Assembly: GCF_032191835.1 (NCBI RefSeq)
Contig: NC_083232.1
Location: 54,498,001-54,562,000, forward strand
Length of the DNA: 64,000 bases
Direction: 5' to 3'
DNA from: Heteronotia binoei
Taxonomy: Eukaryota
Each line of letters starts with the position of its first letter. The stretch's first letter is position 1. The notes below the pieces were generated by a model. That model was not told the origin of the DNA and searched no databases. It worked only from the letters and a program-made list of their open reading frames with translations. Positions 1 to 64,000 of this stretch are shown here, piece after piece. The position numbers were made by a program, and so were the translations under genes.

Positions 1-1235
1 AGCAGGATGGATTTTTAGCATTTTTTTCATCATTTGAATGGTACATACGGTCCTATTTTAATCTTCTTTGTTAACTGCCCTAAGTCCTTTGGAAGGACAT
101 GATATGAATATTTTAAACAAATACACTTTTAGATAACCCACCAGTTATTTAGAACAGCCATGTCCCAAAATATGATTACAGCAGAACATTCTGAAGAAAT
201 GTGGCTCTGTTTCTATCTATACTTCATTCCAAGAATGCTACCCACCCAGTAAACTACTCTTCAATCCTTTCAATTAAGCAAAGATCAAGGTTTCAGTCAT
301 CAGTGTATCTTATTTTCTGATGAAATGGAAAGTGTAAAAAGGAATGAGGTCAATTCACCTCTGGCTCAATTCTTCATATGCAGTGTCTTAAAAGCATAAT
401 ACAAACCATTCCAAAAACCTTTCAAGATGTTAAGTCTAAAAATAAATACAGAAATACATATATACATAAAATAAAAATCATGGCATGAACGAAATCCTAT
501 TGTAGTTTTTCTCTACTTATTCTTATTGGAGACACCAAATTATTGGAGGGGGGCAGGAAAAATAATCCATAAGACTCAGACAACGCTTGAGTTGAGCCCC
601 AAGGGTACTGAAGAAAAGTAAACAGATCATTCCATCTTCTACAGCGCCAACAGACCCAATGGTTCTTCTGATTTCTTTTGAACAGAAGAATCATTCAAAC
701 GTTTGACAAAAAATGAATTCACTAGATAGATTTTCCTTCTGATGATTATAGCACCTGAAGGACAGATGTCGGAAAGCAGTGCCTCTGGTTCAGAATTTCA
801 GGGTTATAGAATCTGTTGTAGGCCAAAGACTGTGTTTACAAAAGTGAAGATATAATTCTGTAGAGAAGAACAGACATACACAGCAGCCCTACATATGTCA
901 TTTAGTAGGAATGTGTTGAATGTCAAACACTGCAGATGTGGTGGCTTCTCCACAGAATGCATGATTCCTTTTGACATAAGCAGATTCTTTACCTTTTTAT
1001 GGAAACAAAATGCAGAATGCTCTACAGACATCAAAGCTGGGCAAATCTTTCCCTTGAGGATGAGGATAGGGGAAGGAAGGAAAAAAAAGACTTAAGCTCT
1101 GCAAAATCAACACGATTTACTATGAAGAATCGCAACCATATTGGAAGATCCCAGTAGACAGCCATGTTGGTCTGAAGTAGTAGAACAAAATAGGAGTCAA
1201 TAGCACCTTTAAGACAAACTAAGTTATATTCAGAA

Positions 1236-1274
1236 CGTAAGATTTCATGTGCTCTAAGCACACTTCATCATACG
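1236..1274 (-). ncRNA. Degenerate hammerhead motif (C3>A, helix III G>U), host-sense strand
   Basis: Minus strand reads CGU-AUGAUGA-A-GUGUGCuuagaGCACAU-GAAA-UCUU-ACG. Confidence 0.7.
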
Positions 1275-1613
1275 AGGAATCCAGCACAGTGAGCAGAGCC
1301 ACACATAGCTGGTGGGCAATGGCTCAGAATGTAAAATGGTACAGATTTAAGATCCAATGACAGAATAGTAAAATGATCTGGTAGGCAGTGGTTTAGAATG
1401 TAAAATGGTACAAATATAAGATCCAATGACAGAATAGTAAAATCAAGGTTTGCTCAATTTGTTAATTTTACTATTCTGTCATTGGATTTTATATTTGTAC
1501 CATTTTACATTCTAAACCACTGCCTACCAGATCATTTTACATTCTGTATCATTTTACATTCTGAGCCATTGCCCAGCAGCTATGTGTGGCTCTGCTCACT
1601 GTGCCAGATTCCT

Positions 1614-1652
1614 CATCTGATGAAGTGTGCTTAGAGCACACGAAAGCTTATG
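1614..1652 (+). ncRNA. Minimal type I hammerhead ribozyme motif, core intact (antisense to host)
   Basis: CAU-CUGAUGA-A-GUGUGC uuaga GCACAC-GAAA-GC-U-U/AUG: 3-bp stem I, 6-bp stem II, palindromic AGCU helix III, predicted cut at 1649/1650. Confidence 0.75.
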
Positions 1653-2425
1653 TTCTGAATAAAACTAAGTTGGTCTTAAAAGTGCTATTGACTCCTATTT
1701 TGTTCAACTATATTGGAGGACACACCTATTGAGAGTCTGACACAGGGGGCTCCATCCTCTGACTCAAAGCTGATAAAACAAAGAAAAGAACTTTGGAAGG
1801 CCCAAACGTTCAGTATACAGTGCAGATGGGAGCCAACAGAAATTTTGTGACTACTGAGAGAACCAAGTAAAGCTTCTACAAGGGAAACCTGTGATCCATT
1901 GGCTGGAGAAGAATCACACCTTTAAAAAACAGTTATGATGGCAAAACTGAGAGATTTTTACAGAGTCCCTAGAGTACTAGTTAGTGCAGCTGCTTGCCAC
2001 TGACTGACAACACTCACTTTTAACCTGGCTAAGACATTCTAGATAAATAAATTGCTTACCTGTAACTGATGATCTTCGAGTAGTCATCTGTGCATTCACA
2101 CTGATGGGATATAGTGTGCCTGCACTGGTACTTCAAAGCCTCAGAAGATTTTCGCGTCCGTCCCACAGGCATGTGCGGCTATCCACCGTGCATGCCCACT
2201 GGGACGGGCACGAGGATCCCGCCAGTTCCTTCTGACCGCTGTAAGCTCATGAGAACCAACACCAGAAAAGAAGGAGGGTGGGTAGTGTGAATGCACAGAT
2301 GACCACTCAAAGATCATCAGTTACAGTTAAGCAACCTGTTTATCTTCTTCATGGTTCTGTGCTTCACACTGATGGGAAACCAGCAAGCTATAGGACCTAC
2401 CTGGAGGTGGGTGCTGGAACGGTGC

Positions 2426-3450
2426 TCAGGAAATCGCTGCTTGCAGCGCTGCCACGCCCAATGCGGCATGCTGGCGCCTCCTAACGTCCAGAGCGAAGTG
2501 TTGCACAAAGGTGTGAGGTGTAGCCCACGTGGCTGCTTGGCAGACTTCCTGTAAGGGCACTCCCTGGAGAAACGCTGTAGAGGACGCCACCGCCCTGGTG
2601 GAGTGTGCTTGCACAGGTCCTGGTAGAGGCCTTTTAGCTAGTAAGTCCGTATATGGCTTCAACAATCCACTTTGGTAAGTGCTGGGAGGAAATGCCATGC
2701 CCGAGTGAGCCGGAAGTATAGGAAACAAAAAGTTTCCATGTTTCATCATACTCTGATAAGGAAACTACCGCACAAGAGTCCCCCAAAAATGGATTATGCG
2801 TAATCCTGCCCATCAAAAATTGTTCCCAGAGTATCTGGTACCATTGCCTAAGTAAAGAACTTGTGCTGAAGAAAGAGTGAGACCTCTGTCTAGTAGAGCA
2901 AGGAGGAAGCTAAATATTAGCAGCAGGGGTGTGTCCTGGAGGGGGGCTGGTAGTGTGGCCTTGTGGTTCAGGAAGGCTTTCCACTTGCCCTCATAGGAGT
3001 GTCGAGTTGTAGGACATTTACTATTTAGGAGAACGTGGTAAATACGCTCTTGGATAGACATCATGGTAGCTGCCTTGCCGTGAGTTTCAGGTGTGGGATG
3101 TTGTGATGCAGGAGACGACCCCCGTAAGCCACCAATAGATCCGGTTCTGGTGGAAACTGACAGAAGGTCTGAGCAGACAACCAAAGGAAGACCGGAAGCC
3201 AGGGTTGCCGCGGCCACCAGGGGGCGATTAAGATCCCTGCGGGTCTGTGTGCTCGAACCTTGGCGACTACCCTGGTCATCAAGGGCAGAGGAGGGAAGAG
3301 AAGAGAGATGCTGCCCTTCCCACAGATAAAGAAGGCTGTCCCCTAGGGACAGGGGATTGTGACCCCCCCCGGAGCAGAAGTTCGGACACTTCGCATTGTG
3401 CCTGGTCGCAAAGACGTCTATATCCGGGCGACCACACTTGTCGAAGAGGG
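2426..3450 (-). pseudogene. DIRS copy 1 adenine-methyltransferase-like domain and tyrosine recombinase, deleted and disrupted
   Basis: DIDVFAT...ILIAPWWPRQPW (MT domain); AHSTRAVA...AATW...FVQHFALD (recombinase C-terminus, with F at the position that is Y in copies 2 and 3). The SARR catalytic-Arg box was not found. Confidence 0.85.
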
Positions 3451-3549
3451 GGATGAGGTACTTCCAGTTGAGCTCCCACTCGTGGAAGGCAGAGCCCCCC
3501 CTGCTCAAGGCGACTGCTGTAGTGTTCTGGACACCTGGAAGATGTGTCG

Positions 3550-4800
3550 TCACCGGATGGATGTCCCATTGGAGGCAGTCTTCCCAAATGCTGCTGGCCA
3601 GCTGGCAAAGAGTTTGGGAGACCATCCCTCTAGCTTGTTCATGTAGTATAGGGTAGTGGTGTTGTCTGTCAGAAAAGACACCACACGGCCGTGTAGGAGA
3701 TGGTGGAAGGAATGCAGGGCATGCCGTATAGCCAGGAGCTCCAGATAGTTGATATGATGACTTCGGAGGCAGGGCTCCCAAGGGCCACTGACACACAGGT
3801 CATTGAGATGTGCTCCCCAGCCCCATAAAGAAGTGTCTGTCGTCACCACCGCAGATGGTGCTAGCAGTATAAATGAAGCGCCCTGGAGTAGGTTGAGGCT
3901 CTGCTCCCACCATGTCAGGGAGATCAGGACATGAGCTGGTAACGTCAGATGATGAGACTGCAGAAGACGCATTGGTCGGAACACTCTCATGAACCACAAC
4001 TGCAGTGGTCGCATACAGAGGCAGGCGTGGAGAAGCACAGCTGTAGTGGCTGCCATCAGTCCCAGAAGTCTGTATCTGGAGCGCTGAAGCTTCGCCCTGA
4101 CTTTGGATCTTGGTGATGAGGGCGACCTGTGCATCCGCCCGTTCCTGAAGGAGAAAAGCGTGGCTGAGGTGAGTGTCCAGAATGGCTCCTATGAACTATA
4201 CTCTCATGGATGGGACGAGGTGAGATTTCAGCAGATTGATCTGGAGCCCCAGGTCTCTAAGAAGGAGTAAAATGGTGTTGAGATGTGACTGGAGGGTGTC
4301 CGCTGCCAGGGCCACTACCAGCCAATTGTCTATATAAGGGAATATTATGATCCCCTGAAGGCGGAGATAAGCAGCGATGACTATCATTGTCTTTGTAAAG
4401 ACCTGGGGGGCAGCTGAGATCCCAAAGGGGAGTGAGGTGTATTGGAAGCGCCAGTTCCCAATAGCAAACCGCAGGTATTGCCAGAAGTGGGGGTGTACTG
4501 TAATATGGAAATACGCGTCCTTCAAATCCAGAGTGGCTATCCAGGCATCTCTGTTCAGCAGTGGAAGGATGTACTGAAGGGATGTCATATGGAACTTTTT
4601 GTAGATAATGTATTCGTTGAGGTCCCCATCCCGCTTGGGGACAGTAAAATACCGGGAATAGAACCCCGCAGGGGAGGTGGGAGGAACCGGTTCTATAGCC
4701 TGTTTTGATACAATCTTTGTGACTTCCTGCAGGAGGACCTGAGGGATGCATCGTTATCAGACCTGATGGTGGGGGTCACTGGATGAATTCGATGAAGTCC
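3550..4800 (-). pseudogene. DIRS copy 1 reverse transcriptase/RNase H, disrupted
   Basis: IATLDLKDAYFH, SLPFGISAAPQVFTK, FPYIDNW (YxDD>YIDN), TTDTSLWGWG, HINYLELLAI, FLTDNTT. Confidence 0.9.
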
Positions 4801-6759
4801 ACGTCTGTTCAGGAGGTGATTTGGCGAACGGTTTCTTGGACCATGATTCTGACCAGGTCTTAGACTTAGGGCGAGCAGAAGTAGAAACCCCCAGGTTCTT
4901 GGAAGCCTTGATGCTCTTGTCCAAATCCTGGAGCACCGTGTCTGTAGTCGAGCTGAACAGCCCATCTCCCTCAACGGGAAGGTCCTCGATCCACACCCTG
5001 GTGTCCTGGGGCGGGGCCATGATGCGGAACCATACATGGTAACTGCCGTAGTCAGCATCTTGACAAAGACATCTACAGAAGTTTGGCTGCGTTGATCTGG
5101 TGCTTCGCAACGAGCATGCCCTCTTTCTGGAGTCGTTTCATCTCTGAAGCCTTGTCCTCAGGGAGGGAAGGTAAGATGTCTGCTAATTTTTCCCAGACGG
5201 CATATTGATACCTGGTCATGCAAGCCTCATAGTTTGCTGTCTGGATCCCCAAGCACCTGTGGAGTATACCTTTCAGCCGAAAGAGTAGAGTTTCTTCTCC
5301 TCCTTATCAGGAGTGGAATGCGTGCGCTTCCTCTTGGACGAGAATGAGACCACGACTGAGTTAGGCCTGGGGTGGTTGAAAAGAAACGAAGCCTCCGCTT
5401 CCTGCGTCTATGTATATGTTCTGTGCATCTGGTGGAGACCAGGGTGGATGCCGGTTTCAGCCATGAGACTTTGGCTGCCTGGAGGAGTACCGAAGTCATG
5501 TGCAAGGCTGCCAGTGTGGACACGTCTCACTGGACAATGTCAAAGACCGTGTCAGTAAAGAGGGGCTTAGGCTGCGAAATCGGTAGCAATAAGGAATGAA
5601 CCATACGCTTGACGAAATTGCCACAGGCCCAAAGATCTTCAGATGGAGAGACTGGCGACTCCTCTATGGATTGCTGCGGCAGGGACGGTTCAGTGTTGGA
5701 GTCCTGGCAGCTAGGGTGGTCCGAGTACGAATCGGGGTTGGAGTGAGAGGAAGCAGAGTTGTGTTCCGAGGGCTGTCTGGGTAGTTCTGGAGTCCTTGGT
5801 GTTGAGGGTTGGAATGGTGTCATCGGCATCAACACTTAGGCTGTGGGGCGGGTAGCTGCTCCGCTGGGCGCTTTGCAGGGGGTCTCAAGGCCGATGTGGG
5901 TCCCTATGGCAGGAATGGCAAGATGCTACTGAACGCAAGTCCCAGTCCGGTGGCGGATGAGGCATCCACGGAAAACCCGAAGACATAGGGTACGCTCCGT
6001 ATAGGTACTGCCATTGCCTCTGGTCCCAGTGCATCGGTGGTGGTGGCAGTAGAGGGGCTCGATCTTCCGCAGCCTTCGGAAGGGGGGCTTCTATCGGTGT
6101 GTGCGGTTGCTATGGAAGCAGCGGAGACGTAGGCGCCCACTCCTGCTGATCAGGTTTCGGTAAGGGGCTCGGTTCGGTACCAGAGGACGTGGAGTGAGAC
6201 GTCTCCTGGGTGAGATCAATCTCAAAGTCCGACAGTTCCTCCTGGGTACATGCTGCAGGGGGGCCTGCTAGATAGAGGCGGTGAGAAGCTGCAGCGGGGG
6301 GGATTTTGCCTGGCGCCACCAGCCCAGCCAGGGTGGTGGATTGGCTCAGTCCTTCTCGAGGGCTCTTGGGAGTCTTGTGTTTCTTGTCCTTGTCCCTCTT
6401 ATGCTCCTTTCCCTCCCTGCATTTCTTTGCAGGAGTCGAGGGTTCCGAGGTTGGTGCCAGGGTTGAGCGTTTCTGCATCGACCTGCCAGCGTCGGAAGGA
6501 GCCGTGCTGGAGGGAGTTGGTGTGGGCGAAGTCAACGCGCATCCTGAGTCGACTTGGGACTGCATACTAGGGTTGAGTGCTGCTTCCATAAGCTCTGTTC
6601 AAAGTCGTGCGGTGCAATTTTCCCGTGTTTGTCGAGAGAACAATGTGTGCAAGTCTTTGGGCGGTGTCCCTCTCCAAGGCAAAGATCGTGGCCGTCAGGG
6701 GAAGGGAGCTTGCTGCTGCACTTTTTGCAGCGTTTGAAGCACCCCCACAACTTTTCCAT
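4800..6759 (-). pseudogene. DIRS copy 1 gag (N-terminal Cys/His cluster, C-terminal LAP2alpha-like region), frameshifted
   Basis: ATG at 6759 gives MEKLWGCFKRCKKC...GHDLCLGEGH...CTHC; later pieces read FLFNHPRPNSVVVSFSS and VWIEDLPVEGDGLFS, homologous to copy 2 gag. The 3' limit is approximate. Confidence 0.85.
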
Positions 6760-7137
6760 ATGCTCGGGGGAAAAGGGAAGAGTGTCCCCCCCCCCCCCCG
6801 TCCCCATCCGGGGAGATGAGCTAGAAAAACTCATGCACTCAAGTGTCCCTTTTTTTCTTGTAGGTTTGAGAAGAAGCATGAAGTAACCAAAGAAATTCAA
6901 AGGAAAAGGCAATGAAGGTGAGTACCGATGAGAGACGGGAGAAAGATCATATCTGCGCGGCGGTCAGAAAGGAACTGGCGGGATCCTCGTGCCAGTGGGA
7001 ATGTGCGGTGGAGAGCTGTACATGCCCGATGGGACGGGTGCGAAAATCCTCTTTTCTTAGGCTTTGAAGTACTGATCAGGATCGGTGCAGGCGCACTATA
7101 TCCCATCAGTGTGAAGCACAGAGACCATGAAGAAGAT

Positions 7138-7960
7138 CAGCTAATTTGCCTGCACCAACCAGTGAAACCCTTCTACCTAGAGTTCAGTAAGATGTTCAGG
7201 AAATGGCACCAGTCTGATCTGGAAGATATACTGGGTCCCAAGTCAATTGTCAGCAGCCTTGCTGGAGGATGAGCAGAAAGATATAGAACAGAACTTGAAG
7301 TCATCAAGACACCAATCTCCCCAAACCTTTTGCAGAAAAATCACCTCCAGATTCTGTGAGTGATATTAAAAGCAGAAAAGTTGGCAAACAAGAATTCCAA
7401 ACCATCTTGCAATGCCCTCTTTTTGATAAACCTGGTGAAGGAATACCAGCTTGATGAGGCAAGATTTCCTCCAAAATGGAGGGAGCTCTAGCCCTGGAAA
7501 GTGTATATGTTGGAAATCTTTGTCTTTAGGGTGCTACTGGACTCAAATTGTACCAAATGCAGTTGGTCCAAGTGCAGAATGTTTCACAAACAAGGGAAGA
7601 AGGTTAAGCCTTGGACCATGCTATTAGTGTAGGGGTTGAGTGCAAGTGTCTCCTTGTCTGTTGATGTGAACCTTGGTAGGTAAGTTATCACTCCCTTCAG
7701 CACTTTGTCCATGTTATCCATAGGCAGCAGTTAATGGCTCATAATGCAAGTCAGCTGATGTGAACCTCTTTCTCCCAAGTCCCCCAGCACTGTGCTTTGG
7801 ATGGGGTCTCTCCAGCCAGAGGAAGATAGATTCGCCTAAATCTGCTCAAGAGGTTGGGAAAAGAACCCTACAGCAAGATGATGGATTTTGAGATTTTCAC
7901 ACATGGCTGATAGAAAAGTAACACTGCTTGGTGACAACATCATCTTGATTGTGATACAAA
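7138..7960 (+). mobile_element. Older, heavily decayed DIRS fossil on the plus strand, probably continuing 1720-2042 and split by copy 1
   Basis: Degenerate motifs LRDFYRVP (~1945-1975, gag-like), CFGWGL (~7790) and RKVTLLGDNII (~7915, RNase H TDN-like). Similarity is weak. Confidence 0.4.
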
Positions 7961-8439
7961 TAGTGAAGTAGCCTGGAGTTGAACCTGAACATGTCCCATG
8001 TCCAACTTCTACTTACCTTGTCAAATATTCTACCCACTAGTGACATGCACAAACAGAGAAAAACAAATCTGTAACAGTGGGTCGAAGGGCCATGTAATGT
8101 AGCCCATTACATTTCTAAGTACATCCGAATATATATTTCATAGCTATATTTGAGTAATTTACTGGAAATAAATTAATGAAATGTTTCAGGAAACCCTGCT
8201 GATAATTAAACAAGATCTATTAAATAAATCATATCTAGTCTCTAAATCAAAGGACTTCCTAACAAAAGGTTTCTTATCATACAACCTTTGCAAGAAGTGG
8301 ATTTGGTGGGTTTTTTTTTTAAATGGAGTTGGTCTTTGCATTTGAAACAAATATCTAGAAAACCAGTTCTCAGGAATTAGCGACAAGTCAACATTCCTAC
8401 AAACACATACTACTTAGCAATGTGATCATGGAACACTTA

Positions 8440-8592
<153 letters not shown>

Positions 8593-10120
8593 TCAAAAAT
8601 CACATAATTCAACCACAAATTAAGAAGTGATGTCAGGGTCAGAAGTATACTTCTCAATCTCTCACGTCAAGAAAAAACAACTGAGTTTCCTTAAATGTAA
8701 TCAGTAGTTTTCCTTAATCCGCAGGCAACACTGCTGTACAAAAGGGAAGTTTATCTTTTTGCTTCTCCAGGAGCAAGAGTTCTTTGACATTAATAACAAA
8801 AGATATCTCCCATCTCTGGACAGGAATAGTGGCAGCCTGTGGTTGTTGGGTTTCATGTATTTCTTATCACCAAGGAAAGCTTCTGTCTTCTATTCTACCT
8901 GAGGCCAAAGACTGTCTGGACAATCTGTTCACCTGGAGGGGAACAAAGGTAATTTGTAGGGCTTTTCCTGTTCACTAACAATTACACATAAGCTCTTTCA
9001 GCCTTATTTTCCACTTGCTGCAGTGGGATATCAGGGTAAACTAGAGCAATATAACTTGGGCAGGCAGGGGCAAAAGTAGCATATTCTCTGTTACTACCTA
9101 TACATATAAGATTAACTGCTTGAAAGAGGGGAGACAATTCTCTTCTACACCTTCTACCTTCTCATCTCCCAAAAGATGTTTAATTTCACACAAAGATGGC
9201 AAATCTTATACTACAAGAACGACATCTCTTGCTGGCTTTATACTACATTGCTTCAATAACACAGCAATGTAAACACCATCATAACAGCATGATCCAGCAC
9301 TATCCCCTATGCTGGCATAAGGTTCTCCCTCTCCCTCACATACCACATGGTTTCTCCATTTCTACATTAGCCTGAGTGGTGTGGGATACCACCAATAATA
9401 AGCACCAACCATTTTAATATAAGAATTTGTCCAGCGAGATTATCCTTCTTTCTATTTTATGTCAGTATAATTTCTAATAAACCATGAAATTGATTGCTTG
9501 TGTCTCTCCTTTTAAGTTCATCTTGGCATATATCTAACAAACTGATAATCAAGATGCGTTTCACTCAGCCACTATACACTGGGTCTGAACAGTCAACAGC
9601 AGCCTAGCTTTACCACGGTTGATCACAGTAACTTTGCTAGGGGGACCCATTAGACTTGACTATTAGGGAACAACATAAAATTGCAAATATCTAATCAAAA
9701 ACCAAAACATAAAAGTGAAACCAGACAATAAAACAAACAGTAATGAAGGCTTCTCTGATAGCAAAACAGTAAAATCTTAACCTGCTCTGGAAAGATGACA
9801 GAGAAGTTATAGAAACTCCTGTAAGACAGTATGGGAAGAAAGTGGTTGGATAATATATTAATTTTCATAAGCTTTATTCCCTATTTCCAAATGTTAGAAA
9901 TTAATCTGAATGTAAAAGCAAATACCTAGCTTTCCAAAGTACCCTGAACTATGTCTCAGAGATAACCCATCATTTTGTACCTCCTGCCATTTTGCATTAC
10001 ATACAAGCAAGGTTAAGAACCAAGACCTGATAGTTTTCAATATTTTTTTTTGTATAATGGCCATTTTATTACGTTTGGCTTTTAAATAATGCACCCTAAA
10101 TAAGTAATAGTATTTACTCA

Positions 10121-10351
<231 letters not shown>

Positions 10352-10999
10352 CTAATATACTGAATATAACTGGTGATCACAGTGATGGATGTGTTAGGTC
10401 TATTTGCATCCAATGATACTTCCAGCAACTTCAGTGGGACCACATTACTGCAATGTGGATGGAGATGTACCTAAGTGAGCATCAGCTTTGGGAACAGAAA
10501 GCTATATCTTTGTATGAATCTCCCCTGGATCAAGGCAATAACAGTATCAAAAGAAAGTCATTCAAGTTAAGATTCTGTAGCCAGCTATACAAATTATAAT
10601 GCTTCTCAACACCCACTGATGAAGCTGCAGAGTTAACTTCATAGGTAATTTGCTCAAAGCAAGGAAGAACACTGCTTAACAATTTTAGACAAATTAGCTC
10701 AGAAGCATCAATGTTTTCAGTTGTTGAGACTCCCCTGCTTGGTTAAAACATATCTTTCTTATTAACCATGTTGGATATGATAGTCTTTTAACTGGTAATG
10801 ATTATATAACCACCCCTACTAGAGAATGGTGCCGGTGCTGTTGCACATCTGAGTTCCTGGGTTGGTTCTGCACTGGTTCTCTTGTTCTATGGAAGTTGAA
10901 CATTTAACTGTAGTAACAGTTTTTTAAGATCTGTGCTAGAGACACTACTTGGAAATCTTTGTTCCTTCACAAGTGAGTTGCAATGTCTCTGGACTACAC

Positions 11000-11380
11000 T
11001 AGAACAAAGTTTAAATCCAGTGGCACCTTTAAGACCAACAACGTTTTATTCATGGTATGAGCTTTCCTGTGCACACACATTTCCTCATACACACTGAAAT
11101 GGAAGTTACCAGTCCGTTCATATAGGTAGAAGTTGAACAGCAATTTAGCATACAACATAATGAAAATGCTTTAACAGATGCAAACAGGAATAACAAATTA
11201 AGTTTATATAATCTCAGTTAATTACTCTTAGCACTCCACAGTTAGGGATACATTTACACATCTATCTCCAATTTTACATCTTTACTTGCTTCACTGTTCC
11301 CCGCCTCCAGAATTAAATCCAAACAAATGATGATCATATAAACTGCTACTTTAGACCAACATGGCTGCCCACCTGGATCT
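11000..11380 (-). mobile_element. PLE terminal remnant with degenerate hammerhead (11056-11091, minus; C3>A)
   Basis: Minus strand UGU-AUGAGGA-...-GAAA-GCUC-AUA followed by the family tail ...gttggtcttaaaggtgccactgga; an opposite-arm tail sits at ~11341-11380. Confidence 0.65.
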
Positions 11381-11571
11381 ATGGGTTGCATTGACAAACC
11401 ACTTGAAACTGCCCATGGACATCACTCTCATATTACTGCTACTAAACTACTTCACCAAGAACTCAACCCAGTACTGAGAGGGCTATACAGAACAAATGAG
11501 AACAGATGAGAATATTGTAGCAGCAGCACAAACACACTTTATATAGAAGACAAAGTCCAACAAGAAACCTA

Positions 11572-11925
<354 letters not shown>

Positions 11926-13007
11926 TTATGGTTGTGAAATTGCACTTTAAACACACACTCAGACGCACAGAATGGGAAGCTCGCAACAGATCTTTCAATT
12001 TGATGCACTTCTTCCTCTGACTTTCTTGTATTGTAGTTTATGCAGTCTTTACATCAAAAGATAGGAGTCGTGTCTTTTGCTTTCGATTAATTTTGGTAAT
12101 AAAATTAATTTTGGAAATAAAGGGACAGTATTGCTTCTGGAACCTCTCTTATACAAAGAAAATAATTTCAGCTCTCTGGATTGGAGCCAATAAATGGTAT
12201 GGGCTGAATTAAATATTTAACAGTCCTGCAACCTCTAACACAGTGGACTCCAACTAGAGATGTATCTTTTTGCTAGGAAAAGATATTTTAAAGGGTAAGT
12301 CAAACCACATGACAAAATCCATTCTCTTTTGGGCCAAGGGTTGAATAGGTGTGCTAACTTTTGCAAACCTAATTGTGCATAAACAGTTAAGTGCTGAATA
12401 ATGATACCTTTGGAATTGACTCCAGTGTGTACTAATAAAGGATTTTTTTCCTTAGAGTATATTAGGCAAGTTGTCTGATTTATAGACTTCTCACCTCTGC
12501 TAAACTCTCTCACATTTGTACCTGTGATAAGTTGGAGATGTTTACTTTCACACATATAAAGAAGTGTTTAATTCCCCCCCCCCCCCCCCAATTAAACAGC
12601 AACCTAAGAAGCCTAAAATGAGATCAAGGGTATTTCAGAAGCAAGCACTACTTACATACTCCACATACACTTTTAATTTTATGTAATATTCTGTGAAATA
12701 TTCACATACACACAGCTACATGCCATGGGAATAACAGTACATTTAAGAGGTTAGTTTTTTGAATATAATACATTTTTGAAACCCAGAGCAAGTTACTAGT
12801 CTTGAAAATCTTTCCCTCACAATATCACTCACTCTAATATTGAGGTGAATAGTAGAGTCCTTATTGGCAAGGCAACAAAACAGGGCAACTCACAAAGCAT
12901 GTGGTTTCTGCATACTTGAAAGGGACTGCACAAGAAAGCCTGAAAAACTGAAGTGGCAGGGAAGCGCTCCCCACTGCTTAGCTGTTTCACTTTCTTGTGC
13001 AGTCACT

Positions 13008-13132
13008 TAAGGGCAGTTCTTGAAGAGCTCTCTCAGCCCCACCTACCTCACAGGATGTCTGTTGTGGGGAGAGGAAGGGAAGGAGACTGTAAACTGCTGA
13101 GACTCCAAGCGAAGGGTGGGGTATAAATCCAA
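13008..13132 (+). mobile_element. MIR/Squam3-like SINE, 3' part
   Basis: gagctctctcagccccacctacctcacagg...gggtggggtataaatcc matches the full copies at 20338 and 26388. Confidence 0.75.
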
Positions 13133-14091
13133 TCCAAGAAACCCCAAATGACAGCTGAATGATGGAGTGGCACTCCCCACCACTCAGCGGTTTTTGCAGT
13201 TTTTCCAGAGAAGGGAAAGCAGAGATTAAATGGGACTCGGGTCCTCTTAAATCCCTGCTTTCTGCTCTGTCCACAAACTGTTTCAAAAGCAGTTTGACCT
13301 GTCATGAACTTTGGTTCACAAACCACATGCTTCAGTTCATGCCCATCCCTACCTTTAACAGCTTTGAATACTCTGAAGCATGTCAACTAAGCACCTTCCA
13401 TACAGCAAATCCCAAGCACTCGTTAACCAAGAAATTTCACTGTGGAGCCTGGTATTTTCAGCAACCTTTAGTAGATGCACAAAGCTTATCTATCCTTTTA
13501 CAGAATACGTTTCATTGTATAATATAAAAATGCATGTGCATGAAATTCTTATCATTGCTTGCTTATATGCTTACTTTGCACCATTAAATGGTGAGAGATG
13601 AATTCCTATCTTCAACAGTTACTTCATACTGGCTCAATATTAAAAGGAGCTTTTCAAAACAATAATGAAATTATGAGAGATTTTAGAGTTTAGGTTAGGA
13701 TTAGTGGTTAGATTTTTTTGTTATGGTGATGACAACAAAAGTTACCACTATGTTTATTTACATACTACAACACTTTGTCATAGCATTAATAAAATTACAG
13801 AAAAATGTGAAGAATTTAGGAATAGTGTCTGTGGTTGTAGTAATTAATAAATATGCTCATTAAAGCTAAAAACCTTAAAAACTGAAAAATGAGTCCAGCT
13901 CCTAGAGGTAAAGAAAACTGGCCAAGGCCAGCCATACAACACAATAAGGAGAAAAGTTAACACTGTACTGCTCAGGTCTGGAGTTCAATGAACAACTTTA
14001 AGCTCTTCTGTCACTGAAACTGTGCATCCAGAGTCGTAAAGCAACTGTGCTACAGATCAGTGTTCCCTCTAAGGTGAGTTAGTGTGAGCTA

Positions 14092-14360
14092 AAAAGGTAA
14101 AGCACCGAGTCGTTACCAACCCATGGGGTGACATCACATCATGATGTTTTCTTGGTAGACTTTTTATGGGGTGGTCTGCCATTGCCTTCCCCAGTCACCT
14201 ACACTTTACCCCCCAGTAAGCTGGGTACTCATTTTACTGACCTTGGAAGGATGGAAGGCTGAGTCAATCTTGAGCCAGCTACCTGAACCCAGCTTTCGCT
14301 GAGATCGAACTCAGGTTGTGAGCAGAGCTGGCAGCTTACCACTCTGCACCACAGGGCATC
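14092..14360 (-). mobile_element. Sauria-type SINE with 13-bp TSD
   Basis: Flanked by ttagtgtgagcta at 14079-14091 and 14361-14373; body is the reverse complement of the SINE at 57752. Confidence 0.85.
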
Positions 14361-14399
14361 TTAGTGTGAGCTAGCTCACAGTTTTTTAGCCTCTGGTTC

Positions 14400-15400
14400 A
14401 CACATTTTTGTCTTAGCTAGGAAAAATGGTTCCAGAGCAAACTACTGGAGGAAAAATTTAGGCTGCTAGGCAGGAAACTCAAGGCCAGGACCTCCAAGGT
14501 AGACTTCTCAGAAGTGCTACCTGTTCCACATGCAGGGCCGGAGAGACAAGCACAAATTAGGAATCTCAATGTGTGGATGAGATGATGGTGTAGGGAGGAA
14601 GGGTTCAAGTCTGATAGACTTTTTGGAACAAGCGGGAGCTGTACAAAAGAGAAGCTCCAATGCCAGAACCAATGGAACTGAGATAACTGATGTCTGTTCT
14701 GAACAGTGCTCAGGATCCTCCAATGGCTTCAGCAGTTCAATGAACAAAATTGCCTTTTCCCAAAGGGTAGCTTTTAGTCTAGATACCCTGTTGTTTCTAG
14801 CTTTTAGGGTGAATTGCTGGCACATTCTACAAGTAGCCATGTTATGGCCTCTCTGAGATACAGTAGACAGCTCATGTTAATTTCTGTGCGACACTTGGCA
14901 CACTTTTTGAACACGGCCTTTCACAGACATAGTCTCTCACCACCCAAGTGAAAAAACCCCAGTGGGTGATCAAAATAGAAAGGAACGCCTTTTGGGGAAC
15001 AGAGAAGCAAGCAAGGCATGAAAATAAGGATGACTGCTTCACCTCACCAACGTCCATGTTCGATCGACTTTTCTACCATTTCTTCTCCTTTTTGTGTTTT
15101 TAGTAGAACAGATCACAGGCCGACAACAGTACTGAAGAGAAGATCAAGCTTCACTCAGCCACAGAAAAAATGGCCCATGGAAGGCAAACACAGTTGGTTA
15201 AAGAGAGAGAAAGACTAGGAGGTTTCTATCCAAGAAGTGGCAAAGAAAGAACTGAGGGAAGGGGCACCACTCCCTCAGAGCAGGTGACATTTTAAGTGGG
15301 GAAAAGCTGTTGCATTCACTCTGAATGGGGAGGGGCAACCCCTCAGATTCTTTAGAATGAGAAACTCCTATCAATGAGACTACACAGAAGGCAGATGATG
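14400..15400 (-). mobile_element. DIRS 5' fossil (gag N-terminal Cys/His cluster plus ITR-like remnant)
   Basis: With a frameshift the minus strand reads FKKCAKC...CLLYLREA/HNMATCRMCQQFTLKARNNRVSRLKATLWEKA, colinear with FKRCRSY...CLLCLGEAH...CPHCLRFSKQTRKNRAARFSAALTESA of copy 2. An ITR-like gaaagaactgaggg occurs at ~15248. Confidence 0.6.
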
Positions 15401-16519
15401 AATTTAAACTCTCTATGGAAATTGAGTCGTTTCTGTTCATATTTGTTTATTTTAAAAGTCTAAATGTAATGAATTTTTTTTTTTGGATAATCCTAAAGTC
15501 AAGTATTCATAAAGAATATATTTTGTTCAGGCAGTCATCTGTTGTGTTCTGAAAGAATTAAAGTACACAGGGACATTTTATAATCAAGCAATGCAGAAAT
15601 TACACGTATTAAAATTAACCTCTAATTAAAAGAAACCACAACCAATCTCAGGCCACCAACTATCTTGAAATAGCCACATGATTCATTATGGAAAGATAAT
15701 TCCATCACAGTTTATCCCACAAGCAGTGTTAATAAGTCTTAGACTTTGCGTACCTTGGGAAAAATAAATAAATCTGTTGGTAAAGGTATGTGATTCGTAA
15801 CTTTAATCCAAATATAATAACACACTCATATGACAGCATTATTAACCTTACCCTTGCTCTAACATAAGGTTCTTACATACACTTTTTAAAAAGCCTTATT
15901 AAATAATGGGATTTGTGGCACACCTTGAAATGAATGATGCTGGAATCAAGCTAAAAAGCAGGAAAATCACTTCTGAAAACATGGAACACCTTGTAAAATG
16001 GAACTGCCTTGTAAAAAGGAACTATGGCAAGACAGATGGTGTTAACTTTCTCAGGAAATATGGAAGTAACTTTAGAAGCATGATTCCCGAATGCATGCTC
16101 CCTGGAGTTATCATCACTAAAACTTCTGAATTCTAGAGTGACCTTTGCAGACAGATGCAGAAAGAGAAACACCAATATGGTTTTGGGAATAAACTGGGCC
16201 ACAACTTCGTAACATATGAAGGATCTGCAATGGGCACCAACTAATAACACAACCCAAATACAATGTGGATGCAGAGAAGTCAGTCCCCCCCTCCCCCACA
16301 AGATTTCCAAAACATCTGTGTGAACCACCCTGGTTAGAAGGTTCTTCCTTGCCAGAACTAATGTGTGCTTTAGAAGAATAAGCCAGACCCCCTCTCCCTA
16401 GCTATGAGGTACTGGGTCATAGATCATGGCAACTCCTACTTGGCATCCTATTCTAGTTCGTTAGCCCTGAATACCTGGTTTGAGGAACATCCTTCCCACT
16501 TAAAATTGATGCATTAATT

Positions 16520-16656
16520 ATTTAATGAAATGTTAATTTTATAGTGTAATTTATTTTTATGTTAGTTTTACATATGTTGTAAGCCGCCCTGAGCCACTCG
16601 ATGGGAAGGGCGGGATATAAATCCCAGATAAATAAATAAATAAAAAATAAAATAAA
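16520..16656 (+). mobile_element. L2 3' tail fragment
   Basis: gttgtaagccgccctgagcc...gggcgggatataaat followed by (taaa)n. Confidence 0.75.
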
Positions 16657-18720
16657 TGCATCACAGTGTGAACACCAAAGTTACTGCTTTTAACCAAACT
16701 ATTTAACTTGCACTACAAACCTCCATCTGCAAGCAATTAAATTTACCTACATCACCAACCCACTAGGACTTCAGCAAGTCCTTCCTCTGACCTGCAGGGT
16801 TGACAAGAAACAAAACCCCAAATCAAAGCTAGTCAGATTCAGAAGGTTAAAAAACAACAACCCTTTGGTCCCCAAAGGTGCAGCATCCACGCCACTAGAC
16901 AGGGTGGGTCCTGCATCTGAAACAAAGTTTAGAGGAGGAGCTGCATTCCCTTTGTAAGCTGCTCCCCACCCCCTGCCCACCCATTCAGAAGAAGGTCATA
17001 TTCATACTCTCACCTGCAGTGGCTGGCAGCAGAATCTATCTCCATCTATATCCAGCCCTGGGGATGGGGAGATGACCAGCATTTGCTGAACACTGACAAG
17101 AAGTCATTACATTTTCTACTTTTTGATGCTATTTCTTTATATAGGACTTGCTAATACTAAACAAATTGAAACACTGGAATTCTAAGGTAGCAATACAGAC
17201 AGATGTCCTGCTTATCTACGACAAATTTAAACTCTTTCATTTCAGTGGGAGAGTTAAGCACATAAAATTATTCCCACTGAAATCGTTAGTACTTAAAAGT
17301 GGATACAACAGGCTGATTTTTGGCCCTACCTACTGCAAAGTTTAGGAAATGCAACAAATATTCAGAATTCCAATCCAACATACTTCGCACTCTGGTTTCT
17401 CTATGAAATTTGGTGCTCATCTGAAATGCACCTGCTTCAATGAAAAGTCTTGCCCCGAAAGTTATGCACTTTCAAATGCATCGGAATGTGGTTTCTCATT
17501 AATTAGAGAGTCAAAGTAACAGAGATAAAAAGGCACCTTATTCACCATGCCACTTGCATGATATGAGTTATTCTTCTGTCTTTGGGCACCCCGCCTTCAA
17601 TTCAGTCTAAGCCAGAGCAAGAGTACAGATGTAGTAGCAACAGTGCCCTTACTCTGTTTCTCCAAGCAGGGCAAGCAGCCAGATAGTTTTGGCAAGCATG
17701 CTTCTTCCTTCTTTTCTGCTACTCATACAGCAGCTGCAGTGGGGGTTGCACCCAGCTGCCTGGAGGCAACTGTTACTCCCCCATAAGCAACCTGGCAAGT
17801 ACCTAATACGGCATAAAGACAAATTAAACTGTCAGTTACTGCATTAGCAATGAGATAGCCAGCACTGAAGAAGCTCCTAACATGGCAAATGACTGAAATC
17901 ATAGATCATGGTGGATGGAATGATTTTTCACACACAAACAGATCCTGTATATAAATATTATTCTTTCAGTTGATTTTTGATACTTATGTTTTATTAGTTT
18001 TTGTGTTCTACTCATTTTCTGCCTCCATCTTCTTAATGATGCATCAATGAACAAGCATCTTCTTACTGAAGATGGAGTTCAGTTCTACAGATATACAAGG
18101 ACTTCTATAGATTTAGCAAATATATATTTAGGTGTATGAGAGTGGGGTGCAGTATTGAGAGCAGCTTATTTTAAAACAATGATGCTCAAAGCAGGACACA
18201 TCTCAAAAAGAGAAAAGCTCACTAATGTCTCTAACTTTTTTCAATATTGCAGGTTGAATTGTTTTACATGGAAATTGACTTGTTTGCATTTCAGATTTAT
18301 GCTGGCCTATCTCAGCAGCAGAAAATCTGAAGAACATGCATTTAGGGGTTGCCACAGATTCTTCATAGATGTCTGATGCATCAATAAAGCCAAGATTTCT
18401 TGTGCATGTGTACAGCAGTATATTTAAAAATCTGTAAATAATGAACAGTTATTTTAAGCAAAATGCCCCAAATATTTGATAATGTCAGTTAGCCACAAGG
18501 TGGCAGAAACTTCCAAGTTAAAAAAACAACAACCAAATTAATTCTTATGGCAGTCTTTGAACAAGGTGTCTCAAAAACAAATATTACCACCTGAGTGGAG
18601 TAAACACATATAAGCATGGATTCCCAAACACAAGTTTTAATATAAAGGATTAAATATTAAGGACCAAGGTTTTGTGACTGTATATAGTTTACCTAATTTA
18701 GGGAATAACAACTGATAGGG

Positions 18721-19403
18721 CAGGGGTGGCCAAACTGTGGCTTGGGAACCACACGTGGCTCTTTCACACATATTGTGCGGCTCCCAGAGGTCAAGGTGAA
18801 ACTTAATGCAGACTTACTCTCAAGTAAGCATACTTAGCATCAGGACCTCAGTCAGCCTCTGAGCGCGGTAGGCGACTATTTCTGTTATGTGTGAAGGAGG
18901 GAGAAATAGGCACGTTTGCAAGCTCTTCTCCTGCACCACAGAGGTTGCCTGGAGTCCCAGAATGCGGAAAGAGAGCGCAAGAGCTGAGGGAGTCACTGGA
19001 AGAAGAGACAGAATTAATAGGGTTAGTTTCATAGCTCTTGTAGGAGCTCTATTTACTAACCTTGGTGCCAAGGCAAAGAGAGATGCATAATGATGCTAAT
19101 GATGGTCAGTTACTTATATAGTACATGTGTGTTTCCTTCTCCCACTGGTGGGAAAAAAATTCCCTATCCTTTCCCTATGCTGGTCTAAAGGGGACTGTTA
19201 TTACCACTTCACAACACAACGCTAGAATGCTAGCATTGTCATGTTGCAAAGCGCATGCATATGTATTTCATCGTTTTGTGCAAAGAAAGTATTAAGAGTT
19301 TTAATAAATTCATGTGTGTAATATTTGTTCATGTCTTGGGGCTCTCAAACATCTGACATTTATTCTATGTGGCTATTATATTAAGCAAGTTTGGCCACCC
19401 CTG
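18721..19403. mobile_element. Non-autonomous hAT-type element (MITE)
   Basis: 16-bp TIRs caggggtggccaaact / agtttggccacccctg; flanks tgataggg / tgacagga match 6/8, consistent with a decayed 8-bp TSD. Confidence 0.8.
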
Positions 19404-20126
19404 TGACAGGATAATTGAAAGAACTACCAGCAATTTCCAGTTTTATGTACATTAAAAACACAATAAAATGATAGCAGTAATTGCTTATTTATAACAAGTC
19501 AAATCAGCAATTGGCTTAGTTTAATACTGACCAGAGCCATTACCCCACAAAGACCTAGGCAAAAACACTGTTCAAACCTACTAGTCAACATCCACAAGTT
19601 ATGTGATCAAATCAAGCCAGCTACTGTCCTACTTCCAACCTTCCCCTTTTGAAAAGACTGAAGAGTAAGCAGCTGTCCTTCAGCTTCAGGCACATCTATA
19701 TCCAATTAGGTCCAGCCCCTTGTCAGTGTGGCTTTCAGTTTGTGCATAACACATGAGAACAAAAGGCTAAAACCGCACCCTACCTATCGCTTTTGATACT
19801 GCTGATCATAAGATTTAAGAAAAATGACTTGGGGACCCTGTGAGTATTTCTTGAATGGTTTTGTTTGCACCCAATGTGAAGGTCTCAAGGATGGAAGCTT
19901 TTTCACACTTTCCCTCTCCAGGACATTCCCTGTGAGGTCCTCAAGAATTACATCTTCTATATATACACATTGAAATTGGAAAGAAAAAGAGAGAAGAGAA
20001 ATTTGAAACAAGTCATACCTGGGACATTGTACATTTTTTATTATGTTTGTATTTAATTATTTATTGTTCTCTATTTTTAAGTATAAATGTAGATTTTTTT
20101 TCTTATTCGTTCTTTGTTTTTTACTA

Positions 20127-20320
20127 AAGTCTCAGCTGACATGGTGACCCCATGGAGTTTTCAAGACAAGAGATGTTCACAGGTGGTTTTCCCACTGCCT
20201 GCCTTCCCATCATGATCTTGGAATTCCTTGTTGGGGGGGGGGGGTGATACTAGCCAGGGCCAACCTGCTTAGCTTCTGAGATTTGATGAGATCAGGATAG
20301 CCTGGGCTATTGGTCAGGAC
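20127..20320 (-). mobile_element. 5S rRNA-derived SINE (5S head plus Sauria-like 3' part)
   Basis: Minus strand cctgatctcatcaaatctcagaagctaagcaggttggccctggctagta resembles 5S rRNA cccgatctcgtctgatctcggaagctaagcagggtcgggcctggttagta; the 3' part resembles the Sauria SINE tail. Confidence 0.8.
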
Positions 20321-20337
20321 ATTTATTGTTTATACAA

Positions 20338-20614
20338 GGAGCCAGTTTGGTGTGGAAGTGCATGGACTCTTATCTGGAAGAACCCGGTTTGATTCCCCAC
20401 TCCTCCACTTACAGCTGCTGGAATGGCCTTGGGTTAGCCATAGCTATCGAAAGAGTTGTCCTTGAAAGGGCAGTTGTTGTGAGAGCCCTCTCAGCCCCAC
20501 CCACCTCACAGGGTGTCTGTTGTGGGGGAGAAGATATAGGAGATTATAAACCACTCTGAGTCTCTGATACAGAGAGAAGGGCAGGGTATAAATCTGCAGT
20601 CATCTTCTTCTTCT
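20338..20614 (+). mobile_element. tRNA-derived MIR/Squam3-like SINE, near full length
   Basis: Head ggagccagtttggtgtg...ggtttgattcccc, core, and gtataaat...(ttc)n tail. Confidence 0.85.
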
Positions 20615-21747
20615 TTTAGTATTTATTTTGTAACCACATTTGGGTGGCTTCGTTTTGCGCATTTTCATTATTGTGATATGTTATACAATTACATACGAAT
20701 ATACTATTTCGCTACATTATTACTCATAGTGTAATTGCCTGTGTTCTCTTTAGAGTCCCTTATCTGTTTCTTTTCCCCCCTGGTTGGAGGACTTCAATGT
20801 TGACCAAGACTGTCCTCTTTCAACATTTCTACTTTTTTCTAATTCCTTGGTCAGTCCTGGCCATTTTCATTCATAATCCTGAGACAGGACTAATATAACA
20901 CACTATATAAAATAACACATTACACCTGAGCTGCAGCATCTATACTGTTAGATTCTGGACATATCAAGTTGTTGGTCTTCCTTATAAAGCATTAGATACA
21001 TACAGTCTTACATATCAAAGACTGTCTGTCACTATGGCTCTGAAGACAAGTAAAGAATATCTTTTGATATACTGTATATATATGTTTAAAAAACAAAGGC
21101 ACACACAGAGGTGTTCTCAGTGCCTGCCCCACTACTACGGAACTAAGAACTAAAGCTTGAACCATGACCAGAAGCCTGATAAAGACTTGTCTGAGTTAAC
21201 ATTTAATAGCCATAAATTTAATAGCAATAAAGCAGTACAGGGATAATTTAAATTTGTTTTGGTAAAGGATTTATGTTTTAATAGGTAGTTTATAGTACAT
21301 GATTTATATTACATGCCTTGGAATGAGGCAAGTCAAACAGTGAACAATTTATATATTCAGATTATGCAACAGTTTTCATTTTAAGAAAGGTAAGAAAAAT
21401 ACTGGATGAGATGTATATTTGCTGCTGCTTCTTTGCAAAGAACTTCTTTGATGTGCACAGTTGCCAATAAATATTTCCATCCACTTCAACATAATTGTCA
21501 TTCAACCAAACAAATGAATGTAAGCAATTCAACATATGTCATTGGCTCACTGTTCTGAATTTATACTCTCTAGTATTTCAATTATTGTTTTACAAGCTGA
21601 AAAAGAAGCCACTAAGCGAACACAGCATACTGAGATAATCAGCAAAAGACTACTTCCCATGGCAACTAAATTTAGTTTTAACAAAACAATTAGAAGGAAC
21701 ATAGTATTTTGAAGCAAATGCTAAAATTGTGCTTGGTAAGTACTTAC

Positions 21748-21811
21748 TGCCTGGCCTGGTCCTTATTGGCATATGTTACGTTTACTACTGCAGTCTCTGT
21801 GTCAGTATTCA
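21748..21811 (-). CDS. IGF2BP3: IGF2BP3 coding exon 5 (64 bp; (V)NTDTETAVVNVTYANKDQAR(Q))
   Basis: ttttctttttctcttctag|TGAATACT...GCCAGGCA|gtaagt; follows an 82-bp intron 4 (21812-21893). Confidence 0.97.
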
Positions 21812-21893
21812 CTAGAAGAGAAAAAGAAAATTACTCTTTGGTCTCTGTTCACTCCTCTTAACAAACTAAAACCATTCTTATTTTGAGTGCTAC

Positions 21894-21945
21894 CTTGCTC
21901 ACAGTTCTCCACTGTACCGTACTGTGCTAGCAAACTGTCCAGCAC
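21894..21945 (-). CDS. IGF2BP3: IGF2BP3 coding exon 4 (52 bp; VLDSLLAQYGTVENCEQ(V))
   Basis: gttctttttccatag|GTGCTGGACAGT...GAGCAAG|gtagca; phase 0 in, phase 1 out. Confidence 0.96.
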
Positions 21946-22748
21946 CTATGGAAAAAGAACACAGGTTAACACTTAAGGATTACTTTAGTGGTTACAGATG
22001 AAAACATTACACTTCAGTAAGATGTAAGAAGTCTTGTAAAGTTACCAGCATTGTTTCCCCCAAAAAAATTTCTAAACTTTCCATCTCATGCTCTGAATTT
22101 GAATCTCTTAAATTCAGGTCAATGGCTATAATTAAATGGACTGATACAGCAGATATATGTGAAGAGAGGGGAGAGGGATTGACACAATCAAGACCAGATA
22201 AAAAGAGAAATTATTATTTCATGGAAGTCAATCTTGTTTTCCATAACCAAAGAAGAAGAAAAATCTAGATGAGAAGGCAAAATAGTATAATATATGCACC
22301 AGTTACATTCGTGTTGTAGTCATGTTTAGAGACATTGTATTTCCCATGCTACAACTCCCTCCCCTCATATCAAAGCCTATTCTCTTTACCATATTTAATG
22401 TTCCTCCACCTGTAAAATCTGTTGAATTACATTAACTTCAACAGTTACACAGTGTACCTTATTATGGCTCATTATTTTCCTTTTAAAAATCCATAATAAA
22501 TCTTTCCTTGAGACGAAGGAAACATTATATGAATTGAAAAAATACCCACAATTCATACAACCCCCCACCAAAAAACCTTTCATGGAACACACATGACAAT
22601 TTGTTGATTGGCATTTAAAACGAAATACACTGGTAACAATGTTAATAAATGAAAAACATAATTATCTGAGGTTGATGAATGCATACTTTACAGCAAAATT
22701 TTGGTTCTTATACTTTATTGACACCTCCCTCCAAACAATAAATTTAAA

Positions 22749-23023
22749 TTAGTTGTTGTAGATTTTCCGAGCTGTATGACCATGGTCTTGGCATTGTAGA
22801 ACCTGTTTCACCAGCAGCTGTGACTGGCATCTTCAGAGGTATAACATGGACATAATATATACCTCTGTCACACAGAGAGAACTTTAGTCTCTGTGTTATA
22901 CCTCTGAGGATGCCAGTCACAGCTGTCGGCAAAACGTCAGGTTCTACAATGGCAAGGCCATGGCCATACAGCCCGGAAAATCTACAACAACTGATGAACT
23001 CCAGCCATGAAAGCCTTTGACAG
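22749..23023 (+). mobile_element. PLE (Poseidon-like) terminal fragment as an inverted repeat, 13-bp TSD, two broken hammerheads
   Basis: TSD caataaatttaaa at 22736-22748 and 23024-23036; arms ~22751-22846 and ~22893-22992. The plus-strand hammerhead (22901-22941) has G12>A, and the minus-strand one (22802-22839) lacks the GUC triplet. Confidence 0.8.
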
Positions 23024-23087
23024 CAATAAATTTAAAGTTGAACATAATCAAAACAATGCTCTCTAACCAACTGTCCCATGCTAAACG

Positions 23088-23225
23088 TATTTATTTATTT
23101 ACATTAGACTTTTATCCTGCCCTCCCCGCAAGCGGACTCAGGGCGGCTTACAACAGTCGTTTACACGATTTAAAACAATAAGTCAATAAAATCTATAAAA
23201 AATTAAAACAATTAAAATTTAAAAA
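23088..23225 (-). mobile_element. L2 3' tail fragment
   Basis: (ttta)n followed by cctgccctcccc...ctcagggcggcttacaac. Confidence 0.75.
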
Positions 23226-23548
23226 CTATTCCACGTATTTATTTCAAAGTAAACTTCACTAAGTTCAACATGACTTGCTTTCCAGTAAGTATCGTAAGAA
23301 TTGCACCTTGTAGACATGTAAGTCTCTGGAATGCAGCTTTTAAAGTTACAGACAAAACAGCACAGTCCTTGGACACACTCAGAATGAGCTTATCTGTAGT
23401 CGTAAGAAATTTATATTAAGCCATTTTAAGTACAATGGAAACATTTCCAAACATATCCCATATTTTTATAATCACAAAAGTTACTTATATAATAGTAAGA
23501 AGTCCAGTAGCATCTTTAAAAGCAACAAATTTTATTGCAGCATAAGCT

Positions 23549-25156
23549 TTTATTTATTTATTTATTTATATTCTGCCCTCCCCACCAAAGGCAGGCTCAG
23601 GGCGGCTCACAAACCAAGGGTTGACACAAACACATTAGTGTGACTAGTAAAATAACCAACAATAAAACATAAAAACAATTGGTTAAAACATTTTGCAGGT
23701 GCTACTATAATAGTTTCAGGCAGCGATTGAATTCTAGTGGTTAACTGTACTCAGAGGTCTCAGGATCACCGTAGCGTGGTAATAGAGGCCATTAGTGGTG
23801 TTCTTAGGGGCCAGTCACATTGCTGCAGTTGTTACCATCATGTGAATGCCTGGCGGAAGAGTGCCGTTTTGCAGGCCCCACGGAACTGTAAAAGCTCTCG
23901 CAGGGCCGTAACCTCCTCTGGCAACTCATTTCACCAGCTAGGGGCAGCAATGGAAAAGGCCCTGGCTCTCGTTGTTTTGAGCCTCGCTTCTCTGATGCTG
24001 GGGACTGTCAACAGGTTTTGAGACCCTGACTGAAGTGCTCGCTGGGGCATGTGCAGGGAAAGATGGTCCCTAAGGTATGCAGGACCCAGGCCATAAAGGG
24101 CTTTAAAGGTAATGACCAGCACCTTGAAGTGAATCTGGTACCCTATCAGTAGCCAGTGCAGCACTTTCAGCACAGGCTGAATGTGTTCCTGTGGAGGAAC
24201 TCCCACTAACAGCCTGGCTGCAGCATTCTGCACTAGCTGAAGTCGCCGAATTTGGGACAAGGGCAGCCCCATGTAGAGAACATTGCAGTAATCAAGTCTC
24301 GAGGTGACCATCACATGGATCACTGTTGCCAAGTCGGTGCGTTCCAGAAAGGGGAACAACTGCTTTGCCATCCGCAGTTAGTAAAAGGCTGACCTAGTGG
24401 CAGCTACTTGGGCCTCCATTGTTAAAGAAGGATCCAAGAGCACCCCTAAGCTTTTAACCTTGGGCGCCAGCATGAGCTGGGCTTCATCGAAGGTCGATAA
24501 ACGGACCACCGGTCCTGGACCGCGGCAGCTCAGATACAGGTCCTCTGTCTTTGTCAGATTTAATTTCAGTCTATTCAGCCTGAGCCACCCCGCCACAGGA
24601 TGCAATGTTGCGGACAGATCTTCTGGGGTCCGCCCATCAACAGATAGAGCTGGGTGTCATCCACATACTGGTGACAACCCAGCCCATACCTCTGGGCAAC
24701 CTGGGTGAGGGGGCGCATGTAGATGTTAAATAACATTGGAGAAAGAACCACTCCCTGCGGCACACCACATATAAGTGGGTGTTGTCGGGATAGTTCATGC
24801 CCTAGTGCCACCCTCTGTCCCCGACCCTGGAGGAAGGAGGAAAGTCAGTTCAAAGTCAACCCCTGAATCCCAGCGTCAGCGAGGCAACAGGTCAGTAGCT
24901 GATGGTCAACCATGTCGAACGCTGCCGCCAGATCTAACAGCACCAGCACTGCCGAGCTACCTCTGTCCAGGTGCCTCTGGAGGTCATCTGTGAGGGTGAT
25001 CAGAACCGTCTCTGTCCCGTAACCCAGACAAAAACCGGACTGATGAGGATTAAGCATAGAAGCATCATCCAGAAAACTCTGGAGCTGCACTGCCACAGCC
25101 CTTTCAATAATCTTGCCTAAGAATGGCAAGTTAGACACCGGCCGGTAATTACCAAC
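23549..25156 (-). mobile_element. L2-clade LINE, 5'-truncated (RT C-half and 3' UTR), frameshifted
   Basis: NYRPVSNLPFLGKIIE, GVPQGVVLSPMLFNIYM, CHQYVDDTQLY, SRLDYCNVLY; (ttta)n tail at 23549. Confidence 0.9.
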
Positions 25157-25947
25157 TAATGTATGGAAGGTACAACCAAGGTACTGTGTTTCCAGCACTG
25201 GGTATTGATTTCCAAAATAAAGATCAAAGCCTTTCCTCAAATTAAGCACTGAAGTTGGCTCTTTAGAAGCCACTTCACACATGACAATTTTCCTACAGGG
25301 ATATTATTCTACAAAGGAAAATGTGGTATACCTATCATTTGTAATCAAATGCCATATTATGTTTACTGAGATAGTTCAGCTGGTTGTGTTCATCACACAT
25401 AACAACATATTTTTTTCCTCCACAAAGCAGAAACTTCACTGCGGGTTAATCGCATAAAAATGGCCTAGCTTTCAACTGCAGTACAGTGCAATGGGGTTAG
25501 TGTGGTATGAGCTGTGAAAGCACCCCTGGTCTCCATAAAACTTAGGCAGACACGGTTCTTTTTATCACTGAGTAACCACCACCATTCCTGGAAGGGCAGA
25601 TGCTACTTAAACAGCTGTTTGCTCAAAATTGCTTAATGCTGAGGATTACATCAACTTCAGACTGGTTGAATTAAAAGACTTTCACCAGTGCCTGTGCTGC
25701 AAAAAGAGCAAAACTTTAACCTACATATTACTGATGTTCAGAGTACAGAAATGATGAGATCTCCAAATACAGCAACCAAGTCCATACATGCAACATGACA
25801 AATGTGTATTGGGGGGGGGGGAGCATGGATTATAACGAGTTGAGAATTCACAAGGCTCCCCCTGAGGTCAAGTACCTGGGGGACGGCTCTGTTTTCTCCT
25901 CTGCCAGCAGAGCCACAGGTGGAGTCAGCACCGGGCGGCATCAGGTT

Positions 25948-26203
25948 GAGGAGGAGAAGAAGAGGAGCAGGAGGCTGAATTTATACCCTGCCCTTCACTT
26001 GGAGTCTCAGAGCAGCTTACAATTTCCTTTCCCTTTCCCTCCCCACAACAGACGCCCTGTGAGGTAGGCGGAGCTGAGAGAGCTCCCCAAGAACTGCCCT
26101 AGAAAGGAACAGCTCTGAGAGAGTTACAACTGACTCAAGATCATACCAATAGGTGGAGGTGTGGGGAATCAATTCCAGTTCTCCCAGATTAGAGATGTGT
26201 GCA
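25948..26203 (-). mobile_element. MIR/Squam3-like SINE
   Basis: Reverse-complement match to the 20338 copy. Confidence 0.8.
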
Positions 26204-26387
26204 GACAGTGGCGGGGCTGGCAGTGAAGGGCTCAGTGGACTACTTCTCCCACAGTAGTAGAGGATAGCAAGAGGGCTTGGCAAGAAGGAGTACCACCAAG
26301 ATCAAGCCCACATGCCTCTTTCTCTCCTCCCTGCACTCATCCACATGCTGAACAGCTCCTGCCAACTCTTCAGCATTTCCTCATCTC

Positions 26388-26665
26388 CTTTTGGTGTAGT
26401 GGTTAAGTGCACAGACTCATCTGGGAAAACAGTTTGATTCCCCACTCCTCCACATACACCTGCTGATGTGACCTTGGGTCAGCCACAAGTTCTCTCAGAG
26501 CCGTTCTGCTCAATAGCAGTTCTGGAAGAGCTCTCTCAGCCCCACTTACCTCACAGGGTGCCTGTTGTAGGTATGGGAAGAAGAAGGCGACTGTAAGCTG
26601 CTCTAAGACTCCTTTGAGTAGTAAAGGGTGGGAGTATAAATTCTATCATCTTTTCTCCTTCTCCT
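26388..26665 (+). mobile_element. MIR/Squam3-like SINE, head-to-head with the previous copy
   Basis: ggtgtagtggttaagtgc A-box head, core, and gtataaat tail. Confidence 0.8.
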
Positions 26666-26965
26666 ACCATAACGTTACTTGTTACCAGAGAGGTGTTTTT
26701 GGTTTGGTTTTGTTTTTTGGCTACTGCCTCTCACAAAGAGAGGAAATGAGAATGTGAAAAACTGGCAAAGATGAAGAGGAGAATGATAAAAAGGTCAGGG
26801 ACGGCCAGCCTGTGATCTATTTCCAGAGGTTCTGCAACCCACTTTTGAATCCCACTCAACAGACAGGGCAACACTCCCAACAAAGAATCCATAGGCAGGA
26901 TCATGTCGTCAACAACAGCTATCTCTCAATTCTAATTTTTGTATATGCCTCCAATGTATAAAAAT

Positions 26966-27427
26966 TAGGGTTGCCAGGTCCTACTCAGGAAATAACTGGG
27001 GGCTTTGGGGGTGGAGCCAGGAGCAAGGTTGTGACAAGCACAATGAACTCTGAAGGGAGTTCTTCTGGCCATCACATTTAAAGGGACTGCTCCTTTTAAA
27101 TGCTTTCCCTTTACTGGAAATAATGCAGGATAGGGGCACCTTCTTTTGGAGCTCACAGAATTGGATCTCCTGGTCCAATCTTTTTGAAAATTGGGAGGGG
27201 GGTGGGTTGAGGAGAGGCACAAGATACAGCCCTCCCCAAACTCCAGATACCCACAGACTGATTTCCATTATACCCTATGGGGACCAATCACCATAGGGTA
27301 TAATAGAGTGCCCAGCAGACATTCACTCCCCTGTAAGCTTTCTGGTAACCCTGAAGTGGTGGTGGTGGGGGGAGAAGGCCTCCAAACCACAGGATTCCCT
27401 ACCCCCAAATGGAGATTGGCAACCCTA
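26966..27427. mobile_element. MITE with TAGGGTTGCCA termini (hAT/Blackjack-like)
   Basis: 11-bp TIR tagggttgcca / tggcaacccta; no clear TSD. Confidence 0.7.
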
Positions 27428-30400
27428 AAATACAGACAAAACAAAAGGGCAGCAGAATTCCTATTGTGAATTCTGGGCTCCCTTGAAAAGGAAAGGCCTT
27501 TCTTACAACCATTCCCTGTCACAAGCCCAATGCTTGATTCATACTTAAACTAAATTGAGCAGCAGCAATAAAATTTGTGCAGATGGACATCACAGCTTTC
27601 TTAATGAACAGGCTATAAGATATGTCTACCATAATAAGGGTTTGCTGCCCTGGAATTAATCTACCATTTCTGTGGATATATTACCTACTATATATACAAC
27701 CACTAGAACTGCTAGCTAAAGTATCTTTTTGGATACATGACAATAAACATATAGCTACATGAAAATCAACTGGCTTTAATTTATTCTTAGGTATACCTGT
27801 AGATCTCATTAAAAATAAGCTATTTTTTTGTATACAAAAAATTGATAAATTACATATAGTTACATACCCCTTAATGTCAGTGTTAACTGGGACAGCTAGG
27901 TATATTGGTCAATGTTTTGGACAAGATCAGCTACATATTCTAAGTTACAGAGATTGTAGTAATTTATTTTAAACCAGAATTAGACAAGCATTTCAATCTG
28001 TGCTGCTCATGTTCAAAGCGGAAAGAATTACAATAAAATTCTGATTCATTCTTAAAAAAATAGTAAAAGGAAAGATGATAACATAAAATTACACTGAGCT
28101 GTAAATGCTTACAAAAAGGAGAGACAGAAATGTCACTAAATGTTTAGTATACGTTTTGCCTGTATGCATTTGTACATTACCAAAGGATAATTATAAGTCT
28201 GCTCTTCCTGGGCAAGCGGGGAAGATTAAGATTAGACCTCCCCCCCCCCCACCTTTTCACCATTCCCCTCAAGCAAAAGGTTAGCACAGGAAAAAAAAAC
28301 ACATTTTAATGAATTCATATACAAGCTGATTTGAGACAAAACAACAGTAATAACCACTTGCTTTTTTCTCATTTTTTAAAAAAAATGCTTGGTTTTTCAT
28401 ACTAATTGCTCTTTACTGAAATTCCTGCTTGGTTTAGCAATGATTCCTCTCTGCTACACCTTTTATTTTTTATTCCTAATCCTCTAGCTGTGCTTTTGTC
28501 TGAACTGCTCATCTGCCTCCCTGTCCCAATGTACAGCCTTGTTGGGCAAGGAGAACAGAATTCTCAGCCAAGTTGGTAGTGTGATAGCAATCCTGATGAA
28601 CTGCTGAAAAAGAAAAGTTTATTTGTATAAATATTTACTTAAGCTAGAAAATAAGTCCTTCCTTTTAAATGCAGGAACTCCAACATTTGTCTAAATTGGT
28701 CTTCTCTTGTTATAATACAGATGCCTCTTTCTTGCACACAAAAAGCTGCAGTCTTAACACAGTGGACTTTCATTCATTAGACGCTAAAAGCCAACTATGA
28801 CTGTGTTATGAATACTGTTGCCCTACACCAATATCAATAAAAATACATCACATCTCCCTCCAACAAGAGAGAAACTCTGAGTCACACATTTATACTCTAA
28901 AGAAGTCCAATTCAAAAATCATATTCTATACATCTTTCTCATCTGTTATTTCTGTCTTCAGCTGAATGACTTAAGTCTACTGTGCACATATTAATATCAG
29001 CTTTAAAACTGAAACAGCACAAGCTAATATACAGAAGTCATAAGCTAAACTACACTTTCCAGTGACCGCAGGACAATAGTGGTTTCTAAAAATCACTTCT
29101 AGGTTCATTTCATATTTTCACACTGGAACTCTAAAAATTGACTACTGGATCAAAGGGAACAGTTTAACAACATAAAAGTAAAGCCTAGCTGTTAGTGCAT
29201 ACTGGCAAACTGAAGGAAAATTTGTGCTCACAGGAAGAGTTGTGTGCAGCAAGAATGAACGTCTACAATTGGTGAAATGGTTCAATGGCATAAGCAAGCT
29301 CAGAAGCAAATATGGGAATTTTGACTATCAAAAAGACATTTTCAGAAAGAGTGGTGACTTGTACTAAGCATATCATACTGTATTAAAAAGTAGAGAAGCT
29401 TGCTTCAGTCCATTCAAACTTCCAGAAGTCCATCAAGATAAACATGATAGTCTAGAATCGGAAGCTACTTGATCTTTCAAAACCAATTAGCCAAGACATA
29501 GGGAAGTTGGACATATGGCAAAATTTTATTCCTTTAGGAACAAGACAGTAGGCAAGAAAGGGTTTATTCCACTAACAAATCAGTAGGTGGATTCCAAAAA
29601 GAACATTGCTCCCTGGTCAGACAAGAGACCACCCTGAACCTCAAATCTTGGTTTGTAAGGCCTAAGGACCCCCCTGAAAAAGCCAACACACACAAGAATA
29701 CCCCAGAAACCCCAGCTCTATGCTATAGGTCCAGTGCAAACACAAGCTTTGTCCTTCTCCCTTAGTATAAGATTGGGTCCAGGTGGGAGTGTCTGCCTCT
29801 GTCATATTATTAAACACGGGATTTAATGGCAAGATATGTAATGTCTGAGATGGAGATGATGCCCAGATAGTTGCTCTACAAATGTCTATGGCATAACCAG
29901 TGAAAAGATATGTGAAGGGTCAGGAGAATGATGAATAGACCATTCCTACAGGTAGAGGATGGCCCAATGATATGTAGGCCATAACAATGTATTTGCTGAG
30001 CTGTTTGGAGATGGTAGACCTAGAAGCTTTAAAATCCTAGGCTCCTGGCTTATAAAAGACAAAAAAAAAAATTTCAACTGCTGCATGGAAACCATTTGAA
30101 TAACATTGTTTTAATGTGGCTGGCCAAACATACTAATTGTGGCATTTATGTTCTCTAGGATTACCTGATTTGGGACAAAAATTGAAAATTAACTCTTTCA
30201 GACCTGTGAACAGTAGAGATCACATTACAGAAGAATGATGGACTAATGCGTTAAGGTGAAAAATGTGCAGTTCTTTTCTGACTACAAACTTTTATCCCAT
30301 TCTTCTGGCCATGATGGTAGCCACAGACACACAAACACAAACATTCCAGGAATGAATATGTAGAGATCTTTAGACAGTGGAAGTGAGCCTTGGGAAAAAC

Positions 30401-30496
30401 CCTAAAAATCAGAGGCAACTCCCAAGTTGGGAACCTGTGGCCCTGAGGTTTATTACAGAGGCACTTTTCAGAAATCTCTTAGTACAAGTGAGAACC

Positions 30497-30985
30497 TAGA
30501 ACATAAGAAATAAGAGAAGCCATGTTGGATCAGGCCAATGGCCCATCCAGTCCAACACTGTCACACAGCAGCAAACCCCCCCCCCCAAAAAAAAAAACAC
30601 CAACGGGTGCCATCAAGAAGTCCATCAGTGGAGCCAGGACACAAGAAGCTTGTACTAAGAAATATAGAATACTAAATTGCTCAGGGTTGTGAGAACCAGA
30701 GAGGATTGTGAGGCAATGTTTTATGACACACACGGCCAAACCAGACAAAGTCCCATTTATGTCAGATTCCAGACCTCATAACAACTGAATTCAACATGTA
30801 TTATTACTAACTGAAAATACATTATAAACTTTTTGGATAAAATCAACAACGATGAATTGATGACTTAGGGTTTTGAAGAATGAGAGGAAAAAGCTTACAG
30901 ACAGAGGCATAAGAACATAAGAGAAGCCATGTTGGATCAGGCCAATGGCCCATCCAGTCCAACACTCTGTGTCTCACAGTGGCCA
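30497..30985 (-). mobile_element. Two CR1 3'-end fragments (30497-30660 and ~30904-30985)
   Basis: Identical 50-mer ataagagaagccatgttggatcaggccaatggcccatccagtccaacact at 30510 and 30917, each next to a taagaaca-type tail. Confidence 0.7.
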
Positions 30986-31507
30986 ATATATGTGTGTGTG
31001 TATATATATCTACATATATTATGTAGCTATAGAGTAATTACAGTAACTAAATTGTCAGTCATAGATAAAAAGGAGAAAAAAGTATCTTTTGTCAATTCTC
31101 CACTCCATGCATGATTTTATAAACCTCTATCATGTTCTTTATTTTCCCTCTACTTTTCATGTTTCTCTCACTTTTTATTTCCTATTTCCTTTTTCTGTTT
31201 TTCTTTTTTATGTATGTTCTAAAAATCTTGGTATATAAAATTATAGAGTTCTACAAACTCAAGGAACTCCAGTTTCACAGAGAGATGAACCAGTTTATTC
31301 AGACCCTTCTATTTTTTATTTCCCCTTGGGACTTCTACCAGGAAATTCTGAGCCCATAAAGGACAAACTGGGATAATATGGATTATATGGAATTAGCTGT
31401 AATTGTTCTTAAGGCTGGGTCAGTGGTCTCATAGGCTCAATGGATAGCCAGTCTGATTTTCTGTTCCCAGTGGTTGTGCAGTATCACCTCTCTTTTCTTA
31501 TTAACAA

Positions 31508-32170
31508 TTAGAACAAAGTAGGAGTCTAGTAGCACCTTTAAGAGCAACCAAGTTTTATTCAAAATGTGAGCTTAATAATAATAACAACTTTTTATTTATG
31601 TCTTTCTTATGCATGCATGCATGCTTCATCAGACAATGGAATGGGGTACAGTGAGGACATTTACTTTTTAACATACATTTATACATCATTCTAGTTTGCC
31701 ATTAGAAAAAAAGAATACATTAAAATATAGTGGAAGATGGGTTTAGTATATGTAATGTTATAAACAGCCAATATCTCTTATTTGACTATGTCAATACAAA
31801 AAACATTATTCTGATACGCTATTCTGAAAAACAAATACATTGGAGTTAGGAAAATTAAGTGGACAGGAAAAACCTCTAAGAAATGTCCTCATTTTAACAC
31901 AGATTTGCTAGCAATACATTAATTAACAGACATTTATTACCGCATTTTCCCATTCTGACATATAGTAACATTGGTTTCCCACATAAATGCTATCAAATGT
32001 TCTTTCAATTTGTTAATTGCACTATTTTGCCATTGGATTCTAACTTTATACCACTTTGCATTCTAAACCACTGTCTACCAGCTATAAGTAGCTCTGCTCA
32101 CTGTGCCCCATTCCATTATCTGATGAAGTATGCATGCATACAAAAGATTACATTCTGAATAAAAAGTCGT
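31508..32170. mobile_element. PLE inverted-repeat remnant with two broken hammerheads
   Basis: The minus motif (~31566-31635) is split by a ~30-bp insertion just after GAAAG. The plus motif (32117-32152) has G12>A and helix III C>A. Confidence 0.65.
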
Positions 32171-32318
32171 TGAAATAACAAAATTAATTGATCTGATACA
32201 TAAGAATAAATTCATAGACAAGATCTCATTGGAAGCTAAGATTAAAAAACCAATGCCACGGTACAAATATTTGCAATTTCAACACCTATCCTCTTCCATT
32301 AAATTAATAGAAAGAATA

Positions 32319-33735
32319 AGACATCCACTGTCAAATCTGGATCAAAGCAGGTCGGCGCTGCTGATTCTTCTCGACCTGTCAGAAGCGTTTCACATGGTCG
32401 ACTATGATCTATTGACCCAACGCCTCACCGTCACAGGAATACGGGGGATAGCCTTGCAATGGTTTTCCTCCTTTCTCTGGGGACGGGGACAAAGGGGGAG
32501 GCTGGGTAAGCAAACCTTCATGTGACACCCACTTACATGTGGAGTGCCGCAGGAAACTATTCTTTTGCCCATATTATTTAACATCTATATGCGCCCCCTT
32601 GCCCACATTGCCCGAGGTTTCGGTCTGGGTTGTCACCAGTATGCTGATGACACCCAACTCTATCTGTTGATGGATGGCAGACCGTCCTCTGCCCCTGAAC
32701 TCCTGTCCGAGCCATTAGGAACCATAGCGGGATGGCTGCAGCAGAGCTGACTGAAGTTAAATCCAGCTAAGTCAGAGGTCCTGTGCCTGAATCGAGGGGG
32801 GAGGTTATGTACCCAGCTTCCACCCTTGGATGACACGGTTTTAGTGCCAACCAAACAAGTGAAGAGTTTGGAAGTGATCCCAGATGCCTCACTCTCTATG
32901 GAGGCCCAGGTCGCAGTTGCTGCCGGGTCTGCCTTCTACCATCTGTGGCAAATCAGGCAGCTAGCACCATATCTATCCCCCCAAGACCTGGCCACAGTGA
33001 CTCATGCAATGGTCACAGACTAGATTACTGTAACTCGCTCTATGCTGGCTTGCCGTTGAAACTGATCCGGAAACTGCAGCAGGTGCAGAACACGGCAGCT
33101 CACCTGCTGACTGCATCACCTATACGGGTGAGCATGCAGCCAGTGCTCCGTGGCCTGCACTGGCTGCCCATAGACTACCTGATCCACTTCAAGGTGTTAA
33201 TTCTGACTTTTAAGGCCTTACATGGCCTGGGTGTGGGACCGTCTCTTCCCATATATGCTCTGGAGGTCGCTTCGTTCAGCCTCCCAACATAGGCTAACTG
33301 TCCCTGGGCCAAGAGATGCCCATCTTAGCTCTACCAGGGCCAGGTCTTTTTCGGTCCTGGCCCCAACCTGGTGGAATCAGCTCCCTATAGAGATCCGGGC
33401 CCTACCTGATTTGCAAGCCTTTCGTAGGGCCTGTGAAACGGAGCTGTTCTGCCAGGTCTTCGGTGAGGCAGCGGGCATCTACCAATTAGATCAGTTGGCC
33501 TCCCCTACTGTACTATCTTGCTGTGCTGATTTGCTGAACTGTCCTGCTGCACCATCTCATCATATTGTTCTGCCGGGCTATTTTGTTCTATTGAATACTG
33601 AAACTGACTTTTATTATTATATGATTTTATTGTGAGTTTATTATTACGTTGTGTTCCACCCTGAGCCCCTATGGGGGAATGGGCGGAATATAAATAAATA
33701 ATGATAATATAAATAATAATAATAATAATAATAAA
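32319..33735 (+). mobile_element. L2-clade LINE, 5'-truncated
   Basis: LLILLDLSEAFHMVDY, PILFNIYM, CHQYADDTQLY, RLDYCNSLY; (aat)n tail at ~33700-33735. Confidence 0.9.
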
Positions 33736-34061
33736 AACTTCAAGAATATCTTAAAACAAATTGACAGTGGAGAAAAAGGCACTATATCGAAATTATATTT
33801 TAGAAGAACAAAAGCTACACAGATCACTTTCATATCATCAGAAATGGGAGAAAGAATGCAATATTAAATTTTCACCTCAATATTGGGATTCTATATGGAA
33901 TGCTTATGAAAATATAACTAGTGTTATTTTGATTAGATGGCAAAATTTCAAACTTATGTCATGGTATCAAAGAATTCAGGTTTTCACGGCTGGTAACATC
34001 ATTAGGGTTTGTAGAATCTTTCGGGATCAAGTGCCGTGTTCTACTGGAGAAAGTTTTCCTT

Positions 34062-34102
34062 CCAGACGTTTCGTTCTCAGCTGCGGAGAACATCCTCAGT
34101 GG
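34062..34102 (-). ncRNA. Minimal type I hammerhead ribozyme motif, intact, on the IGF2BP3 pre-mRNA strand
   Basis: CCA-CUGAGGA-U-GUUCUC cgcagcu GAGAAC-GAAA-CG-U-C/UGG: GUC triplet, predicted cut between 34065 and 34064. Confidence 0.8.
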
Positions 34103-34196
34103 CGTTGCAGCCGGAGCAGGCGCTCAGACCTTCTTGGCTGTTGTGCATTGAGTCACAGCAGCCAAGAAGGTCTGAGCGCCTGCTCCGGCTGCAACG

Positions 34197-34237
34197 CCAC
34201 TGAGGATGTTCTCCGCAGCTGAGAACGAAACGTCTGG
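34197..34237 (+). ncRNA. Minimal type I hammerhead ribozyme motif, intact (mirror copy)
   Basis: Same sequence as the minus copy; CTGAGGA at 34200-34206, GAAA at 34227-34230, predicted cut at 34234/34235. Confidence 0.8.
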
Positions 34238-34756
34238 AAGGAAAACTTTCTCCAGTAGAACACGGCACTTGATCCCGAAAGATTCTACAAACCCTATGTC
34301 ATGGTACTCTACCCCACAAAAATTGGTTTATTTTGGAAAATAAATAGATTGACGATAGCATACAAATGGAAAGCAGAAGCAGCTCCTTCTCTAATTTTAT
34401 GGCATTTGAAGATATGGAATATATATATATATATATATAAAATGGTCAAGCTAACTGAAATGAACAAAAGATTAATAGACCCAGATTCAGATATATTTTT
34501 TTCTATCTGGTATCCAATATTAGAATACCTACAGAAATATAGTGAAATCTCTAAGATAGTAACAACACTCCAGTTATAAATATAAAGTAGAAGATTTTCT
34601 ATTATTTTCTCCCACAGAATTGTTAATTTGAAATTAATCACTCCTTCTTAGTCATAACAAATGTTTGGTAATACCTTCTCTTTCTGTAATTTTAGAAATC
34701 GTTCTATATATGTGTGTATATTACTTTGGATTGTAATATATTAAAATTTTTAAAAA

Positions 34757-34912
34757 AGTAGCTCTGCTCACTGTACCCCATTTTATTGTCTGATGAAGTA
34801 CGCATGCATATGAAAGCTTACATTCTGAATAAAACATTGTGGGTCTTAAAGGTGCTCCTGGACTCCTACTTTGTTCTACTGTTTCAGACCAACATGGCTG
34901 CCCACTTGGATC
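34757..34912 (+). mobile_element. Solo PLE terminal fragment with hammerhead motif (34787-34822; core intact, stem II weakened)
   Basis: UGU-CUGAUGA-A-GUACG caug CAUAU-GAAA-GC-U-U/ACA followed by the same tail as the 1141-1710 element. Confidence 0.7.
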
Positions 34913-34984
34913 TTATTAACCATTGCCTTTGAAGCCAAGGTTGCTACAAGTGAGTCCACTAGGGGGTGCATCAGATGGGACATA

Positions 34985-35721
34985 CCGTATTTTTCGCACC
35001 ATAAGACGCACTCCCCCCCCCCCAAAAAAAAAGTGAGGGGGAAAGTGTGTGTGTCTTATGGAGCGAAGGTACCATACGTACCTTCCTCGGGGGGGGGGGG
35101 GGGTTGCTTCCTCTGTGCCTGGCTTCAGCTGCTGCTTATAGCAAGTGCCGGGATCGGAGGCTTGGCGAAGCGCTGGGTTTGCGGAGGGGGTGTGTGCTTT
35201 CTCTGTGCCTGTCTGCCTGGCTTCAGCTGCTGCTTATAGCAAGGGCTGGGATCGGAGGCAGCCAAGCCTCCGATCCCAGCACTTGGTATAAGCAGCAGCT
35301 GAAGCCAGGCACAGAGGAAGCACCCCTCTCTCCGCATACCCAGCGCTTCCCGAAGCGCTGGGTTTGCGGGGGAGGGGTGCTTCCTCTGTGCCTGTCTGCC
35401 TGGCTTCGGCTGCTGCTTATAGCAAGGGCTGGGATCGGAGGCAGCCAAGCCTCCGATCCCAGCCCTTGCTATAAGCAGCATCTGAAGCCAGGCACAGTGG
35501 AAGCACACACACCCCTCCGCAAACCCAGCACTTCGCGAAGCGCTGGGTTTGCGGAGGGGGCGGCATGCTTTTTCCGTGCCTGGCTGGGAGACAAGCGGCG
35601 AGATCGCTCCCTGCGAAGTGCTGGGTTTGCGGTGGGGGAGGAGGGAGCGATCTCGCCCTTGTCAGCCAGCCAGGCACCTGTGTCTTATGGTCAGAAGCGT
35701 CCAATGGACCGAAAAATATGG
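34985..35721 (+). mobile_element. Tc1/mariner (pogo-like) MITE with internal hairpin repeats
   Basis: TA|ccgtatttttcg ... cgaaaaatatgg|TA; internal ctgggatcggaggc-agccaa-gcctccgatcccag hairpins. Confidence 0.8.
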
Positions 35722-36129
35722 TAATTTTCTCTTCTAATAAACTCCCTAGTAAGGTTGCTGGTACCTTCACACTAGAGATAGACACGAACCAATCCACAAA
35801 TTGTGATTTGTGCATGTATCAGGCTAATTTGTTGTATGACCTTAGCTGGTTTGGCACTTGGTGATTCATTTAGTTCGTTTTTGCAGTTTTGTTTTTCCAC
35901 CCAGTCTGGCACTGGTTCAATCAATTCCTAGCCGACACTGGGAATGGACTTCTGGGAGCCCTAGAAACACCCACAGCAGTTGTCCACAGCTTGTCAGCTC
36001 TGTGAGCCAATCACGGAGCTACCATTCTGCTCTATGGGAGCAGGCACCCTGACTCAGCTGCTTTCACTTTGCAGCATGAAGAGAGAAGAGTTATCATGGG
36101 AACTGATGTCCTGGGGGTATCTCCTTTGA

Positions 36130-36810
36130 GGGACTATAACTCAGACATTCCAAAATCAATCTTCAACAAATTTGGAGACGGGTGAAGGAGAGCCTCCTGA
36201 AGACTCCCAGTGAGTTTTACACCTCCCAAACAAAACAAACCATGAACCAGTTTGGGCAACCACATGGATCACAAACCAATATGAACCACAATTTCCCTGG
36301 TTTGTGCCCATCCCGAGACAGTGAGGCTACCTCTCATGGTGTCATTCTGCCAAGGAGGGTGAACTATCAAGAAGAAAATTTTTCCTCCATCAGCTGCCCA
36401 GGAAATGCTTTTCAGATCAGAAATATATCTAGTATTCCTAATCATGTCCATGTCCTGGCTTGGGCAGATATAGTCAGGAGAAGGATCGAAGAAACCCAGG
36501 TGACAGAGATAGGTCCCTTCCTTTAGTAGGTATGGAGGTTTTCCCTTGTAGTTCTAGAGCTGATCCCTTTCCACAATACTCTCAGAGTCTTTTAGATGAA
36601 TAGTAGTGTGAACCCTCTTAGACCAATAGTGGTATAAACTAGGGAGCCTCTAGCCACCAATGCCACCCCCAAAAACAATAAAAAATATGCCAAATCTTCT
36701 TATCCTCAAAAGATTCAGCCCAAGGAAGACCTGATTCCTTTGATCAGTAGGCAGAGACCAGAACCAGGATAGTTTCCTCCACAAGAGGCTACATTCTTTT
36801 GGCCCTGCCT
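36130..36810 (-). mobile_element. Possible very old DIRS methyltransferase-recombinase fossil
   Basis: Degenerate ILVLVSAY*, GFLRSFS*LYLP and MTP*EVASLS occur in the order expected for ILVAPWW / FLRGL / ITSARRVSEL. Similarity is weak. Confidence 0.3.
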
Positions 36811-36825
36811 CCTCAGTTGAAATAA

Positions 36826-37025
36826 GTGCTGGACTAGAATTTGGAACCCAGGTTCAAATGCCGACTCTGCCACATAAACTTGCTGAGTGACCTTGGACCA
36901 GTCACACTCAGCCTAACGTACCTCACAGGATTATTGTGAGAATAAAACAAAGAGAGAAGAACCATGTAAGCCACTTTGGATACACACTTGGGAGAATCTG
37001 GAGTATAAATGAGGCAAACAAATAA
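36826..37025 (+). mobile_element. Old MIR-like SINE
   Basis: ccaggttcaaat...gtgaccttgg...cagcctaacgtacctcacagg...gtataaat. Confidence 0.7.
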
Positions 37026-37103
37026 GTTAACTGTTTCCTGACCTTCTAGAACTAAAGAATGTAATATTTTCATGGAGTTTTTAAAACTATACATGACAAT
37101 CAT

Positions 37104-37456
37104 TTGGAATACTGCATACAGTTCAGATCACCCTATTTAAAAAAGGACATCACAGAAGTGGAAAAAGTACAGAAGAGGACAACCAAGATGATTATGGGAT
37201 TGGACCACCAAACCTATGAGGAAAGGCTGAAGAGGCTAGGACTTTTCAGTTTAGAAAAAAGACAACAAAGGTGGGCATATAGAGGTTTATAAAATTATGT
37301 ATGGAGTGGAGAAAGATAAATTTTTCTCTTTCTCCCAAAATATTAGACCTTGAGGGCATTTGATGAAGCTGGTGGGCAGTAAATTCAACCAGACAAAAGG
37401 ATATATATCTTTATATAACAAGTGATTAAAATGTGGAATTTGCAGCTAGAGGATGT
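37104..37456 (+). mobile_element. CR1 ORF2 C-terminal fragment; resumes at ~41487-41740
   Basis: [32 protein letters not shown]...[16 protein letters not shown]; ends at gaggatgt and continues after the nested inserts with gatgcccacaggcacagacagctttaaa. Confidence 0.85.
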
Positions 37457-40400
37457 ATTTTTTTATTTATTTCTCGTATTTATATCCCGATCAAACAATT
37501 TAAAACAAGTTAAAATGATCTAAAACAATTTTGGTACTCGTGTTGGTACTACTAAATCCAGTGATGTTGGGCATCTACTTATACTGTAATTTAACTAAAG
37601 GCAAGTCGAAATAGAGCTGTTTCACAGGCCTTGAGGAACTGGGCAAGGTCCCGCAAGGTCCTTACATCTTCTGGGAGTTGGTTCCACCAGTGGGGGGCGG
37701 CAATTGGGAAGGCTCTTTCTCTGGTAGCCTTCAGTCTCGCCTCCCTCGGCCCGGGGATTGACAGTAAATTCTGCGATCCAGATCTGAGTACCCTCTGGTG
37801 AACATGTGGGGAGAGACGGTCCCTAAGGTAGACAGGTCCTTGGCCATATAGCGCTTTAAAGGTAATAACCAGCACTTTGTAGTGAATCCAGAATACTATT
37901 GGCAGCCAGTGCAGTTCCCGCAGCCTTGGCTATATGTGCTCCTGTATAGAGAGACCCAATAACAGCCTGGCTGCTGTGTTCTGCACCAACTGCAGTTTCT
38001 GGATCTGAGACAAAGGCAGCCCCATGTAGAGGGCATAAAGTAGTCTAGTCTCAAGGTGATCGTTGCATGGATCACAGTTGCTAGGTCACTGCGCTCCAGG
38101 AAGGGGACCAACTGTCGCACCCACCTAAGGTGAAAAAAGGCGGATTTCACAGTGGCTGCTATCTGGGCCTCCATTGCCAATGTGGGCTCCAGTAGCACCC
38201 CCAAGCTTCTGACTTTGGGCACCAATATCAGTGGTGCCCCATCAAAAACTGGTAGAGGGATTTCCCTTCCCAGACCACCGCGACTCAGGCAAAGGACCTC
38301 TGTCTTCATCGGATTCAGCTTTAGACGACTTAGCCTGAACCACCCTGCCACGGCTTGCAGTGCCAGGACTAAATTTTCTGGGGTAGAGGCCGGCCATCCA
38401 TCCATCAGCAGATAGAGCTGGGAGTCATCAGCATACTGATGGCAACCCAGCCCAAATCTCCGGACAATCTGGGCAAGGGGGTGCATATAGATATTGAACA
38501 ACATTGGGGAGAGCACCACCCCGAGGCACCCCACAATTAAGCGGATGTCTCTGGGACAACTGTCCCCCGATCGCCACCTTTTGTCCCTGACCAAGGAGAA
38601 AAGAGAAGAGCCATTGCAGGGCCAACCCCTGAATCTCTGCATCGGCAAGGCGGTGGACCAGCAACTGATGGTTGACCGTGTCAAACGCTGCCGACAGGTC
38701 CAACAACATCAGCACAGCTGACCCGCCTCTATCCAGATGCCACTGAAGATCATCTACCAGGGCGACCAGCACTGTGTTCATCCCATGACCTGGGTGAAAG
38801 CCAGACTGCTGTGGATCTACGATGGAAGCATCCTCCAGAAAGCTCTGTAACTGCAGCACTACTGCCCTCTCAATGATTTTACCCAGAAAGGGTAAATTCG
38901 AGACCAGCCGATAGTGTGCAGATTCAGCTGGATCTAATGTTGGTTTTTTCAAGAGGGGGTGGACTACTGCCTCTTTGAGGGGCCTTGGAAAAAGCCACTC
39001 AGAGGGATCTATTTACAATATCCCGTATTGGATATCGAAGCTCCATCCGGCACGCTTTAATCAGCCTGGATGGGCAAGGGTCCAAATCACACGTGGTTGG
39101 GCGCGCAGTAGAGAGGATTCTGTCAACTTCCTCTAGGCTAAATGTTGTAAAACTGTCTAAAGCTGATCCGGAAAACAGGCACGGAGCCTCGAGCTTGCAT
39201 ACTGTTTCAACTGCGGCAGGGAGGTCACGGCGGAGCGATGAGACCTTATCTGCGAAGAAGGTTGCAAAAGCCTTGCAGCCAATGTCCAATTCCCTACAAT
39301 TTGGTTTGCCTTGAAGCAGAGTTGTAAGGGTCCAAATAATACTAAATAATTGAGCGGGGCGTGAATCCGCAGATGCAATCTTGGCCGCAAAGTAAGCTTT
39401 CTTTGTGGCTTTGACTGCCATCTCATAGGACCTCATATACTCTCTATAAGATGTTCTGGTCGCTTCGTCACGAGTATGCCATCACAGCCTCTCTAGCCGT
39501 CTGAGCCTGCGTTTCATCAATTGCAGTTCCATATTGCACCACATCATCTTTGAACGAGGGCGCAGAGGGTGCCGGGGAGCAATCTCATCAATGGCCATGG
39601 TGAGCTGATTTTGCCAGGACTCAACCAGGTCATCGAGAGAGTCGCTGGGGGCCAAGAATCCCGCAGTTCCCTCTGGAACCGTACTGGGTCCATTAGGTTC
39701 CGCAGGTGAGCTAAAATACGCTCGCCGCCTAAACAGGTTTGGGGTGGCACATCCATATGGGCCTTCAGGACATAGTGGTCTGACCATGACACTGCATCAG
39801 CAGTAATTCGGGCCACTGTAATCCCCGACGTGAAGATCAAGTTCAGCATGTGCCCGGACTGATGTGTGGATGTTGTTACAAATTGAGAGAGTCCTAGCAT
39901 AGCCATGGATGACACTAGGTCCATCGCCTTATTGGAGTTTGCGTCATCAGCAAGGACACTGAAGTCACCGAAGATTAAAAGTCTTGGGTGTTCCAATGCC
40001 CAGCCTGTTGTGGCCCCCATCAGGGACGATAAGGCACTAGCTGGTGTGTTAGACGGTCGGTACACCAGCCAGATCGCCAAACCCTCTCCAACATCCCACT
40101 TCAGACCTGCACATTCAATGCCATCGATCTCTGGAGTCAGGAGAGCCCTGAAGGAGTAAGCCTCCCGTATGAATAGGGCCACACCTCCCCCCCGCCTGCT
40201 AGTCTGTGACTGGTGAAACACTGAATACCCTGGGGGGGCTACTTCTGGGGGGGCTACCGTCTCCCCATCATGCATCCAGGTCTCAGTCACGCATGCCAGG
40301 TCCATGTCCTGTTCACACAGGAAATCCCGAAGGACTGAGGTCTTATTAATAATGGACCTGGCATTGCATAACACCAGTGACGGAGGCGAGTAATTCAACC

Positions 40401-40900
40401 TGACCCCACCACCTGTCACCGTTGGGATGGGACACAGACTGGAAGGGGGCTGAGCATCTTCACATCTCAGCCGCCTTCCCTTACATTTATGTGTGTTCCC
40501 ACTGTCATACCTTCCCCTCCCCAGGAGTAGTGGGATCCCCAGGCCGGTCATTCCCCCCCCCCCCACTGGTCTCCGCAGTCGCCTCAGACCAGTATATAGG
40601 ATGCCCTACTATGACCCTGTATTCTAGTTCTAATTTCTGCTGTCCCTGCCCTTGCTAACTAAGAACACCCTCCCCAATCAACCCATCAACCCCTGCCAAT
40701 TAACCTCCCCTAAACGGTTAATTAATTCTAAAACCCCTCTTAATTTCAATCCCATTAATTAATTAGTTAATAAATAATCAATTTAACCCTAATAGCCAAT
40801 TAAATTCTAAACCCCTACACCCACTGATTTACACTCCCCAACTTAAGCAGCCAATAACTGTATCAAATTTCTCAATAGCTAATTAATTCAATGACAATCC
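37457..40900 (-). mobile_element. L2-clade LINE with near-complete ORF2 (AP endonuclease plus RT), frameshifted
   Basis: LVLCNARSIINK...ACVTETW, YRPS, GDF, WSDH (endonuclease); YRLVSNLPFLGKIIE, CHQYADDSQLY (RT); (ttta)n tail at 37457. The 5' limit is approximate. Confidence 0.92.
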
Positions 40901-40924
40901 CAACCCAAGTTAATTCCTCCTATA

Positions 40925-41485
40925 GTGATGACAACTTCCTTTTCCAGAAATTGAAAAAGAAAACAAGAGGATCTGCTATCTTGAACTTGATTCTCACCAA
41001 CAAGGAAGAATTGATTGATGAAGTGGAAATAGTGGGCACCTGGGCAGTAGTGATCATGTGATTTTGGAATTTACAGTCTTAGGGAAGGAAAAGCTATATG
41101 TAGTCAGACTTATAGGTTGGACTTCAGAAAGGCAAACTTCAACAAAATTAGAACTATACTGGATAAAATCCCATGGTCAGAAATACTTAAGAAGAAGGGG
41201 GTTCAAGAGGGGTTGGAATTTCTTAAAAGCGAAATACTGAAAATGCAATCACAGACGATCCCTATGAGAAGAAAAAATGGAAGAAGCCTAAAGAAGCCAA
41301 TAGGCTTCCTCGGGAGGTGGTGGGTTCTCCTTCCTTGTAGGTTTTTAAACAGACTAGATGGCCATCTGACAGCAATGAGGATCCTGGGAATTCAGGGGGA
41401 GATATTTGTGGGTTTCCTGCATTATGCAGGGGGTTGGATTAGATGACCCTGGAGGTGCCTTCCAACTCTATGTTTCTATGGTTCT
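40925..41485 (+). mobile_element. Second CR1 copy, internally deleted (endonuclease-RT linker fused to 3' end)
   Basis: ILNLILTNKEELIDEV...DFRKANFNKIRTILDKIPW...KKP joined directly to aggcttcctcgggaggtggtggg...ttccaactctatgtttctatg. Confidence 0.8.
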
Positions 41486-42813
41486 TTGATGCCCACAGGC
41501 ACAGACAGCTTTAAAGGGGGATTAGATAGATTCATGGAGATTAGGTCTAAAAATGGCTACTAGCCATGGCGACTAAAGGGAACCTGAATGTTCAGTTGCA
41601 GTCAACCACTGAATCCCAGTGCTGGGAGGCAACACTGGGGGAAGGTCTCAGCCTCTATGCCCTGCTGGTGGCCCTCCAGAGGAAATGGTTGGCCGCTGGG
41701 TGAGATAGGATGCTGGACTAGATGGATCACTGGTCTGACATAGATTTCTGTTCCCTCCAAAATCCACATTTTGTTATTGGGAAGGGAGCCCATTTTTCCA
41801 TGGCCTCCAAGTTTCTGGAAATTTTACATCTCTAACCCTAAGCGCAGTCACAGATATAATACATCCAGTGATGACAAATGACAGTACTACCCAAGCATGG
41901 ATGCATACAACTGTCAGTGCTCTAGAAATGCCTATGAGATGGAGTGGACTGTTACATTATGAGCCTTCAGATAGTCAGAGCTGCCTTGTTTCCCTAGTAC
42001 CATGCAAACATACATTATTAAAAGGTTAGCAAAAAAGGGTGGAGGTTGCACAAGTGTCTCTCAAGATGCCACTAAATTTGTCATGGCACTTTAGTAAGAG
42101 ACTGCAGTAAAGGTGGAACTGGAAATAGTGACAAAATTCAAATACTGCAAAATATTTTTTTTTTGGGGGGGGGGAGTATACCTGGGACATAGCTGGCTTT
42201 CTTTTAGTGAAACCAAAGAAGACAGAAGCGGATTGCTACTTACCTCTCAACACCTTTATTTTAAATCATAAAGTTAATTTCAGCATAGGTCCATAACAAC
42301 ATCAGACCAGTCTGCTTCTGCAAAGACCTCAGAATTTACCCATGTAACATCTCAGGTCATGAAGATGAAGCGCAATGCCCTGCACAAGTTCTGCTTCCCA
42401 GGTTAATAGCAGGAGTCACAGAAATTCATAATCTTGATGAAAGTAAAGTATTTTTGCCTTCTGAGATTTACAACTGGCAGAATGACTTACATACCTATAC
42501 AATAGATGACCAATAACCCTTGAGTTCTAGACAGTGAATAAGTGGTGTTCTATGTTCTAAATGATTGCTTTCCCAATTCTTCCCTTTCCCAGTCTCAAAC
42601 ATTTCTTATACCACTGCATTCTAGGGATAGTAGTTCTGCCATGGATTGAGCAATTCTAGTTCCACAGATCTGGATGTATTATAGAAAGAACTGTAACGCT
42701 CTCAAAATAAGTAACCTGCATGTGTGGACTGTGCAGGGTTCATTTACTGAAACGTTAAGTGTGCACATTGGTATAGTTACCTATGAACAAAAACCAGAGC
42801 CAGTCCCACATAG

Positions 42814-42894
42814 GCAATCCTAGGAATACTTTCCTGTAAGTAAGACCAATTAACTATAATGGGACTTGGCTTGAGTAGACCTGTTTAGGATTGC
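42814..42894. repeat. Short palindromic MITE-like repeat
   Basis: gcaatcct ... aggattgc termini, 81 bp. Confidence 0.5.
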
Positions 42895-44116
42895 TCCCAT
42901 AGACAATCAAAAGACTTATTATTTGTATCCTGAAGTGAAAAATACATGTGTTCTGGGTCTGTTGCAAATTTAAATAGATTCTTATCAGATTCTACAAAGA
43001 ATCTAAAGTAGGAAAGATTGAGACTGTGAAAATTTTATTCCATATTTTGTCAATACTTGTTGGAATGCTGAGACTAAATTTAATTTGTCCTTGGGTACAC
43101 TGTTTTGAAGTCAGAACATTAATTAGATTGTGTATTACTAGTGTAGATGTGTGTGTAAGAGTGGTTTCTATGCATACATATGCTAGTTGATTCATAGCCC
43201 CATCATATTTAGGAATGCTTGTAAAGCTTGGAAGTACTGTGTATATGCAACACATACAATTTCTGAACTGACTTGGGTAAGCAAGTTGAGGTTCCCTCTC
43301 ATATTTTTCCTTATTAGTGATATGCAAGCCAAATCCCATTCTGTTGCAGTTAGCCTTCTACCACTAAGAGAGATATTCAAGACATTACAGATCACTAGAA
43401 CTGTCATGGTTTTCTTTAGCCTTCAGAGAAGTTTTTCCCCCCCAATTCTGATTTTCACAGATAAATATACTCCTATAAGCAGCTTCCAGATGGTACCTCC
43501 TCTGTTCTGGATCTCTGTTGTCTTTTCTGGATATAAAATGGACTAAAACCCAAAAACTTAAAAGCTTACAAAATTTGACTTCTGCATCTGTTATTTTCAT
43601 TGCAATTTGCTATTATTATTTTGGAGTTGACTCCAATAGCTGCCCCTTGCTGTTATTAGGGAGAAGAGACATATTATAAATTTCCTTCTATGGCCTTGTG
43701 TGGGAGGCAGCAGGATTTCAGAGGCACAAGAAAAACAACACCCATAGCAAAATGTCAGAACGACATAGTACTTTGTGAGAGAGAGGACAAGCAGAAGGCA
43801 CAGGAAGAAGTAAAGAAAGAGGACTAAGGAAATCTAAGAAAAGTATGAACTATAATCAAGCAGCAAGAAAGCAGTGGAGAAACTACAATACAGTATGATG
43901 TGTATATAATTGATTAAATTAAGATCAAAAACCTGTGACATCTTAATAAATCCTCTCAATTTCATTATTGCTTTGGTCTGTGGCCTTTAAATAACATGTT
44001 CTTTATACCACCAAGAATTGACAGTGCTGGCAAATGCCAACTTTCAGGGCATCCCTTCACTGAGGTTATCTATGATCGAAACTGACCTCCACAGTGAGCC
44101 CTTTGATAACAGAAAG

Positions 44117-44327
44117 TCAACATGGCATAGTAGCTAGAGTGTTGGTCTAGGCTCTGAGAGACCCACTGTCAAACCCCATGTTGCCATGGAAGCTTGCTGG
44201 TTAACACTGGGTTGGTCATTCTGCCTCTGCCTAACCTACATCACTGGGATTGTGGGAGAAGAAAATGGAAGAGAAGAAAACGTTGTAAAATGTTGTGGAG
44301 AACAAATCGGGATATAAATAACTAAAT
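44117..44327 (+). mobile_element. Old MIR-like SINE
   Basis: catggcatagtagctagagtgttgg head and gggatataaat tail. Confidence 0.65.
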
Positions 44328-44679
44328 AGGTCAAGCTACCCATACCAAATGCTTGCATTTTTAAAATTATCACATAAATAAAAAAGCTCAGCAACTACTG
44401 AGCTGCAACAAAATGTAAATTCTTCCTCAGGGTAGGCATTAACTACAATTCCACAAAACAAAGAACTCAACATAAGCCATATTTAAACAAAACACAGTAG
44501 CATCAGAACTACCTATTAAAAGTAAAAGACCAGAATTTCCCATACTAATCCACTGTCTATGTTTAGTCTGATCTTGTCCAAAAGATTTAATCAGTACATC
44601 AAAATCAAGCAATGTAGAAAATGTTTCCTCTAAGTTTGAAAGGAACTATAGCTATATCTATGGCCCCAGAAGAGAATTA

Positions 44680-45636
44680 CCGTATTTCTCGCACCATAAG
44701 GCGCTCTGGAGGATAGGAACCACCTTCCTCCTGGGGGGCAATCTGCTGCCTCTTCCTCCGATCCGGCGCTTCCCCCGCGCCTGCTTGCCTGGCTCCATCT
44801 TCTTCAGGGAAGCACTGGGATCGCTCCACGTGGCCCCAGCGCTTCGCAAGCGCCGGCTGCGGAGGGGGCAGCGTGCTTCCTACTTGCCTGTGTCCCTGCC
44901 TTCAGCTGTGATGTTTAAAGCAAGCGCTGGGATCGCTCCCTCCCCCTTGCGATCCCAGTGCTTGCTTTAAACATCACAGCTGAAGGCAGGCACACAGGGA
45001 AGTAGGAAGCATGCTGCCCTCTCCACAGCTGGCGCTCGCAAAGCGCTGTGTTTGCGGAGGGGGCGGGTGCTTCCTACTTCCCTGTGTGCCTGCCTTCAGC
45101 TGCGATGTTTAAAGCAAGCACTGGGATCGCTCCCTCCCCCCTCCGATCCCAGCGCTTGCTTTAAACATCACAGCTGAAGGCAGGCACACAGGGAAGTAGG
45201 AAGCACGCTGCCCTCACCACAGCCGGCGCTTGCAAAGCGCTGCGTTTGCGGAGGGGGCGGGTGCTTCCTACTTGCCTGTGTTCCTGCCTTCAGCTGTGAT
45301 GTTTAAAGCAAGCGCTGGGATCGGAGGGGGGAGGGAGCGATCCCAGCGCTTGCTTTAAACATCACAGCTGAAGGCAGGGACACAGGCAAGTAGGAAGCAC
45401 GCTGCCCCCTCCGCAGCCGGCGCTTGCGAAGCGCTGGGGCCATGTGGAGCGATCCCAGTGCTTGCCTGAAGAAGATGGAGCCAGACAGGCAGGCGCAGGG
45501 AAGCGCCGGATCGGAGGAAGAGGCAGCAGATCGCCCCCCCCCCGAAGGTACGTACCTTCGGACTATAAGACGCACACACTTTCCCCCCCACTTTTCTGGG
45601 GGGGGGGGAGTGCGTCTTATAGTCCGAAAAATACGG
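44680..45636 (-). mobile_element. Tc1/mariner (pogo-like) MITE with an internal fold-back array; related to 34985-35721, opposite orientation
   Basis: TA|ccgtatttctcg ... cgaaaaatacgg|TA; three ~185-bp units, each an inverted repeat (~44841-45430). Confidence 0.82.
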
Positions 45637-45649
45637 TACATTCTGGGAA

Positions 45650-45938
45650 TAAAAACTTCTGGTGGTTCTTGGCCTGAGAGAGATCCGGCCGTCCTCAATT
45701 AGGGCCACGGTTTTCCAGCTCTGGCTCCCATCTGGTGGAACTCTCTGCCAGAGAACATCCATGCCCAGTGGAATTTATTACATCTCTGCATGCGTAACAT
45801 CTCTGCATGTAAGGCAGAGATGTTCTGTCAGGCATTCAGTTGAGGACAGCTACAGAAAAATATAAAACCTGGCACTCTCTTATTCCCCATCCCTTACCTT
45901 CGGTAATCCATCTCCCCGTGGCAGCTGTGGAAATATAA
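45650..45938 (+). mobile_element. L2 3' fragment split by DIRS copy 2 (resumes ~51827-51990)
   Basis: agggccacggttttcc...ctcccatctggtggaac...ctgcc before the DIRS; ttgtaagacaccctgag...gggaagggcagc...(aat)n after it. Confidence 0.7.
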
Positions 45939-46379
45939 ATAGACAGGTTGCTTACCTGTAACTGTAGATCTTCCAGTGGTCATCTGTGCATTCACACCCA
46001 TGGGATAGAGCGCCTGCGCCGATCCCCGAATCGGTATCTGAAAAGCCCGAGATTTTTCCGCGCTCAGCGCCAATGGGCATGCGCAGGCGTCCCAGTACGC
46101 ATGCTCACCGGCGCCAGCACGGGGATCCCACCAGTTCCTTCCTGACTGCTGGAAGCCCCTACTGGAGGGAGTCCGTCAGCAGTGGGGAAGGAGGGCGGGT
46201 AGTGTGAATGCACAGATGACCACTCGAAGATCTACAGTTACAGGTAAGCAACCTGTCTATCTTCTTTGTGGTCTCTGTGCTTCACACCCATGGGAGATTA
46301 GCAAGCAAGACATACCTGGAGGTGGGAAGACGGTCAACCGGAAGAAACAGCTTGCAGCACCGCAGTTCCCAACCGAGTC

Positions 46380-47800
46380 CTCTGCTGAGCATGCATGTCC
46401 AACGTGTAGTGCTTCATGAAGGCATGTGGAGAAGACCAGGTGGCAGCCTTGCAGACATCAGCCAGGGACACGCCTTTCAGGAACGCCACTGACGTAGCCA
46501 TCGCTCTTGTGGAGTGTCCACGAATAGGCCCAGGCAGCTAGCACCATATCTATCCCCCCAAGACCTGGCCACAGTGAATAGGCCCAGGTAATGGCTTCTT
46601 TGCCAACAAATAACAAAGTTTAATAGTCTCAGTAAGCCATTTTGAGAGTCTCTGAGACGAAATCCTGGAACCTAACTTGGGAGAAGCATATGAAACAAAA
46701 AGCTGCTTGTCCTTGCGAAAAATCTTTGAACGGTTCAAATAAAACAGATGAGCACGCTTTACGTCCAAAGCATGCAATCAACGTTTCTCATCTGAGGAAG
46801 GTGCAGGGAAAAAAGTGGGCAACCAAACCTCTAAGTTGAGGTGGAACTGGGAGACCACCTTAGGAAGAAAAGTAATGTCCGGCGCTAAAGAAACGGCAGA
46901 GGTGGGAACATGTAGAGGAACCAGCCTCCCGATAATCACAACGCATCGCCGTGAGTTCCCCTACACGACGTGCTGATGTGATAGTAACTAAAAATGAAGT
47001 TTTCCATGATAGGAGCTGCAAAGAGCACATGGCCATCGGCTCAAAGGGGCGATGAGTTAGTTTGTCCAGCACTAAGGTTAAGTCCCACAACTGTGGGGGT
47101 GATCTTGATGGTGGATGCAGCCTAAACAAACCCCTCAAAAACTTTTTGGAATGAGGGTGCGCAAAAACAGAAAATCCCTCCACTGTGTTATGAAAAACAG
47201 ATATTGCTGCCAAATACACCTTAATGGAGGAAAAAACAAGACCAACATCCACTAAGGATAACAAAAAATCAAAAATTACCGACAGCCCCACCCTACTAGG
47301 TGAGACTGAAGGGTCAACTATGAACTGAGTGAATTTCCGCCACTTCCTGTCATAGGAAGCGCGGGTGGAAGGTTTCCTACAGTTCATAAGGACTTGCTGG
47401 ACCCTGTCAGAGAACCCCAAGGATCGATGAGCCACGCTGTCAGCTTCAGGTGGGGCACGTTGTGATGGAGTATGTGGCCACCCTGAGCTGACAGAAGGTC
47501 CGGTTCTGCCGGGGACTGGTAGAAGACCCCCCCCCCCCGACAGTTGAAGCAGGATCAAAAACCAGTTCTGGTGAGGCCACCAGGGAGTCACCAGGATGCA
47601 GCACAGCCTCTCGCTTACTATTTTGTTGACCACCTTCGTCAACAACGGCAGAGGTGGGAACATGTAGAGGAACCAGCCCTCCCAAGGAAGCAGGAGCCCG
47701 TCTCCCAGAGAGGCTGGATCCGCTCCCCCTCTGGAACAGAACATGGGACATTTCTTGTTCTCGGCCGTGGCGAAGACATCCAGCTGCAGGTACCCCCAAA
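46380..47800 (-). pseudogene. DIRS copy 2 methyltransferase-like domain and tyrosine recombinase, disrupted by two templated inserts and a stop
   Basis: DVFAT...LYMFPPLPLL...ILVTPWWP (MT domain); TSARRVGEL, HSTRAMATS, FMKHYTLD (R, HxxR and Y of the recombinase). Confidence 0.92.
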
Positions 47801-49230
47801 GCTGGAATACAGGCTTCAGAAAACGCCACTGCAGGTCCCACTGGAAAACGCCACTGCAGTTCCCACTCGTGTGGGGAAGCCCTACCCCTGCTGAGGGAGT
47901 CTGCCTGTATGTTGAGGACCCCCGGAAGGTGTGCCGCCTTCACAAAGATGTCGTATTGGAGACACTCCAACCAGAGATCCATCGCCAATGCGCAGAGCCG
48001 ACAAGACACTGTCCCTCCCTGTCTGTTGATGTAGCACAGGGCAGTAAGAGCGTAGGGCGAAGTGAACCGCCAGCAGTTCTAGGTAGTTTATATGGAACTG
48101 AGTCAGTTCTGGTGGCCACTGGCCCCACACACACAGGCCTTCCATGTGGGTCCCCCAACCCCACAAGGAAGCATCTGTTGTGATAGTCACAGTAGGAGTT
48201 GGGAGATGGAAGGGAGCTCCCTGACAGATGTTGTTCTCTGACTCCCACCACTGTAGCGTCTGAAGAGTCCCGGATGGGATGATGAACCTCTTTCGAGGTG
48301 AGATTCTGAGTGGGCGAAACTGGCGGAGAAACCACAACTGTAGGCCTCTCATCCTCAGTTTCATGAAACGTAGCACGCTTGTCGTCGCCACCATCAGCCC
48401 CAGCATCTGCTGAAGCTGCTGTGCTGTGCCCCACTTTTGCCTCTGTAGCAGCCATACCAGATCGATAATGTCCCTCACTCTCTGCAGAGGCAGGTATGCA
48501 TGATGCTGGTTCGTATCCAGCAAAGCTCTTATGAACTGCACTGTCCTTGACAGAGTAAGGTGAGATTTCTCCACATTGACCTGCAACCCCAAAGTGTTGA
48601 GAAGACGTAGAGTGATGGCAATGTGCGTTGACAAACTTTCCCTCGACTTCACCACAAGAAGCCAGTCGTCGATGTATGGAAAAACGACAACTCCCTGGAG
48701 ACGGAGGTGGACAGCCATAACTCTCATCATCTTCGTAAACACCTGAGGTGCAGTGAACAGGCCGAATGGAAGGGCTTTGAACTGGAAGTGTTGGGAACCC
48801 ACTGCAAACCAGAGGAAACGCCTGAACGCCGGATGGATGCTGACGTGAAAGTAGGCATCCTTGTGGTCCAGGGTCGCCATCCAGTCCCCTTGATTGATGA
48901 GGGGCAGGATTGTTTGCAGCGTGGACATTCTGAACTTCTGGTACAGAATAAATTTGTTCAGGTTCCGAAGATCCATAATTGGTCTTAAGCCCCCGTCCCT
49001 CTTGGGGACCAGGAAGTAGCGAGAGTAAAAACCTCGCGTCCTGGCCTCTATCGGAACTCTTTCTATGGCTTGTTTCTGTAGGAGGTTGCTCACCTCCGCC
49101 ACCAGAGGTGGGGAAGGGGGAGTGGTGATCACCACGGATTGGTTCGGAATCTGAGCAAACTCTATTCTGTAGCCCTCTTCTATGATGGACAGAGCCCACC
49201 TGTCTGTAGAGATCAACTCCCTAGCAGGTA
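47800..49230 (-). pseudogene. DIRS copy 2 RT/RNase H (RT open; RNase H broken by a short deletion near 48035)
   Basis: FYSRYFLVPKRDGGLRPIMDLRNLN, DAYFH, LPFGL, FPYIDDW, TTDASLWGWG, HINYLELLAV; the TDN motif is missing and the reading resumes in another frame at YINRQGGT. Confidence 0.93.
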
Positions 49231-49299
49231 GGAAAGGGCGGAGGTGGATAGATGTTGAACCAGTAGGGACAATGTCGCGTGCCACGAGAAAGTCAAAGG

Positions 49300-51403
49300 C
49301 CCTGCTTTTGAGGGCGAGCACCCTTGAATTTGCCTGGAAACCATAACGGTTCCTGTTGTTGCCTGAGTACAATGGTCTGTCAGGCTGAGTGGAGCGAGGT
49401 TGCCACTGCTGTTCAGGTGAGAACTTTTGATAAGGCTTCTTGGCCCACGGTTTGTGCCACTGCTTCGCCTTGGGAGCCCTGGAGGTGGCCTGCACACCCA
49501 GGTTCCTGGAGGTCTTCAAGCTCTTATCTATTTCCTGCAGCGCACTGTCTGTGGTAGTGCTGAAGAGACCATCCCCTCAAAGGGCAAGTCCTCAACAAAG
49601 GCCCTAGTATCTTGCTGCAGGGCGGTTGACCATAGCCAGGAGTGCCGACGAATGTACACAGCGGATGTGATAGCCTTTGCCGACACATCCACCATGTGCT
49701 TTGCTGCAGCCAATTGTTGCTTGGCCACAGCAAAGCCTTCTTTCTGCAGCTTCCTAGCAGCAGCCTTTTTGTCCTCGCTCAGGGAAGAGAGGAGAGGGGT
49801 GAGTTGTTCCCATACGGAGTATTGGTATCTAGCCATGCAAGCCACATAGTTAGATACCTTTACTCCTAGGGCCCCTGCGGAGTAGACCTTTCTTCCCATA
49901 TTGTCCAGCTTTTTTCCCTCCTTGTCCGGTGGGGATGAGTGGACCTTGCGTGCTTTGGAGAAAGAAGAGACGACCACTGAGTTCGGTTTTGGATGGGTGA
50001 AAAGGAACTCAGCCCCTGTCTCCTGGACCCTGTACATGTGGTCCAGCCTTCTGGATGACACCGACGTTGAAGATGGTTTCTTCCAGGGCTCCTTGACTGC
50101 CTGCAAGAATCACTTTGGTGACCAGCAAAGCGATTGCTGTGGATGCGTCTCTTTGCATAATGTCAAAGACATTATCATCCACGACGGGTTGTGGCTGCGT
50201 CACAGGCAGGGAGAGGGAGGTTGCCATCCTCTTCACCAGGTCGCCATAGGACTTCAGATCCTCCGATGGCGAAATAGGAAGATCTTCAGCCGTATGGGAC
50301 CCTGGCGAAGGCTCCAAAGCACTTTCCTCGGTGTCGGTACCGCTCTCTGAGTCCGATGAGGAAGACTCCCGGTGCACAGAGTGCTCAGAGAGGATCGGCG
50401 TCGATTCCCGGATGGGCGAACGGATTGCTGTCGATGGCCGCTGATGAGTCTCAGCCGCTGGGGCGGTGCGCCTCTCCGGAGGGATCGATACCGATGCCGC
50501 TGCTGATGGTCTTCGGGAATGGTGCGAAAGCCTCGACATGCAGGATGCCTCCGACTGTTGATCCCACTCTGCAAACTCCCTCGGTGGGAACCACTGATAT
50601 GGAGGGTAAAGATACGGATAGGTGGGCGGCCATTGACGCTGCTCCCACGATGGTAGTGGTAGTAAATGGCGTGGTGCCATGGAGGGCTCTTGCTCCCGTC
50701 TGCCTCTAGGTTCCATTGGGGTAGACGGGTCCATCGGCGCCAATGCCTCTATTTTGGAGATCGAACCACTCCCACTACGACGCCGCGACCTGGATGACGA
50801 GGATCGCTGAGTGAGGTCGATCTCCTGCTCAGACATCGAGAGACGGGGCTGTTGAGTACTGCCTCTCGATGCCGATGGGCTGTGGCACGGGGACGCCAGG
50901 ATCTTCCTCAGTGGAGCAGAGGTCATCGGTGCCGAAATGTCGCGAGAAGGCGATGGAGTGCGGGGCCTTTTCCGCTTCTCCTTGGACTTGGCCTTCTTCG
51001 GAGCGGATGCTTGGATCCCCGAGTCATCCCGACGCTTCTTGGCGGGCGTGTCCACTGATCCCTCATGGAATCATTTTATGGAGGAGCCTCGCTCGATCGG
51101 CATTTCGGTCACGATCAGGGTCACATCGGCTGATGTGACCGTCGGGGCCGGGGTGTCTGCCATGGTCGATGCCAACGGGCCCGATGCCGATTTCTGAGGG
51201 CAGAGTGCTGACTCAGTTAAAGCCGCCGAAAACCGCGCCGCCCGGTTCTTCCGCGTTTGCTTGGAGAAGCGAAGGCAGTGTGGGCAGGACTCCCCGCGGT
51301 GCGCTTCACCCAAGCAGAGAAGACACAGAGAATGGCCGTCTGGGGCGGCAATCTTCTTCCCATAAGAGCGGCAGCGTTTGAAAACCCCCCAACGTCTTTC
51401 CAT
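49300..51403 (-). pseudogene. DIRS copy 2 gag (Cys/His cluster, LAP2alpha-like region); in-frame TGA at 51071-51073, frameshifts near 50100 and 49530
   Basis: ATG at 51403 gives MERRWGVFKRC...GHSLCLLCLGEAH...CPHC; RRLDHMYRV...FLFTHPKPNSVVVSS...KKLDNMGRKVY; RRHSWL. The 3' limit is approximate. Confidence 0.9.
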
Positions 51404-51992
51404 AGACGCCAATCGCCAAAAAACCCACTCAGAGTCCTCTGAGGGAAAAAAACTTTTGGGGGAAAACAAACAGGGGGAAAGGCCCCGAAGGGCAGTCCAA
51501 CAAACACACACACAAACTTTTTTTTTTTTTTACTAACTATCAAAACTAACTATCTACTCTAAGAAAACAACAAACGGGCTATATACAACGAATAAAGGCA
51601 AAAAACGATATCTCACTGACCGGGGACACGAAAGGTAAACCTCTCTGCGCAGCGGTCAGAAAGGAACTGGCGGAATCCCTGCGCTGGCGCCAGTGAGCAT
51701 GCGTACTGGGACACCTGCGCATGCCCATTGGCGCCGAGCGCAGAAAAATCCTACCAGATACTGATTCGGGGATCAGCGCAGGCGCTCTATCCCATGGGTG
51801 TGAAGCACAGAGACCACGAAGAAGATCTAAATGTTATTTCGCCATCTTGTAAAATGTAGTGTTTTTAATTCTTGATGGTATAGGTAATTTCAATGTTAAT
51901 TTTTGTTTTGTATTATTTATTGTATTTGCTCTGTTGTAAGACACCCTGAGTCCTACTTGCAGGGAAGGGCAGCCTAGTATATCTAAAAATAA

Positions 51993-53510
51993 TAATAATC
52001 TTATAGGACACTTATGAAAGTCTATGAAGTGGTAGTGAACGCTGTAAACAGGGAATTCTACTCAGCCTCCATCACATCCGCTAGCTCACACCCAGCAGAA
52101 TTGTTTATAATAATAATAATAATAATAATAAATTTTTATTTACCAGTATATCCCGCCCTCCCTGCCTAGGCTTAAATCTCTGATACCCCTCATGGAGAGA
52201 AATTGTAAAAATTAGTAATTTAGTCATATTTAGCTGTGAGGCATTTGCAAGCTTTTTTGTGGACAAAGTCTTGACACTCTGCCACAACCTAACCACCAAT
52301 GTTGATACAGTATATGAACCGGATGTCCCCTGGCCACCTCTAGATTTGTTTTTTTGCAACTTCAGCCTGCTCTTCTCTGCAGATGTTGACAGGATCCTGG
52401 GTGCTGTTAGCCAACCATATGCCTCTTGGATCCGTGTCCCTCATGGCTGATGAAAACCAGTGATAAGAGGATACTGGGCCCACTGACAAGATATTATCCA
52501 TCTGTCCCTCGAGACAGCGGGGTATGCAGAGCATCTGAAAGAGGCTGTGGTGGTACTGCTCTTGAAAAATGTCTCTGGATCCTATTGATCCTGCCGCTAC
52601 TACCCATTTTCAAACTTATTATTTCTTGGCAAGGTAACAGAGAGCAGTAGCTGAGCAGCTCCAGAGTTTCCTGGATGACACATCGGCATTGGACCCATTT
52701 CAGTTTGGCTTTTGCCCCAGCCACAGGAAAGAGATGGTGTTGGTCATCCTGACAGATGATCTCTGCAGACAGCTGGATCAAGATGGGTCAGTCCTGCTGC
52801 TGTTGCTCAGTCTCACAACATTCAACATATTTTTTGACCTACTGTCAAACCGACATGGGAGTTTGTGGGGTAGCCCTGAAATGGCTTTTCTCATTTCTCC
52901 TTGATTGGGGACAAAGGGTGGTGCTGGGAGAGAAGGTATCAACTTGGTAGCCCTTAACATGGGGGATTCCTGAAGGGGAAATTCTCTTCCTGATATTACT
53001 TGACATCTATATTCGCCCCCTCACCCAGCTAATGTGGAGTTTTAGGCTGGGGGTGTAATTAGTACATTGATGACACCCAGCTATATCTGTTTCTGGACAG
53101 TCATCCAGATATTGCCCTGCATAATTCTGTTGCAGGTTTGGAGGCCATGGTGGGATGGTTTAAAAAGAGTAGACTAAGACTGAATCCAAAAAAGACAGAT
53201 TTTGTGGCGGGGGGGGGGGGTAGCCTCAAGGTTGGGGCACAGACTCCCCACTCTTGACAGGGTGCTGTTAACACTGGCATAATCCATCAAGAGTTTGGGT
53301 GTGGTCCTGGATACCTCCTTAGCTTTGGAGATCCAGGTCATAAATATTGCCAGGCTGGAGTTTCTCCATCTATGCCAAGTACGGCAATTATCCCCCCTTT
53401 CTTGTTGCACACTGATCTAGCCACAGTAATTCATGCAACAGTCACCTCCAGGCTAGACTACTGTAACCTGCTGTACGCTGACTTGCCCTTGAGACTGACC
53501 CAGAAGCTCC
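51993..53510 (+). mobile_element. Old L2 ORF2 fragment (with an inverted L2 tail inserted at ~52105-52175)
   Basis: DPCPSWLMK, DPFQFGF, LLLLL, SRLDYCNLLY remnants with many stops. Confidence 0.8.
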
Positions 53511-53599
53511 ACTCACTGATTCACTTCCAGGTGAGCCAACAAACAACTGAAAGGTTCTTTAAACATCCAGCCTTCCAAATATAAACAAGACAAAATTAT

Positions 53600-55000
53600 C
53601 AGAATTCTCCCTTTATATAACTTGCCTACCCACTCCCATGTGTAAACCAGGAAAACTTATGCTGCAGTTATGTCATGCCTAACCCAATTCCTAGGTTTGT
53701 TGGTTGGAAGCCTCTCAGGCCTACACTCATGCCCAGTTGTGAATCATCTTGATCTGGGATCAATTCTTTCAGGCTATGCCATATGACATCGGTGCTTTAA
53801 TTCAAGCCTGCAGTCCTGCCCCACTAAGTGATATGACATTGTTTGCTGACCAGCTGGCAGCTACGTTTCAGTATGAGCAAAAGGGGCTGAAGCAAAAAAA
53901 AGCCTGGTGCAGAGATAAAGGATGGACAGTGACTCAAATGCTTGGAGGTGAGCAGTTGAGTGAGTTTTGCTAACCTGGCAGGCAGAGTCCTGTGTCCCTC
54001 CAGGGCAACAGACCAGGAGCCACCTCTACCACAGTAATGGAATGTCGTCACTGCCATGAGAAGGGACACCTCAGATGTGACTGCCCAAAGCTGGTGCCAA
54101 AGGAGAAGGAAGACAGCCTCTTACTCAAAGTGAGGTATGTGACAGAGGAAACTGTGGAGACTTGGGAGTCAGAGAGGGAAGAAACCCAAGATGCTGAGAT
54201 TCTTCTAGTCACCATGGTGAAGAAAACAAGCAGTACAAAGTCCAGAGGCCTCAGACCAAGCAGATCCAGCAACAGAGGGCAGGACTGACAGCTCAAGAGG
54301 ATGGCAGTGCTGCAGCTTCCTTGGAGAGCGAAGTGTCAGGGGAGGGGGGCAATGATTATAGTGGCACCTTACAAATTGATTGTCCCACCATCCCAGAAGA
54401 AATGGCTAAAATATCTGAGGAGTTATATTATTGTTATTGGTGGTGACAGAATACTCTTGGGGTTTATTGAAACTGGCAGTGACTTCAGTTCCATACCTAG
54501 AAGTGTGTTGGAAAAGTTTCCATTCACATCTATGTCTCTCAGATTTCCAATCAACCTATGGCTCTTATACAGGTGTGCTTCAGAGACTGTGAGAGGAAAC
54601 TTCCAGTGTTAGTTCACTCAAACGGGGACAATAAATTCCTAACTGGAGACCTAATGTATTGACATGCTATGTTACAAAGGACTGAAGCACCAGCTCAGTA
54701 AAGGGATCGCCTCACAGCCAGGCAAAAGATATAAAGAAGGCAGCCCTTCCAGTGGAGCCAATGCCAGTACAGCTTTCCAAGCTGAAGAGAAAGAGAGGCA
54801 GGAGATGGACTCCACAAAGGAATTATTGACAGTGGAGGTTTCCCATTGGGGAGGGGGAGACAGTGGACAGCCCCCTTGGTGGAGCCTCTGAAAGAAGAAC
54901 TTCTGCAAGCTGAAAGAAGAACTTCGGCAAGCAAGCTCTAATCCATTCTCAGAAAAGCCAGCCTGAGCTGGGAATTGTAGCAAAGGGGAAGATCAGGGGA
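53600..55000 (+). mobile_element. Gypsy/Gmr1-like LTR retrotransposon gag-protease remnant
   Basis: DQFFQAMPYDIGALIQACSP (capsid/SCAN-like); CRHCHEKGHLRCDC CCHC knuckle at 54043-54084; LGFIETGSDFS (degenerate DTG protease motif). Confidence 0.65.
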
Positions 55001-55794
55001 TTTAAGGCATTCAACACTTTCAAGGGTAATTATAAAAATAAACTTCACATATTTTTACAAGAATTGTTTTCTTGTGTGCACTAGCTCTGGGAACCCACAG
55101 GGTTCAGGCTTTGACTCCTACATACAAGCCTTGGGCTTTTCTTCTATGCAATTTCTACATGATCCACTGTGAACAATTTTATTAAATGAATGTTCGCTTT
55201 TTTTCTCAATTATATTGAGACAGCCTTGTTTGTTTCTAACAATAGTATATATCAGAGGTACTTATTTGTTTCTAACTACAGTAGTATCAGAGGCACAAGT
55301 AAAAAGTTGGGTTTTCATGATAATCTGCATGTTACTACCTTATTATTTTGATTCTACTGAACTTTGCTTCTGGAAGCATGGCATGATGCTATGGAAGTAA
55401 CTAATGAGAAGAATAACTATTTAAAAAGGCAAAGAGTTTCTATTTATAAAAGTTGCCACAATGCTAATATTTACAGGGAAGAAAATCACAGATGAACCTT
55501 CAGTCACACAGCAAAGTTGCAATGTGTTTAAGAATTTATTGTTAGAATACATTCGCCCCCCTCCATTCTCACACCCCTCCACCCCTTTTCAAACGCCCAG
55601 GATTAATTGCTTTAAAAAGTCATTTAGAAGGACTTGTTATTCAAACATGCAAAATATCTCTCCAACCCCTTTAAGAATTTGCATGCTTGGGAGGAAGGAG
55701 GGAACAAGGGGGGGATGCAAAAGTGACCCCCCTACACACACACTAGTTTATCTTCTTAAAGTAGTCCCTTTAAAATTCAAACATGAATGCCTAC

Positions 55795-55843
55795 CTCCCA
55801 TTGCAAGTGTGGTGGGATGTTTCTGATCTGAAGTTTTCGACTC
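55795..55843 (-). CDS. IGF2BP3: IGF2BP3 coding exon 3 (49 bp; (R)SRKLQIRNIPPHLQWE, start of RRM2)
   Basis: Minus strand: tttcttaccattcctag|G AGT CGA AAA CTT CAG ATC AGA AAC ATC CCA CCA CAC TTG CAA TGG GAG|gtaggc. Peptide matches the IGF2BP family, and the phase joins the next exon. Confidence 0.96.
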
Positions 55844-57751
55844 CTAGGAATGGTAAGAAAGAACAAGAGAGAAAGAGAATCTTAAAACACAAACATTAAA
55901 ACAACTGAACAAAATCAGTGCTACAAAGGAACAACAGCAGCACAAATTAATGTATGCCCTATTTCAAACCGCTTTAAGTTTTTTTTTAAGTTAATTGGAC
56001 AGATACTTGAAAGCTATTGCTCTTCACAACAGTCACAGAAGAATATGCAAAAGCTTTTGCTTCAAGATTACCAGTTCTTACCTCAAAATACTTAAGCACT
56101 GTATTAATTGCTTTTTAACCTGGAAAAACTATAACCAGAGGTTTTTTATGCTCAAAAATGTCTTCTGCATATGAAATTATGCCCATTCTTATAAAAGGCA
56201 TTCAGCTTAATTTACGCTTCAGTTCCTAACATTCCACCAAGGTTTCAAACCAGTATTGTATTTCAGCAATATTGCCAGTACACAAGGATTTGTTTTGCAA
56301 TTCCTACAACAAATACTAACTAGCCACATCCTAAACTGATTAACAGCCAAGTAGTTTGCATCCTCACTTCTTAACCCTACCCCCATTTTACCTAAAGCAG
56401 AACAAATAGACACCAAAGATGCTACCCAACCTGCAGAATTTTCAAGGATGTATAGATTAAGTCAGTATACACCACACAGGTAGTGTAGGCATTTTCTCAG
56501 GGCTGGAAGGTTATTCTTACAACAAGAACTCAGAAAAACAAAATAAGAAGCATTCTTGGGGTAGAGGGAAATGCAACTGCACCAGTACAAAATACACTAC
56601 ATTTCATTAAGATCCACAGCCAATAAAGGGATTAAAGCTGGAAACAAGTTCATCCATGTACTATTCTGGTTTAAATTTTGTTTTATTTATTTCATTTATG
56701 CCTCACTCTTCTTGTTGAACCTGGACCCCCTTGATCTTAGTCTAACTCTCAAATAAGTGGTTGTGTTGAAATCCGATTAGATAGTTTTAAAATTCAGGAG
56801 ATTTATGTTCTGAACAATGAAACAACATTTTGTAATTTGAGCTGAGATCACCAGAAACTTCTCTTGGGCAAGCCCTGCTGAAACAAGGAATTCCAACGAG
56901 AAACTCTAGATGTGCTCTGTGAAACTTTAGCTTATTCTTATAGTTTTTTTTAAAGGACCAGAATTACTCTATTCTCTTGCCTAATTAGATCTGATTAAAT
57001 ATTCTTAAAACTGATACAGCAATAATTCTGAAGATAAATTCAATTAGTTACATGAATATGGATTTTTCAACATATCAGTATTTAATACTCAATGAACCCA
57101 ATTAATCTTTTCCACAACAAGAATGTTCACATCACTGAAAGAAATGCTAGTTAGTAAGAGATTAAAAGGAGCTCTGCAACGAAGATTTTGCAATCAAATG
57201 CTATATTCAAAATTTATTTGTAGTTGTAAGGCTGCTCTGGATTTATTCTCTCATACTATTTCAATTCAAAAAGCAACACACTCCAACATTACAAAGACAG
57301 GGAAATAAAAGGATGCTATTAATATATCTAGTTTTTAGCACAATTGGCATGCATTCAATTCATTGCTTTCTCAAAATATCTCTAAGCATGTTTTTCTTAT
57401 ACAGTATAAATTCTCAGGCAAAAGCTACAAAGCCCATTATTGTTGGAAGCCAATTCACAGCATCAAAATCATTACAATTATTTGAAGCCTTGTATGGTGT
57501 AATTAAACCTTATTGCCAAGACCACCATATGGACAAAGATCAGTCTCACTGAAATATCCATTGCAATTTTCCATAAGGCTGTCAACAAATTCAACTCATA
57601 CCTGGTATCCATCAAAAACAGGTTGCTTACCTGTAACTGATGACCTTCAAGAGGTCACCTGTGCATTCACACCCATGGGATTAGGGTGCCTGAGTCGATC
57701 CTGATTGGTAACCTAGCAAGCTCAAGGAACTTTTGCACCCTAACCCCTGGG

Positions 57752-58054
57752 AAGGTAGCCCCGTGGCGCAGAGTGGTAAAGCTGCAGTACTGCAGTCCTA
57801 AGCTCTGCTCATGACCTGAGCGGAAACTGGTAGAAACTGAGTTCAGGTAGCCGGCTAAAGATTGACTCAGTCTGCCATCCTTCCGAGGTTGGTAAAATGA
57901 GTATCAGCTTGCTGGGGGGGAGGGGGGAAGTGTAGATAACTGGGGAAGGCAATGGCAAACCACCCTGTAAAAAGTCTGCCGTGAAAACACTGTGATGCAA
58001 TATCACCCCAGAGTCGGAAATGACTGGTGCTTGCACAGGGGATTACCTTTACCT
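57752..58054 (+). mobile_element. Sauria-type SINE nested in the DIRS copy 3 ITR
   Basis: ccgtggcgcagagtggtaaagctgcagtactgcag head; gggaaggcaatggcaaaccacc core; (accttt)n tail. Confidence 0.88.
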
Positions 58055-58611
58055 CGGCAGTATGTGCAGATCCCCCACCATGCACGGTGGGCATGGACAT
58101 CCTGCCAGTTCCTTCTGAGTGCTGTGTAATCTGAAGAGATTGAGGACCGACAGCAATGGGGAAGGAAGGCAGATGGTGTGAATGCACAGATGACCACTCA
58201 AAGATCATCAGTTACAGGTAAGCAACCTATTTATCTTCTTTGTGGTCTCTGTACATCACACCTATGGGAAATTAGCAAGCTATGGCCTACCTAGAGGAGG
58301 GTGCTGGTGGGAACTCAGGTTCAAATAGAATGCAAGACCAAGTGCCCCATCACTGAACGCTGGTGCAGACAGACATCAAGGGCATAATGCTTCATGAAGG
58401 TATGTGGTGATTCCAAGGTGGCAGCTTTGCAGAGCTCATCCAATGGTGTGCCTTTAAGGAATGCTCTTGATGTGGCCAGCGCTCTAGTGAAATGGCCACA
58501 GACTGGTCCAGGAAGCTGTCATTTGGCCAAGAGATAGCACAATTTAATCATCTCAGTTAGCCGCTTACAAAGTCTCTGGCATGATCTTTTTCAGCCTTGT
58601 TTTTGAGGTGT

Positions 58612-58712
58612 CCCATGGCGCAGAGTGTTAAAGCTGCAGTACTGCAGTCCTATGCTCTGCTCACAACCTGAGTTCAATCCCCAGTGGAATCTGCTTTTCA
58701 GGTAGCCGGCTC
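58612..58712 (+). mobile_element. Sauria SINE 5' fragment at the DIRS copy 3 deletion junction
   Basis: ccatggcgcagagtgttaaagctgcagtactgcag...caggtagccggctcaag. Confidence 0.8.
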
Positions 58713-59424
58713 AAGTAGGTCCAGAGGAGGGGGGAGGGAGACTGGAAGAGCCAAAATGTAAAGTTAAAGGCCTGTCTGGGCACTCTGGAACCCTTGGGCC
58801 TGGCCAACTGGGAATCTGGCAGAGAAAATTAGGACATTACTGAAAGATGGTCTGGATGAAGGCTGAGAAGATCTTGGTCTCCAGGACGGTTCCGAAGACT
58901 GTTTCTAGAAAGGGCGTCTGGACAATGGTTTGGTCCAGGGTTTGTCTTTGGAAGATCGTGATGAGGAAGAGGCCCCTAGGTTTCTGGATGTCTTAATGCT
59001 CTTATCCTTCTCTTGTAGGACAGCATCTGTGACCATCACCTTCAAAAAGTAAGTATTCCACACAAACTTTGGTGTCTGGCTGGAGAGAAGCTGAGCAAAG
59101 CATTGCATGATGCCTGAGTGTGATGGTGAGTGCAAGTGTCTTTATAAAGATGTCAACAATGTATTTAGAAGAATTTTGCTGTTGTTTGGCTAGAAGCATC
59201 CCTTTTTTATGGATGCATTTAGCAGGGAGCACTTCTCCTTTGGTAAGGCAGCTATGGTTTTAGATAATTGTTCCCACAAGACATACTGGTATCTGCCCAT
59301 GCAGGCAGAATTGTTGGATGCTTTGATACCAAGAGCTCCATCAGAGTAACATTTCCTAACCAGGGCACTGAGTTTCTTATCCTCTCTGTCAGATGGTGTT
59401 GAGTGGGTTTGATATGCTTTAGAT

Positions 59425-60604
59425 TGGCGTTTCCCAATTGCAGGGTCAGGACCCGGCACTGGGGCATGCAGGGCTAATGCCGGGCCTCGGGGCCTCCCAT
59501 TCCCTGGCTGCCACCCCCCACGCCATAGCACCCACCCCGCGCCATAGCATCCCCGCCTCCTCCTCCCTCCCCCACCGCTGGTAAATTTCCGACTTTATAA
59601 AGCTCCCCCCCTCCCGCCGACCATCTCCTCAGTGAGGAAAACGGAGCTGAGATAATTCAGCGCTGAGGAATGCCACTGGCATTTCGAAGGGACCGTGCCT
59701 GGAAAGGGCGCATGGCTGATTCCTCCCCCACATGCCGGAAATATACCAGTGGTGGGGAAGGGAGGGAGGGAGAAGGAGGAGCTTGTGCAGTGAGAATCAG
59801 CATTTCTAAAAGTGAGTTGCTCCCATCCGTTTTTCTTTCCCTTTCTTTCTTCCTTTTGTCCCTTTCTTCCACTCCCTCCTTCCCCTTTCCTTCCTTCATA
59901 TTTGCTTTCTCTTTCTTTTTTCCTCTATTTGTTTCCAACTCTCTCCCTCTCCCTCCCTTCTCTCTCTCTTTCTTTCTGTCAGTCTTTTCCCATCCCCCCC
60001 TCTTTCTGTCAGTTAGTCTTTCTCCCTGTCTTCCTCTCTCTCTTTCTGTCAGTCTTTTCTCCTTCCTTCCTTCCCATTGCTAATCTGAGTAGACTTGGGG
60101 GGGGGGGGGAGATGCCCTGCCATTTCATGTTTTCCCAGCACTGCCATTTCAGGTTTCTTTCTTTCTTCTTCCTCCCTCCTTTCTCTCTTTCACTCTCTCT
60201 CTCTTCCTTTGCTTGTTTGCTTATTTCTTTCTGTCAGGCTTTTCCCCTGTCTCTCTCCTTCCTTCCTTCCATCCTTGCCATTGCTAATCTGAGTAGATCT
60301 TTGGGGGGGGGGGGAGAAGCTTGAATTGCCCTATTTCATGTTTTCCCAGGATGAGAGCATTTTATATTTTTCGTTTTCTGCTGTGTGATCCTTGTGCTTC
60401 TTCTTGATTTTTTATTTTTAAAATTGCATTGAAAAATTCTACCATCTCCTACTTTTCCTAAAAAATATATTGCAAGAGTTTTAGGCTTGTTTGTACATCA
60501 TTTCCTGTCTCCCGGCTCCACCCCAAAATTTTAGTGGGCCACGAAGGAGAAGTGTAAAAATAACTGGGCCATGGGGGGGGGGGGGTGGAGTTTGGGAAAC
60601 GTTG
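59425..60604. mobile_element. Non-autonomous hAT (Charlie-like) element inserted in DIRS copy 3 gag; pyrimidine-rich interior
   Basis: Exact 8-bp TSD ctttagat at 59417-59424 and 60605-60612; termini tggcgtttcccaa / ttgggaaacgttg; gag reads FLFTPPKPNSIVVSSSS|KAYQTHS across the TSD. Confidence 0.85.
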
Positions 60605-62050
60605 CTTTAGATGAAGAGGAAACAACAATGGAGTTGGGCTTTGGGGGAGTGAAAAGAAACTATGCCAGTTTCCTGGACTCATTACACATGCTCAAGCCTG
60701 TGTGATGAGACGGGTGGAAGCCAGTTTAGTCCAGGAGGCCTTATTTGCTTGCAAGACAACAATGGTGACTGGCAGGGAAATGGCTGTGGAAGTATCCAGC
60801 TGGAAAAAGTCAAATAACATGTCTGTAATGGCAGGTTGTGGATCGACTGTGGTGAGAATCAGCGTGTAGCCCATAAGTTTGATAAGATCACCATAGGATT
60901 TGTTTTTGGAAGACCATGTCCTCCTTGCTTTTTTTAACAGGCATGAAGGACTCCAACTTGAAAGCTGAACCTGGTTATTTTGGAGGGCGGTCAGTGCTGG
61001 AGTATGAGTGTAAGAGCCATGGTCTCCCAAACTCGATTTGACTATAGATGTCAATTGTTGGGTTGTGGCATCAACTGGTAGCGAAGATGTTGACACCATT
61101 GGTCAGTGAGAGGGCAGATTCTAACAATGCTGCAGAAAGGTGGGCAGCTTGAGTTTTGGAGAATCTAGCACAATGAGGGCATGAGTCGATGCAGTGTGCT
61201 TTGCCAAGGGAGGAGAAGGAAGAAGAGAAACAACGCAGAGAGTGGCCATTGGGCAGTTGAATTTTACTCCTGTACTTCATGCAGCACTTAGAGAAGCTCC
61301 AAAGGGCAGTGAAATAAAGCCTCTCTAACTTTTTTTTGTTAGTCAGACAAAAGAGAAGGAGGATACAGGAGGTGGAAGAGAAGGTGAGAAATAATGAAGA
61401 AAAAAGATAGAAAAAGGTTCACAGATAGCGGCAATGGAGATCAATGTTTACGCTCATCCTGGTTAGCACGTGCGATGGGGCTTCTGCACATGCTCCTGGG
61501 GGTTAGGGTACAAATATCCCTTGAACTTCACAGGTTACTGATTGGGATTGGCACAGGTGCCCTAATTCCATGAGTGTGATGTACAGAGACCACAAAGATC
61601 GTATTATTCAAAACAGATCTTACATAGCACTGAAATGTTCCACTTTCCAGAACAAAACTATGCACACCTTCCCTTCCAGATACCACTGATCAATTTTCCT
61701 TTAAAGTCTTTCCCATATTATTACAAGCAATAAAATTGCATTCACTGTCACATAGTGGCCAAGTGCCATCTTTAATGTTGGATTTGTAATGGATCCGTAA
61801 TGGATCCAGTTGTGGACTCATTTTTAATGGATCAACTGTGATTTTAATAATTATTTTTTCTCTTCCTTCAGCATTACAATGTCAGAGATTTACAACATAT
61901 GTTCAAGAAGAGACCAGAAGTTTATAGGAATGCTATATGTTGTAATTGGCCACTTTTGATTTGCTTATGACTATGAAGCATGCTTGAAAGAATTCTGAAC
62001 TAATGGATTAGGATCTTTACAGATTCTCTCAATGTCACCATTTAGATTAA

Positions 62051-62500
62051 GATGATATTGCATTTATATCCCACCCTATACTCTGAATCTCAGAGCAGTC
62101 ACAATCTCCTTTACCTCCCCCCCTCCTGCAACAGACTCCCTGTGAGGTGGGTGGGGCTGAGAGAGCTCTTGCAGCAGCTGCCCTTTCAAGGACAACTCCT
62201 ACAAGAGTTATGGCTGACACAAGGCTATTCCAGCAGCCATAGCTGTCTTAATGCATGGGCCTGATGGGCACTTGCCCGTGGGCCCCATGAGCATAGGGGC
62301 CCCATACTAATCTGTGTATGATTAACCATTTACACTTTTATTCCTGTGAGCAGTTGTCATAGGGGCTCAGTACACTGCTTTGCCCGGGGGCCATAATGCT
62401 GTTAAGATGGCCCTGCCAGCAGCTGCAAGTGGAGGAGTGGGGAATCAAACCCAGTTCTCCCAGATAACAGTCCATACACTTAACCACTACACCAAACTGG
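62051..62500 (-). mobile_element. MIR/Squam3-like SINE interrupted by a hAT MITE
   Basis: Reverse-complement match to the 20338 copy at 62051-62237 and 62416-62500. Confidence 0.85.
62238..62415. mobile_element. hAT (Tip100-like) MITE, 178 bp
   Basis: Exact 8-bp TSD ccagcagc; termini catagctgtcttaa / ttaagatggccctg. Confidence 0.8.
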
Positions 62501-62926
62501 GTAACTAATACATTGGGTTTTTTTAAATAAAATGATTAAAAATCAATTATTTTAAGTGTATAGTTATCAGATACCTCTAAAATTAAGACAAGCTTTAATG
62601 TTTGGCTTACTAAAATGCTGTTTGACAAATTTGTTGATACCGCCTTCTTCAAAAAGAAATTATATTCTGTTGAAAGCAAGTAAATCTGAAAGTGAAGTTA
62701 TGTAAACATATATGCAAGTATAATGAACTTGCAGTGGTTTTCATCATATCAGTACTAATTAGCACCTAATCAACAATGCAGGAAATCAAGGATTTACAGC
62801 ATTGCAGTAGAATTCCAATAAATTAAGGCCATTGCCAAGGACAGTTAGTATACTACAACAAGGGTGGGGGGAGAAACTCAATTGGGCAAACAAATATTCA
62901 TGTACTAAGAAGAGACTGCCTGGTAC

Positions 62927-63105
62927 TAAGGTGGCCAACTTCCTGAAGAAAAATGTACTGTCCCTTTAATAGAGGCTTAAAATATTATTTACCATGTGAC
63001 AGGATTTATTTCAATGACATGAAATATTACAGCTGTCCATTTGCATACATTATGCCTCTGTTAAAAAAGCAGAGCATTTTCCATCAGAGTGTGTTGGCAA
63101 CCCTG
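62927..63105. mobile_element. hAT-type MITE, 179 bp
   Basis: Termini taaggtggccaac / gttggcaaccctg; flanks cctggtac / cctgatac match 7/8. Confidence 0.75.
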
Positions 63106-64000
63106 CCTGATACATTTTACTTAAAAGAAGGAATTAGTTGAGCAACTTAATCTGGTAACTGGAGAGTTCTTTAGCATTTATACTGATTGCTTCTGAAGAA
63201 CAAGATCAATTATATTGCTCAATAAGAAGAGGCAGCATCTCGATATAAGCAGCACTTAAATGCCCTTTCAAAAACACCCACACCCACTACAGAAGCATTC
63301 TTCAAAAGGAAATAGTATTAAATTCCAAAACCTGCAGCTCATTATTAAAACCACCAGGATAAACTTCATACAACAGTTTTCAAAATCCCCATCCTGTGTT
63401 CAGCGGTCTTTTATAGTGAAGCTAGGAGGCTGGCTTTAGATAGCAGTGCTGTCTTCTCTCCATCCTACTTGAATAGTCAGGGAACTATTTGGAAAGATGG
63501 AAGTCATGCCTGGTACATGCAAGACATTTTCTTGCTGCGTTATGGCCACTGCATCATGGGTTAGATCCAAAGAGCTATTCTAGACTTCACCCTTCAGTCC
63601 TATACAGTTACCCCAGCTAAGCTTTCAACTGACTTAGATATGAACAACTCTACACATGGCCACATTGCTAGACTTGAAACATGTCCTGAAGGGTTTTTGA
63701 CTTGTCCAGTTTGAATGCTGTATTAAACTGCTAAGTGACTCTTCTTGTTTCCACAAGTAGTTTGCTAGGTTTCATGTTAGGCTGCTGTTTGAGAAACAAA
63801 AGCCCAGTGACTCATTTGGTGTATGGAACTAGGAAGGCTATTGTACAGAACTTCAGTTTTTTAACACAATGTTCCCAATGAAGTTTTGCACTTCGAGAAG
63901 TTAAGAAACTACAAAACAATGGCTTGGATCCTCTGGCATGTGAAAGATACAGTTCTCTGCTTTCTTTCTGCCTTTCTCTGGGAGTCTGAAAATGCAGACC

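What the first reader, a model, noticed from the sequence alone, without database searches (positions are those of the whole stretch)
33967..34296. Self-masking twin hammerhead: a 143-bp-arm palindrome places an intact GUC ribozyme in the IGF2BP3 pre-mRNA
Seen: a 294-bp inverted repeat with one mismatch and an 8-nt loop, inserted with a 10-bp TSD into an L1 remnant. Each arm holds CCA-CUGAGGA-U-[6-bp stem II]-GAAA-CG-UC/UGG. Established: Penelope-like elements carry minimal type I hammerheads with a palindromic helix III that cleave mainly as dimers, and conserved intronic hammerheads exist in amniotes (RECK, CCDC186/C10orf118). Inference: on either strand the antisense arm is transcribed before the ribozyme arm. 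The ribozyme therefore emerges with its full complement already made and should be locked in a ~143-bp duplex, which acts as a built-in safety catch. The same duplex is a likely ADAR or dsRNA-sensor substrate, and editing could in principle unmask the ribozyme.
Basis: partly seen in the sequence, partly recalled or inferred. Interest (0 to 1): 0.8.

Follow-up and report, generated by a model that had tools for sequence, protein, structure and literature searches.

The report
Ordinary young Penelope-like retrotransposon insertion
The palindrome is real, but it is the standard footprint of a very young Penelope-like retrotransposon insertion, one of at least 569 near-identical head-to-head copies in this genome, and nothing indicates that it acts as a regulated ribozyme in the IGF2BP3 gene.

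Summary
Two 143-nt arms (34003-34145 and 34154-34296) differ at one position, 36 extra nt lie on the left only, and a 10-12-bp target-site duplication (TSD) flanks the whole. Each arm carries a minimal hammerhead ribozyme (HHR) motif.

It is a short copy of a Penelope-like element (PLE). Longer copies of the family encode a reverse transcriptase (RT) plus a GIY-YIG motif, about 60% identical to PLE proteins of Anolis and beetles. The ribozyme overlaps the ORF start exactly as in the published Anolis element PAc. Its helices covary across five PLE lineages.

Three features are published hallmarks of PLE integration: a short copy, an adjacent inverted copy, and a 30-40-bp "tail" at one end only. 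The genome holds 5,974 exact copies of the 41-nt ribozyme and at least 569 head-to-head junctions like this one.

The insertion lies in an intron of IGF2BP3 (minus strand). The pre-mRNA would carry one sense ribozyme and its complement, folding into a hairpin of -303 kcal/mol. So masking is real but trivial:
- This dimer-type ribozyme has no helix III of its own, and no second sense copy lies within 64 kb.
- RNA-seq shows no reads on the flanks and no read ends at the cleavage site.
- The copy is too young to be conserved.

Known kind, low interest.

The parts
33955..33966 (.). Left copy of the target-site duplication (TATGTCATGGTA; 10-12 bp).
   Evidence: TSDs of mostly 12-13 bp (8-16) flank the whole inverted-plus-main composite in 16 of 17 sampled loci.
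33967..34002 (-). 36-nt PLE 'tail'. This is the 3'-terminal extension of the main copy, present at this end only (q144-179, ORF positions about +92 to +127).
   Evidence: All 17 sampled inverted arms stop at q130-152 and none reaches q179. This matches the 30-40-bp one-sided tail of PLEs (PMC8557442), which is explained by two adjacent RT start sites (PMC11167929).
33967..34153 (-). Main PLE copy, 187 nt, in sense to the IGF2BP3 pre-mRNA. It runs from the family's recurrent 5' end (ACTCAATG...) to the tail end. It contains the last part of the pseudo-LTR, the hammerhead, and the first 127 nt of the PLE ORF.
   Evidence: 100% identical over 179 nt to another locus (L002) and 99% identical to 38 others. 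Aligned to a longer copy, L063, at its positions 2617-2768.
34062..34102 (-). Minimal hammerhead in the main copy. Helix I is CCA/UGG. The core is CUGAGGA, with a bulged U. Helix II is GUUCUC/GAGAAC, then GAAA, and ACGU is a palindromic helix III half-site. The predicted cut is between 34065 (C17) and 34064. The PLE start codon AUG (34093-34091) is A9, the bulged U and G10.1.
   Evidence: Covariation across five PLE lineages: 97.8% of cells paired, 7 of 9 pairs with compensatory changes. Features match the min-HHR of PMC4209133.
34154..34296 (+). Inverted, tail-less PLE copy (q1-143), head-to-head with the main copy. It carries G at q5 where the main copy carries A.
34197..34237 (+). Second minimal hammerhead, on the plus strand and therefore antisense to the IGF2BP3 transcript. 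The predicted cut is between 34234 and 34235.
34295..34306 (.). Right copy of the target-site duplication. Its first 2 nt are ambiguous with the arm end.
33800..34340 (+). Older LINE-like ORF2 C-terminal remnant interrupted by the insertion (approximate extent).
   Evidence: the frame reads ...WQNFKLMSWY | STPQKLVYFGK* across the empty site; an RNA-library contig (run X1) joins 33962 to 34304 without the insertion, 3 mismatches in 105 nt, so it is probably a paralogous copy.
8440..55881 (-). Host gene context. IGF2BP3 coding exons lie on the minus strand inside open frames 55780-55881 (RNIPPHLQWEV), 21747-21830 (VNVTY), 11572-11925 (RRM2 end and KH1) and 8440-8592 (KH2). The insertion lies in the intron between the first two.
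   Evidence: best PDB matches are IGF2BP3 chains 7vkl, 6gqe, 6fq1.

Best explanation
The feature is a single, very recent retrotransposition event of a Penelope-like element (PLE) related to Anolis PAc (Poseidon). It inserted into an old LINE fragment in an intron of IGF2BP3.

Shown:
- The 187-nt main copy (minus strand) runs from the family's recurrent 5' end to the tail-bearing 3' end.
- A 143-nt tail-less copy lies head-to-head with it.
- One 10-12-bp target-site duplication brackets both copies.
- The hammerhead is the PLE's own minimal, dimer-type ribozyme, which overlaps the start codon of the PLE ORF.

Inferred mechanism:
- The PLE enzyme nicks both target strands, and each 3'-OH primes reverse transcription at one of two adjacent internal start sites. 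This was shown in vitro for PAc.
- Here both cDNAs ran to the 5' end of a short template RNA and were joined head-to-head.
- The arms differ at a subfamily-diagnostic base, so they were not copied from each other.

The palindrome is therefore a by-product of integration. In the pre-mRNA it would fold into a long perfect hairpin that buries the single sense ribozyme. That ribozyme could not form helix III by itself anyway. No host function is indicated. The most likely consequence, if any, is generic: a long intronic dsRNA that ADAR or Dicer could act on.
For: Family identity:
- Longer copies encode RVT_1 plus a GVYKIPCSCGAVYIGTT GIY-YIG motif.
- The best protein relatives are PLE proteins (PF00078, PF28514, PF26215) of Anolis and beetles at about 60% identity.

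Layout identical to PAc:
- The AUG lies inside the HHR and the cut site is 26 nt after the AUG.
- The Anolis copy L064 ends at +118. Published values are +26 and +111-118.

HHR:
- Helices covary in 5 lineages.
- It has the published min-HHR traits.

Architecture:
- 18 of 30 sampled loci have an adjacent inverted copy. Its outer end is always at q130-152, whereas the main copy reaches q179.
- TSDs of mostly 12-13 bp (8-16) bracket the composite in 16 of 17 loci.
- The literature describes exactly this: short copy, inverted copy, one-sided 30-40-bp tail, and cleavage and extension of both strands with two RT start sites.

Abundance:
- 569 head-to-head junctions of this type, against 0 for the control pattern.
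- 5,974 exact 41-nt HHR copies, against 0 for the control.

Youth:
- 100% and 99% identity to other copies.

Arms from separate templates:
- q5 is A in the main copy and G in the inverted copy in all 3 loci whose main copy has A5.

Hairpin:
- -303.4 kcal/mol, z = -34.
Against: - No full-length copy was recovered. Clade assignment within PLEs therefore rests on similarity to the Anolis element, not on a tree.
- The two-strand priming model is taken from in-vitro work on a relative. Snap-back or template-switch models are disfavoured only by the q5 difference in 3 loci.
- The 30-locus sample was ranked by similarity to the query and is biased.
- Absence of function cannot be proven. The RNA runs gave no reads on the flanking intron, so expression, editing or cleavage at this locus were not actually measured.
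Confidence: 0.93

Rival explanations
1. The palindrome is a functional 'self-masking' device. The antisense arm keeps an active ribozyme silent in the IGF2BP3 pre-mRNA, and ADAR editing or unwinding can unmask it to cleave the transcript.
For: - The geometry and thermodynamics are right. The antisense arm is transcribed first on both strands and the HHR is fully paired in a -303 kcal/mol hairpin.
- The left-arm HHR is in sense to the gene.
- The HHR core is intact and evolutionarily constrained within PLEs.
Against: - The architecture is generic: at least 569 such junctions and a published PLE hallmark.
- The copy is essentially unmutated and so very young, which leaves no time for exaptation.
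- The min-HHR lacks helix III. The one tested min-HHR was undetectable as a single motif and weak as a dimer, and the PAc HHR needed its own protein.
- Each transcript has only one sense copy, and there is none elsewhere in the window.
- No read ends at the cut site, and none were found in the published Anolis data either.
- Editing A to I in the duplex would also damage the ribozyme's own conserved A residues.
Confidence: 0.03
2. Hairpin-RNA source. Transcribed head-to-head PLE copies like this one are diced into small RNAs. These target the PLE's 5' ORF and RT-initiation region and so feed back on the family, as a consequence of the by-product rather than a designed function.
For: - A perfect 143-bp duplex is predicted.
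- Hundreds of such loci exist.
- In Drosophila, rearranged Penelope copies with long inverted repeats coincide precisely with the siRNAs detected (PMC3681739).
Against: - No small-RNA data were examined.
- This locus shows no flanking RNA-seq coverage in the runs laid.
- Vertebrate somatic cells process long dsRNA poorly (my own knowledge).
Confidence: 0.15
3. The feature is not a retrotransposition product at all. It is either an assembly artefact (a chimeric palindromic read) or a foldback/MITE-type DNA transposon with long terminal inverted repeats.
For: - Near-perfect palindromes are a known long-read artefact.
- TIR plus TSD superficially resembles a MITE.
Against: - A clean TSD is present here and in 16 of 17 other composites.
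- 569 independent junctions have different filler sequences.
- The ends are asymmetric, with a tail on one side only.
- Arm length varies from locus to locus and the arms continue into PLE coding sequence.
- The arms themselves are the 5' end of an RT/GIY-YIG ORF.
Confidence: 0.02

Closest known systems
PAc, the Poseidon-type Penelope-like element of Anolis carolinensis (Frangieh et al. 2024, PMC11167929)
   Same: - RT plus GIY-YIG ORF at about 60% amino-acid identity to an Anolis PLE protein.
- The HHR overlaps the start codon and the cut site is 26 nt after the AUG.
- 3' ends fall about 90-130 nt into the ORF at two alternative sites, which produces the 'tail'.
- Nucleotide-level similarity around CCCGAAAGA...ACAA(C)AACCCT.
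   Different: - A different species and family.
- Helix II and the 1.1-2.1 pair carry compensatory substitutions.
- End positions are +91-100 and +127 here, against +111-118 for PAc.
- Nothing biochemical has been tested for the gecko family.
Generic PLE insertion architecture: pseudo-LTRs, inverted 5'-truncated copy, one-sided 30-40-bp tail (Craig et al. 2021, PMC8557442; Evgen'ev & Arkhipova 2005)
   Same: A short copy, an adjacent inverted copy forming an inverted repeat, a 36-nt tail at one end only, and a TSD.
   Different: This copy is at the extreme short end of the range, 187 and 143 nt with no coding capacity. The inverted repeat therefore makes up almost the whole insertion and looks like a stand-alone palindrome.
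Minimal PLE hammerheads (Cervera & de la Pena 2014, PMC4209133; from memory, Lunse et al. 2017 on dimeric cleavage)
   Same: - Conserved core.
[quoted passage not shown]
- A G10.1-C11.1 pair.
- A long helix II (6 bp) and a short helix I (3 bp).
- Palindromic positions 15.2-16.2 with no loop 3, which implies dimer-only activity.
   Different: None of substance. Helix I at 3 bp is at the short end of the published range (published examples: 4-5 bp, and 2 bp in D. virilis).
Conserved intronic hammerheads of amniotes: HH9 in RECK and HH10 in C10orf118/CCDC186 (Rfam RF02275 and RF02277; my own knowledge)
   Same: A type-I hammerhead located in an intron and in sense to the host gene.
   Different: - Those are canonical monomer-competent ribozymes conserved across amniotes.
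- Here no Rfam hammerhead model matches, helix III is missing, and the insertion is lineage-specific and very young.
LINE-1 twin-priming inversions (Ostertag & Kazazian 2001; my own knowledge)
   Same: An inverted 5' segment created by priming cDNA synthesis from both target strands within one TSD-flanked event.
   Different: In L1 the two segments are different parts of the element, so no palindrome forms. Here both cDNAs start at nearly the same internal site and copy the same stretch, which gives a near-perfect palindrome.
Animal non-LTR retrozymes (Cervera & de la Pena 2020, PMC7229834; Li et al. 2026 preprint)
   Same: HHR-bearing, non-coding derivatives of PLE pseudo-LTR sequence.
   Different: Retrozymes are direct tandem repeats whose HHR pairs excise circular RNAs. 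This is an inverted pair with one sense HHR per transcript, so no unit can be excised.

Membership tests
Penelope-like element (EN+ PLE) insertion | Family members encode a PLE-type reverse transcriptase with a C-terminal GIY-YIG endonuclease. | tested here: met
   - The open frame in L063 (755 codons between stops, its true start not reached) hits RVT_1 at E = 5e-10 and contains GVYKIPCSCGAVYIGTT.
- Top homologues carry PF00078, PF28514 and PF26215, at about 60% identity to Anolis and beetle PLE proteins.
- The Pfam GIY-YIG model itself did not score, so the endonuclease is recognised by motif and by homologues only.
Penelope-like element (EN+ PLE) insertion | A hammerhead motif in the pseudo-LTR at the ORF junction. 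| tested here: met
   The AUG lies within the HHR as in PAc.
Penelope-like element (EN+ PLE) insertion | Short copies, often with an adjacent inverted 5'-truncated copy. | tested here: met
   Window. 18 of 30 sampled loci. 569 junctions genome-wide.
Penelope-like element (EN+ PLE) insertion | A 30-40-bp tail at only one end of the insertion. | tested here: met
   36 nt at 33967-34002. None of the 17 sampled inverted arms carries it.
Penelope-like element (EN+ PLE) insertion | A target-site duplication bracketing the whole composite (target-primed integration). | tested here: met
   10-12 bp here, mostly 12-13 bp (8-16) in 16 of 17 other composites.
Penelope-like element (EN+ PLE) insertion | Placement in the Penelope/Poseidon clade by RT phylogeny. 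| not tested
   Only similarity ranking and the shared HHR/ORF layout with the Anolis element. No tree was built.
Hammerhead ribozyme, minimal PLE type (min-HHR) | Catalytic core C3-U4-G5-A6-N7-G8-A9, G12-A13-A14, the A15.1-U16.1 pair, and H17 at the cleavage site. | tested here: met
   CUGAGGA ... GAAA-CG-UC|U read directly. These columns are invariant in 5 lineages.
Hammerhead ribozyme, minimal PLE type (min-HHR) | Helices I and II supported by covariation, with G10.1-C11.1 and an unpaired nucleotide 5' of helix II. | tested here: met
   97.8% of cells paired, 7 of 9 pairs with changes on both sides, 0 of 500 shuffles reach the score, slid controls 33-40% paired.
Hammerhead ribozyme, minimal PLE type (min-HHR) | No helix III or loop 3 in cis, and palindromic positions 15.2-16.2 that allow a dimer. 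| tested here: met
   ACGU immediately after GAA. Cofolding of two copies gains 11 kcal/mol over two monomers. However, the predicted dimer pairs the helix II strands between molecules rather than forming the canonical ACGU helix III.
Hammerhead ribozyme, minimal PLE type (min-HHR) | Self-cleavage activity. | not testable with these tools
   The only indirect evidence is negative: no pile-up of read ends at 34064/34065 in family-wide RNA-seq.
Rfam hammerhead families (RF00163, RF00008, RF02275-7) | A match to the covariance model at or near the gathering score. | tested here: not met
   No hammerhead hit in the whole window at gathering threshold, nor at E<=10 on the region or on a single arm. 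This is expected for motifs without helix III.
Conserved amniote intronic hammerheads (RECK HH9, CCDC186 HH10) | Orthologous conservation in the same intron across species. | tested here: not met
   The copy is 99-100% identical to dozens of dispersed copies and sits inside a lineage-specific repeat. Its age is at most a few million years (inference). Orthologous loci in other species were not examined directly.

The most novel reading that the evidence does not exclude
The head-to-head PLE palindromes, about a thousand in this genome, could be conditionally active RNA elements. In host transcripts the long duplex would silence the single ribozyme and serve as an ADAR/Dicer substrate. Unwinding, or pairing in trans with abundant PLE RNA that supplies the second hammerhead half, would then allow cleavage of host pre-mRNAs such as IGF2BP3 when the PLE family is expressed.
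Probability: 0.03. Interest if true: 0.7.

Novelty: new member of a known kind. Interest (0 to 1): 0.15.

Why it matters
For the host gene it probably does not matter. It is a 340-bp neutral insertion in a large intron.

The value lies at family level. This gecko genome carries a very young and abundant PLE family. It has 5,974 identical ribozyme copies, and its hundreds of TSD-flanked head-to-head copies have one tailed and one tail-less end. These copies look like an in-vivo record of the two-strand priming and dual RT start sites so far shown only in vitro for the Anolis element. That could help PLE mechanism studies, but it does not change what is known about hammerheads or IGF2BP3.

Tried and rejected
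- Rfam scans gave only sub-threshold miRNA-precursor hits such as MIR820 and mir-8515. These are caused by any long perfect hairpin, so I rejected them as miRNA genes.
- MITE/foldback transposon and assembly artefact were rejected on the asymmetric tail, the variable junctions, the TSDs and the PLE coding continuity.
- Snap-back copying of one arm from the other is disfavoured. The arms differ at a subfamily-diagnostic base in all 3 informative loci.
- Recovering a full-length element failed.
- Read laying on three raw RNA-seq runs and one contig set:
  - Depth was essentially zero on both flanks, so nothing locus-specific could be said about expression, cleavage or editing.
  - Reads on the element come from other copies. 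For example, 33974 A>T appears in essentially all reads, and the loose ends are heterogeneous.
  - The A>G and T>C differences seen cannot be told apart from differences between copies.
- The X1 contig that skips 33962-34304 is not clean evidence of an empty allele. It has TATA in place of G at the joint and 3 mismatches in 105 nt, so it is probably a paralogous LINE copy.
- A loose HHR pattern scan of the window gave four hits outside the element, near the chance expectation of 2.2. I did not pursue them.
- The IGF2BP3 assignment could not be tested against full-length proteins with the length-restricted search. It rests on PDB chain matches and on diagnostic residues recalled from memory.

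Full report
**1. Observation**

The sequence is as described.
- The repeat finder gives arms 34003-34145 and 34154-34296: 143 nt, one mismatch, 8 nt between them.
- There are 36 further nucleotides on the left only (33967-34002).
- The whole is bracketed by TATGTCATGGTA at 33955-33966 and 34295-34306.
- The motif CCA-CUGAGGA-U-GUUCUC...GAGAAC-GAAA-CG-UC|UGG is on the minus strand at 34102-34062, with a predicted cut between 34065 and 34064. It is also on the plus strand at 34197-34237.
- Rfam finds no hammerhead anywhere in the window. This holds at gathering threshold and also at E<=10 on a single arm. The sub-threshold miRNA hits are what any long hairpin produces.

**2. What it belongs to**

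The 179-nt minus-strand unit has at least 448 candidate matches in the 2.63-Gb genome. The 40 that were scored are 99-100% identical to it.

Walking upstream through longer copies leads into an ORF:
- It has an RVT_1 domain and the GIY-YIG motif GVYKIPCSCGAVYIGTT.
- Its best relatives are Penelope-like element (PLE) proteins of Anolis carolinensis and beetles, at about 60% identity.

In this family the PLE start codon is A9, the bulged U and G10.1 of the hammerhead. The upstream reading frame stops at the UGA of the CUGA box.

An Anolis PLE locus (L064) has the same layout:
- The AUG lies in the HHR and the cut site is 26 nt after the AUG.
- The element ends at +118.
- These are the values published for PAc (PMC11167929).

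**3. The ribozyme motif is genuine**

I aligned the gecko motif with those of Anolis, Podarcis, a ladybird and a weevil.
- The core is invariant.
- Helix II and helix I covary. 97.8% of cells are paired and 7 of 9 pairs have changes on both sides.
- No shuffle out of 500 reaches the covariation score, and the slid controls pair at 33-40%.
- That paper tested one such motif, from S. mansoni. As a single copy it gave no detectable cleavage, and as a dimer only low cleavage.
- The PAc ribozyme cleaved only when its protein was added, and no cellular reads ended at its cut site.

**4. The palindrome is the standard integration footprint**

The literature says that PLE insertions are 5'-truncated. 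They often have an inverted 5'-truncated copy adjacent, which forms an inverted repeat. They carry a 30-40-bp tail at only one end (PMC8557442). The tail is the stretch between two adjacent internal reverse-transcription (RT) start sites, and the enzyme cleaves and extends both DNA strands.

The window copy fits point by point, and so does the family:
- In the 30 best loci, 18 have an adjacent inverted copy.
- Its outer end is always at q130-152, while the main copy reaches q179.
- TSDs of mostly 12-13 bp (8-16) bracket the composite in 16 of 17 loci.
- Genome-wide, 569 loci match the head-to-head junction pattern, against 0 for the reversed control.
- There are 5,974 exact copies of the 41-nt hammerhead, against 0 for the control. 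About a third of the first hundred listed form minus/plus pairs, most 60-160 nt apart.

The 8-nt 'loop' is simply the 5'-most 8 nt (ACTCAATG) of the longer arm.

**5. Mechanistic inferences**

These are inferred, not shown.
- The inner ends of both arms cluster at (CC)ACTCAATG. An AAATA stretch lies about 30 nt upstream, and CCACTCA resembles an initiator. [quoted passage not shown]
- On that reading, the short copies are run-off cDNAs from the 5'-proximal RT start site.
- In all 3 loci whose main copy has A at q5, including the window, the inverted arm has G. The arms were therefore templated separately rather than copied from each other. That fits priming on both strands.

**6. Host context**

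IGF2BP3 exons lie on the minus strand at about 55.8, 21.8, 11.9 and 8.5 kb. PDB chain matches favour IGF2BP3. The insertion is therefore intronic, and the left-arm ribozyme is in sense to the gene.

The predicted RNA of 33967-34296 is a single hairpin of -303.4 kcal/mol (z = -34) with the hammerhead fully paired. The hammerhead on its own folds at only about -9 to -10 kcal/mol. Masking is therefore real but trivial:
- Each transcript holds a single sense ribozyme that lacks helix III.
- No other copy of the family lies in the 64-kb window.

**7. RNA evidence**

I laid three raw RNA-seq runs and one contig set on 33700-34560.
- Depth was essentially zero on both flanks.
- Depth was about 3-230 on the element, with heterogeneous loose ends at its borders. 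Variants such as 33974 A>T are present in essentially all reads.
- These reads therefore come from other copies.
- No position showed an accumulation of read starts or ends, including the cut site.
- Editing could not be assessed.

**8. Comparison and verdict**

This is a new copy, from a possibly undescribed gecko family, of a well-described kind.

The proposed 'safety catch' is a by-product shared by hundreds of copies. The analogy to the conserved RECK and CCDC186 ribozymes fails on structure, on model match and on age. The dsRNA consequence of Penelope inverted repeats, production of siRNAs, has already been described in Drosophila (PMC3681739).

Interest is low for the finding itself. The family may be of modest use as a natural record of PLE integration.

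Noticed in passing
window 34146-34153 (minus ACTCAATG); G000 genome-wide: The inner (5') ends of both main and inverted PLE copies cluster within a few nt at (CC)ACTCAATG, about 187 nt from the tail end. An AAATA stretch lies about 30 nt upstream and CCACTCA is initiator-like. This is probably the transcription start of the PLE, so the short copies are run-off cDNAs from the 5'-proximal RT start site.
   Followed up: partly
window 34141 against 34158; loci L002 and L024: The only arm-to-arm mismatch (q5: A in the main copy, G in the inverted copy) recurs in all 3 loci whose main copy has A5. The two arms therefore come from different template molecules, or from different repeats of one template, and not from snap-back copying.
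   Followed up: partly
G000 genome-wide: A very young and abundant PLE family. There are 5,974 exact copies of the 41-nt hammerhead and many copies 99-100% identical over 179 nt. Older subfamilies at 91-97% identity also exist. RNA-seq reads cover the family at substantial depth.
   Followed up: partly
L066:1678-1712 and 4287-4321 (ladybird beetle Henosepilachna contig): The closest protein relative of the gecko PLE (62% identity) is from a beetle. Its hammerhead is nearly identical, including loop 2 (CGCAGUU against CGCAGCU) and helix I. This may reflect horizontal transfer between arthropods and squamates.
   Followed up: no
alignment A1: The 'bulged' nucleotide between hammerhead positions 9 and 10.1 is the U of the PLE start codon (GAUG) in all five lineages aligned. 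In the gecko family the upstream frame also ends at the UGA of the CUGA box. Ribozyme core and translation signals are therefore superimposed.
   Followed up: partly
window 33858-33962 joined to 34304 onward, in a contig of run X1: A contig from an RNA library reads through the insertion site without the PLE. It has TATA instead of G at the joint and 3 mismatches in 105 nt. It is probably a paralogous LINE copy rather than an empty allele.
   Followed up: no
window about 32370-33300, plus strand: An open stretch encoding a CR1/L2-like reverse transcriptase (ALLILLDLSEAFHMVDYDLL...YADDTQLY) lies just upstream of the LINE remnant that received the insertion.
   Followed up: no
locus L059 (oriented positions 2625-2913) and locus L027: Some copies show partial direct tandems of the last roughly 150-175 nt (pseudo-LTR formation). 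Others show two independent PLE insertions within 1 kb.
   Followed up: no
window 34412-34449: A (TA)n microsatellite lies 110 nt downstream of the insertion.
   Followed up: no
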